Source: an uncultured Bacilli bacterium | Lineage (GTDB): Bacteria; Bacillota_I; Bacilli_A; RF39; UBA660 | Assembly (NCBI GenBank): GCA_947632405.1 | Contig: CANRPE010000001.1 | Span: 42,095-106,094 of the forward strand | Length of the DNA: 64,000 bases | Reading direction: 5' to 3' | Part shown: positions 1 to 64,000 of the stretch, one piece after another | How the letters are laid out: every line of letters starts with the position of its first letter | Position numbering within the stretch: the first letter of the stretch is position 1 | The notes under the pieces: model-generated | Databases searched by the model: none | Told to the model about the DNA's origin: nothing | What the model saw: the letters and a program-made list of their open reading frames with translations, nothing else | Translations under genes and position numbers: made by a program

Positions 1-618
1 ATTTAAACAACATAATAATCTTCCACAAACACCATTTATTTTTGTAGGATTAAGAGCTAAAAATTGATTTTTAGCCATATTAATTGAAACACTATTAAAA
101 TCCATTAAAAAGGAATTGCAACATAAAAATAATCCACAAGGTCCTATTCCCCCTACTATTTTTGCCTTGTCTCTAACTCCTATTTGTCTTAATTCTATTC
201 TTGTTTTATACTTTTGAGCAAGTTTCTTTGCTAACTCACGAAAATCTATTCTATCTTCTGCTATATAAAGAAAAAATAATTGTTTTTTATCAAAAGTATA
301 ATTTGAACTAATAAAATTCATCTTTAATTTTAAACTATGAGCTATTTTTTTAGCTTCAATTAATGCTTTTAAAGCATTTTCTTGATTTTCTTGTTCTTGT
401 TCTTTATCCTTTTTAGTTGCAATTCTGATTATATTTTTTAATGGTAAAACCAAGTTTTGTTTTTTTTCTTCTCGAATATCAGTAACACACTTTCCAAATT
501 GTAAACCTTGCTCTGTTGAAACAATAACAAAATCACCTTTTTTAATATCAATAGCATTAGGAGAAAAATAATAAGTTGTATTAGAGAAAGATAACTGTAC
601 TCCTACTACATTATACAT
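1..618 (-). CDS. ricT: PSP1-domain protein RicT/YaaT (C-terminal end lies beyond the window start)
   Basis: My own minus-strand translation from the ATG at 618 (this ORF is absent from the track): MYNVVGVQLSFSNTTYYFSPNAIDIKKGDFVIV...IGVRDKAKIVGGIGPCGLFLCC...INGVCGRLLCC. This matches B. subtilis YaaT (MYDVIGV..., GGIGPCGRMLCC, CGRLMCC). It sits directly downstream of holB as in Bacillus. The start overlaps the holB stop. Confidence 0.65.
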   Translation of the reverse strand, partial: MYNVVGVQLSFSNTTYYFSPNAIDIKKGDFVIVSTEQGLQFGKCVTDIREEKKQNLVLPLKNIIRIATKKDKEQEQENQENALKALIEAKKIAHSLKLKMNFISSNYTFDKKQLFFLYIAEDRIDFRELAKKLAQKYKTRIELRQIGVRDKAKIVGGIGPCGLFLCCNSFLMDFNSVSINMAKNQFLALNPTKINGVCGRLLCCLN

Positions 619-1414
619 TACGCATCACCTCAATAATTTGAAAAATATAATTACTAAACCATAATTTAATATTTATATTATATTGTAATTTTTCCTTTTC
701 TTTTTCAATTAATTCTATTTGCTTTATATAATAATTCTGATTTTTTTGATTTGATTTTAATAATTGAAATAAATATTCTTCAATTTCTTTTAAATTTTCA
801 ATACACATATTTTTATCTAAAAATAAATTTTCTAAGTAATAATCATATTTTATTAATATTTTTTTTGGAGTATTCATTTCTTGAATAAATTCTAGAATTT
901 CGTTTTTATAATTATAATCTTCATAATTTATAAGTGATAAACATTGACATCTTGAAACTATAGTTTCTAAAACATTATACTTATTTTCAGCAATTAAAAT
1001 AGCAATGATATTTTCTGGAGGTTCTTCCAAAAATTTTAAAATTGTATTTGCTGAAGCAGAATTTAATTTTTCTGCTGGATCTATTACATATATTAATTTA
1101 TTATCTAGCATAGATTTTTTAAAATATTTTTCTTCTAATGCTAATAATTGATCTTTTTTTATAAAATTACCATCTGGATAAATAAAATTTAAATCTGGAT
1201 AATTATTACTATCAATTTGAGATTTCATTTTACTTATTTCTTCACTTTGAAGATTCAATGACAAAATTATTTTAATAAATTCTAAAACAACTTGTTTATA
1301 TTCTGGGTAACCTTTTGTTTCTATAAGATAAGCATGAGATAATTTTTTATTTTCTACAATACTATGATTTATATATTCAAAAAAATTTGCTTGATCTTTC
1401 ATAATATTTATCAT
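611..1414 (-). CDS. holB: DNA polymerase III delta-prime subunit
   Basis: 267 aa with an AAA-like fold and the SRCQ motif (VSRCQCLSL) typical of the delta-prime and tau families. The position next to yaaT matches Bacillus. Confidence 0.6.
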   Translation of the reverse strand: MINIMKDQANFFEYINHSIVENKKLSHAYLIETKGYPEYKQVVLEFIKIILSLNLQSEEISKMKSQIDSNNYPDLNFIYPDGNFIKKDQLLALEEKYFKKSMLDNKLIYVIDPAEKLNSASANTILKFLEEPPENIIAILIAENKYNVLETIVSRCQCLSLINYEDYNYKNEILEFIQEMNTPKKILIKYDYYLENLFLDKNMCIENLKEIEEYLFQLLKSNQKNQNYYIKQIELIEKEKEKLQYNINIKLWFSNYIFQIIEVMRNV

Positions 1415-1429
1415 AGTATCGCCTCTTTT

Positions 1430-1621
1430 CTACAATATCATTATCTTAAATAGAATCAAAGCAATTAAAGATGGAGTACCTAATATTGTAATTAGTAAAA
1501 CTGTTATAATATTAATTGGTATTACCATATTAAAATTAACTGCTATTAAATTATAACTATATAAAATAATAAAGCTTAAAACTATTTTTTTTACTATTTC
1601 TAATATACTTTTCATTTTCAT
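1430..1621 (-). CDS. bofA: BofA-like small membrane protein (pro-sigma-K processing inhibitor family)
   Basis: 63 aa with two transmembrane segments. The C-terminal segment VIPINIITVLLITILGTPSLIALILFKIM resembles BofA VPINLVTTAISGILGIPGIAALVVIKQFI. It lies downstream of recR as bofA does in B. subtilis. Confidence 0.5.
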   Translation of the reverse strand: MKMKSILEIVKKIVLSFIILYSYNLIAVNFNMVIPINIITVLLITILGTPSLIALILFKIMIL

Positions 1622-1666
1622 ATCTCCTTCTATAAAAATTATGAAGCAGATATTTTTTTTATGATT

Positions 1667-2260
1667 TTATTCAAGAATTTTTCTATCACTAAGAGCTCGT
1701 TCCAAAGTCAAACTATCGATATATTCAATATCAGCTCCCATTGGTAAACCACTAGCTAATTGTGTAAATTTTATTTGTTCTTCACCTAATACTTTTTTGA
1801 TATATAAAGATGTTGTTTCACCTTCAATACTTGGTTTAAAAGCAAAAATTATTTCATTATATTTTTTATTTTTGATTCGTTCTAATAATTTTTCAATTCC
1901 TATATCTTCAGGATTTATTCCATCAATTGGAGAAATAAGACCATCTAAAACATGATAATAACCATGAAATACTTTCATTTTTTCAAAAAGAAATAAACTT
2001 TTTACATCTTCTATAACACATAAAGTATTATCTCTTTCTTCATTACTACAAATATTACATATTTCTTCTTCAGTTAAATTATTACAAATAGGACAACGAT
2101 GAATTTTATTTTTTATTTCTTGCAAAGATTTTGAAAAAAATTCAATATTTTCTTCTTCTGTTTCAAGAATTGCAAAAGTTAATCTTTCAGCTGTTTTTTC
2201 TCCTATTCCAGGTAACATTTTAAATGATTCAATTAAATTAGAAATACTATTTGGATACAT
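1667..2260 (-). CDS. recR: recombination protein RecR
   Basis: 197 aa with a C4 zinc finger (CPICNNL...CNICS) and a Toprim domain. It sits in the dnaX-ybaB-recR context. Confidence 0.9.
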   Translation of the reverse strand: MYPNSISNLIESFKMLPGIGEKTAERLTFAILETEEENIEFFSKSLQEIKNKIHRCPICNNLTEEEICNICSNEERDNTLCVIEDVKSLFLFEKMKVFHGYYHVLDGLISPIDGINPEDIGIEKLLERIKNKKYNEIIFAFKPSIEGETTSLYIKKVLGEEQIKFTQLASGLPMGADIEYIDSLTLERALSDRKILE

Positions 2261-2559
2261 TAAAATAACCCTGGCATAGAATTACCAAATTTCCCCATCT
2301 TTTGTTCAGTAAATTCATCTATTTTTTTGTTTGCATCATTAATTGCTAAAAGAATCATATCTTGAAGCATTTCAATATCATCAATTGATAATGATTCATC
2401 TGCTTTTATTTCAACGTTTGTTACTGTTCTTGTACCCTTCATAGTAATTTTAACAATTGAACTTTCACCAATAAATTCTTTTTGGTCTATTTCCTCTTTT
2501 GATTTCATCATTTCCTTTTGTAAATTTTGGGCTTGTTTCATTAATGCTTGCATATTCAT
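2260..2559 (-). CDS. ybaB: nucleoid-associated protein YbaB/EbfC
   Basis: 99 aa, found between dnaX and recR. It has typical YbaB size and composition, with a glycine-rich C-terminal tail. Confidence 0.8.
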   Translation of the reverse strand: MNMQALMKQAQNLQKEMMKSKEEIDQKEFIGESSIVKITMKGTRTVTNVEIKADESLSIDDIEMLQDMILLAINDANKKIDEFTEQKMGKFGNSMPGLF

Positions 2560-2575
2560 AATTAAATTCCTCTTT

Positions 2576-4252
2576 TCATTTTATTTCTACTATATCACCA
2601 AATAAATCAACAGCAGGAGATGAATTAAGATTATTATTTTCTAAAGTTGTTAAACTTTCTTTGATTAAATTTGGTTCTTCTATTATTTTATATTTATTTC
2701 CTTGTTTTGTAAATTCTATATATTGATTTTTTTCTTTATTCCATTCTTCTGTTGTAATAATTGCTAATTTTTTATTTGAATTAGTAAGTTCATTAAATAC
2801 CTTACAAAAAAGATCAATTTGTTTAAGATTTTGTTCAACAACTGATTCATATTCATAGCTCATTACCATAATATCAGGACTAGAAACACATAAATTAGCA
2901 TTCAATAATTCTGAAGCAGCATATCCTTTATCAGAATCAAAAACATAATCATTTAATTGATTTAATAATTCTAAATCTTTTTGTTTCTCTATTTTTGATG
3001 CTTTTGCTAAAGCATTATTAACTCTAATTTTCATTAATTTTTTTAATTGATCTAGTTCTTCTATTTCAACAACTTCAGAATTTGATTTTTCTTTTTCTAA
3101 CTTAGTATCTTCTAAAGATTGTTTTTCATCTGGATTTTTTTCATTATTTATTGACTTATTTGAAGTTTCTATATTTATTTTTTCGTTATTTGGTTGTTCA
3201 AATATTTCCCGGGAAATATTTTTATGCTGATTAATAAATTGTAACAATAAAATTTCTACATAAATATATGGCTTTGAAGTTCTTTTTATATCGAACATTT
3301 TTTCGTTTATTAATTGTAATAACGCTTGTAATAAATCTATATTATCTATTTGAATACTATTTTGATAATAATTTACTATTTTATCTTTTAAATAATATAA
3401 AAGTTGATTCATAATTTCTATTATATTCTTACCATTATTATTATATTTTTCCATTATAGATAGAAAGTCGCTAATATTATTGTTAATAATACTTTTGAGC
3501 AAACTTTCAATAGATTTTATATCAATCATATCATTCATTTCATAAAAATCATTTAAGATTATTTTATCTGTTTTATATGATGATAGTTTATCTAATATTC
3601 CTAATGAATCACGTAAACCACCATCTGAATATAAAGATATTTCTTTTAGTACTTCATCATCTATTTTTATTTGTTCTATATTAGAAATTTGCTTTAATCG
3701 TCCAAAGTTTTCTTGTTCTGAGATTCTTTTAAAAGAAAAACATTGGCATCTTGAAATAATAGTATCTGATACTTTTTGAGGATCAGTAGTTGCTAAAATA
3801 AAAATTACGTGTTTTGGTGGTTCTTCTAATGTTTTTAATAAGGCATTAAAGGCACCTTGAGTTAACATATGTACTTCATCAATAATATAAACTTTATATT
3901 TTAATTCAGCAGGTACCAAATTAACTTTATTTCTTATTTCTCTAATTTCATCAACACCATTATTTGATGCTGCATCTATTTCAATAATATCAATACATTC
4001 TTTTTCTTTAGAAACTAAGCACTTTTCACATTTTTCACAAGGATTACCATCTACACTTTGTTCACAATTTACTGCTCGAGCAAATATTTTTGCAATCGTC
4101 GTTTTACCTATTCCTCTTGGTCCAAAAAACATATAAGCATGATTTACTTTATTATGTATTATCTCATTTTTTAATGTTTCTACTACATATTTTTGACCTA
4201 CAACATCGTTAAAGTTTTTTGGTCTATATTTTCTATATAATGCTTGATACAT
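2576..4252 (-). CDS. dnaX: DNA polymerase III subunit tau/gamma
   Basis: Walker A GPRGIGKTT, a zinc module CEKCEKC, and SRCQ. The ATG at 4252 is preferred over the track's GTG at 4264 because an AAGGGTGG Shine-Dalgarno lies 8 nt upstream. Confidence 0.9.
   Translation of the reverse strand: MYQALYRKYRPKNFNDVVGQKYVVETLKNEIIHNKVNHAYMFFGPRGIGKTTIAKIFARAVNCEQSVDGNPCEKCEKCLVSKEKECIDIIEIDAASNNGVDEIREIRNKVNLVPAELKYKVYIIDEVHMLTQGAFNALLKTLEEPPKHVIFILATTDPQKVSDTIISRCQCFSFKRISEQENFGRLKQISNIEQIKIDDEVLKEISLYSDGGLRDSLGILDKLSSYKTDKIILNDFYEMNDMIDIKSIESLLKSIINNNISDFLSIMEKYNNNGKNIIEIMNQLLYYLKDKIVNYYQNSIQIDNIDLLQALLQLINEKMFDIKRTSKPYIYVEILLLQFINQHKNISREIFEQPNNEKINIETSNKSINNEKNPDEKQSLEDTKLEKEKSNSEVVEIEELDQLKKLMKIRVNNALAKASKIEKQKDLELLNQLNDYVFDSDKGYAASELLNANLCVSSPDIMVMSYEYESVVEQNLKQIDLFCKVFNELTNSNKKLAIITTEEWNKEKNQYIEFTKQGNKYKIIEEPNLIKESLTTLENNNLNSSPAVDLFGDIVEIK
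3200..3223. repeat. second copy of the CCCGGG-centred palindrome, inside the dnaX coding sequence
   Basis: A 22-bp perfect palindrome AAATATTTCCCGGGAAATATTT at 3200-3221. The 21 nt TATTTCCCGGGAAATATTTTT at 3203-3223 are identical to 4933-4953. Confidence 0.7.
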
Positions 4253-4299
4253 AGTCAACACCACCCTTATAAAGTAATATTATTATATCATAATTATTA

Positions 4300-4749
4300 T
4301 TATTTTATTTCCTTTTTTCGTTGATTTTTAAAGAAATTTTGAACGAGCATTTTACTTTCACATTTTAATATTGGTCCAATTAGATTTACTTTCTCATTAT
4401 TATCTATTGTATTTAAAATTTTCTTACTTATTTCGTTATTTTTATTATTAATACCATAATATACATTTTTAATTCTTGATTGTTTTATTGCACTTGCACA
4501 CATTGGACAAGGAAGCATTGTTACATAAATATCACAGTTATTTAATCTCCAATTTTTGATTTTTTTTGTTGCTTTTTTTATTGCTATTAATTCAGCATGA
4601 TATAAAGCTGAATTTTTCTTTTCTTTTAAATTATGTGATTTAGCTAAAATCTTATTATTTTTTACAATTACACAACCAATTGGAACTTCTTTTTTCTTAT
4701 ATGATTTGTACGCTTCTTTTAAAGCAATATTCATATATTTTTCTTGCAT
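4300..4749 (-). CDS. tadA: tRNA-specific adenosine deaminase (CDA fold)
   Basis: HAE...PCPMC zinc-binding deaminase motifs (HAELIAIKKA, MLPCPMCASAI). The start at MQEKYM (4749) has an AGGTGA Shine-Dalgarno 5 nt upstream, so the track's N-terminal extension is probably spurious. Confidence 0.8.
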   Translation of the reverse strand: MQEKYMNIALKEAYKSYKKKEVPIGCVIVKNNKILAKSHNLKEKKNSALYHAELIAIKKATKKIKNWRLNNCDIYVTMLPCPMCASAIKQSRIKNVYYGINNKNNEISKKILNTIDNNEKVNLIGPILKCESKMLVQNFFKNQRKKEIK

Positions 4750-4898
4750 TGTTATCACCTTTTTATAAAAAAAGATGCACATAAATGTTGATTGTTAAAG
4801 CTGCTATCTTTCGATTCTGACTTGGTTCCAATACATTTATTGCATCTATTTAATTTTATAATATAATTTAAATTTTGGCAATGTTTTTTATTTTTATA

Positions 4899-4974
4899 AA
4901 TGTTTCACGTGGAACATTTAGTTTTTTTAAATTATTTCCCGGGAAATATTTTTTAATGTTTCACGTGGAACATT
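4899..4974. repeat. composite palindromic element: two copies of AATGTTTCACGTGGAACATT flanking a TATTTCCCGGGAAATA palindrome
   Basis: 20-mer direct copies at 4899-4918 and 4955-4974, each a near-palindrome around CACGTG. A perfect 16-bp palindrome at 4933-4948 lies between them. This is the gyrA 3' flank and tadA promoter region. Confidence 0.7.
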
Positions 4975-4988
4975 AAAAAAAAGAAGAA

Positions 4989-7565
4989 TTATTTTTGTTC
5001 TTCTAATTCATTTTCAGTTATTTCAGAATTTTCTTCTTCTTCTTCTTCTTTTTTTACAATTGTAACTGTTGCTACTTTTTGATCATTCTTTAAATTTATT
5101 AATCTGACACCTTGAGTTGCTCTTTTTAAAGTTGATATTTGTTTTAATGGCATTTTCATAACAGTACCACTATTAGTAATAATCATAACATCTTCTTCTT
5201 CTTCATTTTTAATTGTTCTTAAAGCTACCATCATTCCATTTTTATCTGTAACATTTAAAGCTTTAACACCTTTACTTCCTCTATGTGTTAATCGATATTC
5301 TTCAATATTTGTTTTCTTTCCATATCCATTTTCTGTAACAATTAATATTAATTGATTTTTACTTACAACTTCTGCTCCTACAACTTTGCTACCATCTAAA
5401 TCCATACCTTTAACACCAGAAGCTGTTCTACCCATGGATCTTATTTCTGTTTCGATAAAACGAACCATTTTTCCATTACTTGCCCCTATTACTATTTCAT
5501 CATTACCAGTTGTTTTTCTTACACTTATTAATTCATCATCATTTTTTAAAACAATTGATATTTTTCCACTTTTTCTTATATTATCAAATTCAGCTAAATT
5601 AGTTCTTTTTACTAAACCATTTTTAGTAACAAACAATAAATATTTTTCTGATTCATTAGTTGAATCTAAATTAATTATCGAACTAATGTTTTCATCTTTA
5701 TCTAATTCTAGTAAATTAATAATTGGTAATCCTTTTGATTGTCTACTAAATTCTGGAATTTCATAACCTTTCATTCTATAAACTCTACCTTTATTTGAGA
5801 AAAATAGAAGATAATCATGTGTTTTCATGGAAATTAAATTTTCAACAAAATCTTCTTCATTAGTTGCCATTCCTTTTATACCTACACCACCTCTATTTTG
5901 AGTTTTATAAGTATCTGCTTTAATTCTTTTAATATAACCTCTATTAGTTAAAGTTACAATTATATCTTCAACAGGAATTAATGATTCATCTTCGATATAA
6001 TCAATTGCTGTCATATCAATTGTTGTTCTTCTTTCATCACTATATTTATTTTTTACCTCAGTTAATTCTGTTTTAATTATATCAAGTACTTTTTGTTCAG
6101 AAGCTAAAATGGATTTATATAATTCAATTTTTTGTAATAAATCTTTTAATTCTTCTTCAATTTTAGATCTTTCAAGACCAGTAAGTCTTCTTAATTTTAA
6201 TTCTAAAATACTATCAGTTTGTGCTTGAGATAAATTGAAACGATTCATTAAAGCTTCTCGAGCTATTTGATCAGTTTCAGATTCTTTTATAATTTTAATA
6301 ACTTCATCAATATTATCTAATGCTATTTTATATCCTTCTAAAATATGAACTCTATTTTCTGATTTTTTTAAGTCAAAGCGAGTTCTTCTAATAATTACTT
6401 CTTTCTGATGATTAATGTATTTTGAAATAATATCCTTTAATCCTAAAGTTCTTGGTGTTAAGCCATCTAACATTAAGAAAATAATACCATAATTAGTTTG
6501 GAAAGCAGTATGTTTATATAAATTATTTAATACAACTTGTGGATTAGCATCTTTTTTTAAAGTAATTGTTATTTTTACTCCGTCTTTTAAATCTGTATGA
6601 TAATCAGATATACCATCTATTATTTTATTATGAACAAGTTCTGCGACTTTATTTTTTAATTCCATTGTATTAACACCATATGGAACTTCTGTAATTACAA
6701 TTGCATTATGACCATGAATTTCTTCAATACTTGCTCTACTTCTGATTGTAATAGATCCTCTACCTGTTTCATATGCTTGTTTAATTCCTGAATTTCCTAA
6801 AATAATACCTCCTGTTGGAAAATCTGGACCTTTAATATAATTCATTAATTCTAAAGTATCAATATCTGGATTATCTATATAAGCAATACAACCATCGACA
6901 ACTTCACCTAAATTATGAGGAGGAATATTAGTTGCCATTCCAACAGCAATACCCATGGTTCCATTAACTAAAATATTTGGAAATTTAGAAGGTAATACTT
7001 TAGGTTCTTTTAATGTTTCATCAAAATTTAAGTCAAAATCTACAGTATCTTTATTAATATCTCTTAATAATTCCAAAGAAATTTTAGAAAGACGAGATTC
7101 AGTATAACGCATCGCTGCTGCTCCATCGCCTTCAATATTACCAAAGTTACCATGACCATCAATTAATAAATATCTTTGATTAAAATCTTGAGCCATTCTA
7201 ACCATTGCTTCATAAATAGAAGAATCACCATGTGGATGATAATGACCCATGACATATCCTACTGTAGTTGCTGATTTTCTATGAGGTTTTTCTGGAGTAT
7301 AACCTGATTCATACATTGACCATAAAATTCTTCTATGAACTGGTTTTAAACCATCTCTCAAATCTGGTAAAGCTCTAGAAGCAATAACACTCATAGAATA
7401 TTCAAGAAAAGAAGTTTCTACTTCATTTACAATATTATTTTCTGCTAATCTATCTCTTTCATGAAAATAACCATTAAATTGAGATGAATCTAAATGTGTA
7501 GATTCTTCTTTTTGATTTTCTGATTCATTTACATTTTCTAATTCATTTTTTTCTTCATTTTCCAT
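4989..7565 (-). CDS. gyrA: DNA gyrase subunit A
   Basis: 858 aa containing [28 protein letters not shown] with the active-site Tyr region, plus C-terminal beta-pinwheel repeats. It has about 20 extra acidic N-terminal residues and an acidic C-terminal tail. Confidence 0.95.
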
Positions 7566-7575
7566 GATAACCCTC

Positions 7576-9507
7576 CTAAATATCTAAATTTTGAACATAT
7601 CCAGCATTTTCTTCAATAAACTTTCTTCTAGGTTCTACTTCATCACCCATTAATTTAGAAAATACAGCATCAGCTGTCATACAATCATCAACTGTTATTT
7701 TTCTTAGAATTCTTTTTTCAATATCCATTGTTGTTTCATTTAATTCTTCCGCATCCATTTCTCCTAAACCTTTCATACGAGCAATTTCTGCTTTTTGTCT
7801 AACATTTTCTGGAAGTGATTGAAGATATTTTTCTTTTTCTTCTTCATTTAACACATATTTTCTAGTTTTACCATGCATAATTCTAAATAATGGTGGTTGA
7901 GCTGCATAGACATGTCCTGCTTCTACAATTGGTTTAAAAAATCTATAAAATAAAGTTAAAAGTAAAACTCTAATATGAGATCCATCAACATCGGCATCAG
8001 TCATAATAATTATTTTATCATATCTTAATTTTTCTAAGTTAAATTCTTCACCAATTCCCGTACCAAATGCAGTTATAATTGTTCTTATTTCTTCATTATT
8101 CAATGCTCTATCTAATCTATTTTTTTCAACATTCAAAATTTTTCCCCTTAAAGGTAAAATAGCTTGTGTCATAGAATCTCTACCTTTTTTTGCAGAACCT
8201 CCAGCTGAATCTCCTTCGACTATAAATATTTCAGAAACTTTTGGATCTTTACTTTTACAATCAGATAATTTTCCAAAAAAGTTTGTAACAGCTAAATCAC
8301 TTTTTCTTGTTATTTCTCTTGCTTTTTTTGCTGCATTTCTTGCTCTACAAGCTAACATTGATTTTTCTACAATTAATTTTGCTTCATCTGGATTTTCTAA
8401 TAAAAATTTTTCAAATCCGCTTGCAAAAACATTATCTGCTAATTTACGAACTTCAGAGTTTCCAAGTCTTCCTTTAGTTTGTCCTTCAAATTGTGGATTA
8501 GGATGTTTACATGAAATAATCATTGTTAAACCTTCCTTTACATCATCACCTGTCAAAGATTCGTCTTTTTCTTTTAATATTCCACTCTTTCTAGCATAAT
8601 TATTAATAACTCTTGTTAATGCTCTTTTTACTCCTTCCTCATGAGTTCCACCATCATGAGTATTTATATTATTAACAAACGAATAAATATTTTCATTATA
8701 TCCAGTATTATATTGCATTGCTACTTCAAACATAACTCCATTTTCTTCACCTTCTAAGTGAATTATATCTTCATGTATTGGAGTTTTTTCTTGATTTATA
8801 AATTTAACATATTCAGAAATACCACCTTCATAAATAAATGATTCTCCTGTAGTATCTTTTTCATCTCTATCATCACGTAATGTTAATCTTAATCCTTTAT
8901 TTAAAAAAGCTAATTCTCTTATTCTAATCATCAAAGTATTATAATCATAAATATCAGTATCAAAAATTTCAGTATCTGGTTTAAAAGTAACATATGTACC
9001 TGTTCTATTTTCTTCACAATTACCAATTACTTTTAATGGTTCTACAGTATGTCCACCATTTTCAAATCTCATATAATTAATTTTTCCATCTTTATATACT
9101 TTTACTTCTAACCACTTAGATAAAGCATTTACAACACTAGCTCCTACTCCATGAAGACCACCAGATACTTTATATCCTCCTCCACCAAATTTTCCTCCTG
9201 CATGTAAAACTGTATAAACTGTTTCTACAGTAGAAATTCCAGTTTTAGGATGAATTTCTACAGGAATACCACGTCCATCATCTTTTACAGTAATGGAATT
9301 ATCTTTATTTATAATTACTTCTATATTTTTACAATAACCTGCTAAAGCCTCATCTATTGCATTATCAACAATTTCCCATACTAAATGATGTAATCCTTTT
9401 ACATCAGTAGTACCTATATACATTCCTGGTCTTTTTCTAACAGCTTCTAATCCTTCTAATACTTGAATAGCTGATGAATCATATTTTTCTTCTACTTTTT
9501 CTTTCAT
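7576..9507 (-). CDS. gyrB: DNA gyrase subunit B
   Basis: 643 aa with a GHKL ATPase, Toprim ([10 protein letters not shown]) and a GyrB C-terminal domain. Confidence 0.95.
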
Positions 9508-9509
9508 TG

Positions 9510-10622
9510 TTATTGCCTTCTTTCCACTTCTCCATTTTTTATTTCAAAAATATAAGCATTATTTATATTTTTCTTTCTTATATTTTTTAAATCTGTAGTT
9601 GTTATGATACTTTGAATATCTTTATTTATATAATCTAATAATTTATTTCGTTTTTGAATATCCAATTCACTAAAAATATCATCTAACAATAAAACAGGAT
9701 TTTCTTGACTATATTCTTTAAATATATCTATTTCAGATAATTTAAAGGATAAAATTGCTATTTTTTGTTGACCTTGTGATCCAAATAATTTTAAATTTTT
9801 ATCATTTAAATAAAAAGAAAAATCATCTCGATGAGGTCCAAATAATGTCATTCCATAATTAAGTTCTTTTTTATAATTTTGATGAAAAATTTCTCTTAAT
9901 TTTTCTGTTAAAATTTCTGTTTCATAATTTTCAATAAAAATATTTGGCTCATATTTTACAGATAAAATTTCCTCATCTGTTATATTTTTGTAAATATTTT
10001 TAATTTTTAAGTTAATAAAATCTAAATATTTTTTTCTTTCTTGATATATTATAATAGACTTTTCAATTAATTTTTCTGTAATAATATCAAGATATTTTTT
10101 ATCTGCTAATGAGGAAGTTAATAATAATTTTAAATATTCATTTCTCATTTTTAAAATTTTATTATACTCATTGTATGTATTTAAATATTTTTTTGAAATT
10201 TGACTTAATTCAATATTAATTAAATTTCTTCTAATATGTGGGGATCCTTTTATTATTTCTAAATCTTCTGGAGTAAACATTATAATATTTAAATTAGAAA
10301 TATAATCACTAATTTTTTGAATAGATTTTTTATTAACTTTTATTTTTTTATTATTTTGATCTATATCTATTTCTAAATTATTTATAATATTATTTTTTTT
10401 TACTTTGGCACTAATTTTTGATTTTTCTTTATTAAAAGCTATTAAATTTGGTTCTACTCCATAACGATATGTTTTAGTTAAAGCTAAAACACATATACTT
10501 TCTAAAATATTTGTTTTTCCTTGAGCATTTTTTCCTATAAAAATATTCATTTTTTCATTTAAATCTAAATTTAAATGAAAATAATTTCTAAAATTGTTTA
10601 AAATTATTTTCTTAATTATCAT
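9510..10622 (-). CDS. recF: DNA replication/repair protein RecF
   Basis: 370 aa with Walker [10 protein letters not shown] and an SMC-like signature. It occupies the recF-gyrB position. Confidence 0.9.
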
Positions 10623-10734
10623 TATTCACTATAAAAGTGCTCATTTTATCACCTTTCCCCTATTTTGGTATTCCTATACATACAAGAATATTATATCATA
10701 AATAAGGCATTTATGCACTAAAAAATAGTTATTT

Positions 10735-11190
10735 CTAACTATTTTTTGAATTTTTTCGATTTCTTATAATTAAATCTAATCTAGATGCCCTTAAAACTTG
10801 ATTTTCTATCATTCTTTTTGAAACTGGAATAATAATTTTTTTATCATTATAAAAAGTTATTTCTGTTCCAATATGTTCAATTTCATTAAAACTTTTAATA
10901 TCTTTTAATGAAATCCAACTACAATCAGTTGCTGTTGGAGATGAAGTAGGAAAAAAGATTAAATTACTTGAATTTTCTACAATTATTGGTACTTTATAAT
11001 CCACATTTAAAATTGCTTTTGTTCCCTCTTTTCTCCCTTCATAAGAAGAACCAAAATACTTACAACTATAATCCATTATTTTAAATGGTGTATTATCAAT
11101 AATATACTCATTATTATCTTCTAATATCTTACTTTTGTTTCCTTCCATAGCTATAACTGCAAGTGTTCCTTCATTAATTTCATAATTCAT
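10735..11190 (-). CDS. comK: ComK-family competence transcription factor
   Basis: 151 aa that aligns along its length with B. subtilis ComK: YEINEGTLAVIA vs YEVNGATIAVLP, DYSCKYFGSSYEGRKEGT vs DRSCRFFGSSYAGRKAGT, SNLIFFPTSSPT..CSWIS vs SNQIFLFPTLSSTRPQCGWIS, NQVLRAS vs NQVYRTAWL. Confidence 0.8.
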   Translation of the reverse strand: MNYEINEGTLAVIAMEGNKSKILEDNNEYIIDNTPFKIMDYSCKYFGSSYEGRKEGTKAILNVDYKVPIIVENSSNLIFFPTSSPTATDCSWISLKDIKSFNEIEHIGTEITFYNDKKIIIPVSKRMIENQVLRASRLDLIIRNRKNSKNS

Positions 11191-11307
11191 TTTATATTTC
11201 CCCCTTTTGGAAATTTTGCGTTTCCACTTATCATATTATCACACTCCTTTGTCGTATTTAGTCGTTTTTTGTAGATTAATAAAAAAAAATCACAAATTTG
11301 TGACTTC

Positions 11308-11991
11308 TTATTTTTTTATAAATACTTTTGGTATTTCATAACTTTCAATTTCTTCTTTTGTTGGTAATTTTGCTCCATCAAAACCAAAATCTGTTATATA
11401 TATATTTCTATATTGACAATAATTTTCTGAATTTACTGCTTGTAATAAAAATTTGGCATTTTCAAGAGAAAATACAATCTTACTATAATTAGATTTTGAA
11501 TTTAATTGACTTTCTTCACTTGGTAAAATTTTTCCATCTGTATAAAATTTTCTAATATTAATAATTCTTTCAAAAAAATCTCTATAAATATAACATTCAT
11601 ATTTATTTTTAAAATCTTCAATAAAATTTATATCTGATACTTTAAGTTTTTCCAAAAGCTTTGCATTTTGTAAATATAAATCTAAAAGAGAACTATTTTC
11701 TTTAATTTTTTTCATTATTTCTAATAAACCATTTTTAGTAAAATCTATTCTTTTATATTTTTCTTTATTTTCACTTAAATATTTTATTATATTTTTATTT
11801 TTTTGTTCTAAAATAGATAAATCATTTTGTCCATTATTAAATAGAGTCTGCCTAATTAATAAATTTTGGTTTGAAATTTTCTTTAGATCTTGTAATAAAT
11901 TTAAAACAGAATCTACACCTTCATTTTTAACATATTCTAGTAAATTTTTATATCCTGTACTTTCTAATTCAATATTTGTAATTATATTCAT
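11308..11991 (-). CDS. hypothetical protein (227 aa) between dnaN and comK
   Basis: Long ORF with no motif I recognise. It sits where Bacillus has the small yaaA (S4-like) gene but is much larger. Confidence 0.5.
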   Translation of the reverse strand: MNIITNIELESTGYKNLLEYVKNEGVDSVLNLLQDLKKISNQNLLIRQTLFNNGQNDLSILEQKNKNIIKYLSENKEKYKRIDFTKNGLLEIMKKIKENSSLLDLYLQNAKLLEKLKVSDINFIEDFKNKYECYIYRDFFERIINIRKFYTDGKILPSEESQLNSKSNYSKIVFSLENAKFLLQAVNSENYCQYRNIYITDFGFDGAKLPTKEEIESYEIPKVFIKK

Positions 11992-12002
11992 TTTTAATAT
12001 TC

Positions 12003-13133
12003 CTAATAAGTTCTAATTGGTAAAACTAATTGAGTTAAAGTTTCATCTTCACTAGATTTAACTAAAATAGGTTTAATTTCTCCTACAAAATGAAGTTCAA
12101 CATTTTCTGTTTGAAAAGATTTTAAAGCTTCCATCATATATTTAGCTGAAAATGATATTCTTATATCTTCTTGATTATTTTTCTTAATTTCCATTTTTTC
12201 TTCTACTCTACCTATTTCTTGAGAAGAAGATTTTAATGTTAAAACATTTCCATTTGTTTCTAAAGTAACTATATTTTTTTCTTTATCACTAGTTAATATA
12301 CTTGCTCTATCAATAACATCATATAAATCATTTAAATTTGTATAAATAATTAGAAATTGATCATTTGGTATTAAATTAGAAGTATTTGGATAAGTTCCAT
12401 TAATTAATCTTGATTGAAATTTAATATTTTTATAAACAAATAATATTTTATTTCCAGAAATATTCATTTCTATATTTTCTTTTTCATCATCATCTAATAT
12501 TTTACTAAATTCCATAATATTATGACTTGGTATAACGATATTGTAATTTTCTTCTGTTGATTTTTCTAATTTTACTATTTTTCTTGCTAATCTATATGAA
12601 TCTGTAGAGTTACATTCTAAAATGTCCCCTACTACATTGAAATTAATTCCTGTTAAAACAGGTTTTGTTTCTTCATTTGAAGAAGCAAATGCTGTTTGAT
12701 TTACAATATTTTTAAATACTTTATTATTTATTAATAATTTATTTTTACTTTCATCTAAATTAATATTAGGATATTCTTCTTCACTAATACCATTTAAATT
12801 AAATTCACTATTTTCTGTATAGATTAATATTTTTAATTCATCAATAACTTCTATATTAATATATTTATCAGGTAATTTTCTAACTATATCTAATATATAT
12901 TTACCTTGAATAATAATAGATCCTTCTTTTTCTACTTTAATATCATCTTCATTATTAATATTAATAAAAGTTTGAATAGTAATGTCATTATCACTAGCTG
13001 TTAAAGTTAATCTTTTCTTTTTTAATTCAAATTTTATTCCTGCTAAAACAGGTATTAAATTTTTTGTAGATATAGCCTTAGATACTTTATTTAAAGCTTC
13101 TAATAATATTTCTTTTTTAATAGTTAATTTCAT
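12003..13133 (-). CDS. dnaN: DNA polymerase III beta sliding clamp
   Basis: 376 aa with a three-domain clamp pattern, directly downstream of dnaA. Confidence 0.9.
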   Translation of the reverse strand: MKLTIKKEILLEALNKVSKAISTKNLIPVLAGIKFELKKKRLTLTASDNDITIQTFININNEDDIKVEKEGSIIIQGKYILDIVRKLPDKYINIEVIDELKILIYTENSEFNLNGISEEEYPNINLDESKNKLLINNKVFKNIVNQTAFASSNEETKPVLTGINFNVVGDILECNSTDSYRLARKIVKLEKSTEENYNIVIPSHNIMEFSKILDDDEKENIEMNISGNKILFVYKNIKFQSRLINGTYPNTSNLIPNDQFLIIYTNLNDLYDVIDRASILTSDKEKNIVTLETNGNVLTLKSSSQEIGRVEEKMEIKKNNQEDIRISFSAKYMMEALKSFQTENVELHFVGEIKPILVKSSEDETLTQLVLPIRTY

Positions 13134-13261
13134 ATATATTCCTTCTTTCTTTTTTTTATATTTTTATATTATTACTGTGGAAAAAGTTAATAACTAATAT
13201 TTTTCTTATTATTTTTAGAAAAATTAAATTTTTTTATTGTGGAAAACTTGGGAAATTTTAA
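13134..13261. promoter_or_regulatory. oriC part 2: dnaA-dnaN intergenic region with DnaA boxes and an AT-rich unwinding region
   Basis: TGTGGAAAA DnaA-box variants at about 13176-13184 and 13239-13247. The adjacent T/A-rich tract 13141-13175 is a candidate DNA unwinding element. Confidence 0.6.
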
Positions 13262-14647
13262 CTAATTATTAACATTACCACTACCTATATCTTTTTTTAA
13301 TTTATCAATAATTTTTGCTAAATCTGGATTTATTTTTATTTCTTGTTCTATTTTTTCTACTGAGTGCATAACTGTAGAATGATCTTTTCCACCAAATTCT
13401 GTTCCTATTTTAGGAAATGATTCACTAGTCATATTTCTACATAGATACATTGCAATTTGTCTAGGAAAAGAAATATTTGAACTTCTTTTTTTACTTTTTA
13501 TATCTTCAACGGTAATTTGAAAATATTCTGAAACTATTTTTTGAATTCTATGAATATCATTTTTTTCTGAAATTCCTTTATTAATAAAATCTTTTAATGC
13601 TTCTATTGCTAAATCAAGTGTAATTTCTACACCACCCATGATTGTAGAATAAGCAACTAATCTAGTAATTGATCCTTCTAATTGTCTAACATCAGTACCT
13701 ATATTTGATGCAATATATTCGATAACATCATTAGGAATTTCTTTTTCAAAATTGCCAGCTGATATTTTTTTTCTAATTATTTCAGTTCTTAAAGAAAAAT
13801 CAGGAGGAAAAATATTAACTGTTAATCCCCAACAAAATCTTGTTCTTAAACGATCTTCTAATAATTTTAAATCGTCTGGAGAACGATCTGAAGATATTAT
13901 AATTTGTTTACTATCATTATATAATTTATTAAAGGTATGAAAAAATTCTTGTTGTGTTTGAGTAGCTCCTCCTAAAAATTGAATATCATCTATTATTAAA
14001 ACATCAACATTACGATATTTATTTTTAAAAAAGTCTACATAATTGAAATTAGTTCCTTGATCATCTTTTTTATTAATACCAATAAAATCTTGAATAAATT
14101 GATCACTTGTTACATATAAAACTTTTCGATTACTATTATTTGAAATATAATTTCCGATAGCGTGCATTAAATGAGTTTTTCCAAGACCACTATTTCCATA
14201 TATAAATAAAGGATTATACATATTTCCAGGATTTTCAGCTACAGATAAAGCAGCCGCATGAGCAAATTTATTACTATTTCCAACAATAAAGTTTTCAAAA
14301 GTATATTTATTTTTTAAATTTGATTGGAATGAGTTAGGTGGAACTCCTTTATCTTCTTTTTCAATTACTGTTTGCTCTTGTAAATTATTTAATTTGTCTA
14401 TTTCATCATTTAAAATAAATTCTAATTCAAAATTAGTTCCAGTAATTAAATTAAGTTTATCTATAATAAAGGAAGAATATTTGTCAGCTAAATGTTTTTT
14501 ATGGATTTGCATTGGGACAATAATAATGGCTTTACTATTTTCTAATTTATATAAATTAGTATCTTTAAACCAAGTATCATAGGCTAAACTAGAAAGTTCA
14601 TCTTTTACTTGTGTTAAAAAGTTAGCCCATAATACATCAACATTCAT
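13262..14647 (-). CDS. dnaA: chromosomal replication initiator DnaA
   Basis: 461 aa with AAA+ Walker A GNSGLGKTHL, Walker B LIIDDIQF, and a C-terminal DnaA-box binding HTH (GGKDHSTVMHS). Confidence 0.95.
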   Translation of the reverse strand: MNVDVLWANFLTQVKDELSSLAYDTWFKDTNLYKLENSKAIIIVPMQIHKKHLADKYSSFIIDKLNLITGTNFELEFILNDEIDKLNNLQEQTVIEKEDKGVPPNSFQSNLKNKYTFENFIVGNSNKFAHAAALSVAENPGNMYNPLFIYGNSGLGKTHLMHAIGNYISNNSNRKVLYVTSDQFIQDFIGINKKDDQGTNFNYVDFFKNKYRNVDVLIIDDIQFLGGATQTQQEFFHTFNKLYNDSKQIIISSDRSPDDLKLLEDRLRTRFCWGLTVNIFPPDFSLRTEIIRKKISAGNFEKEIPNDVIEYIASNIGTDVRQLEGSITRLVAYSTIMGGVEITLDLAIEALKDFINKGISEKNDIHRIQKIVSEYFQITVEDIKSKKRSSNISFPRQIAMYLCRNMTSESFPKIGTEFGGKDHSTVMHSVEKIEQEIKINPDLAKIIDKLKKDIGSGNVNN

Positions 14648-14699
14648 ACAACCATCTCCCCACCAAGTTCATTAATTACCAATAGTGTACATTAATTTG

Positions 14700-14880
14700 T
14701 TGAAAAAATAAATAGAAAAATCAGAATTTTTTCTTTGCACAATTATTCCACAAAATTATTAACAAACAAAAACCTAAAGAAATAAGAAAAAAAGTAAGTT
14801 TTCCACATTTTCCACAAATTTTTAATTAACATATTAAAAAAAATTATAAACAGGTCTGTGGAAATTGTGAATTATTTTAG
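14700..14880. promoter_or_regulatory. oriC part 1: DnaA-box cluster upstream of dnaA
   Basis: DnaA boxes: TATTCCACA at 14744-14752; tandem TTTTCCACA at 14799-14807 and 14808-14816; inverted TGTGGAAAT at 14858-14866; and a weaker TGTGAATTA at 14866-14874. Confidence 0.65.
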
Positions 14881-14897
14881 AAAAAGTCAATAATTAA

Positions 14898-14927
14898 TTG
14901 ACAAAACTAATTATTTATTATTATAAT
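14898..14927 (+). promoter_or_regulatory. sigma-A type promoter for rpmH-rnpA
   Basis: TTGACA at 14898-14903, an 18-nt spacer, and TATAAT at 14922-14927. It lies about 30 nt upstream of the rpmH ATG. Confidence 0.55.
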
Positions 14928-14956
14928 AATGTAGATTTATGTCTGGAGGTGGAAAA

Positions 14957-15079
14957 ATGAAAAGAACATATCAACCAAATAATCGTAAAAAAGCAAAAAA
15001 ACATGGATTTTTTGCACGTAAATTAACAAATATATTGAATAATCGTCGTCGTAAAGGACGTAAAAATATTTGCAAATAA
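14957..15079 (+). CDS. rpmH: 50S ribosomal protein L34
   Basis: My translation gives [40 protein letters not shown] (40 aa). It is preceded by a GGAGGTGG Shine-Dalgarno and is missing from the ORF track because of its size. Confidence 0.85.
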
Positions 15080-15124
15080 TCCACTAGTTTTTAACAGTGG
15101 TTTTTTACATTTCAGATAGGGGCT

Positions 15125-15466
15125 ATGAAAATGAAAAAAAAAGATATTGTCAAAAGTAAAATAGATTTTAATAATATAATAAAAACAGGAAAATCTGTTT
15201 CAAACAATAGCTTTGTTATATATTATAAAGATAATGATAAGAAACATAGTCGTTATGGAATATCAGTAGGAACTAAATTAGGAAATGCTGTTTTTAGAAA
15301 TAAATATAAAAGAAAAATAAGAATGATTATTACAACAAATAAGCTGATTTTAGAACAAAAAAAAATAGATATTATTATTATTTTTAGAAAAAACGGTTCT
15401 AATTTAAGTTATGAACAATTAGAAAAAAAATTTGTGGAATTAGCAAATAAAATAAAGGAGAATTAA
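15125..15466 (+). CDS. rnpA: ribonuclease P protein component
   Basis: 113 aa basic protein immediately after rpmH. Confidence 0.85.
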   Translation: MKMKKKDIVKSKIDFNNIIKTGKSVSNNSFVIYYKDNDKKHSRYGISVGTKLGNAVFRNKYKRKIRMIITTNKLILEQKKIDIIIIFRKNGSNLSYEQLEKKFVELANKIKEN

Positions 15467-16399
15467 ATGAAACTAAAAAATAAAAAGAAATTTCTTTTAA
15501 TTTTATTAATATTATGTTTAACTACAGGGTGTACAAAAACATTAACAGATAGTAAAAATAAACCAGTTAAAGATGATATTACAGGACAAAATTTAACAGA
15601 AAATATATTATGTAAACCAACTAATAAAAATATTATAAAATTATATGAAAAGAACAAAGTAAAAATTTCAAAGTTACCAGAATGTGATGATTTTAAAATA
15701 AATAGTGGAAAATATGAAGGATTATGGACATCTTTATTAATTAAACCTTTATCTTTTGTCTTATTAAAATTAGGAAAATTAATAGGAAATTATGCTTTAT
15801 CTTTAATTATTATTAGTTTAATTATTAGAATTATAGCATATCCATTTACTAAAAAAACAGCAATGCAATCGGAATTAATGCAAAAAGCTCAACCTGAATT
15901 ATTAAGAATTCAAAATAAATATAAAGATAAACAAGATCAAGAATCATTAACTAGACAAAGTCAAGAAATGATGAGTGTTTATAAAAAATATAATATTAAT
16001 CCAATGTCTGGTTGTTTATTTTCAATGATTCAATTACCTTTATTTATAGCGTTTTTTGAAGCTGTTCAAAGAACACCAGCAATTTTTGAAGGAAAGTTTT
16101 TAGGATTACAACTTGGAACAACTCCAATAATTGGTTTTTCTTCTTCAAATTTAATAGTTTATCTTATTTTAGTAGTTATCATAGGAATTACAACTTATTT
16201 TTCATTTAAATTAAATGCTGCTGGAAATACACTAGATCCAAGTATGGCAATGATGCCAGTTATGATGGTTGTAATGATAATTATTATGTCATTATTTATG
16301 CCATCTGCTTTAGGAATCTATTGGATTACTACGAATTTATTTACTGTGATTCAGAATTTATTAGTGAAAAGGAGTAAAATAAAATATGGAAAAGCATAG
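15467..16399 (+). CDS. yidC: membrane protein insertase YidC/SpoIIIJ (lipoprotein type)
   Basis: A lipobox LTTGC after the signal peptide and a conserved 60-kDa insertase core. It occupies the rnpA-yidC-jag position. Confidence 0.9.
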   Translation: MKLKNKKKFLLILLILCLTTGCTKTLTDSKNKPVKDDITGQNLTENILCKPTNKNIIKLYEKNKVKISKLPECDDFKINSGKYEGLWTSLLIKPLSFVLLKLGKLIGNYALSLIIISLIIRIIAYPFTKKTAMQSELMQKAQPELLRIQNKYKDKQDQESLTRQSQEMMSVYKKYNINPMSGCLFSMIQLPLFIAFFEAVQRTPAIFEGKFLGLQLGTTPIIGFSSSNLIVYLILVVIIGITTYFSFKLNAAGNTLDPSMAMMPVMMVVMIIIMSLFMPSALGIYWITTNLFTVIQNLLVKRSKIKYGKA

Positions 16400-16991
16400 T
16401 TATATAGGAAAAACAAAAGAAGAAACTATTAAAGAAGCAATCTTAGATTTACAAGAAACAGAAGAAAATTTAATTATAAATGAAATTTCAAAAAAAACAG
16501 GTTTATTTAAAAAAGTAGAAATAGAAGTAATTGAAAAAAGAGAAGTCATTAAATTTATAAAAAGTCAAATTTATGAATTATTAAAAAACATGGGGATAAC
16601 TGCTAATATAGAAATAACTTCTAGTAATGATATTCCTAAATATACAATTATCTCTGATGAAGATTCATTAATTATTGGTAAAAATGGAAAAAATTTAAAT
16701 GCATTATCTATTATAATTTCACAAATAGTAACTAAAGAAATTTCAGCACCTTTTAAATTTGTTATAGATGTAGGTGAATATAAATTAAAAAGAGAGAAAA
16801 AATTAGAACGTTTAGCACGTAATATTGCAAGAGAAGTAAAAAATTCAAAGGTAGAAACTAAATTAGATTCCATGAATTCATATGAGAGAAGAATTATTCA
16901 TAATGCATTAAAGGATAACAAGTATGTATATACAGAAAGTATAGGAGAAGAACCTAATAGATCAGTAGTAATAAAACCAAGAGAAGATTAA
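16386..16991 (+). CDS. jag: Jag/KhpB RNA-binding protein (KH and R3H domains)
   Basis: 201 aa with an R3H motif YERRIIHNAL, downstream of yidC. Confidence 0.85.
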   Translation: MEKHSYIGKTKEETIKEAILDLQETEENLIINEISKKTGLFKKVEIEVIEKREVIKFIKSQIYELLKNMGITANIEITSSNDIPKYTIISDEDSLIIGKNGKNLNALSIIISQIVTKEISAPFKFVIDVGEYKLKREKKLERLARNIAREVKNSKVETKLDSMNSYERRIIHNALKDNKYVYTESIGEEPNRSVVIKPRED

Positions 16992-17064
16992 ACTCTTGCT
17001 TTTCTTTTTAAATAAAAATAATTATAAAAAATATTATATTTAAATATAAAAAAGGAGAAGTACT

Positions 17065-18426
17065 ATGAATGATACAATAGCAGCCATATCTACTTCATTA
17101 GGAATAGGAGCAATTTCTATAATTAGAGTAAGTGGTAAAGATTCTATAAAAATTGTTAATAAAATTTTTAAAGGACCAAATTTAGAAAAAGTAAAAACTC
17201 ATACTATTAATTATGGATATATTGTTGAAAATGAAGAAATAATTGATGAAGTTTTGGTATCAGTAATGAAAGAACCAAAAACTTATACTCGAGAAAATAT
17301 TATAGAAATTAATTGTCATGGTGGTATTGCAACTACAAATAGAATTTTAAATTTAATATTAAAAGATAATGTAAGATTAGCTGAACCAGGTGAATTTACT
17401 AAACGAGCTTTTTTAAATGGAAGAATAGATTTAACTAAATCAGAAGCAGTAATGGATTTAATAGAAAGTAAAACAGAAAGTGCTAGAAAATTAGCAATTA
17501 ATCAATTACAAGGAAATACTTATCAATTAATTAAATTATTTAGAAATAAATTAAAAAATTTAATTTCATCGATTGAAGTAAATATAGATTATCCAGAATA
17601 TTATGATATAGAAGTAATTACTATTGAAAAAATAAAAAAAGAAGTAAAAAAAATGAAGCAAGAATTAGCTAATATTATAGAAAAATCAAAAAATAGCAAA
17701 ATTATTAAAACAGGAATTGATACTTTAATTATTGGAAGACCAAATGTTGGTAAAAGTAGTATTTTAAATAAATTATTAGGCGAAGAAAAGGCAATAGTAA
17801 CTGATATTGCAGGAACTACAAGAGATTTAGTAGAGGGTCAAATTACATTAAATAATATTGCTTTAAATATAATAGATACTGCCGGTATTAGAAAAACAGA
17901 TAATAAGGTAGAAAAGATAGGTGTAGAAAAAAGTTTATCTTTAATCGAAAAGGCAGATTTAGTAATAGTAGTTTTAAATGGAAATGAATTATTATCAGAT
18001 GAAGATAAACAAATATTAGAAAAAATAGAGAAAAAAACAACAATAATAGATATTAATAAAAACGATTTACCTCAAAAAATAAATTTAAATCAGTTAGAAA
18101 CTTATAGTCATAATATAGTAAGTACCAATACTAATCAGTTAGAAGGTATAGATTCATTAAAAAACAAAATAATTGAAATGTTTAATTTAGAAAAAATAAA
18201 TATAAAAGATTATAATTTTTTAACTAATGTTAGACAAATAACTTTAGCCCAAAATGCTTATAAAAAATTAGGAGATGTTCAAAAAGGAATAGAATCTAAT
18301 TTTCCAATTGATATGATAGAAATAGATTTAAGAGCGTGTTTTGATTTATTAGGAGAAATTATAGGAGAAACTTATTCAGATGAAATAATAGATAATTTAT
18401 TTAAAAATTTTTGTGTTGGAAAATAG
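17065..18426 (+). CDS. mnmE: tRNA modification GTPase MnmE
   Basis: 453 aa with G-domain motifs GRPNVGKSS and DTAG, and the C-terminal CxGK end (CVGK). Confidence 0.95.
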   Translation: MNDTIAAISTSLGIGAISIIRVSGKDSIKIVNKIFKGPNLEKVKTHTINYGYIVENEEIIDEVLVSVMKEPKTYTRENIIEINCHGGIATTNRILNLILKDNVRLAEPGEFTKRAFLNGRIDLTKSEAVMDLIESKTESARKLAINQLQGNTYQLIKLFRNKLKNLISSIEVNIDYPEYYDIEVITIEKIKKEVKKMKQELANIIEKSKNSKIIKTGIDTLIIGRPNVGKSSILNKLLGEEKAIVTDIAGTTRDLVEGQITLNNIALNIIDTAGIRKTDNKVEKIGVEKSLSLIEKADLVIVVLNGNELLSDEDKQILEKIEKKTTIIDINKNDLPQKINLNQLETYSHNIVSTNTNQLEGIDSLKNKIIEMFNLEKINIKDYNFLTNVRQITLAQNAYKKLGDVQKGIESNFPIDMIEIDLRACFDLLGEIIGETYSDEIIDNLFKNFCVGK

Positions 18427-18457
18427 AATTAAATAAAATATATAGGAAGTGTTGTAA

Positions 18458-20338
18458 ATGGATTATGAAGTAATTGTAGTAGGAGGAGGACATGCTGGAT
18501 GTGAGGCAGCTCTTGCAACAGCTAGACTTGGTCATAAAACTTTATTAATAACAGGAAATATCAATAATATTGCTGATATGCCATGTAATCCATCTATTGG
18601 AGGTCCTGCTAAAGGAATAGTAGTAAGAGAAATAGATGCTTTAGGTGGTGAAATGGGCAAAAATGCAGATAAAGCAGCAATTCAAGTAAAAATGTTAAAT
18701 ACAAAAAAAGGTCCTGCAGTTCAAGCTTTACGTGCTCAAGAAGATAAAAATATATATCCAAAAGAAATGTTAAAAACATTACAACAAACTAAAAATTTAG
18801 AAATAAAAGAAGCATTAGTAGAACATTTAATGTTAGAAAATAATAAAATAAAAGGAATTATTTTAGAAAATAATCAAAAAATAGAATCTAAAATAGTAAT
18901 ATTAACAACAGGTACATATTTAAAAGGTACAATTTTAATTGGATCAACAAAAACTCCAGGAGGACCTCATGGAGAAAGACATTCAAAATTTTTATCAGAT
19001 GATTTAAAAAAAATAGGATTTAATATTTTACGTTTAAAAACAGGAACACCACCAAGAATAGATAAAAATAGTATTGACTATGAAAAAACTAAAGTAGAAA
19101 CAGGTGATTGTAAAGAATTAACATTTTCTTTTGATAATAAAGCATATTATAATTATCAGGAGCAAACACCATGTCATTTAATTTATACAAACGAAAAAAC
19201 TCATCAAATTATTAAAGATCATTTAAAAGAATCTAGTATGTATGGTGGTTATGTTGAAGGAATTGGTCCTAGATATTGTCCTTCTATAGAAGATAAAGTA
19301 GTAAGATTTTCTGATAAAGAACGCCATCAATTATTTTTAGAACCTGAAAGTAATCAAATAGATGATAAAACTTATGGAAATACAATTTATATACAAGGTT
19401 TTTCAACTAGTATGCCCCAAAAAATTCAAGAAGAAATGGTACATAGTTTAAAAAGTTTAGAAGAAGCAAAAATTTTAAAATATGCTTATGCCATTGAGTA
19501 TGATGCCATTGATTCAAAACAACTTAAACAAAGTCTAGAAACTAAATTAGTTGAAGGATTATTTACAGCTGGACAAATTAATGGTACAAGTGGTTATGAA
19601 GAAGCAGCAGGTCAAGGATTAATTGCTGGAATAAATGCTTCGTTAAAATTAAAAGGAAAACCTCCACTTATATTAAAAAGAAATGAATCTTATATAGGAG
19701 TATTAATTGATGATTTAGTAACAAAAGGAATAAAAGATCCTTATAGATTATTAACATCTCGTGCAGAATATCGTCTTTTACTTCGCCATGACAATGCAGA
19801 TCTTCGTTTAAGAAAATATGGATATGAAGTAGGATTAATAAATGAAGCAAAATATAAACAATTTAAAACTAAAGTAGAAAATATAAATGAATTAACTCAA
19901 AAATTAAAAACAACAAAAATAACTCCTAAAAAAGAAGTAAATGAATATTTAATTAAACAAAAAAGTAGTCCATTAAAAGATGGTATTAGTTTATATGATT
20001 TATTAAAAAGACCAGAAATTAATATAGAAAATATAAAATATTTTATCAATATAAATTATAATATTGAAGTAATAGAACAAGTAGAAATAAATGCAAAATA
20101 TGAAGGATATATCAATAAAGCTTTAAAAGAAGCACAAAAAATGTTAGATTTAGAAAATAAATTAATTCCAGAAGATATTGATTATAATAATATTCCAAAT
20201 ATAGCTAGTGAAGCAAAGCAAAAACTAAGTGAGATTAAACCAACAACTATTGCTCAAGCATTGCGAATTAGTGGAGTAAATCCAGCTGATATTTCTATTT
20301 TAATGGTTTATTTAAAAAAAAGAGGTCAACATGAATAA
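18458..20338 (+). CDS. mnmG: tRNA uridine 5-carboxymethylaminomethyl modification enzyme MnmG
   Basis: 626 aa with the N-terminal FAD-binding motif VIVVGGGHAGCEAA. Confidence 0.95.
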   Translation: MDYEVIVVGGGHAGCEAALATARLGHKTLLITGNINNIADMPCNPSIGGPAKGIVVREIDALGGEMGKNADKAAIQVKMLNTKKGPAVQALRAQEDKNIYPKEMLKTLQQTKNLEIKEALVEHLMLENNKIKGIILENNQKIESKIVILTTGTYLKGTILIGSTKTPGGPHGERHSKFLSDDLKKIGFNILRLKTGTPPRIDKNSIDYEKTKVETGDCKELTFSFDNKAYYNYQEQTPCHLIYTNEKTHQIIKDHLKESSMYGGYVEGIGPRYCPSIEDKVVRFSDKERHQLFLEPESNQIDDKTYGNTIYIQGFSTSMPQKIQEEMVHSLKSLEEAKILKYAYAIEYDAIDSKQLKQSLETKLVEGLFTAGQINGTSGYEEAAGQGLIAGINASLKLKGKPPLILKRNESYIGVLIDDLVTKGIKDPYRLLTSRAEYRLLLRHDNADLRLRKYGYEVGLINEAKYKQFKTKVENINELTQKLKTTKITPKKEVNEYLIKQKSSPLKDGISLYDLLKRPEINIENIKYFININYNIEVIEQVEINAKYEGYINKALKEAQKMLDLENKLIPEDIDYNNIPNIASEAKQKLSEIKPTTIAQALRISGVNPADISILMVYLKKRGQHE

Positions 20339-20969
20339 TGAAGAATTTAAACAAGAATTAAAGAAACTAGGAATAGAATTAACAAAACTTCAAGAACAAC
20401 AATTAGAACAATTTTATGAAATTTTAATTGAAGAAAATAAAAAAATAAATTTAACTAGAATAACAGCTAAAGAAGAAGTTTATTTAAAACATTTTTATGA
20501 TAGTTTGACTATTGCTAAAGAAATAGATTTAACAAAAATAGAAACTTTATGTGATGTAGGAACAGGAGCAGGTTTTCCAGGAATAGTATTAAAAATAGTA
20601 TATCCTCATTTAAAAGTCACTTTATTAGATTCTTTATTAAAAAGAGTTAATTATCTAAATCAAACTATCATAAAATTAAATCTAAATAATATAAAAGCTA
20701 TTCATATAAGAAGTGAATCATATCAATCAAAATTTGACTTAGTTACAGCCCGAGCAGTAGCTAATTTAGAAAAACTTCTTGGTTATACAATGCATTTAGT
20801 AAAAAAAGAAAAATATTTTGTTGCAATGAAAGCAAATATTACTGATGAATTAAATATAGAAGATAAAATATTTAAAAAATATAACTGTAAAATAGAAAGA
20901 ATTAATCAATTTCTTCTTCCAAAAGAAAATAGTAATAGATCATTAATTTTAATTAAAAAGTTGAAATAG
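20331..20969 (+). CDS. rsmG: 16S rRNA (guanine527-N7)-methyltransferase RsmG
   Basis: 212 aa with the SAM-binding motif DVGTGAGFPG, downstream of mnmG. Confidence 0.9.
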   Translation: MNNEEFKQELKKLGIELTKLQEQQLEQFYEILIEENKKINLTRITAKEEVYLKHFYDSLTIAKEIDLTKIETLCDVGTGAGFPGIVLKIVYPHLKVTLLDSLLKRVNYLNQTIIKLNLNNIKAIHIRSESYQSKFDLVTARAVANLEKLLGYTMHLVKKEKYFVAMKANITDELNIEDKIFKKYNCKIERINQFLLPKENSNRSLILIKKLK

Positions 20970-20990
20970 AAATAAACCAATTTCTATTTT
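20957..20990 (+). terminator. rho-independent terminator after rsmG
   Basis: A 10-bp stem AAATAGAAAT/ATTTCTATTT with loop AAACCA, followed by a T-run. Confidence 0.6.
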
Positions 20991-21059
20991 TTATTTGAAT
21001 AAAATTATATTTAATGATATTCTAATACTAGGATAATAAAAAAGAATGGAGAAATAAAA

Positions 21060-21326
21060 GTGAATAATGAAAAATACTTACCTTTAGGAACAATAGTAAT
21101 GTTAAATGGAGGTAAAAAAAGAGTAATGATTACGGGATATTGTTGTAAAACAAAAACAAGTGAACAAATTTATGATTATACAGGTTGTTTATATCCAGAA
21201 GGATATATTTCTTCAGATAAAATGTTAGTATTTAATCATCAAGATATAGAAAAAATAGATAGTTTTGGTTATATTGATGAGGAATTTAATAATTTTAAAA
21301 ATCTATTAAATAAATTAAATCAATAA
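21060..21326 (+). CDS. DUF4176-like small protein, paralogue 1
   Basis: 88 aa. The N-terminal EKYLPLGTIVMLNGGKKRVMITGY matches the LPLGSVV..L..G..K.MI.G signature I associate with DUF4176 (type VII locus associated). It is 45-50% identical to the next ORF. GTG start. Confidence 0.55.
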   Translation: MNNEKYLPLGTIVMLNGGKKRVMITGYCCKTKTSEQIYDYTGCLYPEGYISSDKMLVFNHQDIEKIDSFGYIDEEFNNFKNLLNKLNQ

Positions 21327-21345
21327 AAAGGATGTGATTTTCATT

Positions 21346-31111: not shown

Positions 31112-31140
31112 AAATTCTTATTTTAAGAATTTTTTATTTG
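31112..31140 (+). terminator. rho-independent terminator closing the island
   Basis: Stem AATTCTTA/TAAGAATT followed by TTTTTTATTT. Confidence 0.55.
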
Positions 31141-31215
31141 CTTATTTTCAAACAAGTAAAAACATGTTATAATATAAAATAGAATAAAAGAGTAAAAAGT
31201 GAGGTATCAAATATT

Positions 31216-32598
31216 ATGCAAACAAATGAAGAAGTAGTATATTTATATTTGGACGATATTATTCCAAATCGTTTTCAACCACGTGAAGTATTTGATGAAA
31301 GACCATTAAAAGAATTAGCTGTATCTATAAAAGAACATGGAGTTATTCAACCAATTATTGTTAGAAAAGTAAATGATAAATATGAAATCATTGCTGGTGA
31401 AAGAAGATATAAAGCCTCAGCTTTAGCGGGATTGACCAAAATACCTGCCATTGTTCGCAATTTAGATGATAAAGAAACCTCAAAAGTAGCTTTACTAGAA
31501 AATTTACAAAGAAAAAATTTAAATCCAATTGAAGAAGCAAAAACTTATCAAAAAATATTAGAGTTAGACGAAATGACTCAAGAAGAATTAGCTAAGACAA
31601 TGGGAAAAAGTCAATCTGCTGTTGCTAATAAACTTCGTTTGCTTTCGTTACCAGAAGAAATTCAAGAAGCAATTTTAAAAGAAAATATTTCAGAACGTCA
31701 CGCTAGAAGTTTATTAAATCTAGATAATGCCCAAGATCAAAAAGAAATGCTAAAAAAAATAATTGATAATAAAATGACAGTAAGAGAAGTAGAGGCAGAA
31801 ATAAAATCACAAGCAAAGGATGGAAATAATGTGGAAGAAGAAAATCAAGAAAATGAATTTCAAGAAGAAACAATGGATAATTCCCAAATAGCAAAAGATA
31901 TTCCTACTGCAGAAAATTATGTTCCTATTAATCCAATAATGCCTAACTTTGATGGAGAAAATAACGATTTAAATACTCCAATTTTAACAAATATTCCAAG
32001 TATTTCAGAACAAGACACTACTGAAGATAGCCAAGAATCATCATCTGAAGGTAAATTTATAAATTTTGGAAATATAAAAAGAGGACAAATTGAAGATGAT
32101 GACGATACTGATGAAAGTGATGACTATTATGTAAAAAACAATTCAACAGTAGATATAGATAATTTAAAGTCTAATGCAAAAGATTTATCAAGTCCAGTAG
32201 CTAATGATAACCAAGGATTAGATAGTTTATTAAAGATAAATGAACCAATATCAACAAATGAAAATAATAGTGAATCTGAATTTAAATTTTTCTCTCCAGC
32301 TCGAGAAGCTTTAAAAGAAAGTGAAAAAGAAATATCAACAGAAGATTATTTCAAAAGTCCAGAGTTAATATCAGTAGATTTACCTGATATTGTTCAAACA
32401 AATAATGTAGATGGAGTATCTTTACAAGAACAAAAAGATCAAACTCCTTTTCTAAATCAAAAAGCTACTACAATTAATGATGCTGTAGAAATAATAAGAT
32501 CAGGTTTAGAAAAAGTAGAATCCATGGGATTTAAAGTAGAAAAAGATGAAATAAATTTAGAAAAATCATACCAAATAGTAATTAAAATAGAAAAATAA
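31216..32598 (+). CDS. noc: ParB/Noc-like protein with a long acidic, low-complexity C-terminal extension
   Basis: The first 200 aa form a ParB N-terminal domain plus HTH (GERRYKA, an Arg-rich box). It lies in the noc position, immediately before soj-spo0J. Residues about 200-460 are acidic and disordered (EEENQENEFQEE, DDDDTDESDDYY). Confidence 0.75.
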   Translation: MQTNEEVVYLYLDDIIPNRFQPREVFDERPLKELAVSIKEHGVIQPIIVRKVNDKYEIIAGERRYKASALAGLTKIPAIVRNLDDKETSKVALLENLQRKNLNPIEEAKTYQKILELDEMTQEELAKTMGKSQSAVANKLRLLSLPEEIQEAILKENISERHARSLLNLDNAQDQKEMLKKIIDNKMTVREVEAEIKSQAKDGNNVEEENQENEFQEETMDNSQIAKDIPTAENYVPINPIMPNFDGENNDLNTPILTNIPSISEQDTTEDSQESSSEGKFINFGNIKRGQIEDDDDTDESDDYYVKNNSTVDIDNLKSNAKDLSSPVANDNQGLDSLLKINEPISTNENNSESEFKFFSPAREALKESEKEISTEDYFKSPELISVDLPDIVQTNNVDGVSLQEQKDQTPFLNQKATTINDAVEIIRSGLEKVESMGFKVEKDEINLEKSYQIVIKIEK

Positions 32599-32601
32599 AA
32601 A

Positions 32602-32628
32602 GGTAGATAATTCTACTTTTTTTTCATA
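32602..32628 (+). terminator. terminator after noc-like
   Basis: Stem GTAGA/TCTAC followed by TTTTTTTT. Confidence 0.4.
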
Positions 32629-32692
32629 AAAGCATTTCAAAACTATGTGTTTTTTGATACAATATAATATGTAACAGAAGAAAGGTGATAAA

Positions 32693-33478
32693 ATGGGAAA
32701 GATCATATCTTTAGTAAATCAAAAAGGCGGAGTAGGAAAAACAACAACAAGTATTAATCTTTCTGCATCACTAGCAGTATTAGGTAAAAAAGTATTATTG
32801 ATTGATTTAGATCCACAAGGTAATACAACAACAGGAGTTGGCATTAATAAGGGTGATATTGAACAAAGTATTTATGATGTTTTAATTCAAAAATGTAGTA
32901 TTGATCAAGCTACGATTAAAACTAAATATAAAAATTTATATATGATTCCTGCAACTATCAATTTAGCAGGACTAGATATAGAATTATTAGAAAAAAGTCA
33001 AAGTCAACCAGGATTTTCAAAAGGAGAACAATTAAAATATCATCTAAATAAAATAAAAGATAATTTTGATTTTATAATTATTGATTGTCCTCCATCATTA
33101 GGTATTATTACAACGAATGCTTTAACAGCATCTAATTCTGTTATTATTCCTGTACAATGTGAATTTTTTGCATTAGAAGGAATTATGCAATTATTAAATA
33201 CAATTATGTTAGCTCAAAAAACTTTAAATCCAAATTTAGATATTGAGGGAGTATTATTAACAATGTTAGATTCTAGAACTAATTTAGGATTTGAAGTAGT
33301 AGAAGATATTAGAAAGTTTTTTAAAGAAAGAGTATATAATACTATTATACCAAGATTAATTCGTTTGACTGAAGCTCCTTCTCATGGAGAACCAATTATT
33401 GCTTATGATCCAAAAAGTAGAGGTTCAGAAGCATACTTAAATTTAGCAAAGGAAGTGATTGAAAGAAATGGAAACTAA
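32693..33478 (+). CDS. soj: ParA/Soj chromosome partitioning ATPase
   Basis: Deviant Walker A NQKGGVGKTTT; 261 aa. Confidence 0.9.
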   Translation: MGKIISLVNQKGGVGKTTTSINLSASLAVLGKKVLLIDLDPQGNTTTGVGINKGDIEQSIYDVLIQKCSIDQATIKTKYKNLYMIPATINLAGLDIELLEKSQSQPGFSKGEQLKYHLNKIKDNFDFIIIDCPPSLGIITTNALTASNSVIIPVQCEFFALEGIMQLLNTIMLAQKTLNPNLDIEGVLLTMLDSRTNLGFEVVEDIRKFFKERVYNTIIPRLIRLTEAPSHGEPIIAYDPKSRGSEAYLNLAKEVIERNGN

Positions 33479-34361
33479 TAATGTAAAAAGAAGGGCCCTT
33501 GGTCGAGGTTTAGAAGAATTATTTAATAATGAACCTTTAGACTATAATAAAATAGAAGAAAAAATAATTACGGAAACACCAAAAGAACAAATCGTAAATG
33601 TTCCAATTTCTGAACTTCGCTCTAATCCATATCAACCTAGAAAAGTATTTGATCAAAAGGCTTTAGAGGAACTTGCAACTTCTATAAAAGAACATGGTGT
33701 TTTTCAACCAATCATTATTAAAAAAAGTATTAAAGGTTATGAAATAATTGCAGGTGAACGTAGAGTAAAAGCTTCAACTTTAGCAGGATTAAAAGAAATT
33801 CCAGCAATTATTCGTAATTTTACAGATAATGAAATGATGGAGATAGCTTTACTAGAAAATTTACAAAGAGAAAATTTAAGTGCTATAGAAGAAGCAAATG
33901 CTTATAAGAACTTATTAAACAGTTTAAATCTAACTCAAGAACAATTATCTGAAAGAATAGGAAAAAGTCGAAGTCATATTACTAATATGATTGGTTTATT
34001 GTCTTTACCAAAAACAACACAAAATTTAATTAATCAGAAAGAAATATCCATGGGACATGCTAGAGTTTTATCTAAACTAAAAGATGAAAATCAGATAAAT
34101 GAACTAACAGATAAAATTATGCAAGAAGGAATTAGTGTTAGAGAATTAGAAGAATTAACTTCAAGTAATAGTTATGAAAGAAAAAATAAGATAACTAGAT
34201 TACCTAAAACTCAAGAACAAGGACAATATCATTATTTAGAAGAAAAACTATGTGAAAAATTAGGAACTAAAGTAAAAATTAAAAGTAATAAAATGGAAAT
34301 AAAATTTACTAATGCTAATGATTTAAATCGTTTATTAGAAATAATGAATTTAGATAAATAA
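33459..34361 (+). CDS. spo0J: ParB/Spo0J chromosome partitioning protein
   Basis: 300 aa with a ParB box (GERRVKA) and HTH, overlapping soj. Confidence 0.9.
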   Translation: MKEMETNNVKRRALGRGLEELFNNEPLDYNKIEEKIITETPKEQIVNVPISELRSNPYQPRKVFDQKALEELATSIKEHGVFQPIIIKKSIKGYEIIAGERRVKASTLAGLKEIPAIIRNFTDNEMMEIALLENLQRENLSAIEEANAYKNLLNSLNLTQEQLSERIGKSRSHITNMIGLLSLPKTTQNLINQKEISMGHARVLSKLKDENQINELTDKIMQEGISVRELEELTSSNSYERKNKITRLPKTQEQGQYHYLEEKLCEKLGTKVKIKSNKMEIKFTNANDLNRLLEIMNLDK

Positions 34362-34381
34362 ACTTAAAATAGGGGTGAATT

Positions 34382-34576
34382 ATGGATAATAAAAGTTATG
34401 AATTAGGCTCTCATGTTGTTATGAAAAAGCAGCATCCATGTGGGAGTAATGAATGGGAAATTACTAGATTAGGTGCAGATATAAAAATCAGATGCATAAA
34501 ATGTAATCGTTCTATTTTTATCCCTAGAATTGAATTTAATAAAAAATTAAAAAAAGTAATAGATAAGAAAGGGTAG
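34382..34576 (+). CDS. DUF951-family small protein
   Basis: 64 aa (HPCGSNEWEI...CIKCNRS), in the conserved position after spo0J. Confidence 0.6.
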   Translation: MDNKSYELGSHVVMKKQHPCGSNEWEITRLGADIKIRCIKCNRSIFIPRIEFNKKLKKVIDKKG

Positions 34577-34580
34577 TATT

Positions 34581-36176
34581 ATGAGAGAAAAGAGAAAACT
34601 TAAACTAAAAACATTCTATTTTCATCCAATTACAGTATTTATTGTTCTTAGTTTTTTAGTAGTAATTTTAAGTGCTATTTTATCAAGTTTTGAAATGCAA
34701 GCAACATATCATACTGTTAATGCAACAACAAAGACTTTAGAAAATACAATTGTTGCTGTAGAAAATCTTCTTAATTTTGATGGCATGAAATTTATTATAA
34801 GTAATGCTGCAACTAATTTTATTAGCTTTTCTCCTCTTGCTACTTTATTAATTTCCTTAATTGGATTATCAGTAGCAGAAGCAACAGGATTTATTGAAGC
34901 TTTTTCTAGAAAATATGTAAGAAAATTTTCTTCAACACAAGTAACTTTTTTAGTAGTCTTTATTGGAATTATATCATCTTTAATTAATGATATAGGTTAT
35001 GCAATCTTAATTCCATTAGTAGCTATGATTTATGCGACAAACGGAAGAAATCCACTGACTGGTATTGTAACAGCATTTTGTAGTGTTGCTTTTGGCTATG
35101 GTGTTTCCATTTTTGTAGGCTCAATGGAAGTTTCTTTGATGGATTTTACTTCTAATGCAGCAGCTTTAATTGATGAAGCAACTCATATTAGTCTAACAAG
35201 TAATTTAATATTTATAATTGTAGCTTCACTTATTTTATCAGTTATAGGAACATTTATTATTGAAAAAATTATAAGTCCACGTCTTGGAAAATATCGAATT
35301 CAAGAGGACTTAACAAAAACAGAAGAATTAAGAATGATTGACTTAGAGGAAGAAGAACAAGTAAAAATAGAAAGAGAAAAAAGACAAAAAAGAGGTTTAC
35401 GCTTTGCACTTATTAGTTTTTTAATCATAATTATTTTATTTATATATATGATTATTCCAAATCTGCCAAATTCAGGAATGTTACTTGATATGAAAGAAAC
35501 TACTTATTTAGGTCAGATTTTTGGTCCTAATTCTTATTTCCAAGATGGTTTTACTTATATGATGTCTCTTTTATTCTTATTCATGGGTATAGCTTATGGA
35601 ATAGGAGCAAAAACAATTAAAAATGATAAAGAATTATTAGAAAAAACTGTACCTCATTTTTCTAAAATAGGAAATATACTTATTTTAATGTTTGTTGTTT
35701 CACAATTTATTGCAATTTTCAAAAGAACAAATATAGGAGTTGTTATTACAGCATGGTTTGCTAACTTAATAGAGTACTTAAAATTTAGTGGTATTCCTCT
35801 TATTATATTAGTTTTAATTTTAATAGCAATTTCTAATATTTTTATAACAACACCATCAGCTAAATGGGAGATTTTTGCTCCTGTAGTAGTACCAATGTTT
35901 ATGCAATCAAATATTTCTCCTCAATTTGCTCAAATTGTTATGAGAGTAGGAGATTGTATGACAAATGGTATTACTCCATTACTTGGTTGTTTTGCAATCT
36001 ATATTGGCTATTTAAATACCTATAATTTTGATAAAAATAAACCAATTACAATACGAAGATCAATAAAATTAGTATTACCATATTTTGCAATTATAAGTGT
36101 AACATGGATACTATTAGTCATTGGTTGGTATATTATTGGATTACCAATAGGTCCAGGTGTATATCCAACAATATAA
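34581..36176 (+). CDS. AbgT-family transporter
   Basis: 531 aa polytopic protein whose blocks NFISFSPLATLLISLIGLSVAEATGF and DIGYAILIPLVAMIYATNGRNPLTGIVTAFCSVAFGYGVS match AbgT/MtrF conserved regions. Confidence 0.65.
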   Translation: MREKRKLKLKTFYFHPITVFIVLSFLVVILSAILSSFEMQATYHTVNATTKTLENTIVAVENLLNFDGMKFIISNAATNFISFSPLATLLISLIGLSVAEATGFIEAFSRKYVRKFSSTQVTFLVVFIGIISSLINDIGYAILIPLVAMIYATNGRNPLTGIVTAFCSVAFGYGVSIFVGSMEVSLMDFTSNAAALIDEATHISLTSNLIFIIVASLILSVIGTFIIEKIISPRLGKYRIQEDLTKTEELRMIDLEEEEQVKIEREKRQKRGLRFALISFLIIIILFIYMIIPNLPNSGMLLDMKETTYLGQIFGPNSYFQDGFTYMMSLLFLFMGIAYGIGAKTIKNDKELLEKTVPHFSKIGNILILMFVVSQFIAIFKRTNIGVVITAWFANLIEYLKFSGIPLIILVLILIAISNIFITTPSAKWEIFAPVVVPMFMQSNISPQFAQIVMRVGDCMTNGITPLLGCFAIYIGYLNTYNFDKNKPITIRRSIKLVLPYFAIISVTWILLVIGWYIIGLPIGPGVYPTI

Positions 36177-36179
36177 TAA

Positions 36180-36205
36180 ATCCACAAAACTGTGGATTTT
36201 TGATT
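36180..36205 (+). terminator. rho-independent terminator
   Basis: Stem ATCCACA/TGTGGAT with loop AAAC, then TTTTT. Confidence 0.6.
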
Positions 36206-36363
36206 TTATCTTGATATACAAATAATAATTTAGTATAATAAAAAGAAAATTAATTTATATCTTTATAGATGATAAAGATAGCTATAGTATCAAAATTTTT
36301 ATAAAATATTAAAATTATCAGCTTTTAATGTGTTAGATAAATATAGAGGATGTGAGAATTAAT

Positions 36364-37464
36364 ATGAGTTTAACTGCAGGTATAGTAGGACTTCCAAATG
36401 TAGGTAAGTCAACATTATTTAATGCGATTACAAATCAAAAAATATTAGCAGAGAATTATCCTTTTGCAACAATAGAACCAAATGTAGGAGTAGTTACCGT
36501 ACCGGATGATAGAATGACTAAATTAAAAGAAATGTATGAGCCAAATAGATTCATTCCAACTGCTTATGAATTTACAGATATTGCAGGGCTTGTAAAAGGA
36601 GCTTCTAAAGGAGAGGGCTTAGGAAATAAATTTTTATCTCATATTAGAGAAGTAGATGCTATTGTTGAAGTTGTAAGATGCTTTGATAACGGTAAAATAA
36701 TTCACGTAGAAGGAACTATAGATCCATTAAGAGATATAGAAACAATAAATTTAGAATTAGCTATTGCTGATTTAGATATTATTAATAATAGATTAGAAAA
36801 GGTATCTAAAAAAGCAAGAACTACAAAAGATAAAGATACAATAATAGAAGTAGAAGCCTTAGAAAAAGCAAAGAAAGCCTTAGAAGAAAATAAACCTCTA
36901 AGACAACTAGAATTTAGTAAAGAAGAACAAAAAGTATTAAAGTCATATAGTTTTTTAACAATAAAACCAATTATTTATCTAGCAAATATAGAAGAAACAG
37001 AACTAGAAAAAGAAGATAATGAATATGTAAAACAAGTTAAAGATTATGCAAGAAAAGAAGGTTCGCAAGTAGTAAGTTTATGTGCTAAGGTCGAAGAAGA
37101 TTTAAGTGAATTAGATGAAGCAGATAAAAAGGAAATGTTAGAAGCACTAGGACTAACTGAATCAGGTCTAGATAAATTAATAACTGCAACATATGATATT
37201 TTAGGTCTTGCTACTTATTTTACAGTAGGAAAAGATGAAGTAAGAGCATGGACTTTTAAAAAAGGAATGAATGCTAAAGAATGTGCAGGTATAATTCATA
37301 CTGATTTTGAAAAAGGTTTTATAAGAGCGGAAGTAATATCATATAATGATTTAATAGAATATGGAAGTGAACTAAAAGTAAAAGAAGTAGGTAAAGCAAG
37401 ATTAGAAGGAAAAGATTATTTAATGCAAGATGGAGATATTTGTCATTTTAGATTTAATGTATAA
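36364..37464 (+). CDS. ychF: ribosome-binding ATPase YchF
   Basis: The MSLTAGIVGLPNVGKSTLFNA G1 motif and a C-terminal TGS domain. Confidence 0.9.
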   Translation: MSLTAGIVGLPNVGKSTLFNAITNQKILAENYPFATIEPNVGVVTVPDDRMTKLKEMYEPNRFIPTAYEFTDIAGLVKGASKGEGLGNKFLSHIREVDAIVEVVRCFDNGKIIHVEGTIDPLRDIETINLELAIADLDIINNRLEKVSKKARTTKDKDTIIEVEALEKAKKALEENKPLRQLEFSKEEQKVLKSYSFLTIKPIIYLANIEETELEKEDNEYVKQVKDYARKEGSQVVSLCAKVEEDLSELDEADKKEMLEALGLTESGLDKLITATYDILGLATYFTVGKDEVRAWTFKKGMNAKECAGIIHTDFEKGFIRAEVISYNDLIEYGSELKVKEVGKARLEGKDYLMQDGDICHFRFNV

Positions 37465-37477
37465 AGGAGAAATAAAT

Positions 37478-37996
37478 ATGGAAAATAAAAAATTATTATT
37501 ACAAAAAAAGAAACAATTATTAACATACTCTTTAGTTGCAGGACTAGGATTATCTACAGTTGGAGTAGTAGGATTATCTATATTAACAAGATGTGAGAGT
37601 AATTTTTCATATAATACAGACGATAATGGACAAATAGAAGTATCAGATCAAATTTCTTATAATAATTTAGTTAAATATGAATTTTTAGTTTTGCACTATC
37701 CAAATAATAATATGCAAATATATATGGCTCAAGAAAACTTTGCATATTATAGTGAGGAAAATTTTCACATACAATATTACGATATAGAAACGGATCAAAG
37801 AATACTTTATATAAGTAATGATTATTTTGAAAAAGATAATGGTATTGAATCATATGAAGAATTTAAAGTAGAAAATTTTATAATAGAGCATAAATATCAA
37901 AAAAGTGAATATACAATAGAAGATATAAGAAAATATATAAAAGAATTTAAAGAAGAATATCAAAATAATAAAAATAAGCAATTAATAAAAAAATAA
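37478..37996 (+). CDS. hypothetical membrane-anchored protein
   Basis: The start at MENKK follows an AAGGAG Shine-Dalgarno. There is one N-terminal TM/signal segment; the remainder is Y/E/N-rich. Confidence 0.4.
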   Translation: MENKKLLLQKKKQLLTYSLVAGLGLSTVGVVGLSILTRCESNFSYNTDDNGQIEVSDQISYNNLVKYEFLVLHYPNNNMQIYMAQENFAYYSEENFHIQYYDIETDQRILYISNDYFEKDNGIESYEEFKVENFIIEHKYQKSEYTIEDIRKYIKEFKEEYQNNKNKQLIKK

Positions 37997-38004
37997 GAAA
38001 AAAA

Positions 38005-38033
38005 TTTACAAAATATAAAACATTTGATATAAT
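38005..38033 (+). promoter_or_regulatory. sigma-A promoter of the rpsF-ssb-rpsR operon
   Basis: TTTACA at 38005-38010, a 17-nt spacer, and TATAAT at 38028-38033. A structured leader with a hairpin GAGTATT/AATACTC follows. Confidence 0.55.
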
Positions 38034-38097
38034 ACATACGAGTATTTAAAATACTCCTTACTCGAAAGAGTCATAAGTCCAAAAGGAGGTGTCGAAA

Positions 38098-38385
38098 ATG
38101 AATAAATATGAAATTATGTTCATTGTTAAATCTGATATGGAAGAAGCAGAAATTAATAAAACTGCAGAGTCTTTAAAAAAAGTTTTAACATCAAAAAAAG
38201 CTAACATCATCGAAGAAAAATCCATGGGACAAAAAGAGTTAGCATATGAAATCAATAAATTCAAGACAGGTTATTATTTCTTATTTGTAGTTGAAGCATC
38301 AGCTGAAGCAATAGAAGAATTTAATCGTGTTGTTGGAATTAATGAATGTATATTACGCCATTTAGTAGTAAAAAAAGAAGATTAA
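38098..38385 (+). CDS. rpsF: 30S ribosomal protein S6
   Basis: MNKYEIMFIV after an AAAGGAGGTG Shine-Dalgarno. Confidence 0.9.
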   Translation: MNKYEIMFIVKSDMEEAEINKTAESLKKVLTSKKANIIEEKSMGQKELAYEINKFKTGYYFLFVVEASAEAIEEFNRVVGINECILRHLVVKKED

Positions 38386-38409
38386 TAAAATAAGAAAGAG
38401 GTAATTGTC

Positions 38410-38874
38410 ATGAATAAAGTTTTTTTAATTGGTAGATTAACAAGAGATCCAGAATTAAGATATACAGGAAGTAATGTAGCTGTCGCATCTTTTTCACTTG
38501 CTGTAAATAGAAATTTTACAAATCAAGCAGGAGAAAGAGAAGCTGATTTTATAAATATAGTTGTTTGGAGAAAACAAGCAGAAAATGTTAAAAATTATTT
38601 ATCTCAAGGAAGTCAAGTAGCAATTGATGGAAGAATTCAAACACGCTCTTATGATGGTGAAGATGGTAAAAAAAGATATGTTACAGAAGTTATTGCTGAT
38701 AATGTAGAATTTTTGGGAACAAAAAATTCAAATCAAGCAGCAACTCAAACAACAGAACCAACTCCATATGATTTTGGAAATGAACCAGAGTCAACAGGTA
38801 CAAATGTAGATAGTAATCCTTTCGCAGATTTTGGATCTAGTATCGAAATTAGTGATGATGAATTACCATTCTAG
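38410..38874 (+). CDS. ssb: single-stranded DNA-binding protein
   Basis: An OB fold and a C-terminal acidic tip DDELPF. Confidence 0.95.
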
Positions 38875-38888
38875 AAGGAGGAAAAATA

Positions 38889-39104
38889 ATGGCAGAATTT
38901 TATCGTAAAAAGAAAAAAGTTTGTATGATGTGCACTGGTAAAACAGTTGATTATAAAGATCCTGAAACATTAAGAAAATATATAAATGAAAAAGGAAAAA
39001 TTTTACCAAGACGTGTAACTGGCAATTGTGCTCGTCATCAAAGATTCATTGCTCAACAAATAAAAAGAGCTCGCGCAATTGCTTTATTACCATATACAAA
39101 ATAA
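38889..39104 (+). CDS. rpsR: 30S ribosomal protein S18
   Basis: 71 aa basic protein in the rpsF-ssb-rpsR context. Confidence 0.9.
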
Positions 39105-39196
39105 AAGAGTTGAATTTCAATTCTTTTTTTGTATATATCGACAAAAAATGCATTTTATTATATAATTATGGTGGGAGATTTTCCAAGGAGGCTATC

Positions 39197-40189
39197 ATGG
39201 AAATAATAAAGAAAAAAAAGAAATTATTAAAAAAAATAAAACATGCTAAGAAGATTTTTATTATGGCTCATAAAAATCTAGATTTAGATGCATTAGGTAG
39301 TTCTATTGGCTTATTTCAAATTCTAAAAAAGAAGAAAAAAAATTGTTATATTGTAATAGATGATAAAAATCATGAATTAGGTGTTGATAAAATTCTAAAA
39401 GAATTAGAAGGTTGTCTAAAAATTATAACAAGTGATAAGGTAGAACATATTTTAAATGGTAAAAATAAAAATAGTTTACTAATTATTTTAGATACAAATA
39501 AACATGAATTAGTACAAAGTGAATCTATTCTAAAATTATTTCCAGAAAAAGTTATTATTGATCATCATAGTTTAGGTAAAACAACAATTAAAGATGCTTT
39601 TATTATCCAAGATGAAAATGCATCTTCTACATGTGAAATGATAACAAGTTTAGTAGAAGCATATGATATAGAGTTAGATCCTTATTTTGCTACAATTTTA
39701 CTTTCTGGAATTGTCTTAGATACTAACAATTTTACATTAAAAACAACAGCAGAGACTTTTTATTGTGCATATTATTTATCAAGTATTGGAGCATCTGCTA
39801 AAAAAGTTCAATATTTATTAAAACAAGATATTATAGAATATACAGAAAGACAAAAGTTATTAACAAGATTAGAAGTAATATCTGAAAAGATTGCATTTAC
39901 AAAAGCTACTCCTTATACTATTTATCGTAAAGAAGATTTGGCAAAAATTGCAGATACATTATTATTCTTTAACGATATAGAAGCTTCTTTTGTTATTGGA
40001 AAAATAGATAAAGATACTATAGGAGTTAGTGCTAGAAGTTTAGGTAGTTTTGACATTTCAGCTATTTTAGCTAAAATAGGTGGAGGCGGAGACGAAGTTC
40101 ATGGAGCTGTTACTATCAAAAATAAAAATATTAGCCAAGTAGAAAAAATGCTTAAAGAAGTTATAAAAAAACAAGAAGGTGAAAAATAA
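39197..40189 (+). CDS. DHH/DHHA1 phosphoesterase (NrnA-like), in the position GdpP/YybT occupies in Bacillus
   Basis: The start at MEIIKKKKK follows an AAGGAGG Shine-Dalgarno. The DHH motif IIDHHS and the DHHA1 motif [10 protein letters not shown] are present. There is no TM, PAS or GGDEF region. Confidence 0.7.
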
Positions 40190-40629
40190 TGCAAGTTATT
40201 TTTATAAAAGATTTGAAAAAGCAAGGAAAAAAGGGTGAAATAAAGACTGTAAAAGATGGCTATGCTCAAAACTTTTTAATAAAAAATGGCTATGCAGTTC
40301 CAGTTAATCAACACAATTTAAATGAATTAGAGAATCAAAATAAAAAGCAAGAGCAAGAAAATCAAAAAAATAAAGAAGAAGCTTTAAAATTAAAAGAAGA
40401 ATTAGAAAAAATAGAATTAGAATTTATAGTAAAAACAGGAAAAGATGATAAAGTATTTGGTAGCATTAGTCCAAAACAGATCAAGGAACAATTAGAGCTT
40501 CAAGGATATAAAATTGATAAAAAACAAATAGAACTAATTGAAAGTATTTCTAGTTTAGGTTATCATAATATCAAAATTAATCTTTATGGTTCTATTTTTG
40601 CAAAACTAAAAGTTCATGTTGTAAAGTAG
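40189..40629 (+). CDS. rplI: 50S ribosomal protein L9
   Basis: 146 aa beginning [19 protein letters not shown]. Confidence 0.9.
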
Positions 40630-40639
40630 AGGTGATAAT

Positions 40640-41989
40640 ATGGCTATTAAGTCATTACCAAATAATATTGAAGCAGAAAAATCTGTATTAGGTGCATGCT
40701 TTCTTTCTAAATATGCTTTACAAAAAGCATGTGAGGAATTAACGGAAACATCTTTTTATAGTGAGCAAAATGCCAAAATTTTCTCATCATTATCATCTTT
40801 ATTAGAGTCAAAAACTCCAATTGATATTACAACTGTAACTACAGATTTAAAAAATAAAAAAATATTAAGTGAAGTAGGTGGAGTAGAATATTTAACAGAA
40901 ATATTAAATTTTGTTCCAACAGCAACTAATATTGATTATTATATAAAAAGTGTAGAAGATACTGCTGTTTTAAGAAAATTAATTGAAACAGCTACAGAAA
41001 TTGCAAGTGAAGGATATGAAACAGAACAAGATATTAATGATACTTTAGATACAGCAGAGAAGAAAATTTTAAATATTGTTAGAACAAGAAAATCATCAGA
41101 GTTTAAATCAATTAAAGAAGTTTTAATAAAAACAGAAGCAGATTTAGAAAAACTTGCTGAATCAAAAGGCGAAATAACAGGTCTTGCTACAGGCTGGTAT
41201 GATTTTGATAAACTAACAGCAGGTCTTCATGAAAATGAGCTTATAATCATTGCGGCACGTCCTGCCATGGGTAAAACAGCCTTTGCACTTAATATGGCAA
41301 CACATATTGCAATGACTAGTAATAAATCAGTAGCCTTATTTAATTTAGAGATGGGAGCAGAACAACTAGCGTTACGTATATTATCATCTTTAGGTCAAAT
41401 TGATGGATATAAAATGCGTACAGGTAATTTGTTGAATGAAGATTGGAAAAGATTAAATGAAGCAACATCTCAACTTGCTGATACTAATTTATTTATTGAT
41501 GATACTCCAGGAATAACAATTGGTGAAATTCGTGCTAAATGTCGTAGACTTGCTAGTAGTGAAAAAGGCTTAGGAATTATTATCATAGATTATTTACAAT
41601 TAATTTCTGGTGGCAAAAATTATGGAGCTAATCGTCAACAAGAAGTTTCTGATATTTCACGTAGTTTAAAGACTTTAGCAATGGAATTACATGTTCCTGT
41701 TATAGCTTTAGCTCAACTTTCACGTGGAGTAGAATCTCGTGAAGAAAAAAGACCAATTATGAGTGACTTACGTGAATCTGGATCTATTGAACAAGATGCC
41801 GACATTGTTGCTTTCTTATATAGAGATGATTATTATAATAAAGAAGCTCGTAAAGAAGATAATAGTAGTATTAGTGAATTAATAATTGCAAAACATCGTA
41901 ATGGTCCAACAGCAACTATTGAGCTTTTATTTAAAAAGAATACTTCTACTTTTTTAAGTTTAAAAAAGGATGAAAAGGGAGTTGAATAA
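40640..41989 (+). CDS. dnaB: replicative DNA helicase (DnaB family)
   Basis: Walker A ARPAMGKTAFALN, followed by RecA-like helicase motifs. Confidence 0.95.
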   Translation: MAIKSLPNNIEAEKSVLGACFLSKYALQKACEELTETSFYSEQNAKIFSSLSSLLESKTPIDITTVTTDLKNKKILSEVGGVEYLTEILNFVPTATNIDYYIKSVEDTAVLRKLIETATEIASEGYETEQDINDTLDTAEKKILNIVRTRKSSEFKSIKEVLIKTEADLEKLAESKGEITGLATGWYDFDKLTAGLHENELIIIAARPAMGKTAFALNMATHIAMTSNKSVALFNLEMGAEQLALRILSSLGQIDGYKMRTGNLLNEDWKRLNEATSQLADTNLFIDDTPGITIGEIRAKCRRLASSEKGLGIIIIDYLQLISGGKNYGANRQQEVSDISRSLKTLAMELHVPVIALAQLSRGVESREEKRPIMSDLRESGSIEQDADIVAFLYRDDYYNKEARKEDNSSISELIIAKHRNGPTATIELLFKKNTSTFLSLKKDEKGVE

Positions 41990-43487
41990 AATGGAGAAAA
42001 AAGTTTTATTTTATATTTTTATTTCAGCTATTTTAAGTTTTGGTATTATTTCTTATACAAATCCAAATTCTTTTCAAGAACCAAAAGAAGTTTATCGTAT
42101 TTATCTTGAAGGAAAATCACTTGGACTTATTAATTCCAAAAAAGAATTAGAGGATTACATTAATGAAAAACAAAAAAGTATTAAGAAAAAATATAATGTA
42201 AAAAAAGTATATGTTCCAGAAGACTTAGATATTATAAAGGAAATAACTTATCATGATAAGGTATCATCTATTAAACAAATATATGATAAAATAAGAGATA
42301 TTTCACCATTTACAATAGATGGATATACAACTACTATAAAAGGATTAACTAAAAAAAATAGTGATGGAAAAGAAGTTACAGCAAAAGATGTTATAATATA
42401 TACTTTAAAAAAAGATACAGTAACTGATGCAATTACATCAACAGTAAAATCGTTTATTACTCAAGAAAAATATGATGACTATAAAAATGAAACACAGAAA
42501 GAAATTAAAGAAACAGGTTCAATTATTGAAAATCTTTATATAGATAATAATATTAAAATTAAAGAAAATAAAATTCCTGTAAATGAAACAATTTATGAGA
42601 AAAGCGAAGACCTAACTAAATATTTATTATTTGGAACAACAGCAGAACAACAAAAATATACTGTAAAAGAAGGAGATACTATTGAGGATGTTGCATTTAA
42701 TAATAAAATTTCAACAGAAGAATTTTTAATTGCTAATACAGAATTTAAAGATAAAAATAGTTTATTATTTCCTGGACAAATAGTTACATTAGGAGTAATG
42801 CATCCTCAGTTTGATTTAGTAGAAGAAGATCATACTGTAGTAGATGTGGAAGTAAATTATGAAACAGAAACAAAATATGATAATTCTAAAAATGTAGGTT
42901 ATAGTGTTGTAGAGCAAGCAGGAGAAAAAGGAAAAAATAGGGTTACTCAAAAAATTCAAAAGATTAATGGTGAAACAACAAATATTGTAACAGTAAATAC
43001 TGAACAATTAAAAGCGCCAGTAAAAGAAATTGTAGTTAAAGGTGGAAGACAAGATTACTATGGATATGGTGGATCTGGATATGGATCTTCTGTTGCAACT
43101 TCAGGTGAATGGGGTTGGCCTGCTACTTGTACTTCTATTTCTTCACCGTTTGGTTATCGTTGGGGAGTTTTACATGATGGAACAGATATTGCTGGATGTG
43201 GATATGGTTCAAATATTTTCGCTGCTCAAGCAGGAACAGTTGTCCAAGTATCATATAAATATGATAATGGACGCTATATCATTATTAATCATAACAATGG
43301 CTTCTATAGTTTATATGCTCATTTAGCAGGTCAATCTGTTAGAGTAGGGCAAACAGTTTCTAAGGGACAAGTAATAGGAACAATGGGAAGAACTGGTTTT
43401 GCAACAGGTGTACATTTACATTTTGCTATTTGGAGAGGCTATCCGTATTATGGAGGAACAGTCTATAATGCGATGAGTTTTTATTAA
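41970..43487 (+). CDS. membrane-anchored LysM/G5/M23 peptidase
   Basis: An N-terminal TM, a LysM segment (YTVKEGDTIEDVAF...LFPGQIVTL), a G5-like segment, and a C-terminal M23 domain (HDGTDIAG, GVHLHFAIW). Confidence 0.7.
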   Translation: MKRELNKMEKKVLFYIFISAILSFGIISYTNPNSFQEPKEVYRIYLEGKSLGLINSKKELEDYINEKQKSIKKKYNVKKVYVPEDLDIIKEITYHDKVSSIKQIYDKIRDISPFTIDGYTTTIKGLTKKNSDGKEVTAKDVIIYTLKKDTVTDAITSTVKSFITQEKYDDYKNETQKEIKETGSIIENLYIDNNIKIKENKIPVNETIYEKSEDLTKYLLFGTTAEQQKYTVKEGDTIEDVAFNNKISTEEFLIANTEFKDKNSLLFPGQIVTLGVMHPQFDLVEEDHTVVDVEVNYETETKYDNSKNVGYSVVEQAGEKGKNRVTQKIQKINGETTNIVTVNTEQLKAPVKEIVVKGGRQDYYGYGGSGYGSSVATSGEWGWPATCTSISSPFGYRWGVLHDGTDIAGCGYGSNIFAAQAGTVVQVSYKYDNGRYIIINHNNGFYSLYAHLAGQSVRVGQTVSKGQVIGTMGRTGFATGVHLHFAIWRGYPYYGGTVYNAMSFY

Positions 43488-43488
43488 A

Positions 43489-44244
43489 ATGAAAGTACAA
43501 GTTTTAGCGAGTGGTTCAAAAGGTAATGTTGCTATTGTCTTATGTGATCAAACCAAATTAATAATTGACATGGGTATTTCTTATTTAACAGTAAAAAGAA
43601 TGTTAGAAGAAAAACATTTAACTTTTGAAGATTTTCAAGGAGTTTTAATTACTCATAGTCATAATGATCATATAAAAGGTCTTGCCACTTTATTAAGTCA
43701 CACTAAATTGCCAGTTATTATCCCTCAAGAAATGTATATTGATTTAGCCGACATTGTTCCAAAAAACAGATGCCAATTTATAGATGATAATTTTTCTATT
43801 GCAGATGTTGATATAGAACTTATTCATACATCTCATGATACTAATTATTCAGTTGGCTATATCATAAAGTATCAACAAAAAGAATTAGTATATGTAACTG
43901 ATACAGGTTATATTAATAGAAAATTTCTAAATAAAATGGTGAATAAAGATATTTATATTATTGAAAGTAATCACGATGAAGTAATGTTGATGGAAGGTCC
44001 TTATCCTCGTTTTTTAAAAGAAAGAGTTATTAGTGATAAAGGACATTTATCTAATAAAACAACTGCAAGATATTTAAAATCATTAGTCGGAACTAAGACA
44101 AAATATATTATTTTAGCGCATATAAGTGAAAAGAATAATACTGAAGCCTTAGCATATCAAGAAACAAAAGGTGCCCTTCAAAATGATAAGATTGATATAT
44201 TAATAGCTAAACAAAATGAAGAAACAAAATTAATTGAGGTATAA
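43489..44244 (+). CDS. metallo-beta-lactamase fold hydrolase YycJ/WalJ-like
   Basis: The HSHNDH motif (THSHNDHIKG) in a 251-aa protein. No walRK genes are adjacent. Confidence 0.7.
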   Translation: MKVQVLASGSKGNVAIVLCDQTKLIIDMGISYLTVKRMLEEKHLTFEDFQGVLITHSHNDHIKGLATLLSHTKLPVIIPQEMYIDLADIVPKNRCQFIDDNFSIADVDIELIHTSHDTNYSVGYIIKYQQKELVYVTDTGYINRKFLNKMVNKDIYIIESNHDEVMLMEGPYPRFLKERVISDKGHLSNKTTARYLKSLVGTKTKYIILAHISEKNNTEALAYQETKGALQNDKIDILIAKQNEETKLIEV

Positions 44245-44246
44245 AG

Positions 44247-44699
44247 ATGAAAATAATCTGTGTAGGAAAAGTCAAAGAAAAATATTTAATAGATGCTATC
44301 AAAGAATATGAAAAAAGAATTTCAAAATATACAAAGATAGAAATTATTGAAGTTAAAGATTATTCTATGACTGATATTAAAAAAGTATTAGATTTAGAGA
44401 AAAATGAAATTTTAAAACATATTTCAAATAAAGATTATATAATTACTTTAGAAATTGAAGGTGTAGAGTTATCATCTTTAGAATTTTCTGAGAAAATGAA
44501 TACTATTATAAATCAAAGTAATGATCTTGTTTTTATAATAGGAGGAAGTTATGGTCTTTCTCCTTTAATAAAAGCAAAAGCAAAATATCATTTATCTTTT
44601 TCAAAAATGACTTTTCCACATCAATTATTTAGAGTTTTATTATTAGAACAAATTTATCGTTGTTATAAAATAATTAATAATGAAAGTTATCACAAGTAG
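44247..44699 (+). CDS. rlmH: 23S rRNA (pseudouridine1915-N3)-methyltransferase RlmH
   Basis: 150 aa with a SPOUT fold. It begins MKIICVGKVKEKYL and contains IIGGSYGL. Confidence 0.85.
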   Translation: MKIICVGKVKEKYLIDAIKEYEKRISKYTKIEIIEVKDYSMTDIKKVLDLEKNEILKHISNKDYIITLEIEGVELSSLEFSEKMNTIINQSNDLVFIIGGSYGLSPLIKAKAKYHLSFSKMTFPHQLFRVLLLEQIYRCYKIINNESYHK

Positions 44700-44711
44700 G
44701 AGAATATTATT

Positions 44712-45371
44712 ATGATAGGAAATGATTGGGATACATATTTAAAAGAAGAATATGAAAAAGAATATTTTAAAAAATTAATAGAATTTATTAATAAAGAATA
44801 CCAAGATAAAAAAATTCATCCAAAAAAAAGCGAAATATTTAATGCATTTCGTTATACAAGTTATAAAGATACAAAAGTTGTTATTTTAGGTCAAGATCCA
44901 TATCATGGTGAAAATCAGGCTGAAGGTTTATCTTTTTCTGTAAAAAATTGTGTACGTAAACCACCGTCTTTACAAAATATTTTTAAAGAGATGGAAACAG
45001 ATTTAAATATTCCCTTTCCTACTACAAATTCTTTAATTCCTTGGGCTCAAGAAGGTGTTCTTCTTCTAAATACAGTTTTAACAGTAGTAGAAAATAAACC
45101 AGCATCTCATAAAGACGTAGGTTGGGAACAATTTACTGATGCAGTTATTGAAATATTAAATAAAAAAGAAACACCTATTGTTTTTATTCTATGGGGTAAT
45201 TTTGCTAAAAGTAAGAAGAAATTAATTACAAATCAACACCATTATATTATTGAATCTGCACATCCATCACCATTTTCAGCACATAACGGTTTTTTTGGTA
45301 GTAAACCTTTTTCAAAAACAAATGCTTTTTTAAAATCAAAAGGATTAAAAGAAATTGATTGGAGAGTTTAA
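44712..45371 (+). CDS. ung: uracil-DNA glycosylase
   Basis: GQDPYHG and HPSPFSA motifs. Confidence 0.9.
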   Translation: MIGNDWDTYLKEEYEKEYFKKLIEFINKEYQDKKIHPKKSEIFNAFRYTSYKDTKVVILGQDPYHGENQAEGLSFSVKNCVRKPPSLQNIFKEMETDLNIPFPTTNSLIPWAQEGVLLLNTVLTVVENKPASHKDVGWEQFTDAVIEILNKKETPIVFILWGNFAKSKKKLITNQHHYIIESAHPSPFSAHNGFFGSKPFSKTNAFLKSKGLKEIDWRV

Positions 45372-45396
45372 AGGTTAAAGCATATAATTATTTACG

Positions 45397-45428
45397 AATT
45401 GTAACTTAAAGTAGTTACAATTTTTTAT
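45397..45428 (+). terminator. terminator after ung
   Basis: Stem ATTGTAACT/AGTTACAAT followed by TTTTT. Confidence 0.6.
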
Positions 45429-45439
45429 ATTAAAAAATA

Positions 45440-45475
45440 AAAACCTCATTTCTTTTAGTTAAGAAATGAGGCTAT
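45440..45475 (-). terminator. terminator after lemA (minus strand)
   Basis: Stem CCTCATTTC/GAAATGAGG. On the minus strand it is followed by a T-rich tract. Confidence 0.55.
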
Positions 45476-45483
45476 ATAAAGTT

Positions 45484-46044
45484 TTATTTTTTCTTTTTTG
45501 TATTACTTTCTTTTAATATTTCAAATATCTCTCTTTTCTCATGAGGATAAAATTCTTTCTTTTTATAACCAAAAATGAAACGAATAATATTAGAAGGAAA
45601 AGCAAATATTAAACGATTATAATCAACAACTGTATCATTATAAAATTTAATTATACCTATTAATTGAATTTCATTATCATTATATTCATTTAAAATAGCT
45701 ACTAAAGAATCACTTTTATATAATTTATCATAATCATCTAGTTTTTTAAATAATTGTTTAGAAAAGTCATTTAAAATATTATTAAATTCAAAATGATTAA
45801 GTTTTTCAATCTCTATATCATCAACTTCTTCTAAAAAATCTTTCAATTTTAATTCTTCCCTAATAATAGGAATACATCGTTTAATTAACTCAAATTTTTT
45901 TGTTAAATAAATTTCAATATTAGCTTCAGCCTCTCCTATTTTAACAATACATAATTGAAATTTATTATATATAATAACAATTATTAATAAAATAAAAGCA
46001 ATAATTGTAATACTTCCTAAAATAATATAAAACATAATTATCAA
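45484..46044 (-). CDS. lemA: LemA-family membrane protein
   Basis: An N-terminal TM and the C-terminal motif FAFPSNIIRFIFGY. Confidence 0.6.
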   Translation of the reverse strand: MIIMFYIILGSITIIAFILLIIVIIYNKFQLCIVKIGEAEANIEIYLTKKFELIKRCIPIIREELKLKDFLEEVDDIEIEKLNHFEFNNILNDFSKQLFKKLDDYDKLYKSDSLVAILNEYNDNEIQLIGIIKFYNDTVVDYNRLIFAFPSNIIRFIFGYKKKEFYPHEKREIFEILKESNTKKKK

Positions 46045-46204
46045 CTCCTATTATTAATTTATTATAACAAAATAATATAAAACTCTCAAGATAGGAGTGT
46101 TGATATTTTAATAGTTAGTATTTTAACTTTACAATTATATATAAAAATTAAAAAAAATGTATTGTTTTTATGGATTTATTTGTATAATAAAATAAGGTGA
46201 TTAT

Positions 46205-46780
46205 ATGAAAGTAATATTAGGAGTTTCAAATAGGCATCTTCATTTAACAAAAGAAGATTATTATCAATTATTTCAAAAAGAATCTTTAGAGAAAGTCCAT
46301 GATTTAGTTCAACCTCATCAATATTTATCTAACCAATTTGTTAGTATTCAAACACCTAAAAATAAAATAGATCATGTTAAAATTGTAGGACCATTTCGTA
46401 GTTATACTCAAGTTGAAATTTCTAAAACAGATGCTTATTTTTTAGGAATTAATCCACCTATTGTTGATTCTGGAGTATTAGATGAAGCTTCTGAAATAGA
46501 AGTTATAGGGCCATGTGGAATTATTAAGAGAAAATGTGTAATTATTCCAAATAGACATATCCATATGACTCCATTACAACAAGAAAAATTAGGTCTTAAA
46601 AATGTAGAAAAAGTTTCTGTTTTATTTTCAGGAGAAAAAGAAACTTTATTTAGTAATGTCAAATTAAAAGTAAGTCAAGAAGCCAATATTGAGCTTCATT
46701 TAGATACAGATGATGCCAATGCCGCTTTATTAAAAACAGGAGATTACGGTACAATTGTTACGAAGCAACAGAATTATTAA
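46205..46780 (+). CDS. pduL: PduL-type phosphate acyltransferase
   Basis: Duplicated PduL half-domains: VSNRHLHLTKED and IIPNRHIHMTP. Confidence 0.65.
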   Translation: MKVILGVSNRHLHLTKEDYYQLFQKESLEKVHDLVQPHQYLSNQFVSIQTPKNKIDHVKIVGPFRSYTQVEISKTDAYFLGINPPIVDSGVLDEASEIEVIGPCGIIKRKCVIIPNRHIHMTPLQQEKLGLKNVEKVSVLFSGEKETLFSNVKLKVSQEANIELHLDTDDANAALLKTGDYGTIVTKQQNY

Positions 46781-48731
46781 ACTTTTCATCAAATACAGGA
46801 TCAGCATTGGTAGGCTCTGTACCTTTTATAAAATACATAATCTTTTTTTGTGGATCTGAATCAACAGCAGGTTTACCCGAAATAGGATTTACAAGTACTT
46901 CAGAAATATTATCTGGTTTTTTATACCAATTATTTTCCTTATCTTTTAAATAATTTTCTATTGAATTTAGCCAAATATTTTGGGAATATTTATATTCACT
47001 ACTTTTTAATTCTGTATTATCATCATAACCAACCCAAACAGCAGTTAAAATATCAGGATTAAATCCTATATTCCAGTTATCTGTAGAAGTAGTTCCACTT
47101 TTTAAAGCATAAGTATGAGTCATTTTGGAAGCTATTCCAATTGCTGTAGGATAATTATAGTCTATATAGGCTTTATCATAAGTAGCCGTGAGCATATTAT
47201 TTAAAATAAAACATAAACTTTCATTTAAAACGGCAGATTTTACTTCTTTATATTCATACAAAATATTTCCATCTTTATCTTCAATTCTTTTAATAAAGTG
47301 AGGTTTTATCTTATAGCCAAGATTAGCAAAAGCAGAATAACCTGCAGCCATTTCGATAATATTAATTTCGTTAGTTCCTAATGGAAGGGATGGAACTTTT
47401 TGCAATGGAACTGTTATGCCAACTCTTTTAGCGACATTAATTAAGGCATCTTGACCTAAAAAAATATGAGTTTTTACAGCATAGATATTTTCAGAATAAG
47501 CAATTGCTGTTGCCATAGAAATTGGTTTGTTACCATATATATCATTATTATTTTTAGGAGAATAAGTTTGATTATTAGCTAAATTAAAAGTTGTTGCTTG
47601 ACTGGTAAAAGACGTTGAAGAAGTAAAACCATTTTCTAATGCTGCATAATAAAGATATGGTTTCATTGTAGAACCAACTTGTCTTTTAGAATTAGTAGCT
47701 CTATTATAAGATGATTCGTTGTAATTTTTACCCCCAGCTAAAGCAATAATTTCTCCATTTGTTGGTTTCATCAAAACCGCAGCTGTCTGAATCTTAGATT
47801 CAGTAGGAATAGCTTCTTTAATGTTTTTTTCTAGATTATTTTGAGCATCTAAATCAAGTGTAGTATATATTTTTATTCCTTTTGTTTCACTTAATGATTT
47901 AGGAATATCACTAATTGTTTCTAATTCTTTCAAGACTGCATCATGAAAATACATAATAGTTTTTTCTTGACTTTCTTGCTTTTCACCAATAATATTTAAT
48001 TTTTCATTATAAGCTTCATTTTTTTCTTCTTCAGTAATTATTTTGTTTTTAACTAAGGAGTCTAAAACCATTAATTGTCTTTTCTTTGCTGTTTTGAAAT
48101 CAACAATTGGTGAATAATTAGCAGGAGATTTTGGAATTCCTGTAATAATAGCAGCTTCCGCTAAAGTTAAATCTTTAGCACTTTTATTAAAGTAAAACTT
48201 ACTAGCATTTTCTATACCATACATACCATGACCATAATTAATAGTATTTAAATAACCTTCTAAAATTTCATCTTTAGAATAAGAATTTTCAATTCTTATG
48301 GTATACCACATTTCATCCCATTTTCTTTTCCATGTTTTCGAAAAATCCAAAAATAAATTTTTAGCGTACTGTTGAGTAATAGTAGAAGCTCCTTGTTTAG
48401 TAGAACCACTAGTAATATTAATCATACTGGCTTTTAATATTCTTAAATAATCAAATCCATGGTGTGAATAAAAATTTTTATCTTCAGTATAAATAGTAGA
48501 ATCAATTACATAATTAGAAATTTGATCTAAACTAGTCCATTTTTTAGATTCATTACCTTCAAAGAATAAATTTTTCTTATTGTCATAGACTAATATATTA
48601 TTTGCACTTCCAATCTCAAGTTTTGGACTAGAACGCAAATAAAGAAAAATCGCACCCTTAAAAACTAAGAAAACTATAAAAATTACAACTATTAATTTTG
48701 TAAAAGATTTAATAAATTTCATGCGATTCAT
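46758..48731 (-). CDS. class A penicillin-binding protein (glycosyltransferase + transpeptidase)
   Basis: An N-terminal TM; GT51 motifs EDKNFYSHHGFD and GASTITQQ; and transpeptidase motifs STMKP, SEN-like and KSGTT. Confidence 0.85.
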   Translation of the reverse strand: MNRMKFIKSFTKLIVVIFIVFLVFKGAIFLYLRSSPKLEIGSANNILVYDNKKNLFFEGNESKKWTSLDQISNYVIDSTIYTEDKNFYSHHGFDYLRILKASMINITSGSTKQGASTITQQYAKNLFLDFSKTWKRKWDEMWYTIRIENSYSKDEILEGYLNTINYGHGMYGIENASKFYFNKSAKDLTLAEAAIITGIPKSPANYSPIVDFKTAKKRQLMVLDSLVKNKIITEEEKNEAYNEKLNIIGEKQESQEKTIMYFHDAVLKELETISDIPKSLSETKGIKIYTTLDLDAQNNLEKNIKEAIPTESKIQTAAVLMKPTNGEIIALAGGKNYNESSYNRATNSKRQVGSTMKPYLYYAALENGFTSSTSFTSQATTFNLANNQTYSPKNNNDIYGNKPISMATAIAYSENIYAVKTHIFLGQDALINVAKRVGITVPLQKVPSLPLGTNEINIIEMAAGYSAFANLGYKIKPHFIKRIEDKDGNILYEYKEVKSAVLNESLCFILNNMLTATYDKAYIDYNYPTAIGIASKMTHTYALKSGTTSTDNWNIGFNPDILTAVWVGYDDNTELKSSEYKYSQNIWLNSIENYLKDKENNWYKKPDNISEVLVNPISGKPAVDSDPQKKIMYFIKGTEPTNADPVFDEKFNNSVAS

Positions 48732-48828
48732 CTCCTAAAGTTAGTATGAGGTCAAAAAAATAAAATATGTATGAAAATTTTATGTTTTATGATATAATTT
48801 GAAATGAAAATTTCAAGGAGTTAAAAAA

Positions 48829-49170
48829 ATGAAAAAGAAAGCAAAAATATCTTTAAAAACAGCAGAAGAAGTTATACAATATGATATATTAATTGAACTA
48901 AAAAATAATAAAATTAATTATCAAGAACCAGATTCTTTAAAGACAAACGTATTATTAGATTTAAATACAAAAGTTCTTTTAAGAGATAATAAAGATATTT
49001 ATTTAGAATATCGCTTTTTGAATAATGATGGAGATATTTATGTCAAAGACTTAAATAAAAATATTCATCTAAATTTAACTGATGTTAAATTAGAAGAAAG
49101 AAATACTTATATAAAAATACAATATAAAATAGATAATAAAGAATATATGTATGATATAGATATGGAGTGA
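48829..49170 (+). CDS. DUF1934/YwiB-like protein upstream of argS
   Basis: 113 aa that overlaps the argS start, matching the conserved ywiB-argS pairing. Confidence 0.45.
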   Translation: MKKKAKISLKTAEEVIQYDILIELKNNKINYQEPDSLKTNVLLDLNTKVLLRDNKDIYLEYRFLNNDGDIYVKDLNKNIHLNLTDVKLEERNTYIKIQYKIDNKEYMYDIDME

Positions 49171-50924
49171 ATAGTATGAGTATCATAAAAACAGTAGAAA
49201 ATGATATTAAAAAAATAATAAAAGATAGTGGATATGAAATAGAATCTTTTGTTTTGCAACCATCTAATCGAAAAGATTTAGGTGATTATCAAATTAATGA
49301 CTGTATGTCTTTAGCTAAAATTTATCATGAAAGTCCAATTAGCATAGCTGAAAAAATAAAGAAAGAATTAGAAAAAGATTTAAGATTTAAAGATATAAAT
49401 ATTGCTGGTCCAGGCTTTATTAATCTTAGTTTTTCTGATGATTTTTTAATTCAAGCTCTTAATCAGATGCATGATGATCTTAAAAGTAATATAGATCAAC
49501 AAGAGTCAAAAACAATTGTATTGGATTATGGTGGCGCTAATGTTTCAAAGGCACTACATGTTGGTCATTTAAGAAGTGCAAATTTGGGAGAGGCTTTAAA
49601 ACGTTTAGCTAGACTTTTAGGTCATAAAGTAATAAGTGATGCCCATTTAGGTGATTTTGGAAGACCACTTGGTCTTGTAATATTAGAAATAAAGAAAAGA
49701 TATCCTAATTTAGCTTATTTTGATGAATCATATCAAGGTAATTATGAAGAAATAGAATTGCCTATTACAAATAAAGATTTAGAAGAAATATACCCTTATG
49801 CATCAACAAAAGCAAAAACAGATGAAGCTTACTTAGAAGAAGCAAGAATCATTACTACTAAATTTCAGCAACATGAACGTGGCTACTATGATATTTTAAA
49901 AAAGATAGTTGAAATTTCTAGAAAAGAAATAAAAAAAGTATATGACTTTTTAAATATAGAATATGACTTATGGGAAGGAGAAAGTGATGCCTCTAATTAT
50001 GTTAATGAACTATTTCAAATTCTAAAAGATCAAGAATTATTAGTAGAGAGTGAAGGTGCTAAAATTGTTGAAGTAAAAGAAGAAAATGAAAATTCACCTA
50101 TGCCACCATTATTGTTAGTTACTTCTAGTGGGGCTATCTCATATCAAACAACAGATTTAGCTACTATTTTAGAAAGAAAACATAAAATTAATCCAGATGA
50201 AATTTGGTATTGTGCTGATTTAAGACAACAACTTCATTTTGAACAAGTATTTCGTGCAACAAGAAAGGCTAAATTAGTAGATGACTCAGTAAAATTAGAA
50301 TACATTGGCTTTGGAACAATGAATGGAAGTGATGGCAAACCATTTAAAACTAGAGATGGGGGAGTAATGTCATTAAAAAGTTTATTAGAATTGGTAAAAA
50401 CAGAAACTAAAAAAAGAATAAATTATGATATTGTTCAAGCTCAAAAAGTAGAAGAAACAGCTAATATTATTACAGTTGCCACTATAAAGTATGCAGATTT
50501 CTTATCATTTCGTGGTACTGATTATATTTTTAGTCCAGAGAAATTTTCGGATGTTGAAGGAAAAACAGGACCATATATTTTATATTCTACAATTAGAATG
50601 AAATCCTTATTACTAAAAGGACAATCAGAAATTCAAGAAAAATCTTCTCGTATTAATAATAATATTGATCGAGATATTATCATTACTTTATTAAATTTAC
50701 CTAATGTTCTTACAAAATCATATGAGATAAAATCATTAAATGATATTGCAGATTACTTATATACATTAACTAGTAAATATAATAAATTTTATGCTGAAAA
50801 TAAAATATTACAAGAAGAAAATGAAGAATTAAAACAATCTTGGTTAGTATTAACTAAAACAGTTTATAACTTAAATTTATTATTATTAGATATTTTAGGA
50901 TTAAAAGTTCCAGAAAAAATGTAA
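49167..50924 (+). CDS. argS: arginine--tRNA ligase
   Basis: A class I HIGH motif (ALHVGHLRS) and the ArgRS architecture; 585 aa. Confidence 0.9.
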   Translation: MNSMSIIKTVENDIKKIIKDSGYEIESFVLQPSNRKDLGDYQINDCMSLAKIYHESPISIAEKIKKELEKDLRFKDINIAGPGFINLSFSDDFLIQALNQMHDDLKSNIDQQESKTIVLDYGGANVSKALHVGHLRSANLGEALKRLARLLGHKVISDAHLGDFGRPLGLVILEIKKRYPNLAYFDESYQGNYEEIELPITNKDLEEIYPYASTKAKTDEAYLEEARIITTKFQQHERGYYDILKKIVEISRKEIKKVYDFLNIEYDLWEGESDASNYVNELFQILKDQELLVESEGAKIVEVKEENENSPMPPLLLVTSSGAISYQTTDLATILERKHKINPDEIWYCADLRQQLHFEQVFRATRKAKLVDDSVKLEYIGFGTMNGSDGKPFKTRDGGVMSLKSLLELVKTETKKRINYDIVQAQKVEETANIITVATIKYADFLSFRGTDYIFSPEKFSDVEGKTGPYILYSTIRMKSLLLKGQSEIQEKSSRINNNIDRDIIITLLNLPNVLTKSYEIKSLNDIADYLYTLTSKYNKFYAENKILQEENEELKQSWLVLTKTVYNLNLLLLDILGLKVPEKM

Positions 50925-51030
50925 AATATATTGTAATTCAGTATAATATATGTTATAAGTTTATATGAAATTTAATTACTATCAAAAAGTAGTGTCTGAG
51001 CATATAATGCTTTAATTGAGGAGGATTTAT

Positions 51031-51480
51031 ATGAATATAAAAAAAATGCCAAAAGAAGAATTAGAATTACTATCTAATAAAGATATTACATATTATTTAT
51101 TAGAAGATAGTAAGAAATCTATGAATACTGCAGAGTTATTTAAAAATATTATTAAACTATTAGGCTTACCAACTTCTAGTTTTGATTCTAAAATTGGTGA
51201 TTATTATACTTCTTTAGCAACAGATAAAAGATTTATTTTATTAGAAGATGGAACATGGGATTTAAAAAGTCGTCATACTTCAGATAAAATTGCTAAAATA
51301 ATTGATAATGACGAAGATGAAGATGAAGATAATGAAGAAGAAACAAAAGAAACTCCAGAAGAAGAAATAGAAGAAGATAACTATGATGATAATGACGATG
51401 ATGATATCTACGAAGATAATGATGATGATTTAAAAGACTTAGTAGTAATTGATGAAGAAGAACTAGAATTAGAGCAATAA
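51031..51480 (+). CDS. rpoE: DNA-directed RNA polymerase delta subunit
   Basis: A GAGGAGG Shine-Dalgarno precedes the ATG at 51031. It has an N-terminal HARE-HTH-like domain and a C-terminal D/E-rich polyanionic tail. Confidence 0.75.
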   Translation: MNIKKMPKEELELLSNKDITYYLLEDSKKSMNTAELFKNIIKLLGLPTSSFDSKIGDYYTSLATDKRFILLEDGTWDLKSRHTSDKIAKIIDNDEDEDEDNEEETKETPEEEIEEDNYDDNDDDDIYEDNDDDLKDLVVIDEEELELEQ

Positions 51481-51562
51481 TTCTAGTTCTTTTAAAATAG
51501 TAACAGTTGCGATAAGATATAGCATTATGATATAATAAATAACGAAAAAGAAAGGATCTGAT

Positions 51563-52630
51563 ATGATGATAGAGCGTCTAGAAGCAACATTACAGAAGTA
51601 TCAACATATAGAACAAGAACTTACTAAAGAAGAAGTTCTTAGTGATATAACAAAAACAAAAGAATATTCAAAAGAATTAGCTGCCTTAGAAGATACTGTA
51701 AACTGTTATAAGAAATATAAAAAAGTAATAAGTGATATTCAAGAAGCAGAGGAAATGGTTAAAGATCCTGAACTTTCTGAATTTGCTAAAGAAGAACTTA
51801 AATCATTAACAGATCAAAAAGAAAAATTAGAACAAGAATTAGAAATTTTACTTTTACCAAAAGATCCAAATGATTCTAAAAATGTTGTAATAGAAATTCG
51901 TGGTGCAGCAGGTGGCGATGAAGCTAATATTTTTGCAGGAGATTTATTTAGAATGTACACAAGATACGCAGAAAGAAAAGGCTTTAGTTATAATGTTTAT
52001 AACTCTATTGAAGGAACAGCAGGAGGATTTAGTCAAATAGAATTTATAATAAAAGGAGAAGGAGCTTACTCTTTATTAAAATATGAAAGTGGCTCTCATA
52101 GAGTTCAAAGAGTTCCTGTTACTGAATCTAATGGAAGACTCCAAACTTCAACTGCTACAGTTCTAGTAATGCCTGAAGTAGATGACGATGTTGATATTGT
52201 AATTAATCCAAATGATTTACGAATCGATATTTATCGTTCTAGTGGTTGTGGTGGTCAAGGAGTAAACACAACTGACTCAGCAGTTCGAATTACGCATCTT
52301 CCTACTAATACAGTAGTAACTTGTCAAAATGAACGAAGCCAAATTCAAAATAAAGAGCAAGCAATGAAAGTTCTAAAAGCACGCCTTTATGAACAACAAT
52401 TACAAAAACAAGAAGAAGAACAAGGCATGATGCGAAGAAGTAAAATTGGTACAGGAGATCGTGCTGAAAAAATAAGGACTTATAATTATCCACAAAATAG
52501 AGTAACAGATCATAGAATAGGCTTTACAACTAAACAACTAGATCGAGTAATAGATGGTGATTTAGATGATATAATTAATGCCTTAATAACAGAAGATCAA
52601 AAACGTAAAATGGAAGGTTCATCAGAATAA
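51563..52630 (+). CDS. prfA: peptide chain release factor 1
   Basis: A GGQ motif (SGCGGQGVNTTDSAVRITHLPT), in the prfA-prmC context. Confidence 0.9.
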   Translation: MMIERLEATLQKYQHIEQELTKEEVLSDITKTKEYSKELAALEDTVNCYKKYKKVISDIQEAEEMVKDPELSEFAKEELKSLTDQKEKLEQELEILLLPKDPNDSKNVVIEIRGAAGGDEANIFAGDLFRMYTRYAERKGFSYNVYNSIEGTAGGFSQIEFIIKGEGAYSLLKYESGSHRVQRVPVTESNGRLQTSTATVLVMPEVDDDVDIVINPNDLRIDIYRSSGCGGQGVNTTDSAVRITHLPTNTVVTCQNERSQIQNKEQAMKVLKARLYEQQLQKQEEEQGMMRRSKIGTGDRAEKIRTYNYPQNRVTDHRIGFTTKQLDRVIDGDLDDIINALITEDQKRKMEGSSE

Positions 52631-52678
52631 ATTTATAATATTATTTAATTATTTAAAATATTGGAGTAAGGAGAAATT

Positions 52679-53497
52679 ATGCTAGTAGATGATTTAATCA
52701 TATATGGAAAACAATATTGTCATTCCAATCATGTAAAATTATTATTAAGTGATTTATTAAATCTTAATCCTTTGGAATTATTAAATCATTTACATGATTA
52801 TGTAGAAGAAGAAAAATGCAATTTTTTTAAAAAAGAAATTCAAGCATTAAGGGATGGTAAACCACTTCAATATGTAATTGGTAATGTTAATTTTTATGGT
52901 AATAAATTTATAATAAATGAAAATGTATTAATACCAAGATTTGAAACAGAAGAATTAGTTGAAAATACAATTAGATATATTAAAGAAATCTTTAACAATA
53001 AAGTAAAAATTCTTGATATAGGTTGTGGTAGTGGAGTAATTGGTTTAACTTTAAAACAAAAGTTTCCAACTAGTGAAGTAGATTTATTAGATATTTCAAA
53101 AGAAGCTTTAGAAGTTTCTATGAAAAATGCCAAAGAATTAAATTTAGAAGTTAATTTTATAGAAAGTGATACTTTTCCAACAGAATCTAAAAAATATGAT
53201 GTTATTATCAGTAATCCACCTTATATTAAAGAAACAGAAGAAATAGAAGAAATTGTAAAAAATAATGAACCATCTCTAGCTTTATATGCAGGAATAGATG
53301 GACTAGATATTTATCGAAAAATATTTAAAAATATTTCAAAATATATGGCAGAAAGATGCCTAATAGCTTTAGAAATAGGTATGAGTCAAAAAGATGAAGT
53401 AATAGCTTTAGCTAAAGAGGCTTTAGGTGATATTATTATTACAGCTAAAAAAGATTTATCCCAAAAAGATAGAATGATTTTTATTTTAAAAAAATGA
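52679..53497 (+). CDS. prmC: release factor glutamine methyltransferase PrmC/HemK
   Basis: An NPPY motif and the SAM-binding motif DIGCGSG. Confidence 0.9.
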   Translation: MLVDDLIIYGKQYCHSNHVKLLLSDLLNLNPLELLNHLHDYVEEEKCNFFKKEIQALRDGKPLQYVIGNVNFYGNKFIINENVLIPRFETEELVENTIRYIKEIFNNKVKILDIGCGSGVIGLTLKQKFPTSEVDLLDISKEALEVSMKNAKELNLEVNFIESDTFPTESKKYDVIISNPPYIKETEEIEEIVKNNEPSLALYAGIDGLDIYRKIFKNISKYMAERCLIALEIGMSQKDEVIALAKEALGDIIITAKKDLSQKDRMIFILKK

Positions 53498-53535
53498 ATA
53501 AATAAATACTTAGAAAACCACTATGATAATGAAAG

Positions 53536-54072
53536 GTGGTTTTTATTATGAAAAAGATAATGATATTATTATGTATATGTGTAATAATGATTTCTTTAAA
53601 TAAAGAAAAGAACGAAGTACTTATTCCTGATGAAGCAATTAGATTTAGAGTAATAGCTAATAGTAATCAAGCAAAAGATCAACAAGAAAAGAAAAAAATA
53701 GCTAAACAATTATCATCTGATATTGAAAAAGTATTAACTAAAACAAAATCTATATCAGAAGCAAGAAAAACTTTACAGAATAATATTTCTCATTTTGAAG
53801 AATGTATCAAAAAAATAGAAACAGAAGATCAATATTATGAAAAGATTAATATAGATTATGGTAATCATTATTTTCCTCAAAAAGAATATAAAGGAGTTAC
53901 TTATAAAGAAGGAGAATATGAATCTCTTGTTGTAACACTTGGGCAAGGGCAAGGAGAAAATTTTTGGTGCGTGTTATTTCCACCCCTATGTTTATTAGAA
54001 GCAGATGAACAAGAAACAGACGAAATAAAATATAGCTCCTTTATAAAAGAACTAATCGATAAGTATTTTTAA
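53536..54072 (+). CDS. spoIIR: SpoIIR-like stage II sporulation signalling protein
   Basis: A signal peptide followed by IRFRVIANSNQAKDQQEKKKIAKQL, which matches the SpoIIR IRLHVxANSDS block. Confidence 0.6.
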   Translation: MVFIMKKIMILLCICVIMISLNKEKNEVLIPDEAIRFRVIANSNQAKDQQEKKKIAKQLSSDIEKVLTKTKSISEARKTLQNNISHFEECIKKIETEDQYYEKINIDYGNHYFPQKEYKGVTYKEGEYESLVVTLGQGQGENFWCVLFPPLCLLEADEQETDEIKYSSFIKELIDKYF

Positions 54073-54106
54073 GAAATTAATATAATAAAATATAAAAGGT
54101 GATACT

Positions 54107-54646
54107 ATGTCCTTTATTTTATTATATTTTTTTATGGCAATTGGTTTAAGTATGGATGCTTTTTCTTTATCTATTGTCTATGGAACTAATAAAATCGAAA
54201 ATAAAAAAATAATTATTTTAAGTACTTTAGTAGGAATTCTTCATTTTATTATGCCTAATCTTGGAAATATATTAGGAAAAAGCTTTTTACATGGTTTTAT
54301 TTTATATGGAGATATAATTACAGGAAGTGTATTTTTAATCTTAGGAATACAAATGATATTATCATTAAAAGAAGAAGGAGAAATTTATGAATTAAAAAAT
54401 TATTTTGAATTATTTTTATTTGCTCTTGCTGTAGCAATTGATAGTTTTTCAGTTGGTATTGCTCTAAGTTTAAAAAATCATAATTTAATTTTAGCGGGTA
54501 GTATTTTTGCTATTATTAGCTTCTTTTTCACAATAACAGGATTATTTTTAGGTAAAATTTTAAGTAATAAAACAGGTAAAAATAGTAAGATTTTAGGAAT
54601 TATAATATTATTTATCTTTGCTTTTAAATATCTTTTAGGAATATAA
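54107..54646 (+). CDS. mntP: manganese efflux pump MntP
   Basis: Two DUF204 repeats with DAFSLSI and DSFSVGI; 179 aa and 6 TM segments. Confidence 0.8.
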   Translation: MSFILLYFFMAIGLSMDAFSLSIVYGTNKIENKKIIILSTLVGILHFIMPNLGNILGKSFLHGFILYGDIITGSVFLILGIQMILSLKEEGEIYELKNYFELFLFALAVAIDSFSVGIALSLKNHNLILAGSIFAIISFFFTITGLFLGKILSNKTGKNSKILGIIILFIFAFKYLLGI

Positions 54647-54752
54647 TTGACGAAAATACATATTTTTTCTATAATTATTTCAGGTGAGTTATTATTTGTA
54701 ACTACTTTCATAATTAGTAATAAAATATAAAGAACAAGTAGTGAGGTATAAA

Positions 54753-56006
54753 ATGAAAGCATTAGAAATAAATGGAAATCATGAATTATCAGGAACAATT
54801 AGGATAAGTGGTGCTAAAAATGCATGTGTAGCAATTCTGCCTGCGGCAATATTAGCAGATGAAGAAGTAACAATTTGTAATATTCCTGAACTTACTGATA
54901 CAGATGCTCTATGTGAGATTTTACAATCATTAAATGTAGAAGTAAAAAGAGCAAGTGAAAGTATTATTATAGATCCTTCAAAGATGAAAAATACTGAAAT
55001 TACAGAAAACTATTCTAAAAAACTAAGAGCATCCTATTATTTTATGGGAGCATTACTTGGAAAATATAAAAAAGCTGCAATGTATTTTCCTGGAGGTTGT
55101 TCTATAGGAGCAAGACCAATAAATTTACATTTAAAAGGTTTTGAAGCCTTAGGTGCAACAGTAACAAATGATAAAAATAAATATATTGTTGAGGCACAGG
55201 AACTAAAAGGAGCAAATATATATCTAGATTTTGCTTCAGTAGGAGCTACAATTAATATTATGTTAGCAGCAGTAAAAGCAAAAGGTAAAACAATAATTGA
55301 TAATGCTGCAAGAGAACCAGAAATAGTTAATATAGCTACATTTTTAAATAACATGGGTGCAAAGATAACAGGAGCAGGAACTTCTACTATTAAAATAGAA
55401 GGAGTTGAATATCTTCATACCTGTTTTCATGAAATAATCCCAGATCGTATTGAAGCTGGAACATACACTATTATTGGAGCACTATGTGGCAACAGATTAA
55501 AAATAGATAATATTATTCCAGAACATTTAGATTCTTTAATATCAAAATTAGAAGAAATAGGAGTAGATATAGAAATAGGAGCAGATTATTTAATTGTAAC
55601 TAAAAAGGAAAACTATAAACCAACTAAAATAGAAACAGCTGTATATCCTGGATTTCCCACAGACTTGCAACAACCTTTGACAGTATTACTGACACAATGT
55701 AATGGTAAAAGCAAGGTTATAGAAACTATCTGGGAAAATAGATTTATGCATATTCCTCATTTAAATAATTTAGGAGCAGATATAACAGTAAAAAATCAAA
55801 CAGCAACCATAATAGGTCCAACAAAATTAAAAGGAACAAAAGTAATAGCAACAGATTTGCGTGCAGGAGCAGCCATGATAGCAGCTGCCTTAATATCAGA
55901 AGGAACAACAGTTATTATCAATATTGAACATATCCTAAGAGGCTATGAAAATATAGTAGAAAAACTAAAAGATGTTGGTGCTAAAATAGAGAATAAAGAA
56001 ATATAA
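54753..56006 (+). CDS. murA: UDP-N-acetylglucosamine 1-carboxyvinyltransferase
   Basis: MKALEINGNHELSGTIRISGAKNA with an active-site Cys (GGCSIGARP). The ATG at 54753 follows a GTGAGGT Shine-Dalgarno. Confidence 0.9.
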   Translation: MKALEINGNHELSGTIRISGAKNACVAILPAAILADEEVTICNIPELTDTDALCEILQSLNVEVKRASESIIIDPSKMKNTEITENYSKKLRASYYFMGALLGKYKKAAMYFPGGCSIGARPINLHLKGFEALGATVTNDKNKYIVEAQELKGANIYLDFASVGATINIMLAAVKAKGKTIIDNAAREPEIVNIATFLNNMGAKITGAGTSTIKIEGVEYLHTCFHEIIPDRIEAGTYTIIGALCGNRLKIDNIIPEHLDSLISKLEEIGVDIEIGADYLIVTKKENYKPTKIETAVYPGFPTDLQQPLTVLLTQCNGKSKVIETIWENRFMHIPHLNNLGADITVKNQTATIIGPTKLKGTKVIATDLRAGAAMIAAALISEGTTVIINIEHILRGYENIVEKLKDVGAKIENKEI

Positions 56007-56042
56007 TAATTATATAGCTTTATTCTTTTTTTTGGAGGCATA

Positions 56043-56753
56043 ATGAAAAAATATTTAAAAATAATTTTTCTATTTATAATAATTATTGCTATTTATATTA
56101 TCTATAATCAAGAAAATAAAACAAAGATTACTTATATTTCAATAGGCGATGGTTTTGCTGTTGGTTTAAATTCATATCAAGAACCATCATATGGATATGA
56201 TGATTATTTAAAAGATGAACTTAGTCAAAAAAATCTCTTAAATAACTATTATTCATCTTTTTCTTATAATGATATGAGAATAAGTGATTTGCATAAAGAT
56301 TTACTATTAAATGCACATGATGAAGACAATAATAATATTAGACAAGCATTAAGAGAATCAAATCTTTTAACTATCTCTGTTGGAATAAATGACTTAATTT
56401 ATCAAATGACTATAAATTCACCTCTTACAGAAACAAATATAAATAAAATATTAACAGAAATTGTGGATAATTTGGCTATCACTATCGATGAAATTAAACA
56501 TTATTATAAAAATGATATCTATTTAGTAGGTTATTACAATTTTTATCCACATAATTCTGTGGAAAGAAAAATTTTAGATAAATTAAATAGTGAATATAAG
56601 GAATATTGTACTAAAAATAATATCTATTTTGTGGATAATGAAAATTTAAATTCAAATTTAGATCAATATTTAGATAATCCTAATAGTATTTACCCAAATG
56701 TAAGAGGCTATAAAAAAATTTATTCAAATATATCTTCTAAATTAAATTATTGA
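56043..56753 (+). CDS. SGNH/GDSL-fold protein, membrane-anchored, with catalytic residues apparently substituted
   Basis: An N-terminal TM. Block I reads IGDGF (Ser replaced by Gly), block III is GIND, and the block V-like segment SIYPN has Tyr where His is expected. Confidence 0.45.
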   Translation: MKKYLKIIFLFIIIIAIYIIYNQENKTKITYISIGDGFAVGLNSYQEPSYGYDDYLKDELSQKNLLNNYYSSFSYNDMRISDLHKDLLLNAHDEDNNNIRQALRESNLLTISVGINDLIYQMTINSPLTETNINKILTEIVDNLAITIDEIKHYYKNDIYLVGYYNFYPHNSVERKILDKLNSEYKEYCTKNNIYFVDNENLNSNLDQYLDNPNSIYPNVRGYKKIYSNISSKLNY

Positions 56754-56819
56754 TATAATCTTTTTTTATGACATTCTAAGATTTGCAAAGAATAAAATTT
56801 TGTGCTATAATAAGGAACA

Positions 56820-57227
56820 TTGGAGAGAGATGAGATGACATTAACATTAGGAGAATTTATATTTACAATCATTGATTATGAAGAAGTATCAGTATTACCT
56901 AATAATATTGCAGTAGGTAATGTATTAAAAGTACGTATTAAAGGTGATATTAGTAAAGATAATGAAGAAGGTGGATATTTATATTTACCAAAGGGAACAA
57001 AAATATTACCTCATAAGCATATTGATGATAGTTAAACATACGAGGTAATATATGGTAGAGTAATAATAAATGGAGAAGAAGTAAATAACAATATATGTGT
57101 ACCCGGAGAAGAACATTCAATTGATAGGGTTATAGAACCATCTTTAATTAAATATCATAAAACAAAAGTGTTAAGAAAAGACAAAAAAACAAGTGAAAAT
57201 CCTAAATGTTACAAAAAAACTTGCTAA
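56820..57227 (+). pseudogene. cupin-domain gene interrupted by an in-frame TAA (57033-57035)
   Basis: The track ORF ends ...LPHKHIDDS*. The same frame continues TYEVIYGRVIINGEEVNNNICVPGEEHSIDRV... to a stop at 57225-57227. Together these reconstitute cupin motif 1 (HxH...E...G) and motif 2 (PGxxH), split by the stop. Confidence 0.6.
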
Positions 57228-57305
57228 AAGTTTGAAAACTTGTTATACTAATAACGCATTGAATTACTATGACTTAAAAAAGTCATGGCGGAAGGAGAGA
57301 AGAAT

Positions 57306-57524
57306 ATGAAAGTAGGAATACATCCAGAATATATGGATTGTACAGTTACTTGTGCATGTGGAGAAACATTTAAAACAAAATCAAATAAACCTGAAATTAA
57401 TGTAGAAGTTTGTTCAAAATGTCATCCTTTTTATACTGGAAAGCAAAGAGGAGCATCACGCGCAGGTCGTGTAGATAAATTTAATAAAAAATATGGATTT
57501 ACTCAAGATGAAACAGCTGCTTAA
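57306..57524 (+). CDS. rpmE: 50S ribosomal protein L31 (zinc-ribbon type)
   Basis: MKVGIHPEY with the CxxC...CxxC pairs intact. A GGAAGGAG Shine-Dalgarno lies upstream, and the upstream in-frame extension in the track is probably spurious. A candidate promoter TTGCTA-17-TATACT and a leader hairpin ATGACTT/AAGTCAT precede it. Confidence 0.85.
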
Positions 57525-57593
57525 TAAGCAGTTGTTTTATTGATTTCTACTAAAAATAATATTATAATTATATAAAATAAAGGAGGAATTAGT

Positions 57594-58040
57594 ATGGTAA
57601 TTGCTATTGCAAGCGATCATCGAGGAGTTGAATATAAAAAAGAAATAATAAATTATTTAACAACAAAGAATTATCAAATACTAGATTGTAGTAAAGAAAA
57701 TACTCCAACAGATGATTATCCAGATTTTGCATTTAAAGTTTGTGATAAAGTAGTAAATAAAGAAGCAGATATAGGAATATTAGTATGTCGAACAGGTATA
57801 GGAATGTCAATTGCTGCTAATAAAGTAAAAGGAATTAGATGCGCTAAAATAAATTCTGTAGAAGATGCTATTTTAAGTAGAAATGATAATGGAGCAAATG
57901 TAATGACTTTTAATTATACAGATAATATGGAAGATATAAAAAAATATATTGATGCTTTTATAAATGCAGAAGTAATTAATGATGAAAGACACCAAAGAAG
58001 GGTAAATAAAATAATAAAATACGAGGAAGAACATCTATGA
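57594..58040 (+). CDS. rpiB: ribose-5-phosphate isomerase B (RpiB/LacAB family)
   Basis: 148 aa beginning MVIAIASDHRGVEYK. Confidence 0.85.
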   Translation: MVIAIASDHRGVEYKKEIINYLTTKNYQILDCSKENTPTDDYPDFAFKVCDKVVNKEADIGILVCRTGIGMSIAANKVKGIRCAKINSVEDAILSRNDNGANVMTFNYTDNMEDIKKYIDAFINAEVINDERHQRRVNKIIKYEEEHL

Positions 58041-58234
58041 CAGGTAAATTTTTCTTATATATTATAGTAACTATATTAGTAATTTGGGCAATGGATTCAA
58101 TTAATATTAATCAAATTTTTAAAAAAAATAAAATAATTCAAGCAAGATTATTTTACTTTTTTCTGGGAATTTCTCTTATTTATTTAGTTACAAACTTTTT
58201 TATGGATTTATTTAATTCTATAAATTTTTTTTAA
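58037..58234 (+). CDS. small two-TM membrane protein
   Basis: 65 aa, hydrophobic, translationally coupled to rpiB. Confidence 0.35.
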   Translation: MTGKFFLYIIVTILVIWAMDSININQIFKKNKIIQARLFYFFLGISLIYLVTNFFMDLFNSINFF

Positions 58235-58278
58235 AAAAAGTATAAATCTTTTTTTTTGGTTCAAACTTTTAATGAGGT

Positions 58279-58924
58279 GAAGAAAATGAAAAAAAGATTA
58301 AGACTAAAATCTTATATAATTCCATGTCTATATGTTGTATTATTTTCATCTATTATCATAGGCGCTGCATTAATTACAAAAACATTAAAATCAACTGAAG
58401 AAATAATTCCACCAGATTATACTTATGTTTCAAGTATTATTCTGAGTAAAGATATTCCTGTACTAAATGAAACAGTAAAAATGTTAAAACCATATACAAA
58501 TGAAAATGTTAAAGTAGGAAAATCTTTTTATGATTATAAGGCAGAAAGCAAACAACAAGAAAATGCTATTACTTATTATAATGGTAGTTATATTCAAAAT
58601 TCAGGAATTGATTATACTTTAGATGATAAATTTGATGTAGTAGCAGTATTAAGTGGTACAGTAGTTAATGTAAAACAAGATGATATTTTAGGAAATGTAG
58701 TAGAAATTAAACATGATAATAATTATATTACAACATATCAAAGTTTAGGTGAAGTGTCTGTAAAAAAAGATGATATGGTAACTCAAGGACAAGTTATTGG
58801 AAAAAGTGGTTCAAACAAACTAGATAAAGATATGGGAAATCATTTACATTTTGAAGTATATGTAGATGGTCAAGTAGTAGATCCAAATCTTTATGTAGAT
58901 AAAGAAATAAAAAAGGGGCAATAA
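58279..58924 (+). CDS. membrane-anchored M23/LytM-domain protein (SpoIIQ-like position next to mreB)
   Basis: An N-terminal TM and a C-terminal LytM domain retaining HLHFEV. The ATG at 58279 follows a GAGGTGA Shine-Dalgarno. Confidence 0.65.
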
Positions 58925-59067
58925 TATGTCTTTTTTTTTGAAATTTTAGCATAATATTAACTAAAGATTTTTATTTATTTAAGAAACTTACAAAAAAATT
59001 AAAAAAAAACTATAAAACTTTAAAAATATGGTAAAATATATAATGATTAGAAAAGGAAGTGATTTTG

Positions 59068-60060
59068 ATGTTATCAAAAGATATAGGAATTGATTTAGGA
59101 ACAGCAAATGTATTAATATACATCAAAGGTCAAGGTATTGTATTAAATGAACCTAGTATTGTTGCAATTGATACGGAAACAAAAAAAGTAATTGCTGTAG
59201 GAACAGAAGCAAATGAAATGTTAGGTAGAACACCAGGAAAAGTACGTGCTATTAAACCTATGAAAGATGGAGTAATAGCAGATTTTGAAGTTACTGAAAT
59301 AATGTTAAATTCATTTATAAAAAAAGTTAAAGCAAAATCATTTTTAACAAGACCAAGAATTTTAATTTGTTGTCCTTCCAATATTACTCAAGTAGAAAAA
59401 AATGCAATTAAAGAAGCAGCTGAACGAACAGGAGCTAGACGGGTCTTTATTGAAGAAGAACCAAAAGTTGCAGCCATAGGTGCAGGAATGGATATAAGTA
59501 AACCTAGTGCTAATATTGTAATTGATATCGGTGGAGGAACAACAGATATTGCCGTTTTATCTTTAGGAGATATTGTTACTAGTTCTTCTATTAGAGTAGC
59601 AGGAAATGTGTTTGATCATGATATTATTAAATATATTCGTGATAAATATAAGCTACTAATTGGTGAAAGAACTGCTGAAAAAATAAAAATTGATTTTGCA
59701 TGTTGCTATAACCCTGATAAAAAACTAACATTGGATGTAAAAGGAAGAAATTTAATTACAGGTCTTCCTCATATGATTTCTATTACTCAAGCAGAAACAG
59801 AGGAAGCTTTAAGAGAAAGTATTTATAAAATTATAAAGGCAGCAACGACAGTTTTAGAGCAAACACCACCTGAATTATCTGCAGATATTGTAAATAAGGG
59901 AATTGTATTAACTGGTGGAGGAGCAATGTTAAAAGGTTTAACAGATTTGTTAGCAAAAGAATTAGATGTTCCTGTTTTGATAGCAGATTCTCCCCTTACA
60001 TGTGTAGTAGAAGGAACAGGAATTTTATTAGAAAAACCAAATGAATTAGAGGAAGATTAA
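59068..60060 (+). CDS. mreB: rod-shape determining actin homologue MreB/Mbl
   Basis: MLSKDIGIDLGTANVLIY and actin-fold phosphate motifs (DIGGGTTD). Confidence 0.9.
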   Translation: MLSKDIGIDLGTANVLIYIKGQGIVLNEPSIVAIDTETKKVIAVGTEANEMLGRTPGKVRAIKPMKDGVIADFEVTEIMLNSFIKKVKAKSFLTRPRILICCPSNITQVEKNAIKEAAERTGARRVFIEEEPKVAAIGAGMDISKPSANIVIDIGGGTTDIAVLSLGDIVTSSSIRVAGNVFDHDIIKYIRDKYKLLIGERTAEKIKIDFACCYNPDKKLTLDVKGRNLITGLPHMISITQAETEEALRESIYKIIKAATTVLEQTPPELSADIVNKGIVLTGGGAMLKGLTDLLAKELDVPVLIADSPLTCVVEGTGILLEKPNELEED

Positions 60061-60127
60061 TCATAATCTTTTTTTCTTTTCTAAAATATTAAAATTTGGT
60101 ATAATGAAATTGAAGTGAGGATACATT

Positions 60128-61219
60128 ATGAAAAATGAAATTTATAATGCATTAACAATTGTTATAGTAACATTTATATTTTCAGCTATTATTATGCAAT
60201 TAATGAAAAAAGTTGCTTTTCACATAGGAGCTATAGATATTCCTAGAAAAGAAGAAGGACATAGGCATATCCATAAAAAAACAATTCCCAAATTAGGTGG
60301 AGTAGGAATTTATTTAAGTTTTCTTTTTGGATATATGCTTTTTGGAAAAGAAAGTATTCAGATGAATTCAATCTTAATTGGTAGTTTTATTATGATTTTA
60401 GCAGGTATTATAGATGATTTAAAATCAATTAGAGCCTATCAAAAATTACTTTGTCATATTGCGGCAGCATCAGTAATTGTTTTCTATGGAGGAATTTTAT
60501 TAAATAATATTACAGCATTTGGCTTTTCCTTTGATTTTGGAATTTTTGCATATCCTTTAACAATTTTATTTATAGTAGCTTGTTGTAATATTATTAATTT
60601 AATAGATGGTTTAGATGGTTTAAGTGGAGGAATCTGTAGTATTTTCTATTTAACAATAGGAATAATTGGTTTTTATCAAGGTCGTAGTGGCAGTCTTGTT
60701 ATGATTTTAACATTTATCATGTTAGGTTCAACTCTTGGCTTTCTTTTACATAATTTTTATCCAGCAAAGATATTTGCCGGTGATTGTGCTACATTTATGG
60801 GATTTATTATTTCTATTATTACATTATTAGAATTTAAAGGTCCTGCATTAACATCTTTATTTGTACCATTATTATTATTAGGAATTCCAATTTTAGACAC
60901 AGCTTTTGCTATTATTAGAAGAATCCTCAAGAAAAAACCAATTTTTTCAGCAGATAAGGAGCATCTTCATCATCAATTATTAGGAATGAATTTTTCACAA
61001 AGAACAACAGTTTTAATTATATATGGAATGAATCTTTTATTTGCCACGGCATCAATTTTATATACATTAAAAGATCAAGAATTAGGTAAAATTATTTATA
61101 TTATAATATTCTTTATTTTCCTTTGGTTTATTTTACATACTAGTATTATTTCAGATAAAAATCCTAAAATTACTAGAAAAATAGAAGAAAAATTAAAATT
61201 CACAAAAAAAAGTAAATAA
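60128..61219 (+). CDS. tagO: glycosyltransferase family 4 polyprenyl-phosphate sugar-1-phosphate transferase (TagO/WecA/MraY-like)
   Basis: About 10 TM segments with NLIDGLDGL and a D-D carbohydrate-recognition pattern. Confidence 0.75.
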   Translation: MKNEIYNALTIVIVTFIFSAIIMQLMKKVAFHIGAIDIPRKEEGHRHIHKKTIPKLGGVGIYLSFLFGYMLFGKESIQMNSILIGSFIMILAGIIDDLKSIRAYQKLLCHIAAASVIVFYGGILLNNITAFGFSFDFGIFAYPLTILFIVACCNIINLIDGLDGLSGGICSIFYLTIGIIGFYQGRSGSLVMILTFIMLGSTLGFLLHNFYPAKIFAGDCATFMGFIISIITLLEFKGPALTSLFVPLLLLGIPILDTAFAIIRRILKKKPIFSADKEHLHHQLLGMNFSQRTTVLIIYGMNLLFATASILYTLKDQELGKIIYIIIFFIFLWFILHTSIISDKNPKITRKIEEKLKFTKKSK

Positions 61220-61274
61220 GGCAACTTCATTAGAAGTTGCTTTTTGGTTAATAATTCGTCATTTTTGGAAAATT

Positions 61275-62033
61275 ATGGTAAAATTAGAAAATGGTGATAG
61301 TATGATAAATTTTATAATTTGTGAAGATGAGAAAACACTAAGAGAATCAACTAAAAATACAATTTTTAGTTATATGATGAATCATGATATTGACTACAAG
61401 ATATATGAATTTGAAGGTTATGATAAAAACTTTGAAGATATGGTAAAGAAAGATATAGGCTTTAAAATTTATTTCTTAGATATTGTAACTAAATGTGGTT
61501 CAGGAGTTGATGCTGCTAGAATCATAAGAGAAAAATATGATGATTGGGTATCTGCTATTATTATGATTACATCTCATCAAGAATATAAATATGAAGCTTT
61601 ATCTAGTAGACTGTTTTTACTAGATTTTGTAAATAAATTAGATAATTGTAGTAAGAAAATTAGAGAAGATATTGCTATTGCTATGAAAACATATGATAAA
61701 AGATATAAAATGCTAAGTTATGAATATAATCATACTTATTATAAATTAGAATATAGACAAATTATTTATATTGAGAAAGAACCAGATAGTAAAAGATGTA
61801 TAATTAAAACAAAAGAAAATTCACAATTAATTCCAGGAACATTAAATGAAGTATATAAGTTATTAGATGATAGATTTTTTAAAGTTCATAAAAGTTTAAT
61901 AATAAATTTAGATGAAATAGCAAGATATGAAATTAGAAAGAATAAAATTGTATTTAAAAATGGTGATCATACTCATTTAATTTCAAGGAACAATAAAAAG
62001 GAGTTGATTAAACGTGTCTGTGCCCGTAGTTAA
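61275..62033 (+). CDS. LytTR-family response regulator (AgrA-like)
   Basis: A receiver domain (FIICEDE, aspartate region YFLDIV) and a C-terminal LytTR DNA-binding domain (IIYIEKE...FFKVHKSLIINLDEI). Confidence 0.8.
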   Translation: MVKLENGDSMINFIICEDEKTLRESTKNTIFSYMMNHDIDYKIYEFEGYDKNFEDMVKKDIGFKIYFLDIVTKCGSGVDAARIIREKYDDWVSAIIMITSHQEYKYEALSSRLFLLDFVNKLDNCSKKIREDIAIAMKTYDKRYKMLSYEYNHTYYKLEYRQIIYIEKEPDSKRCIIKTKENSQLIPGTLNEVYKLLDDRFFKVHKSLIINLDEIARYEIRKNKIVFKNGDHTHLISRNNKKELIKRVCARS

Positions 62034-63303
62034 ATTAATATGTTCTATTATGATGGCAATTATAGGACTAATTTTTATTAAGAAAATAAGTGGAAGTAAC
62101 GAAAATTTATTAAAATTAAGAAATCTTGCTTTAATGTTATGTTTAATAATATTACCAGGTGTTATTTATAATTTAAGTTATAGCTATATTTATTCAATTG
62201 TATTTTATATTATTACTATAATAACATATAAACAAATATTAAATATTAGTTATACAAAAGCAACAGTGTCTTGTGGAATTATGTTAATTTACATTGCAAT
62301 ATTAGATTTTTTATCAATGTGCTTTGTAGTTGCATTTATTCCAATAGAAATAGCTAGAAATACATGGTATATGAACATTATTATAAATGTGGTTTTTTGT
62401 ATTATTTTATTATTTACATGTTATAAAACAAAATTAGGAGTAGTACTTACAAAATTAATTAATAAGATTTCAGAAAAGAAACAAACAAAAATAGTTATTT
62501 TCTTTATTCTAATATTAATAGCTATGAGTATAGTATTATCACTATCAAGCCGAAAAGTTACTATTTCAGAAATGTTTAGCACTAACTTTCTATTATTTAT
62601 TATTTTCTTCTTATTAATAATTATTTTATTTACTGAAAGAAATAGTTATGATAAATTATCCGATGAATATGATAGTTTATTCGAATATGTCAAAATTTTT
62701 GAAGATTGGATTGAAAAAGAAAGATTTATTAGACATGAATATAAAAATCAGTTAGCTGTATTATTTGCTATGACAAAAGAGAAAAAGGTAAAAGATAAAA
62801 TTAATAGTATTATTGATGAAACAATTGATATTGATAAAGATATGATTCAATCATTGACAGGTTTACCAAATGGTGGTTTAAAAGGTTTGCTTTATTATAA
62901 AATTGCTGTAGCAAAAAAGAAAAAAGTAAATATTGAAATAGATGTAAATAGTAAAGTAGAAAAATTACTTAAAAAGCTAGATGATAATCAAATAACTATT
63001 CTTTCTAAATTAATAGGTGTTTATTGTGATAATGCAATTGAAGCATCATTAGAAACCAAGAAAAAGATTGTTTCAATTGAAATTTATAGTTTTGATAAGA
63101 AAATTAATATTGCCATTAGTAATACATTTGATAAAAATAAAGATATTACTAATCGAAATGAAAAAGGCTTTTCAACAAAAGGTGAAGGTAGAGGTAATGG
63201 ATTATATTATGCAACTAAAATTTTAAATAAAAATAAATGGATTAAAGAAAATCAAAAAATTGTAAATGATATTTATATAGAAAAATTAGAAATAACTTTA
63301 TAA
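62014..63303 (+). CDS. AgrC-like membrane sensor histidine kinase (HPK10)
   Basis: Six or seven N-terminal TM helices, an H-box region RHEYKNQLAV, and a C-terminal GHKL G-box (GEGRGNGLYY). It overlaps the response regulator gene. Confidence 0.8.
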   Translation: MSVPVVKLICSIMMAIIGLIFIKKISGSNENLLKLRNLALMLCLIILPGVIYNLSYSYIYSIVFYIITIITYKQILNISYTKATVSCGIMLIYIAILDFLSMCFVVAFIPIEIARNTWYMNIIINVVFCIILLFTCYKTKLGVVLTKLINKISEKKQTKIVIFFILILIAMSIVLSLSSRKVTISEMFSTNFLLFIIFFLLIIILFTERNSYDKLSDEYDSLFEYVKIFEDWIEKERFIRHEYKNQLAVLFAMTKEKKVKDKINSIIDETIDIDKDMIQSLTGLPNGGLKGLLYYKIAVAKKKKVNIEIDVNSKVEKLLKKLDDNQITILSKLIGVYCDNAIEASLETKKKIVSIEIYSFDKKINIAISNTFDKNKDITNRNEKGFSTKGEGRGNGLYYATKILNKNKWIKENQKIVNDIYIEKLEITL

Positions 63304-63308
63304 AAAAA

Positions 63309-63338
63309 TCCTGAATTTGTAATTTCAGGATTTTTATT
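63309..63338. terminator. bidirectional hairpin between the convergent kinase gene and agrD
   Basis: Stem TCCTGAA/TTCAGGA with loop TTTGTAA, A-rich upstream and T-rich downstream. Confidence 0.6.
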
Positions 63339-63343
63339 TATAA

Positions 63344-63466
63344 TTAATCATCAAAACTATTTAATGCTTTTGGTTCATCAAGAACAAACCATACACATCC
63401 CATGCTAGCAGCTCCTGTAGCAAGTAATGCGATTGCACTAACGAATGCAGCAATTTTCTTTGTCAT
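63344..63466 (-). CDS. agrD: AgrD-like autoinducing peptide precursor (40 aa)
   Basis: My translation gives MTKKIAAFVSAIALLATGAASMGCVWFVLDEPKALNSFDD. An AAGGAG Shine-Dalgarno lies 7 nt upstream. It sits directly downstream of agrB. The Cys-X4 then acidic-Pro tail (CVWFV-LDEPK) matches the AgrD pattern (Listeria CFMFV-YEPK, S. aureus CDFIM-DEVEVPK). It is not in the ORF track. Confidence 0.75.
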   Translation of the reverse strand: MTKKIAAFVSAIALLATGAASMGCVWFVLDEPKALNSFDD

Positions 63467-63516
63467 ACTTCTACTCCTTTCTTCTTCTTATTTATTATAA
63501 ATATCAATAATGATAT

Positions 63517-64000
63517 TTATACATTATTATAATTATTAAAAGGTTGCTTTAATAATTTATACATAATAGGATTAACCATGATTGCTTCAATAATTACACT
63601 TATAATAAATATAGAAGCTAAACTTTTATTCTTAATATATAAAGCAATAACAATATATATAGCAGCTAATAAGATAGTAGCAATTTTTCTAAATATTCTC
63701 TTTTTCTTATTCTTTAAAGGTCTCTTAATTGTATCAGCAGGAGCAAATAATAAGAAATTAATAATACAAACTATACCAATCATAAGAATACTAAAGTTAG
63801 TTATATTAATATTTAATAATATATATGGTAAAACGATAAAGCATATAATTGAGGAAATTAAACATTCACTACTTTTTCTAGCATGTATACCGAATCCAAA
63901 ATATCTTAAAAAATTAAATAAAATTAAAATATAAAAAACTTCTTTTAATATTCCTAATATTATTGCTAGAGCAATAATAATTATCATCTTTGTAATTGTT
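63517..64000 (-). CDS. agrB: AgrB-family AgrD-processing membrane peptidase (N-terminus runs off the window)
   Basis: RYFGFGIHARKSSEC aligns with the AgrB catalytic His/Cys region RRHAHGAHAPSSFWC. LFAPADTIKRPLKNKKKR matches [21 protein letters not shown], and IIEAIMVNPIM matches IIEAITLLPIF. Confidence 0.8.
   Translation of the reverse strand, partial: TITKMIIIIALAIILGILKEVFYILILFNFLRYFGFGIHARKSSECLISSIICFIVLPYILLNINITNFSILMIGIVCIINFLLFAPADTIKRPLKNKKKRIFRKIATILLAAIYIVIALYIKNKSLASIFIISVIIEAIMVNPIMYKLLKQPFNNYNNV

Follow-up and report, generated by a model that had tools for sequence, protein, structure and literature searches.

The regulation of ComK is a textbook case of bistable cell-fate control, and it has been studied almost only in Bacillus, where the C-terminal tail of the B. 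subtilis protein contains, among other things, the peptide recognised by MecA. In Staphylococcus and Listeria, ComK is about 180-190 aa long, is not known to be origin-linked and has a role that is narrower or wired differently. C-terminal truncations of 25-35 aa in B. subtilis ComK abolish comG induction (PMC3536758), and Spo0A~P binds the B. subtilis comK promoter (PcomK) directly (PMC3297582), the consensus of the Spo0A box being TGTCGAA (PMC5295017). We analysed a 64-kb stretch of DNA from an uncultured member of the Bacilli (the window, whose positions are used throughout), in which a 151-aa ComK-family gene and a 227-aa gene, here called u227, lie beside the replication origin. Our preferred reading, to which we give a probability of roughly 0.6, is that the former encodes a minimal, separately transcribed ComK under candidate Spo0A control and is a fixed resident of this locus, and that u227 is an unrelated orphan.

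A minimal ComK between dnaN and recF

The comK-u227 pair is located between dnaN and recF, on the same strand as dnaA, dnaN and recF, in the following arrangement.

14799 and 14808 (14799-14816), upstream of dnaA: DnaA-box-like sites TTTTCCACA, oriC
13262..14647, minus strand: dnaA (Pfam Bac_DnaA)
13176-13184 and 13238-13246, downstream of dnaA: DnaA-box-like sites TTTTCCACA
12003..13133, minus strand: dnaN, sliding clamp, with three DNA_pol3_beta domains (N-terminal, central, C-terminal)
11308..11991, minus strand: u227, 227-aa orphan gene (ORF list)
10735..11190, minus strand: comK, short-form ComK-family gene, 151 aa (Pfam and alignment to COMK_BACSU)
10612..10698, minus strand: recF promoter and leader, with an extended -10 element (TG 10698-10697, TATAAT 10695-10690)
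10679-10668, minus strand: hairpin GUAU-AGGA-AUAC in the recF leader
10644-10612, minus strand: 10-codon mini-ORF in the recF leader, overlapping the recF ATG
9510..10622, minus strand: recF (SMC_N match)
7576-9507, minus strand: gyrB (ORF list and Pfam)
4989-7565, minus strand: gyrA (ORF list and Pfam)

The sign of the GC skew across the window switches at about 14.7-15.0 kb, which, together with the DnaA-box-like sites near dnaA, places the pair some 3.5 kb from oriC. The wider gene order reads rpmH-rnpA-yidC-jag-mnmE, then dnaA-dnaN-...-recF-gyrB-gyrA-tadA-SRP RNA-dnaX-ybaB-recR. The ORF list returns both minus-strand reading frames, of 151 and 227 aa, where the initial annotation had placed them, and they are the sole ORFs of the dnaN-recF interval, in which neither the ORF list nor Pfam reveals an S4-domain (yaaA) ORF. 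The remB gene (a DUF721 ORF) is absent as well, since the 2-nt gap between the recF stop (9510) and the gyrB start (9507) leaves no room for it.

The 151-aa protein matches Pfam ComK (PF06338) with E=4.1e-46 (156.9 bits, cut-off 22.3) over model positions 3-150 of 152, that is over the whole domain, and shares 39% identity with B. subtilis ComK across an alignment of 147 residues (E=2e-37; reference sequence COMK_BACSU, confirmed by exact look-up). The family assignment made from the letters of the sequence is thus upheld by both an HMM and a direct alignment. The motifs SC(K/R)(Y/F)FGSSY.GRK and FFPT, common to the two proteins, are strongly conserved, and 53 positions are invariant across 15 ComK homologues. 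Residues 2-145 of the window protein align with residues 11-157 of B. subtilis ComK; 9 residues at the start of the latter and ~35 at its end have no counterpart, the window protein ending at the equivalent of residue ~160 and lacking the region ~158-192, as the remark that it is shorter than Bacillus ComK and devoid of its C-terminal region had anticipated. All the ComK homologues of the lineage are similarly short (144-157 aa). A PDB sequence search with the window ComK gave zero matches, and a structure predicted with AF2 from a 15-sequence alignment (pLDDT 59.5) was too poor for a fold search and lends no independent support. Judged by its sequence, the gene encodes a minimal ComK-family protein, a predicted DNA-binding transcription factor reduced to the ComK core domain. 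Without the C-terminal 35 residues of the Bacillus protein, control through that region would not be expected, and the activation of transcription may differ.

Conservation of the locus and the independence of u227

The order dnaA-dnaN-comK-recF-gyrB-gyrA was found in all 80 of the species-level genomes retrieved, whose ComK proteins are 46-77% identical to that of the window. Both flanks of comK are on the contig in 73 of them, and in the other 7 the contig end cuts one flank and the remaining side shows the expected neighbour. The same order recurs in a clade further removed, found by way of a ComK of 48% identity, and in four low-GC contigs that came to light through the DNA box pattern alone (see below), in which DnaA is about 46% and ComK 31-45% identical to the window proteins; two of these contigs (L107 and L141) show both flanks, and the other two break off within comK or shortly behind it, with dnaA-dnaN present upstream. 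No ORF of the yaaA or remB type was seen in the relatives with enlarged intervals. This gene order is ancestral and fixed in a lineage of uncultured low-GC gut Bacilli. The initial annotation was right to put comK in the yaaA slot between dnaN and recF, but the replacement is not peculiar to this genome, given its presence in 80 of 80 relatives and in the distant clades. A misassigned paralogue, as a ubiquitous insertion alongside yaaA and remB would have indicated, is not applicable either, because comK is ubiquitous but the dnaN-comK-recF order occurs without yaaA or remB.

The adjacent u227 has a very different distribution. Its start lies 11 nt beyond the stop of dnaN and no terminator intervenes, so that it is probably co-transcribed with dnaN. 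Its description as a protein of no recognisable family stands, with zero matches in Pfam, NCBIfam, PDB or fold searches; the predicted fold combines an N-terminal helical domain with a C-terminal 7-strand beta-sandwich. As u227 and comK are adjacent on the same strand and no other function is recognisable for u227, one might see in it a functional partner of ComK, for instance an adaptor or anti-adaptor replacing MecA/ComS, which would explain the adjacency. This is very improbable and in our view largely refuted: (i) u227 is absent from all 80 related comK-bearing genomes, which keep comK without it, as well as from the more distant clade and the four distant low-GC genomes; (ii) its closest homologues (41-45% identity), few in number, never adjoin comK and occupy unrelated contexts, between secG and a VanZ-like gene, beside a WYL regulator or near parAB; (iii) different orphan ORFs occupy this position in other genomes; and (iv) a terminator separates u227 from comK. 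The idea that comK and u227 form a unit has accordingly to be abandoned, and u227 is an orphan of a small uncharacterised family, unrelated to comK. In this genome alone it would have come to lie between the stop codon of dnaN and the terminator; no target-site duplication was seen around it in the junction alignment.

The deep conservation of the locus bears also on the function of the short ComK. No late competence gene of the comG, comE, comF, dprA or ssbB type was found among the ~55 ORFs scanned in the 64-kb window, and no canonical AAAA-N5-TTTT ComK box at or near comK. Paired AAAA-N5-TTTT motifs occur once per spacing in the 64 kb, versus ~0.8 expected, a comparison of little power at 22% GC with target genes outside the window. 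Because the window shows neither com genes nor ComK-box enrichment, and because C-terminal truncation abolishes comG induction in B. subtilis, a competence role of the short ComK, as read from the sequence, is not established. One might go further and propose that the protein has no role in DNA uptake and has been kept beside dnaN and recF as a regulator of replication, repair or growth arrest (K-state-like). The linkage to dnaN and recF, invariant over deep divergence, the absence of the region required for comG activation and the lack of competence genes in the 64-kb window would all fit such a role. We nevertheless hold it to be rather unlikely, as unrelated genes often keep a conserved order around oriC, which falls short of proving that their functions are linked, and as, compared with the competence regulator, the core domain shows good conservation.

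comK as a probable transcription unit of its own

The region between u227 and comK contains the following elements.

11280..11309, minus strand: intrinsic terminator after u227, hairpin GUCACAAAUUUGUGAU followed by a U9 run
11250..11266, minus strand: two 10-bp-phased boxes, AACGACT and TACGACA, degenerate copies of TTCGACA
11235..11243, minus strand: comK extended -10 element TGtGATAAT, a TGn-type -10 conserved in aligned relatives
11208..11226, minus strand: 5'-UTR stem-loop UGGAAA...UUUCCA, just 5' of the Shine-Dalgarno sequence
11200-11204, minus strand: comK Shine-Dalgarno sequence GGGGG

The terminator hairpin has a folding energy of -9.4 kcal/mol (z=-3.4), none of 200 shuffled sequences folding equally well, and the relatives have an equivalent hairpin and T-run directly 3' of dnaN. 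Most of 66 unique relatives have the 5'-UTR stem (mean z=-2.15), in a sequence that differs and is fully compensated. An Rfam search of the two intergenic regions yielded nothing credible. With a terminator before it, its own extended -10 promoter and a 5'-UTR hairpin, comK is, on these sequence features, a transcription unit of its own rather than a gene carried passively in the dnaA operon. Transcripts reading through from dnaA-dnaN (dnaA-dnaN-u227 in this genome) would end at the intrinsic terminator, transcription would restart at the extended -10 promoter, and the comK mRNA would begin with the stem-loop, followed by a strong Shine-Dalgarno sequence.

These features weigh against the most obvious reading of the location of comK, in which the gene belongs to an origin-proximal dnaA-dnaN-recF unit and its level tracks DnaA autoregulation and replication-dependent gene dosage. 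The short distance to oriC and the shared strand speak for such a unit, and a position kept in every genome examined suggests selection on location. The conserved terminator, promoter and leader, however, separate comK from dnaN; recF too has an invariant promoter of its own; and neither the dnaN-comK interval nor the comK promoter contains a DnaA box, the sole near-match being a single 1-mismatch site inside coding sequence. We thus consider this reading unlikely, and DnaA-linked regulation, which the initial annotation had expected of a competence regulator at oriC, finds no support at a promoter furnished with TTCGACA boxes instead. A gene-dosage effect arising from the proximity of the origin is conceivable as a pure conjecture.

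Phased TTCGACA boxes and candidate Spo0A control

The TTCGACA heptamer is the reverse complement of the Spo0A box, with a 7-of-7 match to the consensus. The two boxes of the window are degenerate, TACGACA having 1 mismatch and AACGACT 3, and their CGAC-N6-CGAC arrangement occurs once in the 64 kb (expected 0.00). Of 80 unique upstream regions of comK, 78 contain at least one box with at most 1 mismatch; among 78 loci, 49 carry a perfect sense-strand box 60 to 75 nt before the ATG. Background rates are 0.015 perfect boxes and 0.0025 tandem box pairs per 130 nt. The spacings between boxes are exclusively 10 or 20 bp, and the boxes are tandem direct repeats one helical turn apart. Three loci (L095, L097 and L099) have three perfect phased boxes, the last of which stops ~9 nt short of the extended -10 TG. 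Other readings of the repeats, as a -35 element, a CodY or LexA palindrome, a streptococcal cin-box or a LytTR site, fell on spacing, orientation or the absence of conserved dyad symmetry. Perfect TGTCGAA or TTCGACA heptamers also occur in the first 25 dnaA codons of many relatives, where they encode the conserved N-V-E and F-D-T, and were excluded as evidence. Many of the metagenome matches to the triple box prove to be simple tandem repeats on contigs of no relation, and the box pattern by itself is therefore not specific.

The two or three phased boxes, at about -20 to -50, are putative Spo0A~P binding sites, and the minimal ComK is probably under Spo0A control. If B. subtilis is a guide, the state of the Spo0A phosphorelay, and not DnaA, would determine when ComK is made, at stationary-phase entry or sporulation. 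We infer the identity of Spo0A as the binding factor, the direction of regulation and the targets of ComK, whether in competence or not; boxes at this position could serve repression as readily as activation. The window also encodes proteins that hint, indirectly, at a spo0A gene: SpoIIR (E=2.5e-37), a class A PBP, MurA and MreB. Its lineage would be, if our assumption is right, the order RFN20. Walled RFN20 families encode spo0A (PMC10868615). Some of the relatives that keep the boxes may belong to families reported to be without spo0A.

Alternatively, the repeats could be bound by a factor other than Spo0A, either the short ComK itself, in an autoregulation through a diverged site, or another response regulator that binds direct repeats. 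The window encodes an agr-type LytTR regulator, the boxes persist in very divergent genomes, and the comK promoter is without the canonical ComK box. LytTR regulators, however, use 9-bp repeats ~21 bp apart and not a 10-bp phase, a phase that resembles rather the 0A boxes arranged in tandem at the abrB promoter of B. subtilis. Positive autoregulation is a hallmark of B. subtilis comK (PMC3297582), but Bacillus ComK recognises A/T tracts and not a CGAC core (PMC3536758). The heptamer itself fits the Spo0A consensus throughout, and the same triple phased box is found in other Firmicutes-like contigs upstream of spoVS, soj and two soluble histidine kinase genes of the orphan type. A binding factor other than Spo0A is thus possible, albeit doubtful, and we retain Spo0A as the candidate.

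Significance

Across a large group of uncultured gut Bacilli, ComK survives in a pared-down form, with no C-terminal tail and no ComK boxes in its promoter, at an invariant address beside the origin and behind a promoter dominated by phased Spo0A-type boxes. What had looked like a one-off insertion is corrected by this distribution, and the orphan 227-aa gene is separated from ComK. If the Spo0A-to-ComK link is real, it would be older and more general than the Bacillus-specific layers of control (MecA/ComS, Rok and autoregulation), and the lineage would make a simple model in which to test the action of a minimal ComK. One might speculate that, across an order-level lineage of reduced gut Bacilli, a core-only ComK was captured into the dnaA-dnaN-recF-gyrBA cluster of replication and repair genes under phased Spo0A boxes, as a conserved module in which the Spo0A developmental switch is coupled to a ComK programme, perhaps concerned not with DNA uptake but with replication, repair or growth arrest (K-state-like). 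The Spo0A-to-ComK link would then be older than the competence circuit of Bacillus and would have lasted with neither MecA/ComS control nor ComK-box autoregulation. Taken as a whole, this scenario is improbable.

Comparison with known systems

In Bacillus and Staphylococcus the cluster reads dnaA-dnaN-yaaA-recF-(remB)-gyrB-gyrA. Here the yaaA (rlbA) slot is taken by comK and remB (yaaB) is simply absent, whereas the surrounding gene order is otherwise classical. YaaA is an S4-domain RNA-binding protein to which ComK is not homologous, and the replacement is positional only. The ComK of Staphylococcus and of Listeria, two non-Bacillus members of the Bacilli, belong to the same Pfam family as the window protein. 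Bacillus ComK (COMK_BACSU) has 192 aa and is encoded at a separate locus, in contrast to the 151 aa of the window ComK and its place between dnaN and recF. B. subtilis PcomK and the lineage of the window share a Spo0A-box heptamer directly upstream of comK, as predicted sites in the latter, and the helically phased repeats of the lineage have their parallel in the tandem 0A boxes of abrB/spoIIG-type promoters. The architecture differs, in that B. subtilis PcomK has five dispersed activating and repressing Spo0A sites, interleaved with ComK and Rok sites, whereas the window lineage has two or three boxes packed head to tail, between about -20 and -50 relative to an extended -10 promoter.

Gene order at the replication origin

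The origin of replication of this ~22% GC genome is the dnaA region, where the GC skew switches sign (~14.7-15.0 kb in the window) and where DnaA boxes (TTTTCCACA) lie on both sides of dnaA, at 13176, 13238, 14799 and 14808. The genes comK, which encodes the short ComK, and u227, which encodes a 227-aa protein, are located ~3.5 kb away from it.

Annotated features (window positions)
4763-4854, minus strand: small SRP RNA (Rfam), between tadA and dnaX, its classical position
4989-7565, minus strand: gyrA
7576-9507, minus strand: gyrB
9510-10622, minus strand: recF
10612-10698, minus strand: recF leader, conserved above neighbouring coding sequence
10735-11190, minus strand: comK, 151-aa ORF
11308-11991, minus strand: u227, 227-aa ORF
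12003-13133, minus strand: dnaN
13262-14647, minus strand: dnaA
from 15.1 kb, plus strand: rnpA, yidC, jag, mnmE, mnmG, rsmG
21334-28833, plus strand: type VII secretion-like cluster
53536-54072: spoIIR (E=2.5e-37)
46758-48731, 54741-56006, 59059-60060: class A PBP, MurA, MreB, respectively
57267-57297, plus strand: L31-Firmicutes ribosomal leader (Rfam)
61275-62033: LytTR response regulator, agr-type locus
62014-63303: GHKL histidine kinase, agr-type locus
63517-63987, strand opposite to regulator and kinase: AgrB, agr-type locus

As the initial annotation had it, yaaA and remB are missing: the dnaN-recF interval of the window contains no S4-domain ORF, and the 2-nt gap between recF and gyrB implies that remB is absent. 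Their replacement here had been noted initially; the relatives show that it is no local peculiarity. The protein database holds at least 867 relatives of the window ComK, almost all of them 144-157 aa long among the matches listed, and the three homologues that were looked up (65-69% identical) all lie in the order dnaA-dnaN-comK-recF-gyrB-gyrA. A species-level scan, with one genome for each species, gave 80 loci with ComK 46-77% identical, in MAGs labelled uncultured Bacilli, Tenericutes, Erysipelotrichaceae, Clostridium sp. CAG:417 and CAG:451, and Candidatus Onthousia, names that presumably correspond to the GTDB order RFN20 and its neighbours. The same gene order was found at 80 of 80 loci (tblastn with window proteins); both flanks of comK are on the contig at 73, and the 7 cut by a contig end have the expected neighbour on the side left. 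The spacers are tight, ~100-170 nt upstream and ~108-135 nt downstream of comK. A search from L087, the most divergent locus, reached a further clade with this order, and in four more distant low-GC contigs, found via a DNA motif alone (DnaA ~46% and ComK 31-45% identical to the window's), ComK is directly 3' of dnaN, with recF next in both that extend far enough. The dnaN-comK-recF location is thus ancestral, and not the outcome of a local event.

Elsewhere in the window, three perfect DnaA boxes of another form (TTATCCACA, vs the TTTTCCACA variants of oriC) fall within 180 bp (56462-56638) inside a GDSL-lipase-like ORF (56043-56753); with a further TTATCCACA box at 52486, they lie ~40 kb off oriC. 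Two ParB-family genes stand either side of ParA/Soj (32693-33478): one of 460 aa (31216-32598), which may be Noc-like and extended, and one of 300 aa (33459-34361). The type VII secretion-like cluster comprises a 96-aa DUF4176 protein, a protein of 850 aa that matches nothing in Pfam and a 1529-aa FtsK/SpoIIIE-family ATPase (EssC-like), and is followed by several small ORFs without a Pfam match (28817-30868). An agr-type quorum-sensing locus occupies the window edge (61275-63987).

The 227-aa gene and other insertions

No u227 was found in the 80 relatives (0 of 80, tblastn with window proteins), and the gene was seen only in contigs from the same organism. A word-based search gave eight homologues besides the window's own sequence, and an exhaustive profile search of 1.84 billion proteins gave 98 clusters (50% identity). 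Three could be placed: one between secG and a VanZ-like gene, one adjoining a WYL regulator and an inositol phosphatase, and one downstream of parAB and abgT. The AF2 model is confident (pLDDT 84.8, pTM 0.83): the N-terminal domain is helical, and seven strands form a beta-sandwich at the C-terminus. The protein had been described as belonging to no recognisable family, which still stands: the 61 members scanned share no Pfam family, Foldseek gave no significant match in PDB or BFVD, and PHROG and PADLOC gave none. In the window, 11 nt separate the dnaN stop from the start of u227, and a strong terminator (-9.4 kcal/mol, z=-3.4) lies beyond the gene. It was probably inserted at the 3' end of the dnaA-dnaN transcript; it is unrelated to comK and appears to be an insertion specific to one genome.

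Other orphan ORFs beside comK differ from species to species and are unrelated: loci L034 (6634-7431) and L046 have a coiled-coil ORF of 265 aa in the comK-recF interval, L038 (6665-6892) has one of 75 aa, and L066 (5502-5995 and 6456-6780) has an orphan ORF or extra DNA. Insertions on either side of comK seem to be tolerated, and small accessory genes may have landed there repeatedly.

A core-only ComK

The assignment to the ComK family was upheld by Pfam (PF06338, E=4.1e-46, model positions 3-150 of 152) and by 39% identity to B. subtilis ComK (E=2e-37, residues 2-145 against 11-157), the reference being confirmed as COMK_BACSU by exact look-up. Since the Pfam domain occupies residues 10-158 in B. 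subtilis, the window protein consists of essentially this domain alone and lacks the final ~35 residues of the Bacillus protein, in agreement with the C-terminal loss noted initially. No solved ComK structure was matched by sequence, and the AF2 model was too poor for use (pLDDT 59.5). The MecA-interacting residues of ComK are in the C-terminal tail. Within a B. coagulans ComK paper, which marks the residues of ComK that contact MecA, a passage citing Susanna et al. 2006 states that B. subtilis ComK cut by 25-35 aa at the C-terminus loses comG induction (PMC3536758); going by that passage, Bacillus-like function or regulation of the short form cannot be assumed.

The comK control region

Aligned dnaN-comK intervals from 17 genomes, together with 80 unique sequences inspected upstream of comK, revealed a constant 5' to 3' order: a hairpin and T-run terminator, TTCGACA (the box) directly repeated two or three times, an extended -10 (TGn plus hexamer), a stem-loop, and the Shine-Dalgarno sequence (GGGGG) and ATG. 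At least one box at no more than one mismatch is present in 78 of the 80 regions, and spacings from box to box are only 10 or 20 bp; 49 of 78 loci have a perfect sense-strand box at -60 to -75 relative to the ATG, against a background of 0.015 per 130 nt (~0.86 Mb of flanking sequence). At loci L095, L097 and L099 there are three perfect boxes, the array stopping ~9 nt 5' of the TG. In the window the boxes are degenerate (AACGACT-N3-TACGACA, 11266-11250), and their CGAC-N6-CGAC core occurs once in 64 kb (expected 0.00). The comK gene is conserved and fixed between dnaN and recF, with an independent promoter and terminator insulation. The DnaA-linked regulation suggested initially fits poorly with this insulation and promoter, and the dnaN-comK interval has no DnaA box.

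The stem of the 5'-UTR differs among clades with pairing kept (GGAAA/UUUCC, GAAAAC/GUUUUC, AAGCAA/UUGCUU, AAACAU/AUGUUU), and its mean z-score is -2.15 (66 unique sequences), which argues for an RNA structure at the mRNA 5' end. We infer that it is a stabiliser or translation-control element.

In the recF leader the extended -10 (TATGATATAAT) is invariant; a 4-bp hairpin, GUAU-AGGA-AUAC, carries GGA in its loop and shows a single compensatory change (U-A to C-G) in L088. A strong Shine-Dalgarno sequence follows, then a mini-ORF of 8-10 codons; the overlap of its stop with the recF ATG points to translational coupling. The leader was not found in L088 and L090, the most distant loci, and has no Rfam family. 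The GGA-loop hairpin and GGA-rich Shine-Dalgarno sequence look like CsrA-type sites, and one might speculate that the leader is one.

Spo0A as the candidate binding factor

The Spo0A-box consensus TGTCGAA (PMC5295017) reads TTCGACA on the complementary strand, and phased boxes of this consensus cover -20 to -50 of the comK promoter. The B. subtilis comK promoter also has several such boxes, which Spo0A~P contacts directly as a temporal gate on competence (PMC3297582). The presence of SpoIIR, class A PBP, MurA and MreB indicates a walled organism with at least some sporulation genes. As an independent test, we scanned a metagenome collection for the triple phased box. Many matches were no more than tandem repeats, in contigs that are unrelated; in Firmicutes-like contigs, the triple box was upstream of ComK in four additional ones, and TTCGACA-N3 triplets were 5' of spoVS (E=6e-36), of soj/parA and of two soluble HisKA/HATPase kinases (L138, L108, L128 and L147; GC 26% to 64%). 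These latter genes are candidate members of a Spo0A-type regulon tagged by a compact box array, and the set would fit a sporulation-initiation regulon, short of proof. A -35 element, a CodY/LexA palindrome, a cin-box and a LytTR site were rejected for wrong spacing, wrong orientation or lack of conserved symmetry. ComK autoregulation via a diverged site at the repeats is a live rival. Across the 64-kb window, canonical ComK boxes showed no enrichment.

A perfect TGTCGAA also occurs among DnaA boxes ~107 nt upstream of dnaA in ~20 relatives, including L039, L043, L045 and both named Ca. Onthousia MAGs, and at 3075-3090 in L044. This is reminiscent of B. subtilis oriC, where Spo0A boxes overlap DnaA boxes; a variant DnaA box is an equally good reading. 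Perfect heptamers at dnaA codons 1-2 and 22 were discarded, as they merely code for conserved N-V-E and F-D-T.

If Spo0A~P binds the boxes, it would set comK transcription, by activation or repression, both possible at such a position: boxes placed like this can activate, as at spoIIG, or repress, as does site R1 of B. subtilis PcomK. The hairpin and strong Shine-Dalgarno sequence would determine stability and translation of the mRNA, and the short ComK would bind DNA and govern a regulon; origin proximity may contribute a dosage component.

Comparison with known ComK

The arrangement of ComK with dnaN and recF is absent from the titles and abstracts of papers in a full-text literature search. 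As a comparative observation the short comK locus is solid, and the regulatory hypothesis that goes with it can be tested; the organisms are so far uncultured. By its sequence the protein belongs to a known family, but it is unlike known ComK in its truncated, core-only architecture, in a promoter of Spo0A-type phased boxes without ComK boxes, and in a strict origin-proximal synteny throughout a deep lineage.

Follow-up and report, generated by a model that had tools for sequence, protein, structure and literature searches.

Near the end of the window analysed here (the whole stretch of 64 000 nucleotides, from the very AT-rich DNA of an uncultured gut bacterium) we found genes for AgrB, AgrD, an AgrC-like kinase and a LytTR regulator, which very probably constitute a functional Agr-type peptide quorum-sensing module made up of two converging units with one bidirectional terminator. 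An Agr-type module had been called in the initial annotation, and this call was upheld, all four genes and the hairpin being found where it had placed them. The locus belongs to a well-known family, from which it is set apart by its head-to-head layout and by a signal ring of probably six residues rather than five.

Gene content and layout of the locus

The minus-strand gene agrB (63517–64000) encodes the AgrD-processing membrane peptidase, of which residues 37–196 lie within the window and the first 36 codons beyond base 64000. The product matched Pfam AgrB (PF04647) at 91.2 bits (cutoff 23) and NCBIfam PRK01100 at 108 bits, the latter being under that model's 282-bit cutoff. Initially described as partial at the window edge, agrB proved to be cut by that edge only: beyond base 64000 the gene is complete, starting at a TTG that is preceded by the ribosome-binding site GGAGG (public contigs being identical over the overlap), and its 196-residue product is neither truncated nor pseudogenised. 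The catalytic His/Cys pair, H75 and C82, seven residues apart, was invariant in 81 sequences, and the hydropathy profile displayed five hydrophobic segments.

Immediately after agrB, on the same strand, lies agrD (63344–63466), a 40-codon gene for the autoinducing-peptide precursor (MTKKIAAFVSAIALLATGAASMGCVWFVLDEPKALNSFDD), with the ribosome-binding site AAAGGAG 8 nt 5′ of its ATG. This open reading frame, proposed from the window alone, cannot be a chance one, since it follows agrB in 77 of the 77 related loci with sufficient contig. It had been described as unannotated; public assemblies do carry it as a gene, though without a name, and it has no Pfam match.

The plus-strand unit consists of the genes for an AgrA-like response regulator (61302–62033; 243 amino acids) and a 429-residue AgrC-like sensor histidine kinase (62014–63303), whose GTG start, preceded by the ribosome-binding site AAGGAG, overlaps the end of the regulator gene by 20 nt. 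The longest regulator reading frame (61275–62033, 252 amino acids) had been taken to start at 61275. The start is probably the ATG at 61302 (MINFIICEDE...), since the ATG at 61275 falls within a conserved promoter-like element, TATGGTAAAAT, and relatives align in tblastn from about residue 10 of the 252-residue numbering onward. This putative extended −10 element (61274–61284, plus strand; TG-n-TAAAAT), which overlaps the ATG at 61275, emerged from both a promoter scan (TCGTCA-17-TAAAAT plus TG, 5′ of the regulator gene) and conservation; an exact copy was present in 19 of the 63 upstream regions from relatives, TGGAAAA usually standing before it.

The convergent arrangement, with regulator-then-kinase facing agrBD and one hairpin parting the two units, was borne out. 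The hairpin, first placed at 63309–63338, is a stem-loop at 63304–63335 (AAAAATCCTGAA, an 8-nt loop, TTCAGGATTTTT) that folding and a terminator scan identified as an intrinsic terminator on both strands. Its G+C core (63309–63315 and 63324–63330) lies in the 40-nt gap between the stop codons of the kinase gene and agrD, which the hairpin occupies, and folding gave −15.6 kcal/mol on the plus and −14.7 kcal/mol on the minus strand (z = −5.9 and −5.1; no shuffle was as good). In relatives this spacer had a median length of 54 nt, and 46 of 69 carried a hairpin (dG < −8) together with an A-run and a T-run. Another intrinsic terminator, recognised by sequence reading and the terminator scan on the plus strand (61221–61245; GCAACTTC-ATTA-GAAGTTGC then TTTTT), belongs to the upstream glycosyltransferase gene and parts it from the regulator-kinase unit; an equivalent hairpin and T-run stands at the same place, 5′ of the regulator gene, in most related loci.

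The order csp← agrB→agrD→ ←kinase←regulator was invariant across 80 species-level genomes of uncultured, RF39-like gut Bacilli, and the wider synteny SecA-HPF-csp← agrB→agrD→ ←kinase←regulator←glycosyltransferase←MreB was common to them, with orientation never changed. The locus, about 47 kb from dnaA, is part of the core genome of at least 80 species. The single co-directional agrBDCA operon, a typical though not strictly defining trait of Agr systems, is absent, converging units with an intervening terminator being found in all related loci. The departure from the usual operon was correctly recognised, but its unusualness was overstated: separate agrBD and agrCA operons have been published, as have regulator-first orders (C. 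difficile agrA-agrC-agrD-agrB), and a convergent layout may itself have been drawn earlier for another Firmicute. An Rfam scan of the locus (E ≤ 1) returned just two chance matches under the threshold, and neither an RNAIII-like RNA nor any other family.

The peptide precursor and its predicted processing

AgrD is composed of a leader (residues 1–23), Cys24, a variable core (residues 25–29) and a recognition tail (D30-E31-P32 to D40). Forty-six homologues were 63–100% identical, and among 120 unique peptides the Gly at −1 and the Cys at 0 were invariant; the entropy at +1 to +5 was 2.8, 1.2, 2.9, 2.3 and 3.05 bits, and D/E at +6, Glu at +7 and Pro at +8 were all fixed. The product of the small gene right after agrB has an invariant Cys, then a core that is hypervariable and a conserved tail that is acidic and contains Pro. 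These parts of the tripartite layout described initially were upheld, but the leader, itself conserved, is signal-peptide-like rather than amphipathic: residues 5–22 bear no charge, their mean hydropathy is 1.97 and their helical moment is low, and a K/R-rich start is followed by a hydrophobic core and A-S-x-G/C in the fashion of a signal peptide. Counting against the Agr assignment, AgrD scored 14.7 bits with NCBIfam TIGR04223 (cutoff 19) and had no Pfam match, and just 14 of the 46 family members matched TIGR04223 even at E ≤ 1 (best E among the 46 relatives, 0.003). Curated cutoffs of AgrD models are often missed by short, divergent peptides.

Such a leader also raises the question of whether the product is a tiny lipoprotein or secreted peptide of the general secretion machinery and not an AgrB substrate. 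Its A-S-M-G-C end fits a lipobox pattern only in permissive form, single family members weakly matched mollicute lipoprotein signal models, and YidC, the window's single clear lipoprotein, has a signal ending in L-T-T-G-C. The lipobox is [LVI][ASTVI][GAS]C, however, in which Ser at position −3 is atypical; moreover, the reading frame always lies directly after agrB, the AgrD-type [D/E]-E-P tail is present (with P-x-x-P in distant members), the hypervariable block is located where the core of an autoinducing peptide (AIP) lies, and TIGR04223 was the commonest family match of the relatives. We consider either product extremely improbable and return to AgrD as the substrate of AgrB.

AgrB, by way of His75 and Cys82, would cut off the C-terminal tail of AgrD just before the invariant D30-E31-P32 and transfer the acyl group onto Cys24, so that a thiolactone is closed. 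The initial reading of a Cys-X4 core with the ring CVWFV is probably one residue short, as five hypervariable positions follow the Cys and the Pro lies at +8. This spacing, seen also in distant family members (C-x5-DEPxMPKS), is that of the six-membered-ring class of Clostridium acetobutylicum, whose AgrD (CVLVTL/YEPKMP, Cys to Pro +8) yields a six-membered, tail-less AIP detected by mass spectrometry; the macrocycle is therefore somewhat more likely to be CVWFVL. The argument is purely one of analogy in spacing, and five-residue rings are far commoner.

The same Agr system might instead release the five-residue thiolactone CVWFV, in which case the tail cut off would begin at Leu29. Rings of this size are standard in staphylococci, in Listeria (CFMFV) and in most clostridial predictions, and +4 is occupied without exception by a hydrophobic residue (L, F, V, I or W), as expected for one that closes a ring. 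Yet variability is highest at +5 (3.05 bits), with the invariant block beginning only at +6, the Cys-to-Pro distance is that of the six-ring class and not +7, and in S. aureus AgrD-II the cut falls immediately before DEPKVP, so that the smaller ring appears possible but rather unlikely. The peptide may also lack an exocyclic tail: Gly23 is invariant and the leader ends in A-S-x-G/C, which suggests cleavage directly before Cys24. By analogy with clostridial AIPs, for which the rearrangement has been shown, a tail-less peptide could rearrange into a head-to-tail cyclic one.

Sensor kinase, regulator and candidate output

Hydropathy places six or more membrane segments in residues 1–206 of the kinase, ahead of its kinase module; the protein has a polytopic sensor together with an H-box of the form R-H-x-Y-x-N and a catalytic domain of the GHKL type (HATPase_c_5, 25.4 bits). 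Its best NCBIfam match was AgrC, at 79 bits over residues 19–424; the staphylococcal equivalog cutoff is 500 bits, which counts against the assignment. PDB matches were to S. aureus AgrC only (6e52, 53 bits; and 4bxi), and H241, N340 and G390/394/396 were invariant in 65 sequences. The regulator comprises a receiver and a LytTR DNA-binding domain, as does AgrA; LytTR scored 57.4 bits in Pfam, and the receiver was weak (21.4 bits, cutoff 30.2) though D18, D69 and K121 (252-residue numbering) were invariant in 66 sequences. With all catalytic residues of the locus invariant, a pseudogene or remnant was ruled out. AgrA was the regulator's best NCBIfam match (71.8 bits); the score is under the 400-bit equivalog cutoff, and this counts against the reading, as does the replacement by Lys of H169 and N201, which we take to be two of the three base-contacting residues of AgrA.

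In PDB the regulator was as close to ComE (39.8 bits) as to AgrA (35 bits), a further point against the Agr reading, and its full-length match was ComE. The pair might on this ground be an unrelated LytTR two-component system of bacteriocin/ComDE type, merely lying beside an orphan agrBD and not the receptor of its peptide; examples of orphan agrBD are on record for clostridia and for C. difficile, and the two units here are separately transcribed. Against this stand the adjacency and orientation of the pair with respect to agrBD, invariant in all 69 loci extending far enough, and the matching of the kinase to AgrC only. No ComDE- or bacteriocin-type gene (double-glycine peptide or C39-peptidase ABC transporter) was present among the called genes in 10 kb on either side, and AgrD itself has no GG-type leader. 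The initial annotation had named a grouping with ComDE-like systems as what would speak against it; the kinase groups with AgrC.

The sensor also co-diverges with the peptide core. Mean p-distances were 0.72 for the sensor domain, the most divergent part of the kinase, and 0.47, 0.47 and 0.49 for the kinase module, the regulator and AgrB respectively. Peptide-core distance followed sensor distance with the regulator controlled (partial Mantel r = 0.20, p = 0.0005) and with the kinase module controlled (r = 0.15, p = 0.0005). We thus hold an unrelated pair to be very unlikely and retain the kinase as the putative receptor. In the mechanism we propose, agrB-agrD on the minus strand would supply AgrD with its signal-peptide-like leader, and the translationally overlapping regulator-kinase unit on the plus strand would be expressed from its own extended −10 promoter, right after the terminator of the upstream gene. 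The secreted peptide would bind the polytopic sensor domain of the kinase, phosphorylation would proceed from His241 to Asp69 of the LytTR regulator, and the regulator would then alter transcription.

No LytTR-type repeats (period 19–24) in the expected orientation were found before the regulator gene or before agrB, nor any canonical pair (repeats of ~9 bp, spacer of 12–13 bp) facing either gene, so that autoinduction by the usual route is no more than putative. The spacer upstream of the regulator gene is too short for such repeats (median 91 nt, mostly terminator and extended −10). The best candidate target is the divergent promoter of csp, a cold-shock protein gene beside agrB, from which it is separated by a 240-bp spacer just beyond the window. 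LytTR-like repeats lie there some 30 nt 5′ of the extended −10 element of csp and are oriented toward that gene. A weak pair, ACAnTTAAAGG, faces the gene, its second copy peaking at −21/−22 in 21 of 60 loci; this peak appeared in a position-specific test only, a generic best-direct-repeat test being hardly above shuffles (7.27 vs 6.81 matches of 10).

The csp-agrB spacer further contains conserved tandem motifs, TTCGACA-N3-TTCGACA, absent from the rest of ~800 kb from relatives and resembling Spo0A boxes, the core motif of which was taken from the literature. As a LytTR site the tandem was judged less likely because its 10-bp period fits tandem Spo0A boxes and misfits LytTR pairs. Spacing is 10 bp for the former and 21–22 bp for the latter. 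Functional Spo0A boxes here would tie the Agr system to sporulation control. A conserved C-terminal motif of Spo0A had no match in 0.99 Mb, as expected since the sequence searched was the local flanks of the locus only; the presence of Spo0A in RF39 is predicted in the literature. A more far-reaching scenario, which we put forward as speculative and of low probability, is that the regulator of this RF39-like lineage would act directly above all on csp, an RNA chaperone gene, and not on RNAIII or the agr genes, that the spacer would integrate Spo0A sporulation control, and that the signal would be a tail-less six-residue cyclopeptide, with species-specific pherotypes having arisen in dozens of uncultured gut bacteria.

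Relation to known Agr systems and significance

The closest parallel is agrBD/agrCA of C. acetobutylicum and of relatives with CA_C0082 homologues, where, as here, four components are present with agrBD and the two-component genes separately transcribed. AgrD of that species shares the C-x5-[Y/D]-E-P-K spacing, its AIP being confirmed there as six-membered and tail-less, and its agr system is linked to sporulation, as the Spo0A-box-like motifs may indicate for ours. Its units are, however, co-directional and kinase-then-regulator, whereas ours converge and are regulator-then-kinase; its AgrD begins with a long, amphipathic leader bearing 11 charged residues, unlike the one described here; and no LanM-like gene lies downstream at our locus.

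Staphylococcus aureus agrBDCA is built from the same four protein families with the same catalytic residues; its AgrD core and the sensor of its AgrC are likewise hypervariable, and a divergent gene adjoins agrB. It differs in its single co-directional operon, its five-residue ring with an exocyclic tail and its amphipathic leader, and the scores obtained here were far under the staphylococcal equivalog cutoffs. RNAIII, expressed there from the divergent P3, has no counterpart in our locus, where Rfam found none and the divergent gene encodes the cold-shock protein.

Regulator-first orders occur elsewhere. The agr2 locus of Clostridioides difficile R20291 (agrA-agrC-agrD-agrB) has the regulator before the kinase and the same chromosomal order A, C, D, B, but its genes are described as co-directional, possibly on one transcript, whereas here agrB-agrD is opposed, with a terminator between. 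The Agr-like fsrABDC of Enterococcus faecalis also has its regulator gene first; it is co-directional and its signal is a lactone closed via Ser with a nine-residue ring, whereas here the Cys is invariant and the variable core has five residues. The AgrBD systems of Clostridium perfringens and C. botulinum share with ours a short AgrD whose leader resembles a signal peptide (MKK and then a hydrophobic stretch), as well as small residues ahead of the Cys and a Trp at ring position 2; they differ in a Cys-to-Pro distance of +7 and a five-residue ring (CLWFT), and are not known to have an adjacent kinase-regulator pair.

RF39-like Bacilli are common in the gut and have small genomes; to our knowledge, no cultured representative has been described. 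A search of the literature on RF39, agr and quorum sensing yielded no paper linking these organisms to Agr signalling. For Agr biology, the locus shows a convergent layout maintained throughout a clade and leaves the known mechanism unchanged, and the six-membered-ring class is probably extended beyond Clostridia. Because the locus lies in the core genome of at least 80 species and both peptide core and sensor evolve fast, these gut bacteria with their reduced genomes appear to depend on species-specific signalling by peptides. The locus also supplies the sequences of dozens of peptides that could be synthesised and used to probe, and perhaps to help cultivate, RF39-like organisms.

Gene content and strand arrangement

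Bases 61221–64000 open with the terminator of an upstream glycosyltransferase gene, lying 5′ of a LytTR response regulator gene (plus strand; longest ORF 61275–62033; Pfam LytTR, 57 bits). The gene for a 429-aa membrane histidine kinase (plus strand; 62014–63303; HATPase_c_5, 25 bits) follows, with a GTG start and a 20-nt overlap with the regulator end. The minus strand carries a 40-aa ORF (agrD, 63344–63466) and agrB (63517–64000; Pfam AgrB, 91 bits), which runs past the window edge. Gene order and strands read from the sequence confirmed the regulator-then-kinase pair converging on agrBD described in the initial annotation. The best NCBIfam matches were AgrA (regulator), AgrC (kinase) and the AgrB-like PRK01100 (agrB), all scoring below the curated cutoffs of 400, 500 and 282 bits, respectively.

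Gene callers, and the initial annotation, start the regulator at ATG 61275. This codon sits within the promoter-like TATGGTAAAAT (61274–61284), an extended −10 element kept as DNA in relatives, and protein similarity to relatives starts at about residue 10 of the longest ORF. ATG 61302, preceded by a GGTGA ribosome-binding site and giving the typical N-terminus MINFIICEDE, appears the more likely start.

The 40-nt spacer between the converging units is filled by a hairpin (63304–63335) that is bordered by an A-run and a T-run, the expected form of a bidirectional terminator, and is about as stable on one strand as on the other (−15.6 and −14.7 kcal/mol; z = −5.9 and −5.1), in line with the single bidirectional hairpin originally proposed. 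One hairpin with both runs also occupies the agrD–kinase spacer (median length 54 nt) of relatives in 46 of 69 loci.

Nine public metagenome contigs contain the kinase and the 40-aa peptide exactly as in the window, with identical overlap. Since agrB is full-length in these identical contigs (196 aa, TTG start, GGAGG ribosome-binding site), it is partial merely at the window edge and not truncated. Upstream of agrB lie, divergently, a cold-shock protein gene (csp), then HPF and SecA. Past SecA, locus L001 (16055–21290, outside the window) encodes a tyrosine integrase, ParA/ParB-like proteins and a 910-aa SpaA-domain surface protein, and may represent an integrated element.

The window (24.7% G+C) also contains a replication-origin region (12003–16399), with dnaN (12003–13133) and dnaA (13262–14647) on the minus strand, gyrB and gyrA further left, yidC and mnmG on the plus strand, and a strand switch at about 14.7–15.1 kb. 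At 21628–28833, an 850-aa ORF that matches nothing in Pfam precedes a 1529-aa protein in which Pfam recognises an FtsK/SpoIIIE ATPase domain alone.

The AgrD peptide and its predicted signal

A word-indexed search detected 46 homologues of the 40-aa peptide (63–100% identity), while scanning 1.84 billion cluster representatives exhaustively with a profile gave only 42 matches, all with a common layout. A set of 120 unique peptides has a conserved leader, invariant Gly−1 and Cys0 (Cys24), [D/E]-E-P at positions +6 to +8 in every case and Asp as the final residue; because the set was gathered with the pattern C-x5-[D/E]-E-P, the constancy of Cys and [D/E]-E-P is partly built in. Entropy at +1 to +5 was 2.8, 1.2 (mostly Trp), 2.9, 2.3 and 3.05 bits. 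An unbiased ORF listing found the AgrD pattern repeated in every locus. Such conserved processing signals around a hypervariable signal core make up the classical Agr pattern, and the homologues uphold the proposal that the short ORF after agrB is a real AgrD. The curated AgrD model TIGR04223 was the commonest family match, yet at 14.7 bits it falls short of its cutoff of 19. Among the AgrD-like clusters P0191, P0168 and P0184, one has Thr replacing the ring Cys (…GAASTGTVFWLLDEPK…); the two others lack the DEP motif, with reading frames extending to 87 and 99 aa, and are probably frameshifted or decayed copies.

Of the tripartite layout initially assigned to AgrD, the Cys core and the acidic, Pro-containing tail stand; the amphipathic leader does not. 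Residues 5–22 lack charge, are hydrophobic throughout (mean hydropathy 1.97) and show a low helical moment; K/R precedes this stretch and A-S-x-G↓C follows it, which is the layout of a signal peptide. AgrDs of Clostridium perfringens and C. botulinum have a leader of similar look. The invariant Gly−1 suggests cleavage directly before Cys; a tail-less thiolactone arising from such a cut would be liable to undergo the S-to-N acyl shift demonstrated for clostridial AIPs.

The ring was initially predicted as CVWFV. The hypervariable stretch after the Cys, however, spans five positions instead of four, and Pro is invariant at +8. Staphylococcus aureus AgrD-II is cut directly N-terminal to DEPKVP. 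The C. acetobutylicum group AgrD (C-V-L-V-T-L↓Y-E-P-K-M-P) has the same Cys-to-Pro distance; the tail-less AIP predicted for this group, with a six-membered ring, has been applied in synthetic form (R6T0) and observed by HRMS. Distant relatives of the window's AgrD read C-x5-D-E-P-x-M-P-K-S, aligning with this motif. Because of the Pro at +8, the likeness to C. acetobutylicum and AgrD-II and the five hypervariable positions, we consider CVWFVL roughly twice as probable as CVWFV.

Conservation across the clade and predicted joint function

An AgrB profile search retrieved 80 species-representative genomes, labelled ‘uncultured Bacilli’, ‘Tenericutes’, ‘Mycoplasma sp. CAG:877’ or ‘Candidatus Faecimonas’, the last being GTDB genus CAG-877 of order RF39. 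The window's organism probably belongs in or near this order. Gene order was the same in every locus (SecA-HPF-csp←, agrB→agrD→, ←kinase←regulator←glycosyltransferase←MreB), ruling out a mobile island or chance juxtaposition. Identity to the window was 73–95% for flanking genes, 43–80% for the regulator, 43–67% for AgrB and 32–59% for the kinase. Given this constant order and the flank identities, the locus is part of the core genome of a large clade and is inherited vertically.

Individual loci showed rearrangements. Through a tandem duplication of the agrD 3′ part, terminator and kinase gene, L039 (6650–9649) has two kinase genes plus an extra agrD copy that lacks a start but carries an identical core; the duplication may be genuine or may have been produced by assembly. 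Two tandem kinase-like matches lie between agrD and the regulator in L079 (6656–9129) and L088 (6822–9350), the first of those in L088 being fragmented. L070 (6857–7947; Mycoplasma sp. CAG:877) has a 1.4-kb insertion between agrD and kinase, with fragmented ORFs judged by eye to be transposase-like.

A PDB search gave S. aureus AgrC as the sole kinase match (53 bits), and ComE (39.8 bits) and AgrA (35 bits) for the regulator. Kinase residues 1–206 contain at least six membrane segments. The sensor has diverged far more than the other parts, with mean p-distances of 0.72 for the sensor, 0.47 for both kinase module and regulator, and 0.49 for AgrB. Pairwise peptide-core and sensor distances remained correlated in partial Mantel tests, both with the regulator as control (r = 0.20, p = 0.0005) and with the kinase module (r = 0.15, p = 0.0005). 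Signature residues are invariant (AgrB H75 and C82; kinase H241, N340 and G-box; regulator D18, D69 and K121), and no double-glycine peptide or peptidase-ABC exporter was found among the genes called within 10 kb on either side of the locus. These residues, the core–sensor correlation and the lack of such genes therefore favour the original Agr assignment over a ComDE-like system. The locus is a bona fide Agr-type quorum-sensing module, intact and present throughout the clade, of an uncultured gut Bacilli lineage, with a probable six-residue, possibly tail-less signal.

Upstream signals and relation to known systems

The 240-bp csp–agrB spacer lies outside the window (9120–9360 of L006, a public contig locus reaching past its edge). 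A tandem motif (consensus TTTTCGACAAAATTCGACAAAA) is conserved in it, as noted also for the same spacer in loci L011–L090; in the window's organism the motif reads TTCTACA-AAT-TTCGACA (L006 9246–9262). TTCGACA reaches a density of 3.9 per kb in the spacer, ~280-fold above the 0.014 per kb seen in the rest of the 813 kb of related loci, and the tandem TTCGACA-N3-TTCGACA was present in 36 of 79 spacers and nowhere else in related-locus sequence. Taken as its reverse complement, TTCGACA gives the Spo0A box core TGTCGAA, and the 7+3+7 spacing matches that of tandem 0A boxes. Sporulation is predicted for RF39, and SpoIIR is encoded within the window. Spo0A input at this spacer is plausible, if tentative.

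Adjoining this motif is ACAnTTAAAGG (csp sense), forming LytTR-like direct repeats (L006 9208–9240) and resembling the AgrA half-site ACAGTTAAG. A weaker second copy peaks 21–22 bp upstream (21 of 60 loci), the distal copy being poor in the window's organism. The pair ends about 29–31 nt 5′ of a conserved csp extended −10 (TGnTAAAAT). Direct control of csp by LytTR is a lead, albeit an unlikely one. An extended −10 (GTGnTAWTCT) lies about 25–30 nt before the agrB start; no LytTR-type repeat pair facing agrB or the regulator gene was found in the upstream regions of related loci. Regulator DNA specificity may differ from that of AgrA, because two of three AgrA base-contact residues are Lys here.

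While convergence holds, the layout is less unusual than initially suggested: separate clostridial agrBD and agrCA operons are already published, as are orphan agrBD pairs, six-residue rings and tail-less AIPs in clostridia. Clostridioides difficile agr2 has the order agrA-agrC-agrD-agrB, described as possibly one transcript, and Enterococcus faecalis fsr also places the regulator gene first. In the literature searched, which did not include the main agr gene-order survey, we found no published description of agrBD converging with a regulator–kinase pair on a common terminator, nor of Agr in RF39. The convergent layout is a modest organisational variant of a known mechanism; the value of the finding lies in the lineage, a catalogue of predicted pherotypes and a testable csp/Spo0A lead, rather than in a new mechanism.
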